Shown: piece after piece, positions 1 through 64,000 of the stretch
Layout of the letters: each line of letters begins with the position of its first letter
How positions within the stretch are numbered: position 1 is the first letter of the stretch
NCBI GenBank assembly: GCA_964247055.1
Contig: OZ176051.1
Coordinates: forward strand, 3,906,001-3,970,000
Length of the DNA stretch: 64,000 nt
DNA from: Paragordius varius
Lineage: Eukaryota > Animalia > Nematomorpha
Direction of reading: 5' to 3'
The notes under the pieces: model-generated
What the model was told of the DNA's origin: nothing
What the model saw: the letters and a program-made list of their open reading frames with translations, nothing else
The model's database searches: none
Translations under genes and position numbers: made by a program

Positions 1-590
1 TTGTATCAACATGATGTGTGGCAAAAAGCATAGCACTATATGCATAATCTAGCAACTAATGATACAATAATGAAAAAATTTACATCATCCTTGACATAGG
101 TTTTAAACAACAAAGTTTCCCAGGTTCTGTGAAACTTCAAGTTGGGTAAATTATAACTTTTAAGTGCAAAAATATTGTCACTTTCACTCGTCGGTTGATT
201 CATGTCCTCATTTATTTCATCCAAATTAGATCCATCAACGAACAGGCTATAGAGATGGAATTGGACTTCATTATTTTGTAGATCTAAAAACTATTTTATT
301 TATTTTTAAGCAATTTTACTGCCCCTTCTCCCCCATTCGGTTTATCAATGTTTACTGATATTATCTTATTTTGCAAATAATCATCATTAAATTGTTCAAA
401 CTTTAAATTACTTTCCACATAAAGCATCGAAAATGATTTCAAAAATTCAGTTAGTTTGTCCTTTATACGACCGTAATCAACATCGCTACATAAAATAAAT
501 TTATATAATTTACCAATCAGATAATTGAACCTCGATATGAAATGTATTTTTAGATAAATTAGACCGTTGACTAGAAGTAATTATATTCAT
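1..590 (-). CDS. TRIP13: Pachytene checkpoint protein 2 / TRIP13 AAA+ ATPase, 5' part (exons 590-514, 485-320, 290-84, 55-<1; continues off the window)
   Basis: Removing three GT-AG introns (513-486, 28 nt; 319-291, 29 nt; 83-56, 28 nt) gives an open frame: MNIITSSQRSNLSKNTFHIEVQLSDC...FLDLQNNEVQFHLYSLFVDG...DNIFALKSYNLPNLKFHRTWETLLFKTYVKDDLLDYAYSAMLFATHHVDT. This aligns by eye to human TRIP13 ENIIAANHWVLPAAEFHGLWDSLVYDVEVKSHLLDYVMTTLLF. Confidence 0.88.
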
Positions 591-649
591 GTCAATAAAA
601 TTTACTAATCGTCTGCTTATTTATTTATTAGAAAAATGTATGTATAAAA
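591..649 (-). promoter_or_regulatory. 59-bp spacer between the ASNS stop and the TRIP13 start codon
   Basis: The minus strand reads ttttatacatacatttttctAATAAATAAATAAgcagacgattagtaaattttattgac-ATG, with AATAAA repeats followed by AG dinucleotides. Function is inferred. Confidence 0.5.
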
Positions 650-2683
650 TTATGAATCACATAAGGTTGTCCCAGAAACAAGTTTTTGAATCTGCTTTGG
701 TCTTATATCGTATGTTGAAAGGACACGAGCCGAAGGATCCACCAACTTGATTCGTTCATTTTCTGGAAACCAATCTAACCGTGGCATCCAATTTTTGGTT
801 ACTAATGGCGGATGATTAGGAAATAATTCATCATATATTTTTCTATAATAGTATGCTTCTTTAGTCAATGGACGTGGTGGTGCCAGTTTTGGAACTTTCT
901 CCTCAAACTCGGAATCTGAAATTAAGGTGTTAATTTTTGCTATTAATTTATCCCTGAATTCATAGTTGACACCATCCGAAAACGCCTCCTTTTTTCGCCA
1001 TAAAACTTCACGAGGTAAATAATCCCCCTTTTCAAACGCTTTGCGCAATATATGTTTCTCCATTCGGTCATTGACACCGTGCATTTTCATGTTTGCAGGG
1101 ATACGAAAGAGCACATATGGAAAAAGTTTTTTATCCAAGAATGGTTCTCTCATTTCCAAACCAAAGTATGCTAGAGTTCTATCTGAGCGTAGCGCATCGA
1201 ATTGATATAAGTTTTGGCAAAGATCGATAACCTCTTCAGAGAATTCGTTTGGTGAAGGTGCTCGCTTTAAATAACTGTATGAGCCAAATGTTTCTTCCGC
1301 TCCCTCACCAGACATAAGAACTTTGACATCGGTGCGATCCCTGATATATTTCGCCATTATAAATTGGCCAATACTGGCACGCACTGTAGTACAATCCCAA
1401 CTTCCAAGAGCCCAAATAACCTCCCGAATAGATTTAAACGCTTCATCAAAAGTAAATTCAATACGGTGATGCTTTGTTCCCAGCTTATCAGCCACCATTT
1501 GAGCATATTCAAGGTCTGGTGAATACGAGGTACCTTGTTCCGATCTCATACCCACTGAAAATGTGTGTAGTGTACTTAAATGAGGTTGCTTAGCACAGTT
1601 ACACACATGTTGAGTTTGTGAGTTTACATTGAATATATTTCCGTTTGGTGAAGTGACATCATGATCATCGGCATCGTCGTTATCGTATGATTTGTGAAAT
1701 TTATCTATTTCATGTTTATGGGTAGGAGAATAAGACATTCGCCTTCCTTGATTTTCAGCTGATTCCTGCTGCATGTCTCCATTGGCCATTTTGAGATCAG
1801 TTGGTGACGACTCTAGGTGTCCATTATGGTCGAGTCGTTTTCGTTTGTTAAATAAACACTGTGTGGAATGATAGGTAGTTGCTTTAGCCCCAGAATAATA
1901 TCTACTCACTATACTTGCAATAAGGCTAGAATCTAACCCACCAGATAAAAGACATCCAATCGGTCTATCACTTATCAATCTTTTTTTGACTGATTGGATA
2001 AGATATTCTTCTATAGTTGAACAGACAGTTTTTTCATCAGCAAACTTTAGGGGAGCCACGTCAATCCGGTCAGGACCATGATACCAATCAAAAAAGGGAT
2101 TGTATGAGAGACCCTCTTCTGCCGAAACAGGCTGTCCAATGTTGTGTACTATGAATGTGCCTGGTTTAAACCGTTCTATGCGTATGGCATTCAAACCAAA
2201 AAGCGATTTTTCTTCCGAACAAAATGCCAATTCCCCTTCCGGCAAATAGGCCACAAACAACGGTCTTACCCCAATTATATCATTCCCCGCAATAATTTTG
2301 TCATGATCCCTTATGACAAACGCATAAACACCATCAAGTTCACGAACCATGGCCTCCACTCCAAAATGATGATATAAATGTAACATGACATCAGAATCGC
2401 TACCTGACCTAGGGTGATAATCATAGATGTCTTTAAGCGTTTTATAGTTATAAATTTCTCCATTTGTAACGATAACTTGCGCCGGATCATCAGGGTGAAA
2501 TATGGGCTGATGCCCTAATTCACTGCTATCAATAATAGCTAAACGGTGAAAACCAAAAATGACTCCAGGGCATATACTAATAATTTTACTGAATTCGGGT
2601 CCCCGATGCCGAATTTTATCAAAATGTGGTCTGAGTTTTTCGACTGAATACTTGTGTCCCAAATATACGAATATTCCACACAT
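650..2683 (-). CDS. ASNS: Glutamine-dependent asparagine synthetase, intronless, 677 aa, with a ~100-aa insertion
   Basis: N-terminal MCGI (Ntn nucleophile Cys), RHRGP, GFHRLAI, NGEIYN, the LSGGLDSS ATP-pyrophosphatase motif, TTVRAS, EKHILRKAF, WRKKEAFSDGV and the C-terminal WMP...DPSARVL typical of animal-type ASNS. Confidence 0.97.
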   Translation of the reverse strand: MCGIFVYLGHKYSVEKLRPHFDKIRHRGPEFSKIISICPGVIFGFHRLAIIDSSELGHQPIFHPDDPAQVIVTNGEIYNYKTLKDIYDYHPRSGSDSDVMLHLYHHFGVEAMVRELDGVYAFVIRDHDKIIAGNDIIGVRPLFVAYLPEGELAFCSEEKSLFGLNAIRIERFKPGTFIVHNIGQPVSAEEGLSYNPFFDWYHGPDRIDVAPLKFADEKTVCSTIEEYLIQSVKKRLISDRPIGCLLSGGLDSSLIASIVSRYYSGAKATTYHSTQCLFNKRKRLDHNGHLESSPTDLKMANGDMQQESAENQGRRMSYSPTHKHEIDKFHKSYDNDDADDHDVTSPNGNIFNVNSQTQHVCNCAKQPHLSTLHTFSVGMRSEQGTSYSPDLEYAQMVADKLGTKHHRIEFTFDEAFKSIREVIWALGSWDCTTVRASIGQFIMAKYIRDRTDVKVLMSGEGAEETFGSYSYLKRAPSPNEFSEEVIDLCQNLYQFDALRSDRTLAYFGLEMREPFLDKKLFPYVLFRIPANMKMHGVNDRMEKHILRKAFEKGDYLPREVLWRKKEAFSDGVNYEFRDKLIAKINTLISDSEFEEKVPKLAPPRPLTKEAYYYRKIYDELFPNHPPLVTKNWMPRLDWFPENERIKLVDPSARVLSTYDIRPKQIQKLVSGTTLCDS

Positions 2684-5600
2684 TTTTATAGAATAAATTT
2701 ATAGTATTTTTTTATTTTAAATATAATTGGCGAAATCGCTGAGTTAAAATATTTTATTCGAATTAAGTATTATATTGTATTGTAAAAGATTAAGTGTTCG
2801 TGTATGATGTAAGATTGCAAAAAAAGTAAATAAATGTATTATGTATAAAAATATTTTTAAATATTTGTTTATTTAGTCTGCTAGATTTTTATAATTTATT
2901 TCATTATGTATTTATTTTAAACAATAAAAATTTATGACCATAAAATTATAATTGAACTTAATTTGCATATCAAATTTCATCCACGTGTAATATTTACATG
3001 CATCGGCTTGGATTGTGTTTAGAGAGTGAATTGTTTTCTTATGCAAATTATGATTTTCAGTAAAGCCATATACTTAACGAAGGATGTCTCTACTGTAAAT
3101 AATATTTAATTTTATTAATTCGGAATAGGTTTAAACTTAGGTTAGTTTTATAAACTTTGTAAACAACAATTGGAGTTAACTTTTATAGATGCTATCTCGA
3201 TATAAAAATGAGCATATGTTTTCATGTTAATAGCATCTTATTTTTAGATATCTTTTATACATTTAAAAACACATCGCTTACTATATTTTTTTAAGAAAAT
3301 AATTATATAATTTAATTTTTATCAACTAATTAAAAAATCTATTCACAATGGGAAATTATTTATGTTGCCTTTTTAATATTGTAAAAACTAATATAAATTT
3401 TTATTGTTTAACTATGTCTATGCTATTCGATTAAAACGCAAAGAGAAATAAAAATTATAATTGATAAATTATCCTAATATAATATTTTAATTACCTGTTT
3501 AATATCAAAAGTTACATTTTTTTAGTTAACCTTTTGAGAAAAGCATAAAAAATGGGATCTCAAATCTTAAAAAGTGTTTATTATTTAACACCCCTACTAG
3601 CCACGTTTTTATGATTTTTCGATTACAGTAACGAAAGCTTTGGCTATTTCAGGGTTTAAACTGATGTATATATTAATTTTTTTTGTTAACATTATTTTAT
3701 TGCGAACAGGCGCCACTCTTTTTTTGTAGCTATTCCAAGTAAAAATATACTAAATAAAAATCATTCATATAAACAGTAAATCCAAACCTCTTTTAGTTAA
3801 TTAAAATACCAATTGACTATTAATAGCTTTCGCAACTGTAATATTTGATCCACTTGCATATAATCAGAATTTTTACTAATGAACGGAATTGGCTACTTTA
3901 GGCACGACATCGTTAATATTATCCACGTTTTTCTGTAAAATAACGAGGTAAATTACTTCCTATGTAATCAGTGGAAAATAATAAGATAAATTGATTTTGT
4001 AATAATATATAGAAATGGTTTAAACTTTAAAGCAATTTTTTTAAACAGGTCCATTTAAATTTAATAATGGTAATGTGTAATTATTATAAAAGACTATCCT
4101 CAACGGAAAAAACAAGGGCTCCAATAAATTACCATAAACTAAAAACCATGTGTCAAAGCGATTTTCGAGATTTTATTAATCGTAGCGTGGCAATTTATTA
4201 AGCCTTCCCGCAAAGGCGTTTTTCGCAAACAACGTGATCCAACATATTTCTGAGTAAATACCCGAGCATAATAAACATGACTTTGAACTTAAATTCCAGT
4301 AAATATATAGCCCCAAGGAAAAAATTGTTTATGACATTTATTGTTTTCAATACTCTACTGTATTCAAATTGCCAAACTATAGTGTTAAATAAGCAACCAT
4401 TCATACTGGAATTGTGGCCATTTAGTTCTTTCTACGTAAACTGATCGTTTTTTAATCTAGTCCTAGTATTTAACTTATGAACATCCTCCAAAAAATAAAA
4501 TTTTTCGGCAGTAGTTAGTAAAAAAATGGCCATCATGTATGAAAATTCTGGTTTTATAATTAGAGCTCATCGTTGATTGATCCCTGAGTAAAGCGCTATC
4601 CTTTGGATCGGAATATAATTGCGTAAAGCCTAACAAAGCGTTTAATAACTGGATTAAGGCCACCTTCTACTGAAAGCATTCACAACGTAGAAACATATCA
4701 AGTCAGACAAAAAAGAATTTTCTCTATCGCCGCAAATACGTTAATATGGCGCTCGAGCAGGTGTTTTTATGTCAGATCTCTTAACCCTAATATTATTTGA
4801 TCTTATTTACTCGAATTGAAAGTTGTTTTTGAAACTTTTTGTTGGAATCAATGTAGGGACATTTGTGTTAAATCGTAGCTCAGTTGTTTTTGAAGTGTGC
4901 AAAACTTAACGAAGCCTTTTTAAAAATACCTCGAGGTAAGCCCTACCCTGTATAAAAAGGAGTTTTTGAAGGAAAATTCCAGACATGGGTATTCGGGAGG
5001 GTAATAAAAAAATGTAGGTTCTACAAATTTAATAATATCATTAATATTCATATGTTTTATTTACTGAAAAATTTTCTTGGGAAAACGTGTTCGCCGACTT
5101 AATTTAGGTATATCGGTTACCTAAGCCCCAAGCATTCTTTGAAATAGAATTTATTTGTTAAATTATGGTAGTAATTAATTTAGCTCCGCCGATTTAGCAT
5201 CGAGCTTTAGAATTATGGTTGGCACCACATTACTTATATGTAGATTTATAGAGAAGAAATATTCGTGTTTTAAAGTTTTTTTAAAATCCGATTAGTTACT
5301 CTATTTAATTAAATGTATATTCTATATCTATAGTGCGAAATACATAAATCGCTTTCATAATAATTAGCCGCTGGGTTTGTTTTCACCTTAAATTAAGTGC
5401 GTTAAAAGATGTTCTTAAAATCGTCTGTTAAAAAAATAAATCTTCCGATTGTTAGGGAAGCGTTATTTTTAACTTATCCACATTTAGGCTAATCGCCGTG
5501 AATACGCGGTGTATTTCAATTTTATGATAATAAATTGTGTCTTTGAGCAATTATCGGATATGGTATTCCAAATTAATCTTTATCAAAGGCACGCCTTAAT

Positions 5601-5960
5601 GCGACGATAATAGTCTAGCCCTAATTTACTTAGGCTTTAAGTGGATCGATTTGTGTTTAAAATATGGACAAGAAGGGCATTTTTACCAGAAAACATGCAA
5701 GCCCAAACAATAACACAAATCATATAAAAAAATATTCGTATATGCCGGTCACTAAATCTAATTTAAAAATTTTATATAACATCTTGCCTTAATTGTTAAT
5801 AGAGATAACCTTAATTTTTACCACATTTAATCATCTTCTTAGAAGCGATATATCGATATCTAACAGGTTAAAACTAAAATAAACCTTATAAATTTCGATA
5901 AATATAAAAAACTCGTTTAATCTATAATAATTTATTGTTATCCATAAATTTATATGTATA

Positions 5961-7325
5961 TCAGCTCTTTGCCGCACAACCAGGGCATGCATAAAGACTT
6001 TGTTTAATGAAATTTTCACAATCTACACAATATCTCTCGTTACATGCTTCACATTGGTAACATTTTATACTTTGTTCACTTAAATCGGGTATGATATCAT
6101 CTTTATTCAGGTTTGACAATATGTTTGTTGGTACATTAGAAATTTGGCAAGAGCAGGCAAAACATTGAAGTGGCGTTGGTGTGGGCAAATCTTCGCTGTT
6201 CAAAGCCTTAAAAACCGGTAAGGGAAATAATTGACTATAGGATCGGGCTAAATGAGGCGCGGAAACTAAAGTAAGTTGACACACCTTACATTCTATGGGG
6301 AGATGACAATACTGGGCAAAGCATATAGGACAACTGTAATAACCTTTAGGAAGCAAATTTTTATTAGTTTGTATATCATCTTCGCTTTCTTCCATGTTAT
6401 TAGGGTCATTTTTATCGTTTATAAAAGTGTCGAGAGAATTGGTTAAATGACAAGCACAAAAGGGTCCTACACTATCGGCAACATTAGAATTCGATGTATT
6501 GGAGTAGGATATATATTTTGGGAATCCGACACGCAAAAGCATAGCTTGAGATTCTTGAATCGTTTCAGGGGCATTACTATCATTGGTATCAGTGTTGTTA
6601 ACATTTTGAAAAAGAGATATATAATTGGAAAGCAACATTTTTTCAAATTGTCCGGAATCACTAGGGACAATAAATCGACCTAACGTTTCATTTGCTACTT
6701 GTTTAAAAATAAAGGTTTCCACAGCCGCAGTTTGAATAAAAGAACAAACAATATGATGCTTTCTGAATTGATCAATAGTTAAATTTATATCTCCTGGATC
6801 ACAAGTGGTGAGTGAGCCAAAAATAGTTAAACATTCCCGAATGGTCAATGATGAAATAGGACTTAAAATTTTATAAGCTAGCCTTAGGGAGTTTTGCAGA
6901 GAGGGTTCTCCTTTAAATATCCATTTAAAATTTGTTAAAGAACTGTCAGGATTTTCAACCCCCTCCAATTTAGAAAGCGATTCTTTCAGGAGTTGTTGCA
7001 GGGCATTAATGTGATAACTGGGATTGCCACTAAGGTTTGAAAGTAAAGTAACACGCTTATTAGATGTCCATAAAATTGCCAACTGACTTAAGGGATATGC
7101 ATCAAAGAATGATCCAACAAATTTGATAAGAGTTTGAATGAAAAATATGCCTTTACATGGTCGATAGTTTTCCATATCGTTTAACTGCATATTGATTTCG
7201 GACAAATCAAGAATAATCACCAAATGCCTCATCATAGATAATTTTTGCTTATCTTTAAATTTTTTTTTAAGTAAATCTTGTTCCATAGATATGTCAGTGT
7301 TTTGATAATTTATTGGATTGTCCAT
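5961..7325 (-). CDS. GTF2H2: TFIIH subunit p44 (Ssl1), intronless, 454 aa
   Basis: vWA/Ssl1 region MMRHLVIILDLS...LSGNP...GEPSLQNSL...SLTTCDPGDI, C4 finger YYSCPICFAQYCHLPIECKVCQLTLVSAPHLARSY...LFPL, and C-terminal C1-like finger CFAC...YQCEACNERYCVDCENFIKQSLYACPGC. Confidence 0.96.
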   Translation of the reverse strand: MDNPINYQNTDISMEQDLLKKKFKDKQKLSMMRHLVIILDLSEINMQLNDMENYRPCKGIFFIQTLIKFVGSFFDAYPLSQLAILWTSNKRVTLLSNLSGNPSYHINALQQLLKESLSKLEGVENPDSSLTNFKWIFKGEPSLQNSLRLAYKILSPISSLTIRECLTIFGSLTTCDPGDINLTIDQFRKHHIVCSFIQTAAVETFIFKQVANETLGRFIVPSDSGQFEKMLLSNYISLFQNVNNTDTNDSNAPETIQESQAMLLRVGFPKYISYSNTSNSNVADSVGPFCACHLTNSLDTFINDKNDPNNMEESEDDIQTNKNLLPKGYYSCPICFAQYCHLPIECKVCQLTLVSAPHLARSYSQLFPLPVFKALNSEDLPTPTPLQCFACSCQISNVPTNILSNLNKDDIIPDLSEQSIKCYQCEACNERYCVDCENFIKQSLYACPGCAAKS

Positions 7326-7387
7326 GCTGATTTTATAAATATAACATATTTACAACAATTTTGAGTTATCAAATTATTTTGAAAAAT
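7326..7387. promoter_or_regulatory. 62-bp head-to-head (bidirectional) promoter between GTF2H2 and RanBP2
   Basis: The GTF2H2 ATG is at 7325 (-) and the reconstructed RanBP2 ATG at 7388 (+). The spacer is very AT-rich. Confidence 0.7.
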
Positions 7388-10300
7388 ATGGTTGTAGAAA
7401 ATACGATGAACCAGGAAATCGAAAAGTTAATAAATAGAGCTCCGAATTCCGAAAAAGTTTATCAATAATTAATTTAAGGATAAAAAATTACGTGGCTACA
7501 TAGTTGCGAAATTAGCATTTGAAAAATATGGTAAAATGGATGTTGCCAAAAAGTTATATTTGAATAATTTGCCAGATATTTGGACTTATATTTGGAAGAA
7601 AGACCACATAATATACCAGCATTGCTTTTAATGGGGGACATCCTATTTTCCCAAAAAAGTTATATGGACGCATACTTCCATTACACAAAGTATCCTCTCA
7701 TTTATATTTTAGAATTTACGATATTAACAGCTTACAAAAGGAGGTACTTTTGAAGAGTAAGATTTTTTATTTATATAATTAGTTTGTAATTGTTTGATCA
7801 AATGCCAAAATATGGACGAAGAAGAATCTAAAGTATAAAGGAAAAAAATAATATTTTTAGAAATGGTTAAATATAACCCAAGAATTTTATGGCAACAAAG
7901 ATGTAGTGCGCCAACTTAAAGTTTAATTTTCCTCTATAAATTTTAGCATAAAATCAATCTAAAATCATACAACAATTCATCTATAAACGGCCATATTCAA
8001 AGTATAACTCTTTTTTAATAACTTAGGTAATGTAAATGATGAAAATTTTTATGATACCCTTAATTCGAATACCTCTCCAATAAAATCCGAACCAGTTGAT
8101 AAAGAAAACTTTTATTCTCCACAAAGCCCGGCATATCATTCACCTATCCAAAGTCCCAATCCTCACAATTCTTTGTTTAGATTATCTAATTTACAAAAAG
8201 GTTTTAAAGGGAACATACATACATATATATATATATATATACCATTTCCCAGTCTAAATAAACGTTTTCCCAGTCAATCGAAACATTTTCCCAGTCAATA
8301 AAAATATTTTCCCAGTCAATCGAAACATTTTCCCAATCAATCGAAACGTTTTCCCAGTCATTCGAAACGTTTTCCCAGTCAATCGAAACATTTTCCCAGT
8401 CAATCGAAACGTTTTCCCAGTCAATCGAAACATTTTTCAGTCAATAACATTTTCCCAATCAATAAAAACGTTTTCCCAGTCAATAAAAACGGTTTTATTT
8501 TTGATGATAAATATCAAAACAAGAATATAAAAACAACTTTTAACCATTATTAGCGTAATATTAGGATATAATTTTATATAAAAACACAATTATTGAGTGA
8601 CAGTTTTTCCAAGTATATTCCAGTGGACAATCATTAATGACTTATTCTTTAGTTATATTTTTGGAATTTGAGTTAAGATAATGTTTTTTATTTTATCTAT
8701 GGTTCGCATTTATATTTGCGGCTAACTTAAAAAATCTATTACGGAGGAATTAATGAAATTTTTTAAAAATACACCATTTTTATCACAAAGGTCATTTAAC
8801 ACTTAATATTGGATCTTAAACATATATTTTACCCTAATTTTATAATATTTATCATTTGGTTCATCAAGGGCATAAGGCGGCCTTCCGAGTATCTTTGTGC
8901 GGTCGTGAAAAATTTGGAAATCCATATGCAAAAATATGCCCACAAAATCTCAGTAATATTCATATTTCTTACGCAATTATTATGAATGAATCTAATAAAT
9001 TGGTAATGAATCAAAAAAAATTGTTATATTGTGTTTGTATTTTACAGTCTTATAAAATTATGTGAATGCCCGTATATATTTCGAATGAAGAACCGTGTGC
9101 TTTTTGAGTTAAAATGCGGCCCGCGAAGGCATTTAGTTGGACACCCTTGTTTTAGTCAAATATCCTTTTTATTAAATATTAAATTAAAAACATTTTTATC
9201 AAAAAAAATTTTCGTTAAGATATTTTTTCCGACAGTATTTTAATCGACAAACCGGACATATTTAAAAACTATTTGAAGCGTTGCGCATATATTAATGCGA
9301 ACCATCGATAAAATAAAAAACATTATCTTAACTCAAATTCCAAAAATATAACATTTAAAGAATAAGTCATTAATGATTGTCCACTGGAATATACTTGGAA
9401 AAACTGTCACTCAATAATTGTGTTTTTATATAAAATTATATCCTAATATTACGCTAATAATGGTTAAAAGTTGTTTTTATATTCTTGTTTTGATATTTAT
9501 CATCAAAAATAAAACCGTTTTTATTGACTGGGAAAAAGTTTTTATTGATTGGGAAAATGTTTTTATTGACTGGGAAAATGTTTCGATTGACTGGGAAAAC
9601 GTTTCGATTGACTGGGAAAATGTTTCGAGTGACTGGGAAAACGTTTCGATTGATTGGGAAAATGTTTCAATTGACTGGGAAAACGTTTCGATTGACTGGG
9701 AAAATGACGTTTTCCCAAGCAATAAAAACGTTTTCCCAGTCAATAAAAACGTTTTCCCAGTCAATAAAAACGTTTTCCCAGTCAATAAAAACGGTTTTAT
9801 TTTTGATAATAATATCAAAACAAGATACAAAAATAACTTTTAATCATTATCAGCGTAATATTAGGATATAATTTTGCAAAAAAACACAATTATTTAATGA
9901 CAATTTTTCCCATATATTCCACAACACAATTTTTAACTTATCTTTGAAAGCTATATTTTATTAGCTGGATGAGTATTTGATGGTTTTAGAGATTTTTTTA
10001 AGAAAATTAATAGTTATTTTATTTTATCAATCGTTCGCATTAATATTCGGGGCTAACCTAAAATATCCAATGTTTCGGATTGAATTATAAATTTAAATGT
10101 ATTTTCAACTCTTTACAATCAAAAAGGAAACCTTCCAACTTTGTCCTTGATTAAAATACTGTTTTAAAAAATAATTTTACGATGAAAAAGTTGATTTTAA
10201 TGAAATATTGGATAAAATACAAATTAATAATATTATGTATGGCAAGTTTATGTTAATTTGAGATGTATAAGTATGAAATTTTAATGTTTAAGGGCTAACC

Positions 10301-13300
10301 TAAAACGCAAATGGTATATAATCTGATTACTTATATACAATGCAGCGATTAAATTTTAAATAACGAGTTGTTAACCTTTTCTGTGACAATCTGGTGTGCA
10401 ATATTGTAATTAAAAATATTATACCATTATTTTCTCGTCTGTTTGGATAAAAACTTTACGTTGATTATTTTGCATACATCAAGTTATCTATATAAGGTTC
10501 ATTTTATTTAGTAATATTTTATTAATATCAGAAACAGAAATCAAGAAAAAATTAGTTATATCTCAACAAGATAGAAAGCGATTAGTAAAACGAGTTTTTT
10601 TTGATGGAGAATGGACTGTGGATGTATCAAAGGATTTAGATATAAACTATAATACTGCTCGTCAAATTATGTATAAATATAAAAAAAACAATAGTTCAGA
10701 AATTCTAACTCGTGGAGGCACTAAAAACAAAAAAATTACGGAAGATATTATGCATTTCATAGATAATAAACTAACTTATCAGCCGTCATTAACAATTAAC
10801 CAGTTAAAAAATTTTTGGAAGATGAAAAATAAAATTATCTAAATCCTCTATAGACCGAGTAATCAAATCTTTAAAAATAACTTTGAAGTTAGCCCATCAT
10901 CTTAATGAAAAAGTCAATGATCCTCAAATAAAAGATTTAAGGAAAAAATACGCAATATGGTTTTCACAATCTTTCTCCGATGACTTAACAAATATTATTT
11001 ATTTGGATGAATGCGGTTATAATAACCATATTAGAAGAAGCCAAGGTCGATCCAAAAGTGGCACGAGAGCCAATATTGTGGTGTCTAGCGTAAAATGCAG
11101 AAACATCACTTTTATTGGAGCTCTGTCATTAAGAGGTATGGTTTATTACGAAATAGAAAGCCAAAGAACAGTCAATTCTCAACGCTTTACAAGTTTTTTT
11201 GATGGACTTTGTGAATATTTAAAGCGAGGCGATATTTAATATCATTTTATTATGGACAATGCACGGATTCACAAAAAAAATGAATTAAAAGGTAGAGCCG
11301 ATTTATACAAATACAAAATTGATTTTTTGTCCCCGTACAGTTATATGTTGAACCCAATCGAAATGGCATTTTCAATAATGAAAAATTTTGTCCGACAAAA
11401 TATTATATTAAACAATATGAATGCGAATGTGGAATTAGTGAATCTGATAAAATTGGCAGCGGGCTCCATAACATCGGAGGATAGCAGAAATTATTTTGAA
11501 AAGATAATGACAAATATGGTAAAGGCGGCAGCCGGTCTACCTTATATGTGATCTTTTTATAACATATACAATAAATGAAAACCATTTTTTAATATATTAT
11601 CTAAATTTGTCTCTTTAATAAAATCAAACAATGATTGATTTATTCAGGTATATTTGGTAATAGTTCAACTTTTTAAAAATAAGTCATTAAAGATTGTGTT
11701 GTGGAATATATGGGAAAAATTGTCATTAAATAATTGTGTTTTTTGCAAAATTTTATCCTAATACTAGCGTGAATCTCGTGCTGCTACGCAGCCCGAGGAA
11801 GTCCTTCGGACTTCTGGGGGGGGGGGGGGGGGTTCGAAGTTTGGATTTGAATGGGTCTACCGTTTTTCCTGTAGATCACAAAGCCAGCATTTTCCATTTT
11901 TATAAATATATAGATTACCATAAATAATGTTTTAATATCCATATATCTTTTAACATGCTATACATATGATAGATACTCCTTACTCAGCAGCTATCATCAA
12001 AGAAACGCTTGACTAAAATTTTTGCCTTTTAACAGGCCCTACGAAAAATCTTTCTCGAATTTTTACAGTCTCATACCGTGGACAAAAAAATACAATCAAA
12101 AAAATATTTTTGTGGACTTTGTTTTTTTTGAAAAAAATGGCTTTTACGGGGGGAGCGGGTAAAAAGAGGGCCTAAATCAAAAAAGTGACGCGACTATGTT
12201 CGGCGCAATCGAAAATAAGTAAACAAAATTGATATTTGAAATTGAATGGTCCAACACGTTCTCCGAAAAATTGACTTAACCCAGTTTTCACACGGGGTGG
12301 GCCCAAACTGGGGACCTAATTCCAAAAAAGGGCGAAGCTATTGTCGGGGCATTCATTAATGATTATATTTTTTCGATGTTTGGATTTGAATGGGTTCACC
12401 GGTTTTCCGGAAACAGATCACAAAGTTATATGAAAAATCAGTTTTTAGCGGCTAGCTCCTTACCCAGCAGCTATCATCAAATAAACGGTGGACTAAAATT
12501 TTTGCCTTTTAACAGGGAATACGTGGAATCTTTATTGAATTTTTAAGGTCTCATACCTAGGGCGAAAAATCGATTTAGAAAATTATTTTTGTGGACTTTG
12601 TTTTTTGAAAAAAATGGCATTTTACGGGGGGAGCGGGTAAAAAGAGGGTCTAAATCAAAAAAGTGGCTCGACTATGTTCGGCGCAATCGAAAATAAGTAA
12701 ACAAAAATCATATTTGAAATTGAATGGTCCAACACGTTCTCCGGAAAATTGTCTCAAAAACACGATTTTGTGGACTTCTGTTTTCAAAAAAAACCCGTTT
12801 TTCATACGGGGTGGGCCCGAACTGGGGGCCTATTTCAAAAAAAGGGCGAAGCTATTGTCGGGACATTTATTAATGATTATATTTTTTCGATATTTGGATT
12901 TGATTGGGTCTACCGGTTTTCCTGTACCAGATCACAAAGCCAGCATTTTCCATTTTTATAAATATATAGATGAGGATAAATAATGTATTAATATCCATAT
13001 ATCTTTTAACATGCTATACATATGATAGATACTCCTTACTCAGCAGCTATCATCAAAGAAACGCTTGACTAAAATTTTTGCCTTTTAACAGGCAATACGA
13101 AAAATCTTTCTCGAATTTTTACAGTCTCATACCGTGGACAAAAAAATACAATCAAAAAAATATTTTTGTGGACTTTGTTTTTTTTGAAAAAAATGGCTTT
13201 TACGGGGGGAGCGGGTAAAAAGAGGGCCTAAATCAAAAAAGTGACGCGACTATGTTCGGCGCAATCGAAAATAAGTAAACAAAATTGATATTTGAAATTG

Positions 13301-16300
13301 AATGGTCCAACACGTTCTCCGAAAAATTGACTTAACCCATTTTTCACATGGGGTGGGCCCAAACTGGGGACCTAATTCCAAAAAAGGGCGAAGCTATTGT
13401 CGGGGCATTCATTAATGATTATATTTTTTCGATGTTTGGATTTGAATGGGTTCACCGGTTTTCCGGAAACAGATCACAAAGTTATATGAAAAATCAGTTT
13501 TTAGCGGCTAGCTCCTTACCCAGCAGCTATCATCAAATAAACGGTGGACTAAAATTTTTGCCTTTTAACAGGGAATACGTGGAATCTTTATTGAATTTTT
13601 AAGGTCTCATACCTAGGGCGAAAAATCGATTTAGAAAATTATTTTTGTGGACTTTGTTTTTTGAAAAAAATGGCATTTTACGGGGGGAGCGGGTAAAAAG
13701 AGGGCCTAAATCAAAAAAGTGGCTCGACTATGTTCGGCGCAATCGAAAATAAGTAAACAAAAATCATATTTGAAATTGAATGGTCCAACACGTTCTCCGG
13801 AAAATTGTCTCAAAAACACGATTTTGTGGACTTCTGTTTTCAAAAAAAACCCGTTTTTCATACGGGGTGGGCCCGAACTGGGGGCCTATTTCAAAAAAAG
13901 GGCGAAGCTATTGTCGGGACATTTATTAATGATTATATTTTTTCGATATTTGGATTTGATTGGGTCTACCGGTTTTCCTGTACCAGATCACAAAGCCAGC
14001 ATTTTCCATTTTTATAAATATATAGATGAGGATAAATAATGTATTAATATCCATATATCTTTTAACATGCTATACATATGATAGATACTCCTTACTCAGC
14101 AGCTATCATCAAAGAAACGCTTGACTAAAATTTTTGCCTTTTAACAGGCAATACGAAAAATCTTTCTCGAATTTTTACAGTCTCATACCGTGGACAAAAA
14201 AATACAATCAAAAAAATAAAAAAGTGACGCGACTATGTTCGGCGCAATCGAAAATAAGTAAACAAAATTGATATTTGAAATTGAATGGTCCAACACGTTC
14301 TCCGAAAAATTGACTTAACCCAGTTTTCACACGGGGTGGGCCCAAACTGGGGACCTAATTCCAAAAAAGGGCGAAGCTATTGTCGGGGCATTCATTAATG
14401 ATTATATTTTTTCGATGTTTGGATTTGAATGGGTTCACCGGTTTTCCGGAAACAGATCACAAAGTTATATGAAAAATCAGTTTTTAGCGGCTAGCTCCTT
14501 ACCCAGCAGCTATCATCAAATAAACGGTGGACTAAAATTTTTGCCTTTTAACAGGGAATACGTGGAATCTTTATTGAATTTTTAAGGTCTCATACCTAGG
14601 GCGAAAAATCGATTTAGAAAATTATTTTTGTGGACTTTGTTTTTTGAAAAAAATGGCATTTTACGGGGGGAGCGGGTAAAAAGAGGGTCTAAATCAAAAA
14701 AGTGGCTCGACTATGTTCGGCGCAATCGAAAATAAGTAAACAAAAATCATATTTGAAATTGAATGGTCCAACACGTTCTCCGGAAAATTGTCTCAAAAAC
14801 ACGATTTTGTGGACTTCTGTTTTCAAAAAAAACCCGTTTTTCATACGGGGTGGGCCCGAACTGGGGGCCTATTTCAAAAAAAGGGCGAAGCTATTGTCGG
14901 GACATTTATTAATGATTATATTTTTTCGATATTTGGATTTGATTGGGTCTACCGGTTTTCCTGTACCAGATCACAAAGCCAGCATTTTCCATTTTTATAA
15001 ATATATAGATGAGGATAAATAATGTATTAATATCCATATATCTTTTAACATGCTATACATATGATAGATACTCCTTACTCAGCAGCTATCATCAAAGAAA
15101 CGCTTGACTAAAATTTTTGCCTTTTAACAGGCAATACGAAAAATCTTTCTCGAATTTTTACAGTCTCATACCGTGGACAAAAAAATACAATCAAAAAAAT
15201 ATTTTTGTGGACTTTGTTTTTTTTGAAAAAAATGGCTTTTACGGGGGGAGCGGGTAAAAAGAGGGCCTAAATCAAAAAAGTGACGCGACTATGTTCGGCG
15301 CAATCGAAAATAAGTAAACAAAATTGATATTTGAAATTGAATGGTCCAACACGTTCTCCGAAAAATTGACTTAACCCATTTTTCACATGGGGTGGGCCCA
15401 AACTGGGGACCTAATTCCAAAAAAGGGCGAAGCTATTGTCGGGGCATTCATTAATGATTATATTTTTTCGATGTTTGGATTTGAATGGGTTCACCGGTTT
15501 TCCGGAAACAGATCACAAAGTTATATGAAAAATCAGTTTTTAGCGGCTAGCTCCTTACCCAGCAGCTATCATCAAATAAACGGTGGACTAAAATTTTTGC
15601 CTTTTAACAGGGAATACGTGGAATCTTTATTGAATTTTTAAGGTCTCATACCTAGGGCGAAAAATCGATTTAGAAAATTATTTTTGTGGACTTTGTTTTT
15701 TGAAAAAAATGGCATTTTACGGGGGGAGCGGGTAAAAAGAGGGCCTAAATCAAAAAAGTGGCTCGACTATGTTCGGCGCAATCGAAAATAAGTAAACAAA
15801 AATCATATTTGAAATTGAATGGTCCAACACGTTCTCCGGAAAATTGTCTCAAAAACACGATTTTGTGGACTTCTGTTTTCAAAAAAAACCCGTTTTTCAT
15901 ACGGGGTGGGCCCGAACTGGGGGCCTATTTCAAAAAAAGGGCGAAGCTATTGTCGGGACATTTATTAATGATTATATTTTTTCGATATTTGGATTTGATT
16001 GGGTCTACCGGTTTTCCTGTACCAGATCACAAAGCCAGCATTTTCCATTTTTATAAATATATAGATGAGGATAAATAATGTATTAATATCCATATATCTT
16101 TTAACATGCTATACATATGATAGATACTCCTTACTCAGCAGCTATCATCAAAGAAACGCTTGACTAAAATTTTTGCCTTTTAACAGGCAATACGAAAAAT
16201 CTTTCTCGAATTTTTACAGTCTCATACCGTGGACAAAAAAATACAATCAAAAAAATATTTTTGTGGACTTTGTTTTTTTTGAAAAAAATGGCTTTTACGG

Positions 16301-19300
16301 GGGGAGCGGGTAAAAAGAGGGCCTAAATCAAAAAAGTGGCTCGACTATGTTCGGCGCAATCGAAAATAAGTAAACAAAAATCATATTTGAAATTGAATGG
16401 TCCAACACGTTCTCCGAAAAATTGACTTAACCCATTTTTCACACGGGGTGGGCCCAAACTGGGGACCTAATTCCAAAAAAGGGCGAAGCTATTGTCGGGG
16501 CATTCATTAATGATTATATTTTTTCGATGTTTGGATTTGAATGGGTTCACCGGTTTTCCGGAAACAGATCACAAAGTTATATGAAAAATCAGTTTTTAGC
16601 GGCTAGCTCCTTACCCAGCAGCTATCATCAAATAAACGGTGGACTAAAATTTTTGCCTTTTAACAGGGAATACGTGGAATCTTTATTGAATTTTTAAGGT
16701 CTCATACCTAGGGCGAAAAATCGATTTAGAAAATTATTTTTGTGGACTTTGTTTTTTGAAAAAAATGGCATTTTACGGGGGGAGCGGGTAAAAAGAGGGC
16801 CTAAATCAAAAAAGTGACGCGACTATGTTCGGCGCAATCGAAAATAAGTAAACAAAATTGATATTTGAAATTGAATGGTCCAACACGTTCTCCGAAAAAT
16901 TGACTTAACCCATTTTTCACACGGGGTGGGCCCAAACTGGGGACCTAATTCCAAAAAAGGGCGAAGCTATTGTCGGGGCATTCATTAATGATTATATTTT
17001 TTCGATGTTTGGATTTGAATGGGTTCACCGGTTTTCCGGAAACAGATCACAAAGTTATATGAAAAATCAGTTTTTAGCGGCTAGCTCCTTACCCAGCAGC
17101 TATCATCAAATAAACGGTGGACTAAAATTTTTGCCTTTTAACAGGGAATACGTGGAATCTTTATTGAATTTTTAAGGTCTCATACCTAGGGCGAAAAATC
17201 GATTTAGAAAATTATTTTTGTGGACTTTGTTTTTTGAAAAAAATGGCATTTTACGGGGGGAGCGGGTAAAAAGAGGGCCTAAATCAAAAAAGTGGCTCGA
17301 CTATGTTCGGCGCAATCGAAAATAAGTAAACAAAAATCATATTTGAAATTGAATGGTCCAACACGTTCTCCGGAAAATTGTCTCAAAAACACGATTTTGT
17401 GGACTTCTGTTTTCAAAAAAAACCCGTTTTTCATACGGGGTGGGCCCGAACTGGGGGCCTATTTCAAAAAAAGGGCGAAGCTATTGTCGGGACATTTATT
17501 AATGATTATATTTTTTCGATATTTGGATTTGATTGGGTCTACCGGTTTTCCTGTACCAGATCACAAAGCCAGCATTTTCCATTTTTATAAATATATAGAT
17601 GAGGATAAATAATGTATTAATATCCATATATCTTTTAACATGCTATACATATGATAGATACTCCTTACTCAGCAGCTATCATCAAAGAAACGCTTGACTA
17701 AAATTTTTGCCTTTTAACAGGCAATACGAAAAATCTTTCTCGAATTTTTACAGTCTCATACCGTGGACAAAAAAATACAATCAAAAAAATATTTTTGTGG
17801 ACTTTGTTTTTTTTGAAAAAAATGGCTTTTACGGGGGGAGCGGGTAAAAAGAGGGCCTAAATCAAAAAAGTGACGCGACTATGTTCGGCGCAATCGAAAA
17901 TAAGTAAACAAAATTGATATTTGAAATTGAATGGTCCAACACGTTCTCCGAAAAATTGACTTAACCCATTTTTCACATGGGGTGGGCCCAAACTGGGGAC
18001 CTAATTCCAAAAAAGGGCGAAGCTATTGTCGGGGCATTCATTAATGATTATATTTTTTCGATGTTTGGATTTGAATGGGTTCACCGGTTTTCCGGAAACA
18101 GATCACAAAGTTATATGAAAAATCAGTTTTTAGCGGCTAGCTCCTTACCCAGCAGCTATCATCAAATAAACGGTGGACTAAAATTTTTGCCTTTTAACAG
18201 GGAATACGTGGAATCTTTATTGAATTTTTAAGGTCTCATACCTAGGGCGAAAAATCGATTTAGAAAATTATTTTTGTGGACTTTGTTTTTTGAAAAAAAT
18301 GGCATTTTACGGGGGGAGCGGGTAAAAAGAGGGCCTAAATCAAAAAAGTGGCTCGACTATGTTCGGCGCAATCGAAAATAAGTAAACAAAAATCATATTT
18401 GAAATTGAATGGTCCAACACGTTCTCCGGAAAATTGTCTCAAAAACACGATTTTGTGGACTTCTGTTTTCAAAAAAAACCCGTTTTTCATACGGGGTGGG
18501 CCCGAACTGGGGGCCTATTTCAAAAAAAGGGCGAAGCTATTGTCGGGACATTTATTAATGATTATATTTTTTCGATATTTGGATTTGATTGGGTCTACCG
18601 GTTTTCCTGTACCAGATCACAAAGCCAGCATTTTCCATTTTTATAAATATATAGATTACGCTGATAATGATTAAAAGTTATTTTTGTATCTTGTTTTGAT
18701 ATTTATTATCAAAAATAAAACCGTTTTTATTGACTGGGAAAAGGTTTTTATTGCTTGGGAAAACGTTTTTATTGCTTGGGAAAACGTTTCAATTGACTGG
18801 GAAAACGTTTCAATTGACTGGGAAAACGTTTCGATTGACTGGGAAAACGTTTTGATTGACTGGGAAAACGTTTCGATTGACTGGGATAATGTTTCGATTG
18901 ACTGGGAAAACGTTTCCATTGACTGGGAAAATGTTTCGATTGACTGGGAAAACGTTTATTTAGACTGGGAAATGGTATATATATATATATATATATATAT
19001 CTCATATGATATTTATATTGGTATATTCTTTAAAAAATTATTTTTTTATTCCTATAAAAACATATGCTGACAATGACTCCTATATATACTTTGCCAGAGC
19101 GCTTTCTTTTCCTAATAGATTATTATTTAAAGTTCATATTTTAAACCTAACTAAATATTAAATTATGATGGCTTCTGTACGCTTTTTTAGACTTTTATCC
19201 GTCCAAAAAAATATTTCACAATTAATATAAAAAACGGTTTATTATATTACCTAAAATTTCCAATTTTTTGTAATTTAGATTCTTTTGCACAAAAAGAAGT

Positions 19301-22300
19301 ATCAAAAATAGTACCTAACACCCCGATACTCCCTGTGTTAAAAGGACCACCCCTCTTTAGAAATGACAGCAGTTTTCGTTCTTCAACTAATGCATTAAGC
19401 TCTCCAAAATTACCTTCATCATCAACTACATCCCTTTTAACCCGGGAAATTTTTAATTCAACTTTTGGAAATAATTCAAATTTCAAAGAACCGGAGTTTG
19501 CATCATCGAATGAAAAATCGATGATAGTATCGTCTGTTTTGAATTTAAATACCACTTCCCATTTTAGTACAACTGTACCAAAATCATTAGCAAATGAAAC
19601 TTTTAGTAATGGGGGAAACATTATAATTAATGTAATTACACCTAATCCTCAACAACAGCCATCTAACATCGATGGAAAACAATCGTCTGAGACGGATGTT
19701 TTAGATTCTAAAGAAACAATTGAAAAGACTAATGTAAAGACGGAAAAAACTTTACAACAAAGTTTGCTGATATCAACATTTGAAAAGTCTATCACAACTG
19801 CTATGCAAGAAATGACTCAACATATACAACGTCTCACGGAAAATTTTGAAAAAACGCTAACATCTAATACGGACATGATAAAAAGTATGGTTGAAACTAA
19901 CGCGAAAACACTCCAAACCCAATCCCAATTAACGGCTGCAGTTAAGGCTAATGATGAATTGCTCAAAGACATATTGGTAAAAAAATTATAAATTTTTATT
20001 AAGCTTTTTTAGGAGAAGATGTAAAGATTTACAAGCAATATAAAATTTATTTGGTTTTATAAACATGAGTGGACAATTATATATTGGCATAGGGGATAAT
20101 GTTATCCTTTTCAAGCGCATTTATTTAAATATCTAATTAAGTTTGAGATCAATTTTATTTGGTATAAGTTGATGTCTGTATATAATTAATAACATTTAAC
20201 TTTTGTTAAAGTTTTCATTATTTTTTATAATTTTAGGTTCAATTAAATAATTTGGCTTTATCGCAACAAAGTACACATGCCCAAATTGATATGTTACGTA
20301 CGCAGCCATTATCCCACAGATATTTTCCCAATAATTTAATGAATATGAATACAAATACACCCATCGATTATAATCAAATGCAACAATCCATGTTAATGTG
20401 GCAAAACCAACATTTTCAAACACCACAACCTTTACCTGGCCTTTATAACGCTAATTTACTCTATGATCAAGGTATATATAAAAATCCTGTGATGAACATA
20501 TCATAATATATATTTGATAAAATTTACATTATTTTAGATCGTTTGTCGAATTAATTGTTTAATAATGTAAAAATTTAAAAGTCTAATAGTTAATGTAATC
20601 TATGGGTACAAGCGGAGAACCGCTGCTTTTGACTATCTTTAAACAATTCAATACCAATACATATATATATTAAAATAAACTACGATAATTTAATATTAGA
20701 TAGTGTTTTTATGATTATATTCCGACTTTTAATTATATATATAGCAGATGAATTTTAAACAGTTTCAGGCCAAGATCATTTGAAAAAATAAATGCATATA
20801 TTTTAAATTATTTCAAAAATATGGTGTATAACAAATTCTCATATGGTGATTTTATGGTAAGGTATATAAGCCTTTTTTATATCACTTTATAGCAAATAAC
20901 TACCTTCCCAATAATATTAATAATGTTATATGGTCATCACATCTCAATGCTAACAAGAACAGTAGTAAGGATATAAACATTAGCAATATTCCTCCTAGTT
21001 TACCACAAACTACTATTAACATGATACCAGATTCTCAGTCTATCAAACATACATCTACCATAGATTTTAACTTTGGAAATACATCTGTACCAATTACCAC
21101 ATCATCTATGTCGAGTAGTACAAAAATCCTTACAAATAAAACCTCAAACAGTTCTCATCATAATAATAGCAAACTTTCTTTTGCTTATCCAAGCACAGGA
21201 GGTGGTTTTGCAGGATCTAAGTCAGCTGTTTTGACTCCGACTTTAAAGGGTTTATTTATATTTTGTTTTTTTTGGGATTTTAAAGTTCAGTTTTAAAAAC
21301 GGTTAAAATTGAATAATAACTGATTTGACTGCGTCCATGAATGTAGTTTCTGTCCTAATATTTATAATACCTTTTATCTGATAACTCGGAAATTTCATAT
21401 AAATTATATGGAATGTTTATTATATTAACCCCTGACCATAAGATAATGTCTTACCGTCGATATTCATTTTATATCAATTTGATTAATATATGTTGCAAAT
21501 TTTTTCTGGTTATTATTTAAAGCGGTCTCATCATTTTTACCGTTATTGTAAATTAATAATAATTTTTATTACTTTAAAATCAAAATGTTGAATATAGGGC
21601 ATAGTTTTAGCGAATCACACGATTTAGATGAGAATGATGTTGATGAATCCCTTCAACAACTTGAAGATGAACAATTATCATTGGCTAAATTACCTGCTTT
21701 TTCTTTCAAACCTTTCAATGAAATTAAGGTAAACTTTTTATTTTACGGATTAATTAAAATGTAGAATTTTAGGTTTTATACTAAAGTTTCGGTTTTCATT
21801 AATATTAGGTAATAAAATTATTGTTCTTCCTAAAAATTATACAGTGATCCAAACATTTAACTAAGCCTAGATTTTAACTCTGTGATTACAAACCATATAT
21901 ATTATATTTATAAATATTAATGCCCGTATTTTTAATCAAAAAATTTTATCCATTGAAAAATATTTATTATTTTTGTTTATATTTTTTTTGTATTTTTCCC
22001 TTTTCAATAGGTATCATCTCCGTCTGACCTTAAAACAACTACAAAATCTCAAGAAAAACCTCAACAGCTGATTTCTGTAGCGAAAACATTTAATTTAAAT
22101 AATTTTGAACAAATACAGAATCAAGATTTACAAAAAGTTCATTCTTCTGAAGAGTTGAATGAAAGTGATACGAGTGATGAATACAGCCAAACGTAATATG
22201 AAACAATTATTATTTTGTTTTGATTTTTATATCATTTTAAGAATTAAATTTTTAAATTTTAGTTATTATTTGCTATGTTTTTAAGTTTTATATAAACTGG

Positions 22301-24798
22301 ATTTGATTTTATGTAAAGTATGTTTTAAAATTATGGCATTAAAAAGCTTGTTTAAACATATTTATTTTTAACAATATCACACTTATCCTTTTTATTGGAT
22401 ACTTTGCTTATAACATTTTTATTTTAAAAAGCTTATCGATATTTTTTATCCTTAAAAATATATTTCTAAACTGTTTAAGTATCCAAAGGAGTATTTAATT
22501 ATATGCAATATCAAACGTTAACGAATTTATTTTTTTATCATTTCTCGAAAAATGTTTGATATCTGTACTTTTTTTTATTAATCCCCCAAAAATTAACAAA
22601 AATTTCTTAAACACTTTAGTTCTGAAACAACAACCAATGAAAGTAGTACTCCTGATGAGCAGACTCAACTTAACACGTCTAATCAAATATTTACTGCACC
22701 TATATTAAAACAACCAACCTGGTTTTGTGAGGTGTGTTATTGTGAAAATTCTTGTGATGCCAACAAGTGTCTTGCATGTGAAAGTGTTAGAAAAGTTATT
22801 GCTAATCCAGTTTCAAATCAATTTTCCGAACAACCTTTGGAAATGGCGATTCAAACTAATGATCACAAGACTGAATTTGACGAAAAAAATACTAGTCTCC
22901 TATCTAATAAAAGTTTATATTATGCGTTTAAGTTATATGAGCTTTATATATATCAGGGATTTTTATGCATGTTTCATTTATTTGGTGGTGTTACTCGTAA
23001 AAATTTGCTTTGTATTTAGTCATGAATGATTTTTTAATGTACTTTTCCAGTTTTGCTAAAACTATATTTTTCATTTAAATTTTTAATTTGATGTCAAATA
23101 AAATACCTTTTATTTCCAAATTTTTTGTTTGCAATAAATGTGAATAAGTATTTTTATTAAACGAATATCATATAGCTAAAATATTTGTTATCAAATTTTA
23201 CCTAAAATTAAACAATTATATACCTCTAAGTAACATTCAATTTTCGGTATATATATAGGTTTGGTGTCAGAAATGCCAAGCAAATTTTCTTTTGCATTTA
23301 CTTTGCCTGTACCGACGGTTAAAACACCACTTTCTGATAATAAAATATCATCGTTTTCGTTTGATTTACCATCTAAAGTTGAAAAAATAGCAAAATCCCC
23401 TTTGGAAACAAGCCATACTGTTGATGAGGTTGGTGAGGTATATAGTAAATTAAAAAAAACCTAAATTCTGAGATGAAAGATAAAAAGTAAAAGGCTTTTT
23501 TTGTAAAAAAAGCTATTTTATATAACCCATTATAGAAAATTTGAGTTCATTAATTTATATGCTTACTATCCCTTTTCGTAGCCCAAAACGATAGGTTTTA
23601 GAATATAAAACAAGGATTAAAAAATATTAGTTTTTTATTATTTATGTTTTGTCTTTTTTATATATTTTTTTATCGAGATATTGGATTTCCAAAATTTTAC
23701 AATTTTTTATAAAGACTTGTTGTAATTATATTTAAAAAACGCCTTATCTAGCATTTTTTCTAATTGAATCGAGATATTTGATTAAATAAAACCTTTCAAT
23801 AAAAATGTACATTTAATTCTTATGTTAACATTTTTTTTTCATTTTATATACATTTATTTAGGGAGAGGGAGATGAGAGTATAAATGATAATCCTGTTACC
23901 CCATCTAAAATGGAAAGGGAGGAAAAGGGTCAACATGTGCTATTTGCCGAACGTGCTAAATTATATAGGTTTTTTTCTTACCCATACAATATTTTACCTT
24001 TTTTTGTATTCAGATAAGAGTTAATTTTATCTATAATAATAAATTTTTATCATAATTTTTTTACTTCAGGGTATTGAGGCAATTTTTACTGTTTTTGTGT
24101 ACAATTAATGATTTTACTGGTCATTTTTTGAAATCACCTCCATGAAATTAGTTGAAATTTAATTTTATTTTGCTGGATTTTGTAAATTTTCTAATATAGT
24201 AAAGACAAATATTTTAGTTTTGATGTTTCTCCATAAATTAACTGCCTCTTTTTTTAATCCAATGTTGAAAATTATCTCAATAATTATAAGGTTATAGATT
24301 TTTTGAAAATGAATAATTGTAAAACTGATTTTTAGGTATAAGATTTATATAAATTGACTATGCATATAAATTTTTTTAAATTACCCCTATATAATTATTA
24401 AAATTTATGCAAACTCTATATAAAATACTGGTGAAAAACCTTGATGCTACTAAAATCATCAATTTTTTTGTTCAACCATATATAGATATGACACTGAAAC
24501 CAAAGAATGGAAAGAGCGTGGATTGGGTTTGCTTAAAATACTTCAAGAAATGCCGCCAACTGAAAAAGCGAATTCTGCCCACAAATTAGGTCCAAATGCC
24601 AAACCTGGCAAAAAACGTATAATTCTAAGGAGAGATCACATATATAAATTGGCCTGTAATCATTATATACCGAATCGTGCCAAACTCATACCATTTGGAA
24701 ACCATACTAATGTTAATTCATCAGAGGCACGTGATAAGACAAAAGATGAAGGTTTGATATCCAATTTTTTGAAATTAAATCTCATGGTTTGATATCTA

Positions 24799-24854
<56 letters not shown>

Positions 24855-25410
24855 TTTTTGTTGATAGATGATATGCCAATAAAAATTTGCTTTTAAAAAA
24901 TATTTTTTATGGAATTTGTTAAGAAAATTTAATTGGCTTATACATAAGCTAAAAATTCTCTTTTTATTTTAACCCAAACAATTTATTTTTTTATTCTTAT
25001 GGTCGCGTTTTTAACAAACCAAAATTTTATAAAAATAAAATTATCTTTATATTGAAACGTTTTTTTAAGTAGGTAGTTAAGATTTTTGTTAGCTATTCAA
25101 CAAACTAGATAAAACATTTGTTTTTGATAATATTACAGTAAAAATTATGTTTTAATTTACGATGTTTTAATTAGTAAAATATAAAAAAAGTTTTTTGTTA
25201 ATTTTTTTTTATTTTTTGTTATCTAGGAGTTACGCGTTACAGTTGGTATGCTTTAGATTTTGCACATCCTGATGCGCTAGAAGAAGGCAAAGATACTTCA
25301 AAGGGACGCAATGAATTTTTTACGGCTAAATTTAAAGTTTGTTTGAAAAAAAATTTGTTATTTATAAGAATTTTATAAATAAAAACTGTTTTAACATTTA
25401 TATAATTTGT

Positions 25411-25449
<39 letters not shown>

Positions 25450-28400
25450 TAGACTCCCCAAATAGCTCAGCAATTTAAGGATATTTTTGAGAATGATCTG
25501 GAAACAAAAGTATTATATAGTTCTTCGATAACCTTTATTTTGTTGGCGTTTAGAGTCAAATATTTTAAGTACTTTTAAACGACCAAATTATTAACGTGTT
25601 TAAAAAATATTTATTATAACAATTTATCTATATTACCTACTTTCTTTCGATGAGGATGTAATTATGTACAATTGAAACATTTTTTTGTCAACCGCGCATT
25701 CATTGTTTATTATCTACTTTTAATATATAAAAAAAATAATTAAACACACCAACATAAGATAAAACAGGACACACTCTATTTTTCAGATTTCGACCACCGA
25801 ATTTCAAGTTTTATTTTTTCAATAAACTTTATTTAATTATAAATTAATTAAGACTGTTAATTCTGATGAGGATGAAATTACCATTGTTTATGATAACATG
25901 CCAGCACCTGAGCTCGTTTCCAAAGCCCAATCGCTTAAAATGTCACCCTTCTTTTATTCATATTTGGAGAAAAAGGAACCTCACCATATATTATCATTTA
26001 CTCCTGACAACTCCAACGCAGCATTAAAAACAGGTATTAAAAAAAAATTTTTTGCTTTAAATTATGATTCGTTAGAATTTAAAAAGGAAAAGAATAAAAA
26101 GGAAAAGAGTAATTTATTGTACTAAGGCATATTTTTGATAAGGGTATTCTATAAATAGTGTCTGATATATTTTTTTCCGCCATATATAAGGGACCTGATT
26201 TTTAATAACGAGAGCCTATCGTAATAATGGATTGAAGGAATAGAAATATAAATTGGTAGCGCATTTGTCAGCATAAAAATTTAATATCAAAAGGTTTTAT
26301 ATGAAAAATATATCAACTTTTACTCAATTTAGACCTAATTTTCTAAACTAGTTTAGTTGAACACAGAAATGTTTTTACTAACATTTTTTATGTTGAATTT
26401 TAGAGACAAAATGTATGACTTGTGAATCTTTAGCTGATGAGAGTCATATTGATAATGTAAATAATGGGCTGTTAAAATCTGAAGGTGTTAAAAAAGAAAT
26501 TTTATCCACTGATAAAGAAATCACGCCAGAAAAGAATGGTAACATAATTTTTAATTTAAGACTATACTTTATTAAATATTACATAATAAATTTCTTTTTA
26601 TAAATAATATTTATATGTATCTGCATTTTTTAATAATAGAAACGATATCACCTATTACCGCTACGAATAAAATGATACACAGCGATAAAAATGGGTATCT
26701 AATTGACGTATCTACCCAAGAATACATTCTATTTGATGAACGAGCTAAAATATACAGGTTAATTTGTTTTTGAAAGTTAAAAAAGATTTTATAACCCATT
26801 AAATATCACGTAAAAATTTATTTTTTTAATAAATTTTTTTTGGTAAAAATTAAAATGTTGTCTAAATATTGTTTTGTTTTCTAAATATAGTTTATAATAT
26901 ATTTTAGCATACTGATATTTTTAATTTTTTGTGAAAGATAACTTATTTTTCAATTTATATGCGGATTAATAATATTTCATAAAACAAAATTGAAAAAAAA
27001 CTTAGGCCTAATCTATATAAATATGAAAATAAATTAAAAAACATGATTTAAAAAAATAAGAATTCTTTTATAATAGACGAATTGTAATTTGCGAATTTGA
27101 TGATTTTTAACGTTTTAAACCTTCTTATTTGTGATAATCCCATAACATTAAATTGATTTATTGATCAATTATATTTGATGATTTGATCGTTAGATTCGAT
27201 AGCGCAGAAAAAGCTTGGAAGGAGAGAGGCTTAGGTCAAATGTTAGTTTTGGCTCACCCAAGCATTCTTGCCCAAAATTCTCCTGCTGCTGATAATGAAG
27301 GTGAAATTTTGCGCAATATTGAAAGCACGCGATTACTATTTAGACGAGAACAGGTGCTTAAATTGGCATGTAATCATCGCATAGATTCTACACTTAAACT
27401 TGTCCCTGGTCCTATGACAGAAAATAAAAGTTACATTAATTTATAATTATATTAAATTTAATTAATGATGATATTTTGGTTTTTTACATAATAAATAACC
27501 CTTCTGACCGATGTAAATGCTGCATTTTATTATTACCACAAATATAAAATGTATGTTTAACTTAATTAAACAAAAGGGAATTTACATTTAATAGTTACCA
27601 AACAAAGGGGAATTTACATTAAATAGTTTCGGAAAGTTTAAAGCTTTTAACATTTATACAATACAATTATTTTATATTATTTTAAATCCCGCAATAAACA
27701 AGTGCTCTTGAAAGTTTTTTGACTCGATATTGTTTATAGTGACTAACGCGCCTATCCCATTTTTTTAATAATTAAACATAGTTACTAAGCCTTTTTATCA
27801 TAAACTTTTCCGATTTATAAATAAGGTTTTCTGGAAGTTATGTCCGCCCTTTATAAAAACGATTGCTATGGGTAAAAATACTGTATGTTAAATGAATAAT
27901 GAATGCTCTTTCATAATTTCTCAGATAAATTGAGTAATGATGGTCCGACCTCTTATACATGGCGAGCCTTAGATTTTAGCAGTGAAGATATTGTTGGGAC
28001 ATCCCTAACATTGGCAAATGGTATTGAAGAAAAATTTACAGTTCGCTTCAAGGTAAATATATATTTATTTAGTATATTTATTCATATTTTTTGTAATTTT
28101 CTTTTTATTTGCAATTTAGACCTCGGATCAAGCTAAACGCTTTTTTGATTGCGTTGAAGCTTGTAAGATTGGAAAGTATCCTAAGCCATTAACAACAAAA
28201 GGTAATTCATAAACTAATTTTTTGAAAATAAATATCAATTAAAGGCACTCCTTAAGATTAATTTTCTAAATATTTTAAACTATGGAAATACTCATAGATT
28301 TACCTCAAATTTTATCGGCCATAAAATCCCACAACACACCAGAAATAAAACCAGAACACGCTGAAACCAATGATGAAAATGATAAGGACACAATTAACAT

Positions 28401-31400
28401 TAAAAGTCAAGAGATTACACCACCTTTGATTGCAAGCAGCCACAAATTAAATGTTTGTGAAAATAATTTAACCAATTTCTCAAAACTTTTCCCAACTCCT
28501 GCCGTTAAAGAGAACGAAAAAAGTGATAAAAATATAACCAATCTTGTGGGCAAAATGATTGGTATGTTAGTCTTTTTTTTATTATCTAAAAAATTAATAT
28601 ATATATATACCATTTACAATTCAAATTCACCCTAAAACAATTCAAATTCACCCTAAAAATAAAATTATATGTTTTCGGGCTAATAAAACTTAACATTTAT
28701 ATGAAATAAGGCTATATGGCTTATTTATTATTTTTTCTGTATTATTTTAATTTTAAACAAAATTTTATTTGAGGGTGAATTTGAATTGTTCAAGAGGGAA
28801 TTTGTATTATTTAAGGGTGAATTTAAAGTAAATGATAATATATATATATATATATTCACTATCTCCATTACTTAAATTAGATACCAGTATTGAAAAGCCG
28901 TTTACGCTAGACAATTTAAAAATATCAATTCCTTCAAGTAGTTCAACTATTACATCACACAACGCTCTATTTTCAATCCCAAACACATCTATATTGAGTA
29001 TAATATAATTTTTAATTATGCTTATTAGGTTTAGAGTCTCAGATATTTTTATGGATTATTTAAACTTTAAATATATAAGTTTTGTAATTTGAATATTATA
29101 GCTTTTAAACTAACTTTCATAAATATAAGCTTGATTTAATTTTGTTATAAAGGAATTTAAATTATACTGCGAAATTTATAAACTAAAGACAGGCATTTTT
29201 ATAAGACACAACCATAATTTTTATGAAAAAACCTATCTATTTTGGGGTGCAAATTATGGAATGGAGATGTAAATTGTTAATATAGCCTAAATTATATATT
29301 TTTATATCTAATTTATGTGGTTAGAAAAGTAAAGTTAAAAAAAATTGCTATTGTCTTTTAAAAAAATATTTATCTTTTAGTTTTTCTCCTTGTTTTTATA
29401 CTAATTTTATTTTTTACTGTAATTTTAACTAGGTGGACTGTCGGATAAAACAAGCTCTATTTTTTCCATACCCTCTACTACTTTAACGAGCAACAATAGT
29501 TCAACACTTTCATTCCCTAAAATTTCGTTTAATTTTTCTACGACCTTGATGACACCTAATGTAACCAATTCAAACGCACTTAACAACGTAATAACTGGAA
29601 ATAAGGAACAACCATTATCTTTGGCAAATAAGGCAACAAGCAACATTGTTTCAACATCAAATTCTTCTCTGTTTGGGTTTGGATTTAACTCTGGTGCAAA
29701 CACTTTGAGTTTTGGTAATATAAATTTATTTCTTTTGCATAATATGTTTAACGCAGTTTAACCAAAAAATGCGGGATTTTTATAAAATTATATGGAGCAA
29801 AAAAATGTAGTCTATTAATATAATAAATTGTTTAATTTAAGAAATGAAATATTAGTTTCGGAGCTAGTTGATTTCTATAAATAGAACGAAAAAATGATCA
29901 GAAAATTGTTGTTCACAACAAATAAATTTACAGCTCTACATAATAATTTTGATCGTAATTACTTTTTATCTTATTAAAATGTTTTAATAAAATATCCGAT
30001 TTTTAAGCTCAATTGGCAACAAACGTTACCTCGACTAACAATGCACCCGCTGGTAAATTAGAAGAAACACAATCTTCTCAAAAAGCATCGTCAATCTCTA
30101 CTGAAAACAATCCAGAGAATAATAAAACTTTTGGATTTCAGGGTGGTTTTGGATTTGGCTCAAATAATACTTCGGGTGCGTTTTCTTTTGCTACTTTAGC
30201 CGCTTCAAATGCAAAAACGGTAGTTGGCGATAATACAAAAAAAGAAAGTGATGAAATCAAACCATTTTGGGGGAGTTCTACTGGTAAGGATTATATATAT
30301 ATATATATATATTTACTTTTAATTATGTCATAGATAAGTGTAAAATTCAAAAGAGGAAATTCACATCAATAAAATGATCTTTTATCGTTATCAAATTTTA
30401 TTTTGCCTTTACGTTAAAATAATTAATAATTTAAGAGAGAAACGCATTACTTTTACTTTGTTTGCAACTACTTTAGCAGATAACACTAAATGGACATTTG
30501 GATCATCCACAAATATTAATCCATCGTTATTAACGCCAAAACCGTTATTTGCTTTACAAAATAATTCAATCCAAAAGGTAGATTTAAATAATTAGAAAAA
30601 TGTTATTATTAACATGTTTAGTTGACCTATTCATTTTTCCAATCCTTTTTGTGATGTTAAAATCTATTTTTTTTTGTATTAAAAGCTTAAGGCGTCATAG
30701 TAGGTAGGGCGCCGGACTCTCACACTTTGTGCCAGAGTTTAAGCCTCGAAACTACGCATTTTTTCCATCATCACTGTCAGCCCTGGGCAGGCGAGTGTTA
30801 AAGCCTTCTCATGTCCGGATACAATTTAAGTCCTTACCCTTTAATAAAAAAGGAAAAAAGAGACTCTAAATTGTATATTATTATTGTATTAAAAGCTTAA
30901 GCATTTACATTATTTCGACTAAAGCTTCACTTAAATTTATCTATTGCTTTTGATAAAATTCGAATTTTAGCTTACCAAATTTTCAGCCTTTGTTTATGAT
31001 TTTTTTACCATTATAAACAATCATCTAAACAAGAGCTGATTGAAATTGGATTTCAGCGAAACATTTTTATTATAAAAAATAATTTTTTTAGAATTTTATT
31101 TTTGGTTATATCAAATAATTAATAGGGGCCCTGTAATACTGTATTTATGGCCCGTTCATCAAATACCGATAAAATATGATAATTTAAATCTATAATATCA
31201 AATGCCATCTCGAATTTATAATTTTTTTATAGTCACTGAGCCATACCCCAGTAGACAATGAGGAGGGAGGAAGCGGTGCTGAAGACTCTAATGATACCCT
31301 TGCCGCTTATGATAAAACGAACGAAATCATAAATGCTCCCATAGTTGAATTAGTTAACGTCGTTACTGGTGAAGAAAATGAAACGCCCATTTTCAATGAA

Positions 31401-33050
31401 CGCGCAAAATTGTATAGGTAGGTTTATTTTTGTGATGTGATGTAACAAAAATTAATAAGGGTTGGCGATTTAAAAAGTTAATATTGGGTAAAAAATGTCA
31501 TATTTTGGATTTTTTGAAATTTTTGATTTTATTGTCAATATAATTAATCACAAGCAATTTATGTGTGTACATATCCGTGTGATACAGCATATATAAGCGA
31601 TTCTGTTTTTTATCGGGCAAATATGAATAAAATCTGGCTTTAATAGTTTATACATATTTTTATTGATAGGTTAATTTTCCATTATTTATATGATTTTTTG
31701 TTTCACTATAGATTTGATAACAATACTAAGGAATGGAAAGAAAGAGCTGTTGGTCAATTCAAAATTTTGAAATCTACCTCAAGCTCAGATAATACTCCAT
31801 CGTATCGTATTCTTATGCGTCGCGAAATTATTCATAAGGTATTTTTTAATTTATAACGAATTTTTTTTTAATTTTTTTTTAAAAAACTGATCTAATAATT
31901 TCGTTCGTAATTTAAAATTCAATAGAAATTTTAATTATAAAGTATAAACTAAAAGACAAATATTTTTCAAAAACTGTATTTTATATTTCTTATTTATCCT
32001 ATCGTTTTGGGTTGTAAAGGAATACAGATAATTCCTAACAAATTAAATAATATAAATTCACAATTGTAATTATCTTCTAAAAATTAGGGTAGATAAAAAG
32101 TATGGTTGGCTTTTAAAAAATTTGTCTAGTCTAATTATAATTTTTATACACACCTATACTCCTATTTTCCACTAACAAAAAATGATTGAGCTATCCTTTT
32201 TTAAATAAATATATTTATAATTTATATTTTGTCTTTATAATTTATATAATTTATCTCAAGGTTGCCTGTAATCATCGCATAACACCAACACTAAAATTTG
32301 AACCATTTAAATCGGACGCCAAAGGGACATCTCTAACTTGGCAATGTATGGATTATAGTGAAGAGCCCGAGTCTGGCTCTCCACCTGGCCGTATAGAAAC
32401 TTTTACTGTCCGATTCAAGGTATATAAAAGAATGCATTTTTGCTTTAGATATGTTTTTATTTTGAAAGAGTTTGGAATATGCTTTATTTTGGTTTTTTTA
32501 AATATCTATAAACCATGAGATAGTGTTTTTGGCGTCTGCTTAGTTTCGTTTATCATAGAATATGGATGAAAATAAAAAAAGCATTTTTAACTTTGTAAAT
32601 TGAATTTTTTCTTACCAAAGAGTATGGATTAATATTTGCTATATTGAAAATAGTAATGCAATGGTTCATTATTAAATTTTAATAGAGTTTGAATTTTTCG
32701 GTTAAACTTTGTTGTGTGGTTTTTTTAGGTTTGAAACTATGATATTTCCAACGTTTAAACGCTTAAAGAAGATTATGGATTATCAAATTTGCATTATATG
32801 ATTAAAATGCTAAAGAATTACAATGAAAAAAAATAAATTTAAAATATATTTTTTTTCATACGCTTTTAGGATAATAGTAGGAGATGATATACTAACTTTT
32901 TCAAAATTATAATTTTAAATTGGTTTTTTTTTTCGATATTTTACAAATCTATATATCATTTTTTCCATTACATTTACATTTTAGAATGTCCAAATGGTCC
33001 AACAATTTCTTGAATGTGTGACAAAATGTCAAAATGAAATAAAGAATTAA
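7388..33050 (+). CDS. RANBP2: RanBP2/Nup358-like nucleoporin, ~34 exons: N-terminal TPR, one RanBP2 zinc finger, three Ran-binding domains, one IR (SUMO E3-type) repeat, FG repeats, no cyclophilin domain
   Basis: Exons 7388-7456, 7479-7552, 7576-7689, 7713-7756, 7783-7832, 7861-7920, 7947-8001 and 8027-8200 encode DKKLRGYIVAKLAFEKYGKMDVAKKYLDLYLEE...LQKEVLLKICNCL...KKWLN...VVRQLK, matching human KSMKGFYFAKLYYEAKEYDLAKKYICTYI...TQKDLVLKIAELL...KYWLE...IYKLK. The frame resumes at 19279 (phase 1 on both sides). ZnF WFCEVCYCENSCDANKCLACES at ~22720. RBDs with AKLYR/WKERG/KLACNH motifs at ~23862-25509, 26640-28200 and 31232-33050. Stop TAA at 33048-33050. Confidence 0.92.
8242..8490 (+). repeat. 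~12 x 21-bp subterminal array (consensus GAAACGTTTTCCCAGTCAATC)
   Basis: Direct tandem copies seen in the sequence. Confidence 0.95.
8865..9149. mobile_element. Degenerate hAT-type MITE nested in the first foldback copy
   Basis: Ends CAAGGG... and ...GCGGCCCGCGAAGG...GTTGGACACCCTTG. The internal segment (atgcaaaaatatgcccacaaaatctcagtaa) is homologous to the element at 49639-49921. No TSD was recovered. Confidence 0.6.
9520..9790. repeat. Palindromic junction of 21-bp arrays (9 reverse units then 4 forward units)
   Basis: Orientation switches at ~9706 (gactgggaaaatg|acgttttcccaagc). The inner CCATTT termini are missing. Confidence 0.9.
10525..11551 (+). pseudogene. Tc1/IS630-family DD34E transposase, disrupted
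   Basis: HTH-like N-terminus (KDLDINYNTARQI...RGG), IYLDECG, MDNARIH and FLSPYSYMLNPIE with 34 residues between the second D and the E. There is a frameshift in an A-run near 10826 and an in-frame TAA at 11237-11239. Confidence 0.9.
11764..18655 (-). mobile_element. Non-autonomous Helitron (6,892 bp) inserted into the right arm of the Tc1-like element
   Basis: On the minus strand it starts TCTATATATTTATAAAAATGG and ends CTAG, with hairpin CTCGgGCTGC-GTA-GCAGCaCGAG just before the end. The insertion lies between A and T with no TSD: the empty site atcctaata|ttacgctg is reconstructed from the intact inverted arm at ~9790-9870. Confidence 0.88.
11873..18614. repeat. Tandem array of 13 monomers with A(542)/B(514) higher-order 1,056-bp periodicity
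   Basis: Monomer starts (agatcacaaag) at 11873, 12415, 12929, 13471, 13985, 14454, 14968, 15510, 16024, 16566, 17044, 17558, 18100 and 18614. One A unit has a 73-bp deletion (469 bp) and one unit is a 478-bp B/A hybrid. Confidence 0.95.
18724..18975 (-). repeat. ~12 x 21-bp subterminal array, right end
   Basis: Reverse-oriented copies of the 21-mer ending in GACTGGGAAATGG-TA. Confidence 0.95.
24797..24850. repeat. (TA)n microsatellite, one of many intronic TA runs
   Basis: Direct reading. Similar runs occur at ~8220, 18976, 25420, 30295, 56716 and 57148. Confidence 0.9.
28610..28836. mobile_element. MITE with CCATTT...AAATG termini and subterminal CAAATTCACCC direct repeats
   Basis: TA-flanked inverted ends CCATTTACAATTCAAATTCACCC / GGGTGAATTT...GTAAATGA. 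Related to 35160-35416 and 62455-62716. Confidence 0.8.
30692..30883 (+). mobile_element. tRNA-head SINE-like retroposon in a RanBP2 intron
   Basis: Flanked by the 18-bp direct repeat TTGTATTAAAAGCTTAAG (30674-30691 and 30884-30901). GC-rich head with A-box-like TAGTAGGTAGG and B-box-like GAGTTTAAGCC, and an (ATT)n-like tail. Confidence 0.72.
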
Positions 33051-34624
33051 CCTGGTCTCTCAATTGACACAATTTATCAGTCATGTGTTGAAAAAAAACA
33101 TTACATTTTTATTTTTTATACTATTATTATTTTCTTTTTTTCTTGAATTTATATTATCATTAATTTGTGTGTGTGGATTACGTATTTTTAAAACTATATT
33201 CTATTTTTTCGAAAAACATGATTTTTTTGCACAATTGTTAAATTTGTGATGTATATATTGAATACAATAATAAAAACTCATTTTTACACGCTGTAATAAA
33301 TTGTGTTTTATTCATAATCTATTTTTATAGTAAACACTCATATTTATCAACTAATTTTATACAGAACTGGGGGTTTTTACTAAAGTTATTTTTTGGTTTT
33401 CTTAAGGGACCAAGTTTTTTAATTACCATAATAATTGCAATGACACACTTATAAATTCTCTATTCATAATTATTTATAAATATTAATAACTCTAATTTTT
33501 CTGGTGTTTTATTTGTCATTGGCAAATATAAATTGTTTTTAGGTTGATAAAATCTTGTATTTTTATAGCTAGTTAAAACTAAAACAAAAGTAATTTTACA
33601 AAAACAAGGTTATCCCTGCCTATATTATATGTACAAATGTGTCTGGATAGATAATATAAAAAATATAAATCTCTATTAGTAAACAGGAAATTATCCATAT
33701 CTTAGCTTAAAACTAAACTCCACTGCAAGAAAATTAAGAATTCTTAATTTGACACAGTTTTAAAAGGACACACACATATAATCATTGAAATAATTAAAAA
33801 AATTCCCTTGTTTTTTCGTTTTAAGGCTACTAATTTTAAGCTTTTAAATTGTCTATGTCAATGTGCAAATAATTCAAGGTAAAGAAAGAAATACGGAGTG
33901 TTGGATAATAGTTTTAAATAAGAATGTCAATGTGAATTAACAATTTCCTTTAATTTATTGTTGTATTGGTAAAAAATTTTGTCATCATTAAAATATATAA
34001 AAATACTAAAATTGTATTATTAATTTCAAAATTAGCAATAGTGATAAATGCACAGCATACAATAAAAAATAATTGTAAAAAAAAGTATTATACAAATATT
34101 TCTGACTTAATAGGTTTTAACCTGGTGTGTGTGTTTTTTCTTAACAATATCCATTTTTAATAAGAATAATAATAGGAGAAATGATAATTTTTTATTGCTT
34201 TTTTTGTTAATTTTCCTAATCAATGAGGATTTGACAAAGCGTTTTTCCCCTCTAAAAAATAGAACATATTTTTTATATTTATCCCAATGTTTTATAGTAT
34301 GTATACTAAGTAACCTTTTAGGTTTAATAAAATAAAATTCATGGAAATTTCATTTGACAAAGTAAATACCTTAACATTCCAATCCAACATACTTTTTTCA
34401 AACTTATTTATCTATCACTATAAATCATAGAAAATATCCATCCATAAACTTAAAACTTTTTCCTTTTAAGTGATTTAAAATAAAAGATTTTTTTAGATTC
34501 CCGCGAAAATATTCGTAACATTCCATACCAACACACCTTTCACTGGATAATATATAGAAAAACCCCGCCTTAAATCACAGAAAATATTTATAATATTTTA
34601 AAAACAAATTTTATCATTGTTAAC

Positions 34625-37600
34625 ATGGGATGTTCCGCCTCAACAAGCAATAATCCAACCCGAGATTTGGGTAAGAATAGAGATGATGCAGGGAATTCTA
34701 ATATGCTGCCCGCTAAAAATAAGAATAAGGCAAACCTTACACCTCGACGTAGCGAAGATGCAGAAGCAAAATTGATCGAAGAAGGTACTAAAGGTCTCCT
34801 TGACTCCCGACTTCCACTTAATCGGAGACAACTGTTTTTGCTTGGGAAATCTTGGAAAGCCATATCCCGTAACATGGATATAGTGGGCGTCAAATTATTC
34901 ACTGGGTAACATTTTTACGTAAAAATTTAAAACGCCATCTTTATACTAAATAAACATTTTATGGAGATTATAAAGCCACCTATTGCTTGATAGTAAGTAC
35001 TATGACTTCTAAATGCAAAGGTAGGCTAAAATAATCTCCATGAAATGATTTAATAGTTTTTGAGTTTTAACATATAAGAAAAAATTCATATTGCTAGGTT
35101 TGTTTAATTTAATATTGCCCAGATAGCATATACAGAAAAGACAAGTATTAGCTAATCTACCATTCACAAGGCAAATTCATCTCGAACAATTCAAATTCAC
35201 CCTAAAAATAAATTATGTGTTTTCGAACTTATATAACTCATTATTAATATGAAACATATCTTTATGGCATAGATAATTATTTTTTCAGTATTATTATTCG
35301 TTAAAACAAAATTTTATTTTTTTAAAAAAAAATTATATAGGCAATTTTTATTCTTAAAAATAATTTATTTGAGGGTGAATTTGAATTGTTCAAGGGTGAA
35401 TTTAAATTGTAAATGGTATAGCAGAAAAAAGCGAAAATTTTATAGGCCATTAATATTGCCTATTGCTGCATGGCAATAATATATTTGAAAACTAGCAATG
35501 TACACTTACTCATGCTGTATGTAGTTTTGTTTTGTGATCTGAAATTGTGATTAGTTACTTATTTCTCATCCTAACTTTTATTCCTGGCTAATTTCAGTTT
35601 ATTTTGGATATTGTTTTTATTTATCTTTAATAGATATACCCGTTTTTTGTTTTTTTGTTTCATCTTTACCCGTTATAAAACTAATATATCTTTACTATAT
35701 GTTCTTATCATTAAGCACCGTAGACCTGTAGCTTGATTTGCAATAAAAAAGATTTGTTGAGATCTATGATATTAGGAACATTCTGATATCTTTTTCAAAT
35801 ATAATTGGGAAATAAGTTATTAAAATCGATTTTATAATATATCTTTCTTAAGGTTATTTTTATTTGGGAATTATTGTAATATAAATTTAATTTTTTAGAG
35901 TTAAAAATATGCAGAATCATCATTTGCATAATAAATTGGATAATAATTTTTAAGCAAATCATAAATTTAATATAATTTAATTATATGGCATATAAATTAT
36001 TTTATTTAATTAAGTAATTATCAAAATTTAATGCTGATATATTGCACTTTTGCATCTATTTTTATTAAATTAATATCAAGTTTCACCTAGTAATATTTAA
36101 GGTGGTAAATACTGTTATGATATTCTAAAAAATGATTAATAATTAATTAGTTCTACTACAAATAGAAAAAATTTTGCCCATTTCAGATACATTTCAAATT
36201 TAAAATTTTTGAAATGCTTTATATAAAAAATACCGATAATCCTAAGCTCTAAAGTTTTACTGATATTTTATAGAATTTCGTTGCAGGGGTCACATATTAC
36301 ATTTTTAAGAAAAACTAAAAAAAGATAGCATTTAAATAGAAAGAAGATAATTCAATCAGAATAAATATTGTTATACACTTAATAATATAACAATAGTTTT
36401 GTTAAAGTTAATTAAAATTGCCAATCGCATCGGTAAACTAACTATGCTATATGGTTTTCCCATACGATGGATCTTTTTACTCTATCTTATGAGAAAATAG
36501 TAAAAAATTTTTGGGACCAATCTCCAGATTTTTTGTCATTCCGTAAATTATATAATTTATCAACATTCTCAAAAAATAAAGATTGAAATCACCCGGAATA
36601 AAAATAAAAACAAATTTTTCCAAAAGACAACCATACCTTTTTAATCCTTAATTTTTTCCATTAAAATTATTTAACTACAATTTTAAAATATATAAACGAA
36701 GGTACAATTTTATTGCTAGTTTGCAAGTTATAAAAGTATTATTTGAAAAATTCGACCATTCTGACGATTATTTGTCTTTATATTTTAACGTTTTGTCCGT
36801 ATAATATCAATTTTTACTCTTACTGCTTTTTATATTTAGCTTATTTCTGAGTAATCCTGAACTCCTCGTCCTGTTCAAAAACATACAAGTTGACAAAGAT
36901 AAGGTTGGGGACCGCGAGGCATATGAGAATAGTTTAGAACTAGAAACGCATTCCGAAATCGTAATGAATACATTAGACGAGGCCATAAGCACTATCATAG
37001 ATTACGACAAATGCCATCAAATTTTAACCAGCATAGGTGCTTATCATTGTACTATCAAAGGTTTTCTCCCCGAATATTTTTTGGTACGTAGTTATTTTAA
37101 TTTATATTTCCAATCAGGTATGGGTGGGTTTTTAATAAAATAATCCCTACTAAAATATTGTGATATCTAATAACACCATTTAAGTAATGTCCGGTAACTT
37201 ATAAGCCACTCGAATATGATTTAATACCGATGATATATTATTATCTTTAAATCATTTAATTTGGAAATCTTTACTACTATTATTATTTTAGTAAGCTGTT
37301 TCTTTCAAATTAAATTGTAACATCTTCGGAAAAAATGGTATATTATTTTTTAGAAAATGTGAAAATAAATAGCCATTTCCATTTAATTCAAAAAAAACAA
37401 ACCATTTATAAAGCTTTTAAGGGATAATCCTTGAGCCTAGTCTACAATAACAGGATATTTATATTAAACAGTATGTTTTCTAAAATAATCAGACCCAATT
37501 AGATATCCGCAAAAATTAAATTATACAAGGGTAACGTACTAAATTTATTTTCTTATCCATCGATCTAAAAATTTTATATAGGATCAAATATAAAAACATC

Positions 37601-40600
37601 ATGGTAAAATTTTTTATAATTAGGTATTTAACCATGTAGCTTAGCACTTTTTTGTCATTAATGAAAAACAGTGGTCTCAAAAAAAATTAAATTAAGTATA
37701 AAAAGAAATATTTGTTTATTGAAATTTTGTAAACTATGAACAGTTATAACACCATTTACAAAAAAATAGGTATAGGTGTGGAAAAGGCATGATAAAATTA
37801 TATTATCTTTCGGGTTTTCCACCCTATATCATTTTAAAAAATAGATTTTGATGATCCCTTAAAAAAGAACATTCTATGTGCTTTTAGGTGAGTCGTTCAA
37901 AACAATAAGGTCTAAAATTACAAAATAATCCTCATCTTATTAGCCTCCAACTATTTTTTTATTGATGTTCTAATTTTGATAGGTAAAAACTGATATATAC
38001 ATTGTAGTTAAAAAAATAATTTGGTGACTTTCGATACGTTTAAATATAGTTGGCAAGGAATTTTCATTAATGATTGATTATATTAATGTGTTTACTTTGA
38101 ATTGGATTGACTGTTATATAAATTTTAGAATCTAGACACAATTGTAATAAAAGTTTATACAGTAAAAATTAAAACTTTGTTTTAAACCAATATGTGACTG
38201 GAGCAGCAGTATTTTTGATCTAGTTTTGGTCCAGATTATTTTTAGATATGTGTTCCTAGGAATATTTTGCCAAAAGGTTTTGGGTTTGTTTCTATTTTGG
38301 TCAAAATTTTTATTTCAGCCAGGCTTATAAATTTACAGATGGTCTTTATTGTGATACAATGTAAATAAAATGTCACAATATGCGTAACATAAAAACTTTT
38401 TAAATTTTCCGAAAACTCAAAAATCCATGTAAATATATGGAATAAAATAATGAAAAATAGTTTGTACCTTGTATCAAATATTTTAAAATATTTGTTCAGT
38501 GCTGGCATTCTGTATCCAAGATGTTAACCAATATAAATGTTAAGGTTAGCATATCTATTTAAACGTTTGAGTCAAAAGCCAAAAAATTTAATTTCATCAG
38601 TTTTATTTTAAAAACTTTAACTTCAATATATTTCTTTTGAAATGGCACTTTGGACGAAAAGCTCCTTATGTGGTGATACTGAAAGCAGGGTAAAAATTAT
38701 ATAAAACGGATTTAATGACTCTAAATCAGTGGTACTCACCAAAAAAATTTGACGGGCCAAATAAAATATATTATTTTTTCTAGGGCCATGAACCAATGGC
38801 TAATATTCCATAGCTATTTGACATATATGCACATATTTAGACTCTAAATCAGCACAATGAATTTTTTATGGATAGCATGTATATCCAGCTAAAAATTCGT
38901 TTTGCACCATTTAAAAAATTAAAATATTTCGTTAACTATTATTTTGATATTAACCAATAATTTTTGACAAATTTGGTTTCGCCTCATGACAGGCCAATTT
39001 TAATAGGTCATCCATATGATCATCGGTTAAGCCATTTCTGTATGTATTCTTGACATACATCATTTTTGAATATGCCGCCTCACACCTGTAAGTTGAAGGA
39101 AAAACAGTTAAGATAACTTGAGCACATTTTCTTATATTCTTACATTTATTTGGCACATCTTGCCAAAACTCTAATCTTTCTTCCCCACGATTCTCCTTGA
39201 AGATAGCTTTCTGAAATCATTTTTAAGATCTAAGAATTCTTCAATGATATGTGCCTTTCAAAACCAAAATGCTCAAGTTGCTTTATATTGGATATATCCA
39301 TAAGCCATGGATTTTCAACGAGTATTAAGCAATTTTTAATATTTCTTAATTCTGAATTTCATCTCATTAGATAAAAATGTTAAATGATAACCTCTGCGGT
39401 AATGTCGCAAAGGTAGGCTAAATAAAACCCTCTGTTTGTCACTATTATTTGCTCGACAAACTTTCTGTCATTTAAAAATAATGGAATTTCATGCCTTAAA
39501 ACAAATCTATTTATTACTTTGATAAGGCTGAGCCATCGCACAGCGGTATACAAATATGGTCAAATTCCCTGTGGATATCTTTCAGAAGGTTTTTAAATTT
39601 ACGGCCGTTCTTTGCCACGGATGTGGTTAACTATATCCACAACCGTTTTAATTACTGAGAGTGATTCATCTTTTATACGCGAAACCAAGTTGCTGATGAA
39701 TAAAGCAGTTAAAGAATATTTTGCAAATTATATTTGTTTATCAAAAGGGGAATAAATCCTTTGTTTATTTCAATGATAGAGGGACACTCATCTGTGCACA
39801 AAACCAATTTTTTCATAGATATGCCATTATTATCGAAAAAGTTCTAATTATTCGTAGGAAATTACTTCTTTTCGTGGTATTATTCATTGGTAAATAATAC
39901 TCGTTGATTATGTTATAGTTGCGAAATCTCACGAGCGCACATTGAGATGTCTTTCCATATTGTATTTTTCATAATTATGTGGTCCTTACATATAAGGCAG
40001 GTAACAACATTATAAAATTTTCTTCCTATTTTTTTAAGGAGCGATTTTCATCGGATAATTTACGTTTTTTAGCATTAGATGTCATCCTTTTAATTTATGT
40101 TTAAATATTATGTAAATTTTTTCAAAAAAATAGGAATATAATTTAAATATGCTATAAAAAAACAGGACGAAATTTAATGATGTTGATGGAAATGAGTATC
40201 AGAAAATGATGTAAGATAGCAATGAAAAGAATATGCAAGTTTGGGTGAAAGGCTTGCTTTACAAAAAAGGAATGCAATAAAAATTTTAAAATAGGAAAGA
40301 AAATAAAATACAGAAACAGAAACAACGTGTGCCAAAATTTTGTAATCCTTTTAATGTATGAAAATTTTTCTACATTTCAAATTGGGTAAAAAATAAAAAT
40401 TACCAAAGTTATTGAAGAAAATAAATTAATATTAAAACACGCAAAAATCCGCTTGTGTGTATTTTGAAAATTCATCAAAAAAATAACTTATGTATCTATT
40501 TGGTCATAGGGCAGTTTTAAAGTACTCTTAGGGCCGCATGCGGCCCGCGGGCCGCGGTTTGAGTATCACTGCTCTAAATTATATCAGAACCCAACATAGG

Positions 40601-40878
40601 TCATATATAAAAAAATAAGGGTAAATTAATGTCTTTGTATATAACCTTTTACTTTTTAAATTTTATTTTAGTAATCTTTATGAATACTCTAGAGAACAGA
40701 AGAACCATTCCTTGAAGCAGTCAAGGAAGTTTTAGGGGACCGGTATAATGCAAACATAGAAAACATTTATCGGATTGGATTGCATTTTATCTTAACGACT
40801 TTGCAACAGGGTTGTCAATCTGGTATCGAACAACAGCAACAGAAATCACAAAATACTTTGGATGTGCCCCCAAATTAA
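34625..40878 (+). CDS. N-terminally acylated globin (globin X-like), 3 exons: 34625-34905, 36840-37083, 40693-40878
   Basis: MGCSAS start (Gly2/Cys3), A-helix LLGKSWKAI, CD1 Phe (LLVLF), E7 His (LETHSEIV), F8 His (IGAYHC), and G/H helices EEPFLEAVKEVLGDRY. Introns lie at the phase-2 (B12.2) and phase-0 (G7.0) positions typical of globins. Confidence 0.92.
35160..35416. mobile_element. MITE (same family as 28610-28836) in globin intron 1
   Basis: TA|CCATTCACAA ... TTGTAAATGG|TA with CAATTCAAATTCACCC / GGGTGAATTTGAATTG subterminal repeats. Confidence 0.82.
38727..40571 (-). mobile_element. hAT (Buster/SPIN-like) transposon remnant in globin intron 2
   Basis: TIRs CAGTGGTACTCA / TGAGTATCACTG and an 8-bp TSD CTCTAAAT with central TA. 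Minus-strand transposase fragments include VLCTDECP and FPSTYRCEAAYSKMMYVKNTYRNGLTDDHMDDLL (hAT dimerisation domain). Confidence 0.9.
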
Positions 40879-41247
40879 TTCATATTTATATTCATACTAT
40901 AAAATCTCTAAAATTATTGTAACCATTATATATATTGATAAAATAAATGTGATTGAAGATTTTTGAAAATAGTCAAAAAATTATAGTTTATCATTTGAAT
41001 TAGTAGATATAATACTTCATAAATAATTTTTCAAAACGAAAATTTCTCTTTTGAAAACCGCCTTAATGTATCCCTTAAAAATTTGAAAAGTAAACTGAAC
41101 CCAGCATTTGGTGCTATATAAACTAACAACAATTGTGCCATTTTTACCTTACCATTACAATACAATAAATTAAACCATCAACAAATATGGTACGTAAATT
41201 TATTATATTATTATCACATTGACTACTATATTGTTTAATTTATTTAT

Positions 41248-42820
41248 TTATTTAGAAGATGATGCAAAGATAGATTTGTAAGTTTCAGTAGCAAATATTT
41301 CCTCCTTTCCAAGTTTCTTTTTACTTTCAATAACGGCCGCATGAACTATCCCACAAGCGTTTACCATTGTTTTATTCTTTTTATATAAGTCGTTTGTGGT
41401 TATGGCCTCAGATATATCTAATTATTAAAAACAATTTCAATAATTTTTAAATTAACTGACTTATTTTATCTATTTATATGAGGTAAAAACAACGTATAAA
41501 TTATAAAAAATGAATCATTTAGGAGAACGCATGGGAATTCTTCAATAAATTACTTTTTAATAAAATTTCCAAATCAATTACACTAATGAAAGAGCTTTTT
41601 TAAGTAAAATGCAAATCGATCATGCAAATTATAAATAATTAACAGGGGTCAATAAAATTCTAATTGTTTATAAAAGATGGTGTTATGGCATTTTTTATCA
41701 CGAAAATTAATCAGTAAACTGAGAGCATAAAGAGAATTCGGATATAATGGGAAAACCCAAATCATCCAAAAATATAAATTTTTAATGAAAAAAACTATCT
41801 GATTAAGTCCAATCATAAAAAAATATAACTATACATTTCACGAGCAAAAATATAATATAATACGCTTTAACCAAACAAAATCAAATCCAATTTCAAACTA
41901 GGAGTAAGATAAACTTATCAATATGTTAATAATTATTAAGGCCATTGCGGTTTTATACGCTAAAATATTTCATAAATTGTTTGTTACAGCCAAAAAAACG
42001 ATGATAAAGAATAATACCTTTGCGTTTGGATGTTACGAAAGTATTGCCATTGACCTTTTTGGTATTTTCAAATCTCTGTAACATACGTTCTTTAAGTTGT
42101 TCAATTTCTTTTTCGTCATCGGAATAAAGGGGAATGAGATCCAAATCTTTGTCATAAGTCTGATTGCACTGATAAAAAGGGATTAATTATTAGCAAAAAG
42201 TACAAAAAGCATAAAAAGAATGTGTAGAAAAAATGTGTTACATTTGGGCATCTTGATTCTTTAATTTCTTTTAAGGCTTTTTCGGATATAACGCAACCAC
42301 ATTTGAATATAAAAGAAAATCTAAAATAAGATATAAATTAATATCAAAACTTGTGAATTCCGTTCATTTCGATTTGCAATATTGGACAAATATAATGAGG
42401 TATAAATTCCGTGCTTATCCCTTTTGTAAACATAATATGTTCATCTGAAACTTTCTTTGCGCTTGTTGAAGCATCCGTATTATTTTCGAAAGCTGGATTA
42501 AGCGTCAACTTAAGTTCTTTGACGTGTTTCAAGCTTTTTATATGAGGAGCATTTGGAATAGATTGTTTGTTGATTAGATGTGTAAGTATGATCTCTTTAT
42601 TATACATTCTAAATTTTAAACAAATTTGTACTTTCCGAGAGAGCAACCGACAACTGGATCTTTTAATTCTTCTTGAGAACTGGCACAATATTTCCATCTC
42701 GCTATTTTCTGAGCATCTTTATCAACCTAAAAAATAAGTTTTGTATATAACTTGTTCGGGTTTTGGTTTTTGCCGGACTAATTCATCACGGCGAGGTATT
42801 GTTCCACCATCACAACCCAT
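41248..42820 (-). CDS. RTF2: Replication termination factor 2 (exons 42820-42752, 42726-42632, 42608-42351, 42320-42242, 42168-42018, 41417-41248)
   Basis: Spliced product MGCDGGTIPRRDELVRQKPKPEQVDKDAQKIARWKYCASSQEELKDPVVGCSLGKMYNKE...HIKSLKHVKELKL...YICPILQIEMNGIHKFSFIFKCGCVISEKALKEIKESRCPNC...YKSIF matches the family signature MGCDGGTIPKRHELV...FICPV.GLEMNG..RF....CGCVFSERALKEI. Confidence 0.93.
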
Positions 42821-45800
42821 TTCAATCTTAAAATAGCCGTACAATAAAGTGGTATGTGTGCTGCAGTATTTTCATAATGTATAAGGTACTTATGCAAAAT
42901 GTGCTAAAAAATTATTATTGGGGTTTAAGAATCATTAAAGTTTTGACTTTTGTATTATTTTTTTATGAAGCCGCAAAATTAGCGCACACAAAATCAAATA
43001 AAGATTAATTCAAAAGCAAAAGACTTAACTGAAAATATAATTATAAATTAACATAACTCTTCACTTTTTGTCCTAGCATACCTTTTGGAGTTTCATATTC
43101 CAGAGCTTAATTTTATAAATAAACAACAGTTTTAAAAATAATTTTAGTTAAAATATAATTAACAGTTTTCATGTAATAGATAAAAAAGCTTTTGTTACAG
43201 TTATATTGTGTGATTTCTAGAGTCTAATATTAGGACAGCATTAAAACACGATCGGGCAAACAGCATAAAATTAAATCAAAATATATCAACTTAGTGGTAA
43301 AATATAGCCTGAAGCTTCTTTAATTATTCACAATTTCTAAGCATAATCTGCATTTATTTACCTGTTTCAGTAGCAACTTCAAATAATATATGGAAAAATA
43401 TGACGGCAAAAATGTTTGAGGAGTTGTTTACAATTTTACATTTTTAATATAAATTTTTATATCGTGCACCAAAAAAGCGAAAAAAAGCTCATTTTTGAAT
43501 TTGTTCCAATGCTAAAAATATTTTTTAAAATATATAAATTTTAAATAGCCCTGGCATAAAACCACCCCTAATAGGTTTTGAAGTGTTAGAATTAAATATT
43601 TTATATGATGTGGGTAACTGATTTTTGTTTATGAATTTAGAAAAGCGCCAAACTTTAACACTTCGATTCGAATTAGGGCATCTAAAAATCTCAGACATCA
43701 TTTAAATTAGTATATTTAAAAATCGTAAAAAACGGTCCTAGCTATAATTTATGCTTCTATCCTAACAAAAATTATAATAAGGCAAAGTATCTTAATAAAA
43801 TTTAGTTTTGGAAAAATGCTCCGTCTTTTTGGACGCGATATTTGTTTTACAAGTTATTGGCAAAATAGTGTTTTTAGGCTAAAATTAAGTTTACTTTTTA
43901 TTAAAATCACATTTAACATTGCTATAAACAGAAAAAATGGTATGTTTTGCAATATTTTTGTTTTTAGCTAATGTATATAGGCTGAATTTTAACCATTGGG
44001 TTTTCCTCTGAACAAGTAACATTAAGTATTTTTGAATGATTTTTTTATTAAATTTTGGTTCATAAAGATTATATAAGTGCAAACATTTCCCATGGTTTCA
44101 ACTTATTTCATATTTTTTAGAATATTTATTTTAAACAAGCCTGGGCTATATATCTACCCCAAATTGAATCGAAGGTCTGAAATAAATCCGTTGTATCCAA
44201 AAGTTAAATCTTTCCTTTAAATATATTCATCGTGATAAATCATTTTTATAGTAAGCGCCATGCATATTTTTGATCTTAAATGAAATAGAGCTTAAACAGA
44301 TTAAAATTGCTTTATAATTTTTTCAATTATTAAAATTAGCGTGGAAGTAAAGTTAATTTAAAACTCTATTTTGACATTTTAAGGCTATAATTTTTTACAG
44401 AAATCTATATAGAAATATGGAATGTTATATGAAAATTTTTCAAAGTTTTTTTAAGATATGTAGTATTCGTTGTTAGGAAAAAATTTAGTTAAGCTCTTTT
44501 AAAATTAGCCACTGGATAAGGCTCCATTACTGATTTCATCACTGTGAATTCAATTATTGTTATAAGAGATAAGGATTAAACACTGGGCTTATTTCTTATG
44601 TTAAAGGGAAAAAAATAGTTAACTATTTTTAAATAATCGGTTGTGGCCCGCCGTGTATTAAAGCCAAGGTATAGATACAACGAGCCTAGGAAACATGTGA
44701 GACCATATGGATTCAATAATTTAAATATTTCCCATATACTAAGAGAAATTTTCAATTAAGCATCATTAAATAAACCACTGTATAAGGTTCCACCCTCTGT
44801 ATTATACACCATCATTTAGAAATACGTAATTTTGAAGCTATTTTTTCCCTAAGTTATGAGACTATAAAAGGTTTTAATTATACTTGTAAAAAAGGAAATC
44901 ATTTTAGTATTGCGCTCTTTTATATTACTGGCAAGGGTCTAACCATATGTTAAATATGCCGCTATAAATAACTTGGCTATGAAGCATTTTTCAGAAAGTT
45001 ATTTAGACCATACGGATTCCATATTTTATATTGAAAAACACAAAAATTAAGTCAAGAGTCTTTTTAAATTAGCATGTTACCACTACATCTCACTCTTTTT
45101 GTCCGCGATGACATATTGGCATAGTTTTATGTCCCAGAACTCACGCTTTTAATTAAACTACTGTGAAAGCTGTTTTAGTTAAAAAATTTCAATAAATATT
45201 GTCCTCCTGTATTTCATAAAAAAGCTTATATTTTTTACAGTTGTGTACTTCACAATTGAGACAGCCTCAAAACACGAATGAAACAAACAGCTGATTTAAT
45301 CACTAAATATCAAGTTTTTGCTAACAAAATGCGCCCTAAAAGCAAATTAATTTTTATGTTTTTAAAGCATAATATACATTATTGCATAGCGGTGTATGAA
45401 AATTTAAAGAATAAAATGACGGGGGAAAAGGCTCAGTTGAGGATTTTTTTTACAATTAACTTTTATCAAGCTTGCGCATTAAAAGCTTTGACAATTATCA
45501 TATTTTATAATTCAGCCTAATACACTAAATAATTTTTAAATATACAAATTTAAAATCGCTCTCATATATAAACCTACCTCAAAAGGTCTTAAAGTGTTAC
45601 ATACGCTTGAAAGCATTTTACGGGACTCCTTTAAGATAATATAAATGTAACACATCCACAAAAAAATATCATGATGACATATATATTTTGTAAGAAAATA
45701 TATCAAAATTATTCTAGTGCTTTAGGTTTTGGCCTTTACGAGTGCTTTAAGAAAGTTATCTACACATTTTTGCTATATGGTCCATAACAGAAAATGGCAT

Positions 45801-46391
45801 TTGCGTAGATTTATTTAAAAAAAGTTTTGGTGAAAGCTATATGCATCATTTTAAAAATACACTAAATATATCAAAATTTTTTATTTTTGATGTGGACCCG
45901 AAAGGCCCAAATTTTTTCTTTCTTCTAAAATGGGCTAGTTCTCTCAAAATAAACCAAAAATGCCGAATTGCGCGATTTAAATTTTTATATGCTAAATTTT
46001 ATGAGATCAATTGATAATATTTTAAAAACTGCAAATTAGGCAAACTTTTTTTGAAGCTTACTTCATACTATTTTGGGCAGATATCGATAAAACGCTTTAA
46101 GATGTTATAAACCACTTTTTCTATATAATTTGATGATTAACTTTTTTATTATTACAGATTGTAATATACGTTTCTTCAAATTACGTGAAATACAAAATGT
46201 GTTTTACAAAATTTCCCAAAACTTGAAAGAGTAGTATGGGACATTAATCTAATCTAATAAAATAATGCTCAATATCCCACACAATCATTTAATATCTAAT
46301 TGTAAAATTTTATGCGCGCTTATTGATTTAAATTTTATAGAATCCTATAACTCCTATAGGAACAAATCTTTTATTCGGGGACTAAATTTGC

Positions 46392-46623
46392 TAGAGGCGT
46401 AGCTTGCTTATCTGGCGCCCCCCCTCCATGCAACTCCTTGCATTTTAAAAAAATAATCAAATTTAAATCGTACTGATTAATGGGTGATTTTTTATGTTTT
46501 ATTTAAAATAATAACTTTGATATACCTATTATATTGAATAATATTAAATTTTTTAAAATCCGCCGCCCCTTCAACTAAGGCGCCCGGTGCATTAGCCCCC
46601 TCCCACCCTTAGCTAAGCCACTA
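46392..46623. mobile_element. Possible hAT-type MITE
   Basis: Imperfect inverted ends TAGAGGCGTAGCT / AGCTAAGCCACTA with GC-rich GGCGCCC subterminal motifs. No convincing TSD. Confidence 0.5.
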
Positions 46624-49600
46624 ATTCTGACTTCATGCCAAAATGCAGGAAAATGTAAATTTAAAAATTTGGACAATCCGAGCTAAATTTTAATAATCAT
46701 TATGCTTAAGCTAAAAAAGGGTATAGGCTGCAAATAATTTTGGAAACATTAATAATAATGATAATTTTTTATTTATTGTGTTAAATTGCCTAATACCTGA
46801 AAGTGTGGCATCTATTCATTAAATGAAATACCAATTATGCATAATTATTTTACAAAATCAATTATTTTTTGAGGGTAAGCCAACGATGTTTGCTCTAAAA
46901 TTTTTACATAGAATTTCAATGTCAAGGTTATTACATGCTTTTCTTCTTTGATTAATGTGATAGATTATAAAATATGCAAGATATTACAAATATTTTTAGC
47001 ATTATATATATACATATATTATATTTATAATTAACTCCTAAGTGAACAAAAAAATGTTGTGCAAACTTTATATATAACTCTGTCTGCATTTTTAACAAAA
47101 TTTAGCGCTAAAATCATGGGTGCGTACAGCTTCCATTTTTATAATAATATAAATTATTTTACCGCAAATATGTTAAATTAAATTAATATCATAAAATAAA
47201 TACAAGATAATAGGGGATTGTTTTATCATCACACAAAAGATTCAGATATTTAGTAATAAAAGTAAAAACCGGGATATCCTTCTATAATCCCATTTTTTTC
47301 TTTTGGTGAATGATAGGAAAAAGCTATGATGGTGAAATTTGCTTTTTTACCTGTTGTTGTGCGTTTTTAATAAATTTTTTTTTATTAAAAAAACTCTATT
47401 GTTCATTTTTTGATAGATTGAATAATAATACAATATATGTGTATATAGCTTACGTTGCGCGATTTCTTCTAATCTCGTTTCATATCTTCCTGTGTTATAT
47501 TCCCAAAGAATTAGCAGATTTTACATTCTGTAATTATCAAAATAAACTTTGTTCTAGAAAGAAAAAAGGTAAAATGAAATTAGGGAAGGCCGAGAATAGC
47601 TCTTTCAGTTATTAGATATATCATATTTTTTGATAAGGGGGCGTAAGCTTAAAAAAATAATTTTTATGCGATACATGCATACATATTTTTAGTAGTTTAC
47701 CAAAAAAATTAAACATTATCGCTAGAGCTATGTTTGATGATTAAAAATATCTAAAGATTTTTTACATAAATATTATTATATCCCGTTTTCTCCCAAAGTG
47801 AAGAATTTTAAATTTTATATTTAATAATTGGTGGATTAACATATGGCAAAAAAATCTTAATATATCTACCTGCTTATACAATAAAAAGTATCAGTATAAT
47901 TTCAAGGTTGCCAAAAAAAATAACCTATTTAATTATTGTAATGTGGATATCATTCTTAAATTAACTAAATCGCTTATTTATTTAATCTTTGATGTGATTA
48001 ACACTCTATAATACTTTATAATCTCCGAAAATTTTTATTTCTTCCAAAATGGATTATAATTATAAACGAGATATGATTTTATCTTATCATAAAAGGATAT
48101 GGCGATACAATTGTGTGACAATTTGTATTTGATATTCTAATCTTTTATACACCCAAGTAAGTGACAGTAGCTTACCAATGTTTGATAGTAGTTTTGCCCG
48201 AGACACAAGTTATTTAAATAGATAAAACCTTAAAGATTTAGTCCTTTCCCCCAAATTCATTTTACAAAAAATTATATTTTTCTCGCTAAATTCGTATAAT
48301 ATTAACCTTGAAAAAGTTCAAACCTTATCTGACTAAACGACAGCTGAGTTTTGATTTACACGCTTAAACAAATCCATCCATCCATTTATGAAATGGAAAA
48401 TATAGATAATAATTCACATTAATAATTATTACAAATTGTTTAAAATTTAACTGGGCGCTATATTTTTGACTTCCCCCTTTTGTGATCATGATAATTAAGT
48501 ATTATGGTAAAAGTCATAATTACACAATCCTTAAAAATACCCATTTATACACTTTTGGGCGGAGAAATGATCATTTAAAAAATTTTCTCCAAAAAATATT
48601 TTAAATCTTACAAAAAATTTACAAACTCGCCAAGTCAATTTTTTACATGTTATTATCTAGCTTCTTTATCCAATCCAATACATTTTGTGACAATTGAATA
48701 AATTATTAATTGTGAATTCCCTGATTTTTTTTGCAAATTGTGTGTCAAACTATATTAGGATGTATTCAATTGTCCGGATTCTGTGGATCATAGCTTTTAT
48801 ATCGCAGGTATAGTATTTAGGTTTAGTGACACTTGTCTTATTTTTAAAAAAATATTCAATTTTTGTAACTTGTAAACTCAAGTCCTTTACCAAGTTTTTA
48901 AATAGGCAAATAATACATTAACTTCGATAATTATTCATAACCTCAATCTAAGAGCCGAAGATCCTTTCTGAAATCTTAACCATGTCTTTTGCGAAGCCTT
49001 TTAAAACCAAAAAATTAATCAAAAATGGTTTGCAATCTTTAAACCCTGCCCGTGGTTCAAAACTGCCCCAAAAGAATTTTTTATTTTATTAATTTTTATT
49101 TTTTCAATACAATATGGCCCTTATTGCACATATAAATTGATAAAGTAGTTTTTTAGAATTTCGAGAAAAATTAGTATACATATGCCTATGATGTTTGGGC
49201 CATTTTTCACACATACCAGAATATTAGATATATCCTGTCATTATTGACAACTTATTTCTTATAATTGTAATAACGGAAGCGGTTATTGTAAAAGATACAA
49301 TATGGAATTGGAACCGAAACCAAAAACGCTTCCTATTCTAGTTATTAAAATTTAGTAATGGTTACTTCGTGTAATTTAACAAGTTAAAAATTTCTTAACT
49401 ATAGCAAAGTTTTTATAATTAAGTACCAATATCTTTTTATAATATATGGCATTTTATCTATGTATTGGATAATTTGAAATTTAGAAAATTCGTATTAGTT
49501 ATAATATTTGTAAACAAGAGTATTTTGCTTAATGATATGGAATTTTTAAAAATTTGCTATTTCTAAAACAAAAAATACCTGCTAATATGAAAACATTTTG

Positions 49601-49638
49601 ATGGCATATGTAAACCTAATTCTTCACGTCTTCTAAAC

Positions 49639-49921
49639 CGGGGTGGCCAACATGCGGCCAGCGAAAAGTTTGAAAATTACGAAATAAGTACGATATGCAC
49701 AATTTGCAAAAATATGCTGATAAAATCTTAGTAAAATTGATATTTCTTAAACACATTTTATAAATAAGGGGATATTCAATTAACACTACCAATTGGTGAA
49801 ACAAATATTAGTTATTTTTATTTAGCCATTATTTTACAGTCTTATATTTGAAATCTATTGAAATAATAGTCATATATTAACTATGCGACCCGAGAAGCCA
49901 TATGTGTTGGACACTCCTCTG
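49639..49921. mobile_element. hAT-type MITE related to 8865-9149
   Basis: Ends CGGGGTGGCCAAC / GTTGGACACTCC, with ATGCGGCC subterminal motifs and a shared internal segment. Confidence 0.6.
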
Positions 49922-49994
49922 TTTAAAATTATCAAAAAAAACCTTTTTAAACAGATTATGTGCCGCCATTTACAAATATTTTTCACTGCTTTAG

Positions 49995-52900
49995 AATGTT
50001 TATGGTGGAGGTTTTGATTTTCAACCCTCACCCGATGAAAGAACCAGACAAGATAGTCAAAACACTGGCGGCGCATCTTTGAGACCAGACAATATAGACC
50101 GTCAATCACCTCTCAACAATAATCAATTTAACACAGGAAACGGTAATGTATTTGGTAATAATGGTAATGACAATCGAGGCGATATAAATCGAGGTAATGG
50201 TTTTACCAAAGGTGGTGTTGGCGCTCAATCAGCTCTACCGACGTCTAATACGAGATTACCCGATAACAATTTCGCACCAAACCAATTCGACCAAGGGGAT
50301 GCACGAGGCGACGCTCTACCTGACACAAGTTTGTTTTTCTAGCGATTGACTATAAACTGTTTATTCCTTAAAATAAATTCAATCAATTTTTATCTGTTGT
50401 AAATAGGTTTTAATGGCCCTGCTGGCAATACATTTGGTACTCAATCCTCACCAATTAAGGGAGGTATTGCATTACCAAATTCTCAGTCCGAAGGAGGACC
50501 CTTCGGCGGTAGAAATGAAGGCCCTGATCGTGGTAGACAAATTGATTCATTTATTACTGAAGTAACACCCTTAAGTCAGGGTACTGGGGCAGGACAGCCA
50601 TTAGAGTTTGATGTTCAAGGTACGGGAACTCTCAGTCCACAAGAGGAGGAAAATTTACTGAAAGATTTAGAAACATTGAAACAACTAGAAGAAAATGAAA
50701 ATTTACGCACAAGCACTCTTCCTTCAGCACTTCCAGGAGGTACACTCAGCGGTTTACAATCGGCATTTACAAATTTACCAGACCTTCAACAGGGACAGAC
50801 AGGTACGGAACCCGGTGGAACAAGCTTTGGTGGTCAATCTAGTTTTGCAACTACTGAATTCCCATTCCAAGCTTTCCAAAATAAATACAAAGAAAAATCA
50901 ATCTTTTTGGACAAGTTGAAAGAAATCGAGCAATCGAATCCCCAACTCTACGAAAAAATAGTTGGGAAAACACCTGCACCAGGGCAACAAACTGCAGAAA
51001 CTGGTCAGAGACAAGGTTCAACCCAACCTTTTCAACCACAAGAGAGAGATGGAGCATTGGGTGGTTTTTCAGGGAGACCTGGGGAAGGGGGCACAAATTT
51101 ACCCACATTTGAGCCACCACCACCAAAACCATCCAGGCCGGCAGTAGGTGGTGAAAACGGCGGTTTAGGTACAGCACTTCCTTCTCAAACCGATGGACTA
51201 CAAAATGGTATCCTACCCACATTTGAACCGCCCCCACCCAAACCAACAAGGCCAGTAGCAGGAGGTGAAAACGGTGGTTTTGGAACAGGTATCCCTTCTT
51301 CTCAAACAGATAGACCTCAAAATGGCATCATATTTCAAGGACAACCTGGATCTCGGTTTTCCGGAATAAGCGGTCCATTGATTAGGGGTGGCACCTTGCA
51401 ACCTGGAACGATACCTGAACCATTGCAACCGTCATCAACTGTATCTTTAGATCTTTTACCAGGTTTGCGCAACAAATTTAGACAAAAATCCATATTTTTT
51501 GATCGGCTTAAGGATATAGAAAGAGCTAATCCTGCTCTTTACCGCGAAATTATTCGACAAGATTCAGAAGGCCTTCCTGGGAGCACTTTTGGTGGTCAAC
51601 CAGGAACGACCATACAGTTTGGTAGACCTGGAATCGCACTTCTTTCTTCGACATTATCACCATCTGGGGGAACACCGGGTGGACAGGGGCCCCTTATTAC
51701 AAATCTGGCTACATTACTTCAACAACCTGGTAAAACTGATTGTTTGAAATAGTATTTAAATATAAAATTAGTTAGTAAGGGTAACGAACTGTTCAGATAT
51801 AAATATAAATTTTTACATCTTTTTGTTATGGGTCTTGTTTGGATATTTCGGTATATTCCTATGATGTTAACATTTGACGTTTACCCAATTCCATTGAAGT
51901 TACTAGATTTTCGAAAATTAATGGCACTGTTAACCATAATAACATAATTGATAACATATATGCTTCAAGAATCTATGTGAAAAAGTATAAACATTTTTTA
52001 ATTCATATGCGATTATTGTATTTCATAGGTTTACTAGGAGCTGGTCCTGATGGCAGACTTCCACAGCGTACTGTATTTACCGGTCCCGACGGAAGATTGG
52101 ATCAAACAGGCTCATTACCTAATTTACAAGGTTCATTAGCCACAAATTTGGGAGATATTTTAGAAGGGAGGGGTACCACCTTGCCACCAGGGTTTTTTAA
52201 TTCTACACTCGCTACCAATTATGATACCAGTGTGACAAATCGTGATTTCCGAATCGATTTTAATCGGCAAGATCAAGACCCAAATGGTCGTTTGCCGTTA
52301 GGTGGAAATGGGGCTCGCGGAATATTTTCTACCATAAGCCCTAGATTTGATACAAGTGTTACGAACGATGATTTCAAGGCAGAATTCGATTTGGTTGATA
52401 AACTCCGAAGTAAAGGTTTACCCACGACAGGACAGCAACTCAGTATGTGCGCAAAGGAGTGTTATATTATGTAAAAATATTGAGCACAAATTTATGTTAC
52501 ACATAATTATAGGTCCAGAACAATTACAAAGACTCACATCCTTGCTCCCAGGCTTAGCTAATAGAGGTGTAACAGGTGGTATTAGTATCGGTCAACCAGG
52601 ATCTCAAAACCAATTCAGTTCGCCAAGTGATAGGATAAATAACCTAGAAATACCCAAAGATTTGGAAGCAATACGGGCCAAACAACAAGCCGGTCAGCAG
52701 AATATTCGACCGGAAGATCTGTTAAACCAATTACGCCAACAGCAGCAACAACAACAGCCAGGTAAAAACAATTTGAATTAGATCAGAGGGAATATAATAG
52801 ATTTTTTTAAAAAAATCACTCCTCTGTAAATTTAGAATACATCTTAGGTTAAAGAAGATTTTCCCAAAATATTTTTTTCGGATGCCATCCATAGAAATAA

Positions 52901-55900
52901 CTCTATGCTTATTTTTTTACAATTTCTTGTTGTATACAATGGCTATTTTAGGCGGTATATTTGGGGGATTACCATCTCTCACAGGCGGAAGTCAAGATAG
53001 TTCTTTTGGTCAAAGGCCGGGCCAAATTTTGGGCGGTACTAACCTAGAAATCCCGAAAGACTTGGAAACAATAAAGTTAAAAGAGCAATTGCAACAACAA
53101 CAACCAGGAGGTAAAAATATTTTAAAGTTATTCAAATCGTTTCTTTTAAAAAATGGGAAATATTAAAACTCGTAATTTAAAATTTAACATTTAAAGAAGT
53201 TAGAAAGGTCATACTAATATACCGATTTGAAAACAAGTCCAAAAATTTTATGTCTCTTCACACTATTACTATTTGACAACGAGTATTGTTATAATATAAT
53301 TTTTCTTAGGATTCCAAAGGCCAATTCAATTGCCTTATACACCACCCTTTCAAATCAGTGATTTGGATGCCCCAAGTTCAGGAATCACTCCAAGCCCTAC
53401 ATCTAGAATAGGGGGTGCAACCCAACCTTTTGAAGGAATTGGGAGTGATTTTGGTGGCCAACAGAGTACTTTTCCCACAGTTTTGGGCACCTCACCGAGA
53501 GGTGGCAGTTTAAATTTACCTGATGGTAAGTACACGTTAGAACAAATGACTCATTTTTAAATTGCTGAAAAAGGTTTTAGGTCTTTTAATTGACTAAAAT
53601 TAATAGATTTGGGAGGAACGTATAATATTTTCAATTCAAAACAATGATTTTATTTATGAGTTATTGTTTAAATGTAAAAATGGTTAAAATCAAAAATTTT
53701 GTACTAAATAGGTGTGCGTCCAATCGATTTATTATCTCAAGCGAGACAACAACAGCAGCAACAACCTGGATCCTTTCTGCCAGGTAAAGTATTTTTCGCA
53801 AATTTTTAAATTGAAATAAATGATCAATTTTCCATTAATTGAAAATTGAATCGCTCATAAATTTTATATATAGATATTTTTTTTCAGTGACTTATTCGAT
53901 TAATAATAAACTCGATTCCCTACTATTATACAGGTGGCCAAGCAGGTTCAGGCGCATCCAATTTACCTGCCATTTTATCACAATTGACCCCCGAACAAAA
54001 AAATAGCCTTAAGGATCAACTTGAGAGAATTGGGGCCTCTAGAGGTCCGGGTGGATCCATTAATATTCCAGGCATTGGTTCTTTAGGTTCCTTAACACCT
54101 GAGCAAGCCCAACAAGTAAATTATTATATTTAATGAACTACACATAAGATAAATTGTTTATTTGTAAATGATCATTACAGAAATAATAGTTTTATGTAAA
54201 TGTTTATAAAAGATCCGAAAAATAATTAATTTAACTTAAATTTCAATAGTAAACTACACTTAAAAGAAAAAAACGATGTGTGAAACGCTTTCAATTGGTA
54301 ACAAATACAAAACTAGCGGATTGACTTTGATAAGGGTTCTACATATCGTTTTTTATGTTAAGCTCCCTGTTAAAATTAATTTGATAAATTATTACACGGA
54401 TTTTCATTATGTTTTAAAATAATTGCATTATCATTTTGATAATACCCCAATTATTTTGATCACATTAGCTAACTCAATTACTGCAAAATAACGGTTTACT
54501 TCCCTTGACCCCTTTTCCTGGGCAACAGACAGGGGGTGGACTACAAACCAGACAGCCTGGAACAGGTACCAATAAATCATTATATTTATCAGAATCAAAA
54601 ATAATCAAATAGATTATTGTTTTGTTGATTATTTTTATGAAATTTTAACTAGGAAGTTATTAGGAGCCAAAAACGCTGATTTACAATTTATTATTAATTC
54701 AAAACGGTTTTATATGATTAACAAAAACTCACATAAACGGTGATTTTATTTAAATAATTGGAGTTTGTTCTAAAAGCATACTTAAAATATACGTGTCCAA
54801 ATTTCCAATGCGTGAAATTAGTTTATATTTAAATATAATCATTATGTAATTAAATGTTTAAATTTAGAATTGTTTTTTTAGTGTGATGTTTATTCTAATA
54901 GGATAATTAGATTTGCAAGTCTAAAGTACGTTAATAAACCATTTCATATAACTGTAAACATGTCGGTTGAGGTTTGAAAGGCGTTAAAACTTAACATCTT
55001 TTACAGATTGACAGTGATAATATCGTGATTAAAAATTAATCCTTGATGTTAATTTTGAACCTTTTGGTTTTCATCAAAAAATATTTTCATTGATAAAATA
55101 TATGATAATTTAAGGTTTAACTTTACCTGGACGAGTTGGCACGACGGGAGGAATAGGGCAAAATTTGTTTGGACGAAGACCTGGTGATGATATACTGGAA
55201 AGTAATGCCACTTCCAGTCCAATGATACAATGTATATGTTTATAATATTTTGATATTTTTCCTCTATTTTAAAAAAAAATTGGAATTTCAAAAAAACTTT
55301 TACTTTATATTCTAGCAATAAGTGTATCATGTGATATGTCTGCAAATACAATGGATGTACTACTTAACTTTGATCAACCGTTTGATGGGTTAGTATATGC
55401 CAAAAATTATTTTAAAATTGACATTTGCCGCCAAAATGCGAACCGTCAAACTCAAGTCAATTTCCGAATCAATTTGGATACCTGTGGCATGTTTACATCA
55501 ACTACGGTAGCTAATTAAAATATTTGCCTATCAAAGCATTAAAATGAGCATTAGAATTAATAAAGGCAAAACGTAAAATAGTAGATTTTTTTCAAATGAC
55601 AGCCATACTTCTTCAATCTCGTTTCTTTTAAATTTAAATTATATAACTGAGTATCTTAACATTTTTTTCTCTCTGTCTATTTGGCAACCGAAGCGAATAA
55701 AAAAACAAAGTTTAAAAAATATGGTTGTATTTTCTAAAATCTGTCTTTAACTTTTACGTTTAGTCATTATATATTCACTTTGTTGTAATCCATAAAAAAA
55801 TTAAATTCCAAAAAATTTAAAAATAGGGCTTAACACCGCAAGAGAGACAAAGATGGTTTGAAAACGTGGTAGTCATCATGAATAACAAAGAGGCCGGTAT

Positions 55901-56712
55901 CCTAGAAGCCTGGGATAAAGCTTATAAAGTCAGTTGTGGTGCCTCCGATTTCGGCAATCACCAAATGAAATTGGGAATTACAGTTCCGTATGTTGCTTTA
56001 AATTTGTTTAAATTTCCTTATAATACATTTAGTATCCAAAGTTTTTACTAATTAAGTAATAATTACGGAATCAATCCCTCCGTTATAACATTAAAATAAA
56101 CTCACTTGAAACAATATGTGAAGTCATTTAGTCAATGGTAATCGCAGAATCGTGTTTCGAAAGTAAACAAAACTAAAAAATATTAAAATTTTCGACTATA
56201 TTAAGGGACTTAAGCTATGTGGCCCAGATATTTTAGTTGCTTGTAGATCGACAGATCATAAAGCAAAAATTCTGGTTGGAGGAAGTTTAAATATATAAAT
56301 AAGGCCCTAAAAAGTGGTTTATCACATGAAATCAGTTATTAACCATACCCTCACTCTAATAATTCGAAAGTCACAAGATCGTCTAAAATGGAAAATACTT
56401 ATTTATGAGAAAGCTTAGAGTCGCTACGTGACTAGCTTCTAACACAACTGTTGATAATATATATATATATATTAATATTTTATCTATGATTATCATGATT
56501 TAGGATGATCCCAACTGTAGAGGCCCCGGGCTTTGAAGTCAAGTTACCTGACACTTGGATGAAAATTGTGAGGGGTATGGATCCTAACGCTGAACCCGTC
56601 AATCAATTAACATTGGGCGAAATGGCTTCCCTAATTGTGATTCGCACGGACCCCAACAGTAAATTATAAGAGTAAAATAGAGTTATTTTGAAAATAAAAG
56701 CTTAGGGTTTTT

Positions 56713-56749
<37 letters not shown>

Positions 56750-57145
56750 TATTTGTGCGAAGATTATGATATAATATAGCCATTATTTAATTATATTTAG
56801 CCATGTACGATATCCATTTGTACAGTTGCACGGCTCATGATGGAAGCAATTTGCTTAATGTGGAACTATTGGATACTAATGGGTATTTATACGATTACCT
56901 GTTTTAAATTTATTTCTATTACATTTAAAAAATTTTCTAAATTCATATTTTTAGATGTCCAGTGCACTCTAAAATTGTAATGCCTCAAAAACGGGGTCTA
57001 ATAAGTACGGGAGAATTAGCAGCTATTTTACCATTTAACACCTTCAAATTCCCTGATGAACAAAACGTATTTTTCAAATGCGAGGTTCAGTTATGCTTCG
57101 AGAATTGTCAAGAGGTGATTTTTTAATAATACTGAAAAGTTTTGG

Positions 57146-57183
<38 letters not shown>

Positions 57184-58710
57184 TCCATAATAACAAATAT
57201 TTGATAAAATGCATGTATTATAATATAATATTTTGCTTCTTAAGCGACCTTGCCCAAATCAAATCCGTGGAAAACGAGAAGCTGTCAATGAATCTGAAAT
57301 TATAACTCCATCCAAAACTCAAAACACTATAGATTTTGTTACTGAAGCACCAGTAGATTCCCTGTGGTCAAAACCATTGTTTCAATCTGTTGAGGTCATT
57401 TTGCCAGAACAAACAGAAAAAGGTTTTGATACAGAGTGTTTTAGTTCAAATAATTTCATTTTAGGGTTATTAAGCAGTAATTTAAACCACGTCTTTTTTC
57501 CACATAGGCTTAGCTGCCGGTCCGCGGAGTCGTAAAATGTCAAGTGTACTCGATGATCAACCTAACAACAATCAAAAGCGATTAGATAGGACGAATGATG
57601 GTATAGGACCACACCACTCCAGTAGTACATCGGATATGATTAAATCGTTGGCGATAAATAAACCGTGTGTATCTCTCGTCATGTTTTTTTCAATGGTCGC
57701 TTTGCTTGGGGCAAGTCTTATGGTTACACTCGGCATTTGTATAGTTTTGTGTCTACGTAAACAGAATAAAAACAAGATAATGGATTTCCCAGACGCAGGC
57801 GGCAACAAAAAAGGGGGAAAAACCACCCCAAAAAATCGACCAGCGATGGTTATTCCTGATGAGACTACGACTCACCTCCCAACATACCAATCCCAAGTAA
57901 ATTAATATATAATCAACTCAACTCAATTGTTTGTTTGATACAGTGAGTAAATTACATTGCTAGTTTTTCATAAATCGAATTGCCAGATAGCAGCATCAGA
58001 TACGATTAGATCTTTTTTCTGCATATCCAACAGATTCGCTATTTACTGTATAAATACTATGTGCCAATATTTAATAAAAAAACTTGCAATAAATTTGTAA
58101 AATCTAGGCTTTTTAATAGATTTTCCCGTTGTCTTTGTTTTTAAAACTTTTGGACCTTTCTCAGAATATTAAAATTTATCAGACTGAAATATAAATTCTT
58201 TAATATATATGCACATAGGCCTGCGACATGTACTTTGGTAAGGAGGATACGATCCAACCTAATATCATGACGCCTCATAACCGTATATTTAGAGCACTGG
58301 GAAGAAATCAACCCTCCTATCCAAATGAAAGCGTATAAACCACAATTTTTTGGATTAAAATCAAAAACAATAAAATTTAAGCTATTATTTTAATTTGATG
58401 TATATAGGTAAATGGTGCTAAGGCGATGCCAATACAATACAATTCTTTTTTGAAACGCAATTTTGCAGATTATTTCATGAAACATACGCAACCACAATAC
58501 AACAACAATCCTGAAGAAAATTTAACTTTCAATAAGAAAAAACCAAATAACCAAAATACGAATACTCATGTAGAATATGATCCACAACGTACGTATAAAA
58601 AATCTTCCTATCTCCATTTTTTACAATCGGAAAAGGCACAAAATGAACAACAATTTGCCAAGGATGAAAAAAATGGTCGGGAAAATGTGTCAGTTATCAT
58701 GGTTGATTAA
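49995..58710 (+). CDS. Cuticlin-type ZP-domain transmembrane protein with a long Gly/Pro/Gln-rich N-terminal region (first exon and signal peptide not located)
   Basis: ZP-N from 55317 (SVSCDMSANTMDVLLNFDQPFDGLVYAKNY...C...INLDTCG), ZP-C (YSCTAHDG...LLDTNGCP...FKFPDEQNVFFKCEVQLC), furin-like site RGKR (~57270), TM helix VSLVMFFSMVALLGASLMVTLGICIVLCL (~57670-57755), and a spliced cytoplasmic tail to TAA at 58710. Confidence 0.88.
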
Positions 58711-60375
58711 GACTAATAATTTCACAATTAAAATTAGTTTTCGTTTTAAATGAACAATCTATTTAAATATTGTATTATTTTGCATTTAGAAATTAAACAT
58801 TTAATATAATAAACAAAATATTTTTTGAAAAAGCATATTTGCATGTCCAAATATGATGCATATTTATTTATTTATAACCAAATATATATATAAATTAAAT
58901 TAATATTTGCAAAAATATATTAAAATTATTAGTTAATAAATCTATAGTTAATAATATTTTAGTACCACATATGAATTATTACACATGTTTCATCAATTAG
59001 GTTATTTAAAGTTAATAAAATTATTATCAATAACCGTATATATATGTATATGTATAATTGACTATTTTGGGTAGAGGAAAAATTTACATTACCATATACA
59101 TAAAAAATAACTAATTTACATTAGTTGGTATTAAAAAATTAGTTTATACATATATGTTTTACAAAAAAATAAATATGAAAATTGTGCTAAAAATATATCA
59201 ATATTTACCAAAAAAATTGGAAAATACTCTTTTAAAATAACACTAGACAACAAATTTTAACTTTTTTTAACTGCCATTCTTGTAAATTTAAAATTTATTT
59301 CATTAAAGTACATAATTAGTATATCTGAAAAGAAAATTGGTCCTACATGAAAGAATATTTTTATATTAGAGTTTATCGATAATTTTTGGCCCCGATTTAA
59401 CATTAAACTCGAAATTTCATAAATTTAAAGTTTTCGATATGAAGCTATGTATTTTATATCATTCGAAAGAGCGCAAAAAACTGCATCTTTTAAATGGTAG
59501 TAAGTCATTTAAATCCATCGGATGTAAAAGTTATTTGGATTTAAATGGTCAAAATTTTCAATCCTTAAATAAGTCAAGAATTTTCACAGACAAACTAATC
59601 TGAAAATCATTTAAATTATTTTAATATTATTATTAGGGTTATATTAGTATTTAATTAAAAAAAAATGTTTGGAAAAGCTTTTGGTTTGCTTTTTTAATAA
59701 AAATTATTATTATCATAAATATTTTACCTAGTGGAAACTAAAATGCATAGTTATAACTCTAAATTTATTACATAATGGCTATAAAAGATCAAAATACCTT
59801 AAACTTTGTTTTTATCTTTAAATTTTCGAAATTATCAGCCTTGTAAAGAAAATAAATTAATATTGATGAGATGGTAATTTTTAAAAAACAAAAAACTTAA
59901 AAATGGCTGTTTTGAGTGACATAAAAGCAATAAAAAATGTTTTAATCAAAAAAACTTTCTTGTGTTATCTTTTTTGGACATTCATCTCCATCTAAACAAA
60001 GTTTGAGCTATTTTCATCCATTAGTTTTAGAAATATAATAATTAAAAAAAATGCTCTCGCTTCGCGCGTTTGTCGCTCTTTGTGTCCAATATTAACTGTC
60101 GATGTAATACATATTAGTATATATTTTATAGAGTTTTTATTACTCTTTCGAATGATATATTACAAATGGGCATTACTTGTATATTTTCAAAGAAAAATAT
60201 TTTTTAGTAAAATTTTGATAAAGAGGGCGCATAATCAAAATCAAATTATACAAAATTCTTCCAACGAGTTATAATTTTTATTTCAGATTTACTGTTAAAA
60301 TGATATTAAATATCAAAAAATGCAAAAAACACGAGTGGCAGAAAAATTTGTTGTCTAGTGTAATATATAAAATTT

Positions 60376-63198
60376 TCATAAAACTGATAAAGGGTCCCTA
60401 CTCAAGCTTAGATTATTGAGCTTAGTTTGTAATGGAGCGTCTTGAGAAACATTTGAGTTATTTATAATAACTTCCTCGTTTACCGATTTTTTATCGTCTA
60501 CGATTGTAATATGATTATTTTGCAGTAATGATTGAGATGAATTTGGATTAGATAATAATGATTTTGTCCCACTTTCTATTGTTTGTGCCAAAGAGTTATT
60601 ACCCATAGAATTGTTAGGCATCTCCTCCTGCGTATGCAGAGTTGTTTGAGAGTTTTGTTCGTTGGTCGTTTCAAAATTTTTGGATAAATTAGAAGAGGTT
60701 TCCGTTTTATTTGTGCCTGTATCTACTGATGACTCCATATTTAAATCAACCGCATTAGAATTAATTTGATGAGAAGTGCCTTTTTGTTGAGAATGTAAAT
60801 GAGTTTTGAGATATTTTTTCTCTGCCGATATTCGTTCACAACATTGTGCCATGTAAAAACTATAGGGGCTAAATAATCGAACTGTCCGTATGTTATTATT
60901 ACCATTTGCGGCATACTGAACTGAAGATAAACTATAATTGCTATTTTTATTATTTACATTGTCTCCAGAATTATCCGGTGCAATATTTGTAGTTTTTGGC
61001 AATGAAGATTTTATGTATGAGAAGGCAAAATCCCAATTTGAAAACGCGGTGGGCGATGTTTCATCTAACAAATGGTACATTTTTTTATATAAAAATAGTT
61101 AAAAAAACTATATAAGATGCGATTTTTGCAATAAAAAACAACTAAAACATCAACAGCAAATTTTTAAACCTCGTTTAATAAATAACTTACGGGCTCTTAA
61201 TATTAGGACATAAGTTTATAAAATTTTTAATAAAATTTTTATTATAAAAATAACTATCGCGCATAATTCTAACACAATAACATTACAAATCTAATTAATA
61301 TATAATATCTCATACCATAAATATCTTGCGTATTTACCAACTGTGGAAGCAAGGAATTTTCTGCAAAAGAGGCACTGTTAGTCATATTAGAATTTGTAAC
61401 GTTTTCATTTAACTCTTGATTTTGATTAAAAGTGGCCATCGATTTTATATGCGGCGTAGAAATAGATTTGGGAACTGAGGGTGTTTTTATTTGATTCTGG
61501 CAAATTTTATCAACACTGTCTGTGGATTCATTGATAAGACCATATTGAACAATTTTATCCCAAGAAAACTGTATAATTTTATTCTACGTAAGACAAAAAA
61601 AAGTAAAAACATTAAAACTAATTTGGATGGTAATATTTAAATTTAATAAAAAAATGGTTTAATATATTAATATTAGATTTTTATTTATTCATGATGGAAA
61701 ATTTTATTATTAATATTCATAATAATAAATCAAATAAAATATACAGTAATCAATCATAAAGACTAATAAAAATTAAAAGGCGAATATTTTAAAAAGACAA
61801 ACATACAAACCTTATTTTTTTTATTATTCATTGCTTTTGGTTGCAAAAAAGGAATAATAGTTCACAATTGTAATAATTTAAGTTATATAAAAACTAGGTT
61901 TTAAAGTTGTATTTATTAAAAACAATCTTTTATTTTATTTCTTTTTAAAATTATTTATTATTGTACTTTGGGCTCTTAAATTTTTTTAAATAATGGTAAT
62001 TTTTTTTTTAAGATTTTAGCTATTTTGATATCAATATAATTATTTTATTATAAATACTTCTGATATCCCTTCATCATTCATTGCCTCCAATGCTAAACCA
62101 TATGGTGAAATTATTAATGCAACATTGTGATAGTCAGGGTGCAAATTTATGTGAGAATTTGTAGACATATCTTATGGGATAAAAATTTTTTTCTAAATTA
62201 AATTGAATAAAAAAAGATAAAAAAAATAAAAATGTTACTTGGATTAGATATCTTTTTGCGTTTGCGACTATTACATGGGCATGGGGGAAAGGTTATCACA
62301 TTGTAACTGTGTGGGTAAAAATATACACGAATAAAATTAACAATGTTAATAAATTTCGTAAAATTAAAAAGAGGGATAATAAAGGTAAATTCAAAGTATT
62401 TATTAAAAAAAGCTGGTAATTTTATCTGTTTTAGCTGGGTTAAAACAAGGTATGCCATTAAAATTCAAAATCACAGTGGAACAATTCAAATTCATCAAAA
62501 AAATAAATTATGTATTTTTGGGCTAATGTAACTCATCATTAATATGAAATATATTTTTACGACATAGTTTTATATATTTCAGCATTATATTAGTTTTAAA
62601 CAGAATTTCATATTTTAAAATAATTAAAAAATAAAGGTATTTATTAATGTAGAAAAACACTTAATTTATTTTAGGGTGAATTTGAATTGTTCAAGGTGAA
62701 TTTAAACTGGCAATGGTATTTATAAACATACAAATCAATATACATTCGATTAAAAAGGTAAAAAAAATTAAATACGTCCGTTTATACCGCCATATATCAT
62801 TAGCTAATAAATATTATCGAGCATAAATATATAATTTAAAGTAAAACTAAATCAGCAAACCATATTACTTGGCACATATATAAAACTCGAATAAACGCAC
62901 GAAATATAAATAATTTTAGTCGTTTAAAAATATATTAAAAACAAAATTATAAAATATAGAAATCACAATTTTATAAAATTTACCAGGAAAGAGGCAAGAC
63001 AAGTTTTAAAACACCATAGTAATCCTTGTTAGCTTTACATGCTTCTATACGTAAGGGTAATGGGTCGTCCTCATTGCTATTCAACAAATTTTTAGCAGAA
63101 ATAATGCAATTCATATCTGAATCTCCGAATAATGCTGATGATGGCCAAATAATTTTTACACTATTTTCAATCAGGTTTCGATTTAATTGTTGTAATGC
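60376..63198 (-). CDS. SNX27: Sorting nexin-27-like, 3' part (FERM-like domain and tail); the gene continues upstream
   Basis: Exons 63198-62984, 62306-62239, 62170-62058, 61583-61338 and ~61080-60376. They give YNVITFPPCPCNSRKR (cf. YNEIIFPHCACDSRRK), EGISENKIIQFSWDKI (cf. EGQLENQVIAFEWDEM) and FAFSYIK...VRLFSPYSFYMAQCCERI (cf. FCFEY...VKIFTPYFNYMHECFERV). The join into the last exon is unresolved. Confidence 0.82.
62455..62716. mobile_element. MITE (third copy of the CCATT...AATGG family) in an SNX27 intron
   Basis: CCATTAAAATTCAAAATCAC...CAATTCAAATTC / GGGTGAATTTGAATTG...CAATGG|TA. Confidence 0.75.
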
Positions 63199-64000
63199 CT
63201 AAAAACAAATAATAAATAGCGTAAATTATAACTTTGAAATTGGTAAATAATAGGAGGAAAGAATTTTTCATTAAACAATGAATTATATTTTATTAACAAG
63301 ATAAAACCGAAAATATGAAAGTTTAAAAGTACCCATTTAGTAAAACATACACATTAACCATTATAATTGCTATAAAATTTTGAAAAAATTTCATCTTTTC
63401 TTCGAATACCGTTTATTATATTTATGGAAATATAAATATTTGAATTATTAGAATATTAAGGTGGTTGTAAATATATAATTATGAAAAATTATAATAATTT
63501 AAAATTATACGTGTGTAGTAAAGAACGTGAATCAAAGTTTAATTAAATGCAAGCGAAAAAATATGCAGTCAAATATTTTGATATAATTAAGTAAAAAACG
63601 AGATATTACATAAAAGAATATTATTGTCATTAATTCAATATTTTTGTTATTAACAAAAAAAATACGGAAGATTAAAATTTATAAAGAAAATAATGGTTTG
63701 AATGCTTAAAAGTGATAAAAAGTATATTATTAAATAAAAAAATACATTTCATATATTAATCTATTAATCTCTACATTTTCACAGGGTAGTAAAAGCAATT
63801 AAAATTAACCATTTTTTTTGGATACACGTTCACAAGGGTGTATAAACATATAATATGACCTTATATATAAAAATAATCCCTAAAATAACCTAAATATAAT
63901 ACAAAATAATAAATTTTCTTTCAATATCATTTGCTATATAATGAATAAAAAATTAAGAAAAAATGTTTGGAAAAAAGGCAATATATATTACTTGATGATA

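What the first reader, a model, noticed from the sequence alone, without database searches (positions are those of the whole stretch)
7388..8200. Seven consecutive 22-28 nt introns at the 5' end of RanBP2, then only large introns: position-dependent intron size
Seen: introns 7457-7478 (22 nt), 7553-7575 (23), 7690-7712 (23), 7757-7782 (26), 7833-7860 (28), 7921-7946 (26) and 8002-8026 (25). Removing them restores an open frame homologous to the RanBP2 TPR. The next intron is 11,078 nt, and the ~25 later introns I could place are ~67-650 nt. Known: 20-30 nt introns occur in ciliates, nucleomorphs and dicyemids, but there they are typical genome-wide, and they are far below the usual minimum for animal spliceosomes. 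Inference: this genome has two intron regimes that switch ~650-800 nt after the start codon. This could reflect a cap- or promoter-proximal splicing mode able to excise micro-introns, or strong deletion bias and transposon exclusion in promoter-proximal chromatin. I know of no description of such a 5'-restricted micro-intron class.
Basis: partly seen in the sequence, partly recalled or inferred. Interest (0 to 1): 0.88.

Follow-up and report, generated by a model that had tools for sequence, protein, structure and literature searches.

The report
Tiny introns only at gene starts
In this hairworm-like animal the nuclear-pore gene RanBP2 starts with seven introns of only 22-28 bases and then has 26 introns of 67 bases or more, and a related hairworm shows the same short-then-long order at the same codons, so the pattern is inherited rather than chance.

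Summary
All seven GT-AG segments lie at the stated coordinates. Removing them gives a 213-residue N-terminus that aligns to the start of Gordionus RanBP2 (E 9e-43), and without gaps across junctions 1-6. The next intron is 11,078 nt, inflated by a foldback transposon and a satellite. The other 25 introns are 67-655 nt, with no hidden micro-intron.

The polarity is real and conserved:
- Gordionus has 41-51 nt introns at the same six codon positions, then introns of 118-4,650 nt.
- One position is shared with a beetle, where the intron is 144 nt.
- In the same window, RTF2 (25, 23, 30, 73, 600 nt) and TRIP13 (28, 29, 28 nt so far) repeat the pattern.
- Window-wide, 13 introns are 22-30 nt, 44 are at least 67 nt, and none lies between.
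- The short class has A before the GT (11/13). The long class has G (31/44).

- The switch point differs between genes.
- A globin gene has a 1,934-nt intron 281 nt after its start codon.
- A position-biased short-intron class is already published for the flatworm Gyrodactylus.
- No RNA evidence could be reached, and the mechanism is inferred.

This scan had already noted the same polarity on other DNA of this genome.

The parts
7326..7387 (.). 62-nt gap between the start codons of the divergent genes GTF2H2 (-) and RanBP2 (+). It holds a TATAAATA string at 7334-7341.
   Evidence: The TATA string is read from the sequence and is weak evidence in AT-rich DNA.
7388..8200 (+). RanBP2 exons 1-8: 7388-7456, 7479-7552, 7576-7689, 7713-7756, 7783-7832, 7861-7920, 7947-8001, 8027-8200. 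Together they encode the N-terminal TPR region.
   Evidence: (E 9e-43 to the Gordionus N-terminus)
7457..7478 (+). micro-intron 1, 22 nt, phase 0, CDS position 69
   Evidence: same column and phase as a 47-nt Gordionus intron
7553..7575 (+). micro-intron 2, 23 nt, phase 2, CDS position 143
   Evidence: same position as a 47-nt Gordionus intron
7690..7712 (+). micro-intron 3, 23 nt, phase 2, CDS position 257
   Evidence: same position as a 46-nt Gordionus intron
7757..7782 (+). micro-intron 4, 26 nt, phase 1, CDS position 301
   Evidence: same position as a 41-nt Gordionus intron and a 144-nt Agrilus intron
7833..7860 (+). micro-intron 5, 28 nt, phase 0, CDS position 351
   Evidence: same position as a 51-nt Gordionus intron
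7921..7946 (+). micro-intron 6, 26 nt, phase 0, CDS position 411
   Evidence: same position as a 51-nt Gordionus intron
8002..8026 (+). micro-intron 7, 25 nt, phase 1, CDS position 466. It has no counterpart in Gordionus.
   Evidence: needed to restore the frame; the alignment around the junction is gapped
8201..19278 (+). intron 8, 11,078 nt. About 298 nt would remain without the inserted repeats. It has no counterpart in Gordionus.
8219..18998 (.). Foldback-type transposon inside intron 8. Its arms, 8219-8436 and 18781-18998 (94% complementary), are built of 21-nt repeats. It contains a nested foldback copy (8443-8651 / 9356-9564, 99%) and a 1,056-nt satellite (11873-18624). It is flanked by (TA)n.
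19279..33050 (+). RanBP2 exons 9-34, with 25 introns of 67-655 nt. They encode one RanBP2-type zinc finger, three RanBDs and FG repeats. The stop codon ends at 33050.
41248..42820 (-). RTF2 gene. Introns: 42727-42751 (25), 42609-42631 (23), 42321-42350 (30), 42169-42241 (73), 41418-42017 (600).
   Evidence: Pfam Rtf2, E 7.6e-13
1..590 (-). 5' part of TRIP13. Micro-introns 486-513 (28), 291-319 (29) and probably 56-83 (28). The gene runs off the window.
   Evidence: TRIP13_N weak, E 0.0019
34625..40878 (+). Globin gene, the counter-example. Its first intron, 34906-36839, is 1,934 nt and lies only 281 nt after the ATG, at the B12.2 position (placement at that site recalled from memory).
   Evidence: Pfam Globin, E 2e-5

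Best explanation
These are ordinary, ancient GT-AG spliceosomal introns of the RanBP2/Nup358 gene of a hairworm-like animal. They have been compressed to the shortest length its splicing machinery tolerates (22-30 nt).

In hairworms the introns in the first ~0.5-0.8 kb of housekeeping genes sit at the lineage's length floor: about 25 nt here and about 47 nt in Gordionus. Later introns have a higher floor: at least 67 nt here and at least 118 nt in Gordionus RanBP2. Later introns also drift in size and take up repeats.

Shown: the introns, their orthology, the strict short-then-long order, the empty 31-66 nt gap, and a different base before the GT in the two classes.

Inferred: the cause is a position-dependent lower bound on intron length. 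Ultra-short introns are spliced by intron definition only while the transcript is still promoter- or cap-proximal, with a weakened U1-pairing 5' site (A at -1). Downstream introns need at least ~65 nt.
For: - Real introns: frame and homology.
- Six of the seven are orthologous to 41-51 nt introns annotated in the Gordionus record (XP_065313579.1 / GCA_954871325.2).
- One is shared with a beetle, where it is 144 nt.
- Order: 7 of 33 introns in RanBP2 (p = 2.3e-7), 3 of 5 in RTF2, and the first 3 in TRIP13.
- Two floors: 13 introns of 22-30 nt, 44 of at least 67 nt, none between. Eight of the long class cluster at 67-101 nt, as at a minimal-intron peak.
- Narrow, species-specific 5' sizes: 24.7 +/- 2.1 nt here against 47.2 +/- 3.7 nt in Gordionus.
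- Downstream orthologous introns vary freely, e.g. 67 vs 680 and 260 vs 4,650 nt; rho 0.39, not significant.
- Base -1 of the donor: A in 11/13 micro-introns against G in 31/44 long introns, Fisher p = 2e-5. Gordionus small introns lack this bias.
- No hidden micro-intron in 5,075 nt of downstream exons.
Against: - No RNA evidence for this gene could be reached.
- Only one 64-kb window and one orthologous locus were examined, so the genome-wide claim rests on unchecked scan notes.
- A minimal intron length is normally a property of the spliceosome, not of position in the transcript. No factor is known that would raise the floor downstream.
- Globin has a 1.9-kb intron at +281 and RTF2 a 73-nt intron at +579, so position does not dictate size.
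- The long-intron set was partly defined by my own gene finder, whose weight matrices could bias the -1 G count. That finder also makes false in-frame introns.
- The 62-nt promoter gap shows local compaction that a splicing model does not predict.
Confidence: 0.5

Rival explanations
1. No special splicing mode is involved. The same spliceosome can remove 22-30 nt introns anywhere. The polarity comes from a position-dependent balance of deletions and insertions. Near promoters, deletion bias and selection against insertions drive introns (and intergenic DNA) to the floor. Downstream, repeats and transposons keep introns long.
For: - Intron 8 is 97% inserted repeat.
- The gene starts are very compact: 62 nt between the GTF2H2 and RanBP2 ATGs, and ASNS and GTF2H2 have no introns at all.
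- Downstream orthologous introns differ up to 18-fold between the two species.
- The tissue-specific globin escapes the pattern, as expected if expression in the germ line matters.
Against: - None of the 44 long introns is below 67 nt, and eight pile up at 67-101 nt. That looks like a second hard floor, not drift.
- The two classes differ at donor base -1, which an indel model does not predict.
- Most downstream introns show no repeat within the window, although one window cannot detect genome-wide repeats.
Confidence: 0.3
2. This is a local consequence of exon size. The 5' end of RanBP2 is cut into very small exons (44-114 nt), which exon definition recognises poorly. Selection therefore keeps the introns between them short enough for intron definition. 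Larger downstream exons allow long introns.
For: - Internal 5' exons are much shorter than downstream ones (median ~60 vs 179 nt, Mann-Whitney p = 1.5e-4).
- The two smallest downstream introns (67 and 96 nt) flank the 82-nt exon.
Against: - Among downstream introns, length does not correlate with flanking exon size (rho 0.02).
- RTF2 micro-introns flank a 258-nt exon.
- The idea does not explain why small downstream exons get 67-116 nt introns rather than 25 nt.
Confidence: 0.1
3. The segments are not spliceosomal introns. They could be assembly or frameshift artefacts, segments retained in the mRNA of a decaying gene, or DNA removed from somatic cells.
For: No RNA evidence was obtained here.
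Against: - Seven of seven have GT-AG ends and AT-rich interiors.
- Removal is exact to the base across conserved residues.
- Six sit at positions where Gordionus has annotated introns.
- The rest of the gene is intact over 1,903 codons.
Confidence: 0.03

Closest known systems
Bimodal, position-biased intron lengths of the monogenean flatworm Gyrodactylus salaris (Hahn et al. 2014, PMC4040987); tapeworms are also bimodal
   Same: Two discrete length modes. The short mode dominates the first ordinal intron positions and the longer mode takes over later. The class (short or long) is conserved between related species. The genome is AT-rich and parasitic.
   Different: The modes are ~32 and ~58 bp there, against 22-30 nt and at least 67 nt here. 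The bias there concerns positions 1-2 and is statistical; here up to seven consecutive introns are short with no interleaving. It is a different phylum, so the origin is independent. No mechanism is known in either.
Ultra-short introns of myxobolid myxozoans and Dicyema japonicum (Hadjez et al. 2026, PMC13644364)
   Same: GT-AG introns of 20-30 nt in an animal, at positions conserved with other animals, with reduced splice-site motifs. Short introns tend to neighbour short introns. The lineages are parasitic.
   Different: There they are the genome-wide median intron. Here they are a minority class confined to gene starts, in a repeat-rich genome that also has kb-sized introns. That paper found such introns only in those two groups among 51 genomes, and its text never mentions Nematomorpha.
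Orthologous RanBP2 of Gordionus sp. m RMFG-2023 (XP_065313579.1, locus L001)
   Same: The same six 5' intron positions and phases. The same short-then-long order. Several downstream positions are also shared.
   Different: The short class is 41-51 nt, not 22-28. There is no A bias at donor -1. Window introns 7 and 8 are absent. Downstream introns are longer (118-4,650 nt).
Schistosoma mansoni 5'-small / 3'-large intron skew (Berriman et al. 2009; recalled from memory, paper not held)
   Same: Smaller introns towards the 5' end of genes, the reverse of the usual animal pattern.
   Different: As I recall it, the small class there is about 30 bp or more and the pattern is a trend. I could not check the text.
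Tiny introns of ciliates and nucleomorphs (own knowledge)
   Same: Length range of 15-30 nt, with 3n lengths avoided.
   Different: They are genome-wide, occur in unicellular lineages and show no positional restriction.

Membership tests
U2-type GT-AG spliceosomal introns | GT at the 5' end and AG at the 3' end | tested here: met
   7/7 in RanBP2, 3/3 in RTF2, 3/3 in TRIP13
U2-type GT-AG spliceosomal introns | Exact removal restores a continuous reading frame homologous to orthologs | tested here: met
   E 9e-43 to Gordionus. The alignment is ungapped across junctions 1-6 and gapped near junction 7.
U2-type GT-AG spliceosomal introns | Position and phase shared with introns of relatives | tested here: met
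   6/7 shared with Gordionus; intron 4 also shared with Agrilus
U2-type GT-AG spliceosomal introns | Absent from mature mRNA | not testable with these tools
   No transcript-derived protein or contig of this species could be reached.
U2-type GT-AG spliceosomal introns | Branch-point adenosine upstream of the AG | tested here: inconclusive
   TAAT/ATAAT-like strings lie 6-13 nt before the AG in all seven, read by eye. Such strings are expected anyway in 80% AT sequence.
RanBP2 / Nup358 | N-terminal TPR region homologous to RanBP2 | tested here: met
   (hits named E3 SUMO-protein ligase RanBP2)
RanBP2 / Nup358 | Several Ran-binding domains, RanBP2-type zinc finger(s), FG repeats | tested here: met
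   Three RanBDs, one zinc finger (Pfam match weak) and FG-rich exons
RanBP2 / Nup358 | C-terminal cyclophilin domain and IR1-M SUMO E3 region (vertebrate form) | tested here: not met
   The model ends after RanBD3 at 33050 and no cyclophilin-like exon was seen. Gordionus also ends there. These parts are not universal in invertebrates (own knowledge).
Position-biased bimodal intron classes (flatworm type) | Two discrete length modes | tested here: met
   13 introns of 22-30 nt, 44 of at least 67 nt, none between, in this window only
Position-biased bimodal intron classes (flatworm type) | Short mode enriched at the first ordinal positions | tested here: met
   RanBP2 ranks 1-7 of 33, RTF2 ranks 1-3 of 5, TRIP13 ranks 1-3
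Position-biased bimodal intron classes (flatworm type) | Holds genome-wide | not testable with these tools
   Only one window was readable. Other windows are known only from unchecked scan notes.
Genome-wide ultra-short-intron genomes (dicyemid / myxobolid type) | The median or typical intron is below 30 nt | tested here: not met
   44 of 57 curated introns in the window are at least 67 nt.

The most novel reading that the evidence does not exclude
Hairworms have a promoter- or cap-proximal way of splicing that removes introns of 22-30 nt, with its own 5' splice-site preference (A instead of G before the GT). This route is not available further down the transcript, where introns must be at least ~65 nt. 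That would mean the minimal intron length of an animal spliceosome depends on where in the transcript the intron lies.
Probability: 0.3. Interest if true: 0.85.

Novelty: new variant of a known kind. Interest (0 to 1): 0.65.

Why it matters
Introns under 30 nt were published in 2026 as occurring in only two animal groups, and genome-wide in both. Here they form a sharply bounded class at gene starts in a third, unrelated, repeat-rich lineage. A sister genus keeps the same order with a different floor.

That gives a natural experiment on what sets minimal intron length. It offers two floors in one genome, orthologous introns at 25, 47 and 144 nt, and a splice-site difference between the classes.

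There is also a practical consequence. Gene finders with a minimum intron of about 40 nt will break the 5' ends of many hairworm genes. If so, this could contribute to apparent gene loss and low BUSCO scores reported for this phylum.

Tried and rejected
- Exact look-up of the neighbouring GTF2H2 protein found no record.
- Searches with the Gordionus N-terminus (residues 1-200, then region 1-500) found no other hairworm RanBP2 and no transcript-derived fragment. I therefore have no RNA evidence and no third hairworm.
- The GTF2H2 search gave only ~35% identical animal homologs and no Gordionus ortholog among the 120 listed, so it gave no second Gordionus gene.
- Potamilus and Limulus RanBP2 loci were too long to fetch, and one Limulus isoform was not on record.
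- Rfam and tRNA scans of the window found nothing.
- A permissive open-frame scan for micro-introns gave hundreds of chance hits and was dropped.
- My dynamic-programming gene finder:
  - Without splice matrices it skipped the short 5' exons and strung satellite ORFs together.
  - With matrices it made three doubtful calls that I removed by hand: a 108-nt cut through RanBD1, a 21-nt exon with a 45-nt intron, and an 87-nt GC-rich exon.
  - It skipped the conserved exon 3 and invented in-frame introns in the intronless ASNS and GTF2H2. I do not count it as evidence on its own.
- The 5' end of the cuticlin-like gene could not be found, so that gene says nothing about polarity. Its apparent 52-nt intron is more likely ~72 nt, using a GTATGT donor.
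- Berriman et al. 2009 could not be read, and four literature searches for the Schistosoma skew failed.
- The idea that the long introns are merely micro-introns inflated by transposons was rejected for all but intron 8. Even without its insert, intron 8 would be ~298 nt.
Full report
**What is in the sequence**

Each starts with GT and ends with AG. They are 22-28 nt long, none is a multiple of three, and each is 74-88% A+T. Read without splicing, all three frames between 7388 and 8200 are broken by stops. With the seven segments removed, one frame is open from the ATG at 7388 to 8200.

To test homology without typing sequence, I searched a RanBD exon of the same gene (27195-27428) against 1.84 billion cluster representatives. 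This returned 150 long multi-RanBD proteins. In a script, the spliced 213-residue N-terminus matched the extreme N-termini of 34 of them.

- The best match is P0005, residues 4-184, E 9e-43, running across all seven junctions.
- The others align over residues ~15-140.
- P0005 is XP_065313579.1 of Gordionus sp. m RMFG-2023, a horsehair worm.
- Other hits are named E3 SUMO-protein ligase RanBP2, from a thrips, two bivalves, a beetle, Limulus and sharks.

Junctions 1-6 lie in ungapped conserved alignment. Junction 7 lies in a gapped stretch and rests on the frame plus homology on both sides.

**The rest of the gene**

I built a small gene finder using codon log-odds, splice-site matrices, a minimum intron of 18 nt and dynamic programming. 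I curated its output against tblastn hits of P0005 and against the three internal RanBD copies.

RanBP2 runs from 7388 to 33050. It has 34 exons, 33 introns and 1,903 codons, with one zinc finger, three RanBDs and FG-rich exons.

- Introns 1-7 are 22-28 nt.
- Intron 8 is 11,078 nt.
- Introns 9-33 are 67-655 nt.

I removed three doubtful calls by hand (see Tried and rejected). A separate scan of 5,075 nt of downstream exon for AT-rich GT-AG segments that score like the true micro-introns found one marginal candidate. It would break the frame. There is therefore no micro-intron after the seventh.

The chance that the seven shortest of 33 introns occupy ranks 1-7 is 2.3e-7.

**Intron 8 is a transposon insertion**

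Positions 8219-8436 and 18781-18998 are inverted arms, 94% complementary, built of 21-nt repeats. Between them lie a second, nested foldback copy and a satellite of 1,056-nt units. The whole element sits in a (TA)n tract. Without it the intron would be about 298 nt: still long-class, but not extraordinary.

**The pattern is inherited**

The Gordionus gene lies on OX940783.2 (GCA_954871325.2), and I fetched it as L001. An exact protein-to-genome mapping gives 22 introns.

- The first six are 47, 47, 46, 41, 51 and 51 nt.
- The rest are 118-4,650 nt.

In a protein alignment these six fall in the same columns and phases as window introns 1-6. At least seven downstream introns are shared as well. 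Their lengths (window vs Gordionus) are 260 vs 4,650, 436 vs 2,565, 67 vs 680, 96 vs 302, 294 vs 931, 422 vs 1,129 and 565 vs 700. Window introns 7 and 8 have no Gordionus counterpart.

In the beetle Agrilus planipennis (L002) the second intron (144 nt) is at the column and phase of window intron 4. The first intron (645 nt) is one codon away from window intron 1.

Three conclusions follow:

- The micro-introns are old introns that shrank.
- The short-then-long order predates the split of the two hairworm lineages.
- Each lineage has its own narrow 5' size: 24.7 +/- 2.1 nt here and 47.2 +/- 3.7 nt in Gordionus.

The beetle shows the usual animal pattern of a long first intron.

**Other genes in the window**

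Earlier notes of this scan pointed me to two of them.

- RTF2 (42820 to 41248, minus strand; Pfam Rtf2, E 7.6e-13) was modelled by the finder with introns of 25, 23, 30, 73 and 600 nt, in that order.
- TRIP13 (from 590, minus strand, running off the window) begins with introns of 28, 29 and probably 28 nt.
- ASNS (677 codons, starting MCGI) and GTF2H2 (454 codons) have no introns.
- The globin gene (ATG at 34625) has a 1,934-nt intron only 281 nt after its start. I place it at the conserved B12.2 site from memory of globin gene structure.
- The start of the cuticlin-like ZP gene could not be found. Its 15 curated introns are 72-549 nt.

Pooled over the curated models, 13 introns are 22-30 nt and 44 are at least 67 nt. 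None lies between, and eight of the long class fall at 67-101 nt.

**A difference between the classes**

The last exon base before the GT is A in 11 of 13 micro-introns. It is G in 31 of 44 long introns, where A occurs in only 8 (Fisher p = 2e-5). At the orthologous Gordionus sites this base is G, G, A, A, G, T. The A therefore goes with the 22-30 nt class, not with the position.

One caution applies.

**How it most likely works**

Shown: real introns, orthology, strict order within genes, two discrete size classes, and a splice-site difference.

Inferred: why. Two readings compete.

1. A position-dependent lower bound. Introns of 22-30 nt can be spliced, or are tolerated, only in the promoter- or cap-proximal part of the transcript. 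Further down the floor is about 65 nt.
   - For it: the empty gap, the pile-up of downstream introns just above 67 nt although their lengths otherwise drift freely between species, and the -1 A.
2. A position-dependent balance of deletion and insertion, with no special splicing.
   - For it: the transposon in intron 8, the extreme compaction at gene starts (62 nt between the GTF2H2 and RanBP2 start codons), and the escape of the tissue-specific globin.

A third idea is that tiny 5' exons force intron definition. It fits RanBP2, where 5' internal exons of 44-114 nt compare with a downstream median of 179 nt (p = 1.5e-4). It does not fit RTF2, and it is not supported by the lack of correlation downstream.

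The descriptive part (real introns with a real, conserved polarity) I hold at about 0.9.

Neither of the first two readings predicts a fixed switch distance. The data agree: the switch falls between +470 and +579 in RTF2, between +614 and +813 in RanBP2, and beyond +507 in TRIP13.

**Comparison with what is known**

- Hadjez et al. 2026 (PMC13644364) state that introns under 30 bp are known in animals only from myxobolid myxozoans and Dicyema, among 51 genomes. In both they are the genome-wide norm. No 5' bias is reported in the passages my term searches returned, and Nematomorpha is not mentioned.
- Hahn et al. 2014 (PMC4040987) describe two modes, ~32 and ~58 bp, in Gyrodactylus salaris. The short mode dominates ordinal positions 1-2 and the long mode positions 3 and above. 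Class membership is conserved with Echinococcus.
- The Schistosoma mansoni skew I know only from memory. The paper is not held.
- The Gordionus genome preprint does not contain the word intron, and no held paper links Nematomorpha genomes with intron size.

I therefore file this as a new variant of a known kind. It is a position-biased short-intron class, as in flatworms. It arose independently, with a floor as low as in dicyemids and myxozoans, and with a much sharper boundary.

**Earlier scan notes**

This scan had already recorded the micro-introns and their 5' polarity on other DNA of the same genome. One follow-up named blood flukes as the parallel. I used those notes as leads only.

New here:
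- the RanBP2 gene model;
- the base-exact orthology of six micro-introns with 41-51 nt Gordionus introns, and of one with a beetle intron;
- the conserved polarity in Gordionus;
- the transposon explanation of the 11-kb intron;
- the globin counter-example;
- the empty length gap;
- the -1 A/G difference;
- the Gyrodactylus citation.

Noticed in passing
window 8219-18998: Foldback-type transposon inside RanBP2 intron 8. It has 218-nt inverted arms made of 21-nt repeats (unit TTTCCCAGTCAATCGAAACAT), a nested second copy (8443-8651 / 9356-9564, 99%) and a 1,056-nt (478+578) satellite with repeated ORFs that have no Pfam match. It is inserted in a (TA)n tract.
   Followed up: partly
window 7326-7387: Only 62 nt separate the start codons of the divergent genes GTF2H2 and RanBP2. 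A TATAAATA string lies at 7334-7341. The 5' UTRs must be very short or overlap the neighbouring gene.
   Followed up: no
window 650-2683 (-) and 5961-7325 (-): Asparagine synthetase (677 codons) and GTF2H2 (454 codons) are completely intronless, next to a gene with 33 introns. GTF2H2 is only ~35% identical to its best homologs, and no Gordionus ortholog appeared among the 120 hits listed.
   Followed up: partly
donor sites of the 13 micro-introns and 44 long introns in the window: The last exon base before the GT is A in 11/13 micro-introns but G in 31/44 long introns (Fisher p = 2e-5). The orthologous 41-51 nt Gordionus introns do not show the A bias.
   Followed up: partly
window 34625-40878 (+): Globin gene whose product starts MGCSAS, which looks like an N-terminal acylation motif as in globin X (recalled from memory). 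Its introns are 1.9 kb and about 3.5 kb. The boundaries of the second intron were not refined.
   Followed up: partly
window ~49995-57905 (+): GC-richer (40-47%) cuticlin-like ZP-domain gene. It has a long Gly/Pro/Gln-rich repetitive N-terminal part and a C-terminal membrane anchor. Its 5' end was not found in the 6 kb upstream.
   Followed up: partly
window 23862-25509 versus L001: The window's RanBP2 has three RanBDs, but the annotated Gordionus protein aligns to only two. The first RanBD region is gapped in the alignment. Either it was lost in Gordionus or exons are missing from that annotation.
   Followed up: no
window 28590-28706, 35127-35249, 62407-62523: A short dispersed repeat (21-nt unit ACAATTCAAATTCACCCTAAA, read as QFKFTLK in one frame) recurs in introns of RanBP2 and globin and near the window's end. 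It may be a small mobile element.
   Followed up: no
window 30708-30866 and 44637-44756: Two GC-rich (37-45%) open stretches share an RRVLKP-like motif. The first was wrongly taken as a RanBP2 exon by my gene finder. They may be copies of a repeat.
   Followed up: no
window 58929-63271 (-): Unverified gene model of unknown function (240-codon ORF at 60379-61098, no Pfam match). Its predicted first intron is 34 nt, 39 nt after the ATG, followed by introns of 677, 68, 489 and 251 nt.
   Followed up: no

What the first reader, a model, noticed from the sequence alone, without database searches (positions are those of the whole stretch)
41248..42820. RTF2 shows the same intron-size gradient independently: 25, 23, 30, 73, 600 nt
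Seen: introns 42751-42727 (25 nt), 42631-42609 (23), 42350-42321 (30), 42241-42169 (73) and 42017-41418 (600). This gene is 35 kb from the RanBP2 5' end, on the other strand and among transposon-rich DNA, so the micro-introns are not confined to one compact chromosomal patch. The switch to a normal-sized intron comes at +579 nt from the ATG, close to RanBP2 (last micro-intron ends at +639, first large intron at +813). Inference: the rule is tied to distance from the transcription start.
Basis: partly seen in the sequence, partly recalled or inferred. Interest (0 to 1): 0.78.

Follow-up and report, generated by a model that had tools for sequence, protein, structure and literature searches.

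The report
Tiny introns crowd RTF2's start
An ordinary housekeeping gene (RTF2) of this hairworm-like animal really does begin with three introns of only 25, 23 and 30 bases, followed by 73 and 600; these are shrunken ancient introns, and in this genome such tiny introns sit almost only in the first ~0.5 kb of genes, as already described for flatworms.

Summary
Observation confirmed. Window 42820-41248 (minus strand) holds a six-exon RTF2 gene with GT-AG introns of 25, 23, 30, 73 and 600 nt. Each of exons 1-5 matches Pfam Rtf2 in seamless order. Introns 1-4 lie at the same codon and phase as in the hairworm Gordionus (389/44/103/401 nt) and the sea star Patiria (2028/1090/612/196 nt), so they are ancient introns that shrank.

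Interpretation partly supported. I surveyed 13 protein families across the genome (203 usable exon junctions).
- 20 of 21 introns of 38 nt or less lie in the first 150 codons (p=2e-7).
- In genes anchored at the N-terminus, none starts more than ~450 nt from the ATG.
- None follows a large intron, apart from one unverified myosin case.
- The rule is not deterministic: 14 of 34 introns inside that zone are large.
- Beyond the tiny class, size does not track intron order. This is a 5' zone that permits micro-introns, not a gradient.

5'-clustered "microintrons" are published for flatworms (about 37 nt). Here they are 21-36 nt, in a different phylum.

No RNA evidence could be obtained. The scan has noted this genome's micro-introns before, on other DNA.

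The parts
42752..42820 (-). RTF2 exon 1 (ATG at 42820; 69 nt; MGCDGGTIP...)
   Evidence: Pfam Rtf2 profile 1-23, 34 bits. Same length as Gordionus exon 1.
42727..42751 (-). intron 1, 25 nt, GT-AG, phase 0
   Evidence: Same column and phase as in Gordionus (389 nt) and Patiria (2028 nt).
42632..42726 (-). exon 2 (95 nt)
   Evidence: Pfam Rtf2 profile 24-54, 31.4 bits. 95 nt in Gordionus too.
42609..42631 (-). intron 2, 23 nt, GT-AG, phase 2
   Evidence: Orthologous intron is 44 nt in Gordionus and 1090 nt in Patiria.
42351..42608 (-). exon 3 (258 nt)
   Evidence: Pfam Rtf2 profile 56-123, 48.8 bits. 61% identical to Gordionus P0001 residues 56-137.
42321..42350 (-). intron 3, 30 nt, GT-AG, phase 2; in frame but contains stops
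   Evidence: Orthologous intron is 103 nt in Gordionus and 612 nt in Patiria.
42242..42320 (-). exon 4 (79 nt; zinc-finger cysteines)
   Evidence: Pfam Rtf2 profile 126-150, 31.3 bits. 79 nt in Gordionus too.
42169..42241 (-). intron 4, 73 nt, GT-AG, phase 0 (ordinary small class)
   Evidence: Orthologous intron is 401 nt in Gordionus and 196 nt in Patiria.
42018..42168 (-). exon 5 (151 nt)
   Evidence: Pfam Rtf2 profile 152-188, E=0.017. tblastn with Gordionus P0001.
41418..42017 (-). intron 5, 600 nt, GT-AG, phase 1; unique sequence
   Evidence: Needed to join exon 5 to the conserved C-terminal exon in frame. Recovered by the homology-free script. No repeats found in it. Not at the same column as the Gordionus intron (17 codons away, same phase).
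41248..41417 (-). exon 6 (170 nt including TAA at 41250-41248)
   Evidence: 55% identity to the Gordionus RTF2 C-terminus (...KAAVLESHKKL...AYKSIFSSS).
43655..44208 (.). about 555-nt dispersed repeat 835 nt upstream of the RTF2 ATG (context, not part of the gene)
   Evidence: blastn copies at 70-74% identity lying 130-700 nt upstream of six other gene starts.

Best explanation
This is the single-copy RTF2 (replication termination factor 2, Rtf2 RING-finger) gene of an AT-rich animal whose closest sequenced relative is the hairworm Gordionus. Its first four introns are ancient bilaterian spliceosomal introns. In this lineage the first three have been whittled down to 23-30 nt. That puts them in a discrete class of 21-36-nt GT-AG micro-introns, which exists beside a 50-80-nt class and a class of 0.1 to several kb. 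Shown here: micro-introns occur as uninterrupted runs starting at the first intron. They are confined to roughly the first 0.5-0.65 kb after the ATG. They essentially never follow a large intron. Within that zone an intron may still be small or large. So the 25/23/30/73/600 series is three members of the 5'-restricted class followed by two ordinary introns, not a continuous gradient. Inferred, about 35% likely: the lower limit on intron length depends on position. Introns this short, with weak GT[A/T] donors that rarely have G at exon -1, may be recognised by intron definition only in the promoter- or cap-proximal, early-elongation context. Further downstream the floor is about 50 nt, and transposon insertions inflate introns there. 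The confidence given is for the descriptive part (real gene, shrunken ancestral introns, 5'-restricted class); the mechanism is rated separately at about 0.35.
For: Gene model and colinearity. Single copy in the genome.

Shared intron positions and phases with Gordionus and Patiria, and approximately with Priapulus.

A second gene, RalA, has 21- and 24-nt introns exactly where Gordionus has 43 and 52 nt.

Size classes from DNA-resolved introns:
- micro: 21, 23, 23, 25, 25, 26, 28, 30, 30, 33 and 36 nt, all at CDS position 422 or earlier
- small: 53-79 nt
- large: 118 nt or more

Survey of 13 families. Micro/small/large counts by codon bin:
- 0-50: 5/5/1
- 50-100: 11/7/28
- 100-150: 4/3/24
- 150-250: 0/4/28
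- 250-400: 1/0/34
- deeper: 0/10/38
Fisher p=1.9e-7.

Distance from the ATG: micro 86-440 nt, and 0 micro among 35 introns beyond 450 nt (p=6e-5).

No micro or small intron after a large one at 5' coding positions (p=1e-4).

The micro:small ratio is 20:15 in the 5' part against 1:14 deeper (p=0.001). This argues for a position-specific floor rather than uniform shrinkage.

Genes holding both micro and large introns: the micro-introns come first in 13 (9 firm, 4 inferred from in-frame extras) against 1.

Large introns carry copies of a roughly 250-nt dispersed element.

G at exon position -1: 1 of 11 micro donors against 28 of 54 others (p=0.017).
Against: - There is no RNA evidence. Searches with Gordionus RTF2 and with the RalA exon found no transcript-derived protein of this species.
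- One candidate exception: a roughly 32-nt frame-switching gap at myosin-head profile position about 311, downstream of 880- and 550-nt introns (C5:4360286/4360301). I could not read its DNA.
- Most of the survey rests on exon-hit coordinates. Where DNA was available the estimates were exact (28, 25, 26 and 23 nt), but only about 30 genes were resolved at base level.
- In-frame micro-introns without stops, such as the 24-nt one in RalA, escape the method.
- Distances are from the ATG, not from a mapped transcription start.
- The mechanistic part is untested.
- Intron 5 of RTF2 is not at the Gordionus position, so 'all five are ancestral' holds only for introns 1-4.
Confidence: 0.78

Rival explanations
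1. One reading: intron size is determined by distance from the transcription start. Introns are micro up to about 0.6 kb and normal beyond, with a common switch point.
For: RTF2 switches at +579. The RanBP2 micro run ends at +639. No micro donor lies beyond about 450 nt in 12 N-anchored cases.
Against: 14 of 34 introns within 450 nt of the ATG are large. Examples: Ras C3:9539222 has 2976 nt at codon 53, and CCT C1:14860511 has 589 nt at CDS position about 200. The switch comes anywhere from the first intron onwards.
Confidence: 0.07
2. Purely mutational origin. A genome-wide deletion bias shrinks all introns, and transposon or repeat insertions re-expand them. The 5' zone stays small because insertions near promoters are purged, or because a tiny intron is a tiny target. 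No position-dependent splicing constraint is involved.
For: This genome (110.6 Mb) has smaller RTF2 introns than Gordionus at all five positions. Large introns contain dispersed 250-nt elements. A different repeat sits just upstream of many genes, so insertion is clearly patterned around gene starts.
Against: Deep introns stop shrinking at about 50 nt. There are 14 small against 1 candidate micro at depth, compared with 15 against 20 in the 5' part (p=0.001). Large introns do occur in the 5' zone, so insertions are tolerated there.
Confidence: 0.25
3. Chance, or bias in how introns were found: the RTF2 order is coincidence, and micro-introns are simply easier to see at conserved N-termini.
For: For RTF2 alone, three micro-introns coming first among five has a 1 in 10 chance.
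Against: The family survey detects junctions the same way at every depth and still gives 20 of 21 micro in the first 150 codons. HECT and Helicase_C domains, which lie deep in genes, gave 0 micro in 19 junctions.
Confidence: 0.03
4. The short segments are not introns. They could be assembly errors, frameshifts in a decaying gene, or translational recoding.
For: There is no RNA evidence.
Against: Every segment has exact GT...AG ends. Removing them gives gap-free Pfam colinearity. Introns 1-4 match orthologues in position and phase down to a sea star. The same signature appears in dozens of unrelated genes.
Confidence: 0.02

Closest known systems
Flatworm microintrons (Opisthorchis felineus, also Schistosoma, Clonorchis, Echinococcus, Macrostomum): Ershov et al. 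2019, BMC Genomics, PMC6530080 (read)
   Same: Multi-peaked intron length distribution (37, 90 and about 3000 bp there; about 24, about 65 and 0.2-3 kb here). Microintrons lie next to each other in clusters and preferentially near the transcription start or 5' end of genes. The authors also suggest intron definition as the cause.
   Different: A different phylum: Platyhelminthes there, a Gordionus-related ecdysozoan here. The peak is about 37 nt there against 21-30 nt here. Flatworm microintrons are reported to have splice sites closer to consensus, whereas donors here are reduced to GT[A/T] and rarely have G at exon -1. Orthology to long ancestral introns was shown here for RTF2 and RalA.
Ultra-short animal introns of myxobolid Myxozoa and Dicyema japonicum: Hadjez et al. 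2026, Mol Biol Evol, PMC13644364
   Same: Introns under 30 nt in an animal, at conserved ancestral positions, with the 5' splice signal reduced to about 'GTa'. The organisms are parasitic.
   Different: There the whole intron population is short (median 22-27 bp). Here the class is a minority confined to gene 5' ends, beside kb-sized introns in a repeat-bearing 110-Mb genome. That survey of 51 metazoan genomes found such introns only in those two groups, and its text does not mention nematomorphs.
Ciliate tiny introns (Paramecium about 25 nt, Stentor 15-16 nt); from my own knowledge plus titles listed
   Same: Similar length, GT-AG ends, AT-rich.
   Different: They are genome-wide and not tied to position. 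The organisms are unicellular with variant genetic codes; this gene uses the standard code.
General eukaryotic rule that first introns are the longest (Bradnam and Korf 2008; from my own knowledge)
   Same: Intron length depends on order within the gene.
   Different: The sign is opposite: here about half of first introns are the shortest class.

Membership tests
Rtf2 / RTFDC1 (Pfam PF04641) | Match to the Rtf2 profile from position 1 (MGCDGG start) above the curated cut-off | tested here: met
   Exons 1-4 each exceed the 27.4-bit cut-off on their own (34, 31.4, 48.8 and 31.3 bits) and are colinear.
Rtf2 / RTFDC1 (Pfam PF04641) | Orthology to animal RTF2 (best hits full length, conserved C-terminal YKS[IL]F motif) | tested here: met
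   Exon 3 is 61% identical to Gordionus RTF2, the best hit in 1.8 billion representatives. The C-terminus aligns. There is one locus in the genome plus one weak, distant match.
U2-type spliceosomal intron | GT...AG termini and restoration of the reading frame on removal | tested here: met
U2-type spliceosomal intron | Position and phase shared with orthologues | tested here: met
   Introns 1-4 are shared with Gordionus and Patiria. Intron 5 is not at the same column.
U2-type spliceosomal intron | Removal from mature RNA | not testable with these tools
   No transcript-derived sequence of this species was found.
Flatworm-type 5'-clustered microintrons | A discrete short peak in a multi-modal intron length distribution | tested here: met
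   21-36, 53-79 and 118 nt or more, with empty gaps between, in 67 DNA-resolved introns.
Flatworm-type 5'-clustered microintrons | Preference for the 5' end of genes | tested here: met
   20 of 21 lie in the first 150 codons, p=1.9e-7. Donors lie 440 nt or less from the ATG.
Flatworm-type 5'-clustered microintrons | Microintrons adjacent to one another | tested here: met
   Runs of 3 in RTF2, 2 in RalA, 2-3 in Arf and UQ_con genes, and 7 in RanBP2.
Flatworm-type 5'-clustered microintrons | Peak near 37 nt, with splice sites closer to consensus than in other introns | tested here: not met
   Lengths are 21-36 nt, mostly 21-30. Donors are GT[A/T] with G at -1 in 1 of 11.
Myxozoan/dicyemid-type ultra-short introns | Introns under 30 nt at conserved positions | tested here: met
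   25 and 23 nt in RTF2; 21 and 24 nt in RalA.
Myxozoan/dicyemid-type ultra-short introns | Genome-wide median intron length under 30 nt | tested here: not met
   Only 21 of 203 surveyed junctions are 38 nt or less; 160 are 100 nt or more.

The most novel reading that the evidence does not exclude
The minimal length a spliceosome can handle is not a constant of the organism but depends on position in the transcript. In this animal, introns of 21-30 nt are spliceable only within about 0.5 kb of the promoter or cap (early-elongation polymerase, cap-binding complex or promoter-proximal chromatin helping intron definition). The floor elsewhere is about 50 nt. Hairworms and flatworms would have reached this state independently.
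Probability: 0.3. Interest if true: 0.8.

Novelty: new variant of a known kind. Interest (0 to 1): 0.55.

Why it matters
- Annotation: standard gene finders use minimum intron lengths of 30-40 nt or more. They will break or mis-frame the 5' ends of perhaps half the intron-bearing genes of this genome. Stop-free in-frame micro-introns, such as the 24-nt one in RalA, will be annotated as peptide insertions.
- Third lineage: introns under 30 nt are published for only two animal lineages, and in both all introns are short. Here they sit beside kb-sized introns.
- Positional pattern: they follow a rule reported so far for flatworms. Two distant phyla showing 5'-clustered micro-introns suggests a general link between promoter-proximal transcription and intron definition.
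- Testability: the link can be tested with RNA-seq and minigenes.
- Evolution: the RTF2 and RalA comparisons show that the tiny introns are shrunken ancestral introns, not new insertions.

Tried and rejected
- A word search with exon 3 alone found nothing because of the length window. The full HMMER search was needed.
- An exact look-up of the neighbouring AsnS protein, meant to name the assembly, found nothing.
- A PDB sequence search with exon 3 found nothing.
- I tried to fetch 72 gene regions for base-level modelling. I did not seek that DNA by another route. Myosin, kinesin, Arf, UQ_con, HECT and the other later families therefore rest on hit coordinates only.
- My first exon-chain solver mis-placed introns, because read-through HMM hits gave false support. 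Giving overlapping hits density-ranked ownership of positions, trimming hit ends at stops, and adding splice-site matrices fixed RTF2 exactly.
- Two apparent deep 30- and 51-nt 'introns' (HSP70 on C8, CCT on C1) were artefacts of over-extended hits and were discarded.
- Homology-free modelling of the RanBP2 5' end preferred skipping its short exons. Only the micro-intron-restricted search reproduced the seven introns.
- The old Nematostella RTF2 model has a single 51-nt intron and was uninformative. The exact spliced alignment failed for Priapulus because of Ns, so only approximate positions came from tblastn.
- P0164, the top RalA hit, is a duplicated fragment and not a transcript of this species.
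- I considered a ciliate origin and rejected it: the gene uses the standard code, all Gln codons are CAA or CAG, and its relatives are animal RTF2 proteins.

Full report
**Observation.** On the minus strand, window 42820-41248 holds six exons: 42820-42752, 42726-42632, 42608-42351, 42320-42242, 42168-42018 and 41417-41248. They are separated by GT-AG introns of 25, 23, 30, 73 and 600 nt. Together they give an 822-nt frame that ends in TAA. Read without splicing, the frame hits stops or shifts at each intron.

The joined model was never sent to a search or folding tool. I concatenated the exons only inside local scripts, from window.fa, to check the frame and to align the product with three orthologues.

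Exons 1-5 match Pfam Rtf2 at profile positions 1-23, 24-54, 56-123, 126-150 and 152-188. The skipped positions are the split codons. Exons 1-4 each pass the family cut-off alone. Exon 6 aligns to the C-terminus of Gordionus RTF2. A hit-anchored exon-chain solver that I wrote reproduces 25/23/30 exactly. A homology-free version recovers 25, 23, 73 and 600. The genome has one RTF2 locus.

**Which animal.** The window is G000:C2:3906001-3970000, in a 110.6-Mb assembly of 44 contigs with about 26-29% G+C. The best relative of exon 3 among 1.8 billion representative proteins is P0001, at 61% identity; the next best are 49% or less. P0001 comes from assembly GCA_954871325, which is Gordionus sp. m RMFG-2023, a horsehair worm. 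The genome is therefore most likely a nematomorph other than Gordionus. This agrees with earlier notes of this scan, which I treated as leads only.

**Are these ancestral introns that shrank?** Yes for introns 1-4.
- An exact spliced alignment of Gordionus RTF2 gives exons of 69/95/249/79/199/185 nt, introns of 389/44/103/401/1875 nt and phases 0, 2, 2, 0, 1.
- The window gene has exons of 69/95/258/79/151/170 nt and the same phases.
- In a three-way alignment, introns 1-4 fall in the same column and phase in this genome, in Gordionus and in the sea star Patiria miniata (2028, 1090, 612 and 196 nt) (species).
- Priapulus shows the same exon breaks approximately.
- Intron 5 lies 17 codons from the Gordionus intron, in the same phase, inside a fast-evolving linker. 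Its orthology is open.

A second gene gives the same picture. RalA (C2:9616675) has a 21-nt intron and a stop-free, in-frame 24-nt intron. Removing the second restores the invariant AAIRDNYF motif. Both lie exactly where Gordionus RalA has 43- and 52-nt introns. Gordionus then has a 41-nt intron, which is lost here, and a 2317-nt intron. So short-then-long already exists in Gordionus RalA, with a floor near 41-52 nt. The drop to 21-30 nt is specific to this lineage.

**Is there a positional rule?** I searched the whole genome, six frames, with 13 Pfam families: CCT, Ras, HSP70, myosin head, tRNA-synt_1, kinesin, proteasome, UQ_con, Aldedh, HECT, Helicase_C, Adaptin_N and Arf. Intron length at each pair of adjacent exon hits was estimated as the genomic gap minus three times the profile gap. 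Where I held DNA, this estimate matched the base-level solution exactly (28, 25, 26 and 23 nt).

Of 203 usable junctions, 21 are 38 nt or less. Micro/small/large counts by approximate codon position are:

| Codon position | Micro | Small | Large |
|---|---|---|---|
| 0-50 | 5 | 5 | 1 |
| 50-100 | 11 | 7 | 28 |
| 100-150 | 4 | 3 | 24 |
| 150-250 | 0 | 4 | 28 |
| 250-400 | 1 | 0 | 34 |
| deeper, or C-terminal domains | 0 | 10 | 38 |

- Micro-introns are enriched in the first 150 codons (p=1.9e-7).
- In genes anchored at the N-terminus, micro donors lie 86-440 nt from the approximate ATG. Within 450 nt the counts are 12 micro, 8 small and 14 large. Beyond 450 nt they are 0, 0 and 35 (p=6e-5 and 1e-8).
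- At 5' coding positions, introns preceded by a large intron are all large (16 of 16). Where no large intron comes first, the counts are 20 micro, 15 small and 37 large (p=1e-4). This points to distance along the primary transcript, or to an unbroken run from the first intron, rather than to position in the mRNA.
- In genes that hold both classes, the micro-introns come first in 13 (9 firm, 4 inferred from in-frame extras with stops) against 1.
- About half of first introns are micro.
- DNA-resolved introns fall into three separate groups: 21-36, 53-79 and 118 nt or more.

**What the rule is not.**
- It is not deterministic. Kilobase introns occur at codons 36-110 in several Ras, Arf, CCT and adaptin genes.
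- Some neighbours have no introns at all. AsnS starts with MCGI at its ORF start, and Ssl1 is a single ORF.
- There is no common switch point.
- Outside the micro class, order and size are unrelated (mean Spearman about 0).
- 'Gradient' therefore overstates it. RTF2 shows three members of a 5'-restricted class, then one ordinary small intron and one ordinary large one.
- One candidate exception exists: a frame-switching gap of about 32 nt at myosin-head position about 311, after 880- and 550-nt introns.

**How it may work.**
- Shown: the tiny introns are shrunken ancestral introns. They have minimal signals: GT[A/T] donors with G at exon -1 in 1 of 11 against 28 of 54 other introns, a T-rich tail and TAG acceptors (p=0.017).
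- Shown: deep introns stop shrinking near 50 nt. The micro:small ratio is 20:15 in the 5' part and 1:14 deeper (p=0.001).
- Shown: large introns carry copies of a roughly 250-nt dispersed element.
- Inferred: a position-dependent lower limit, under which very short introns are recognised by intron definition only near the promoter or cap.
- Rival: a purely mutational account, with deletion bias plus insertions that are purged near promoters. I cannot exclude it.

**Comparison with what is known.** Introns under 30 nt in animals are published only for myxobolid myxozoans and Dicyema, where nearly all introns are short (PMC13644364). The positional pattern does have a clear precedent. [quoted passage not shown] From memory, the Schistosoma mansoni genome paper also reported small 5' and large 3' introns; I could not retrieve it. 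The present case is therefore a new variant. It has flatworm-like architecture, lengths in the myxozoan range, lies in a different phylum, and is traceable to long ancestral introns.

**Limits.**
- No RNA evidence was found.
- Distances are measured from the ATG, not from a mapped start.
- Most junctions come from hit coordinates.
- For RanBP2 I checked only that a seven-intron micro path exists and is unlikely by chance.
- This scan has noted the micro-intron class of this genome several times on other DNA.

Noticed in passing
window 43655-44208: A roughly 555-nt dispersed repeat lies 835 nt upstream of the RTF2 ATG. In the roughly 177 kb of other loci I held, its copies (70-74% identical, in either orientation) all lie 130-700 nt upstream of gene starts (Rac-like C4:10127425, HSP70 C6:5389419, Ras C1:10837720, Ras C3:8847802, Arf C10:1742354 and C11:1307069). 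None lies in an intron. It may be a transposon that targets promoters.
   Followed up: partly
window 35150-35420, 28597-28770, 62443-62709: A roughly 250-nt dispersed element (72-86% identical copies) sits inside large introns of several CCT, HSP70 and Ras genes. In CCT C1:14862395-14862851 it makes up over half of a 458-nt intron. Insertions therefore contribute to the large-intron class.
   Followed up: partly
window about 10000-19000 (+), body of RanBP2: Near-identical (96-99.9%) tandem copies up to about 2 kb long cover 75-100% of this stretch. This could be a very recent internal amplification of RanBP2 repeats, or collapsed or expanded assembly.
   Followed up: no
L035:1713-1736 (G000:C2:9616887-9616910): A 24-nt GT-AG micro-intron in RalA is in frame and has no stop. 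Read through, it inserts YHIYLRSR into the invariant AAIRDNYF motif. Such cases will be annotated as peptide insertions.
   Followed up: yes
G000:C5:4357115-4362715 (-), a myosin gene: This is the only candidate for micro-introns deep in a gene. There is a frame-switching gap of about 32 nt at head profile position about 311. Two further hits carry 27- and 51-nt in-frame extras with stops, at profile 311-413 and 453-513. I had no DNA to check them.
   Followed up: no
window 650-2683 (-) and 5961-7325 (-): Asparagine synthetase (677 aa, starts MCGI) and the TFIIH subunit Ssl1/GTF2H2 (454 aa) are single uninterrupted ORFs, that is, intronless genes next to intron-rich ones.
   Followed up: partly
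G000:C10:1742354-1742869 and C11:1307069-1307584: Two Arf loci give identical scores and lengths, and their flanks carry the same repeat. They may be duplicated contigs or haplotigs rather than two genes.
   Followed up: no
G000:C5:1155534-1155733 (-): Two Arf exon hits in different frames overlap by 7 nt while their profile positions run on without a gap (61-91, then 92-131). This could be a frameshifted pseudogene or an unusual junction.
   Followed up: no
G000:C4:9228413-9228766 (L003): A weak second Rtf2-profile match (29.8 bits, profile 34-146) lies inside a 378-aa open frame. It is probably a distant Rtf2-domain paralogue, not a retrocopy of RTF2.
   Followed up: no
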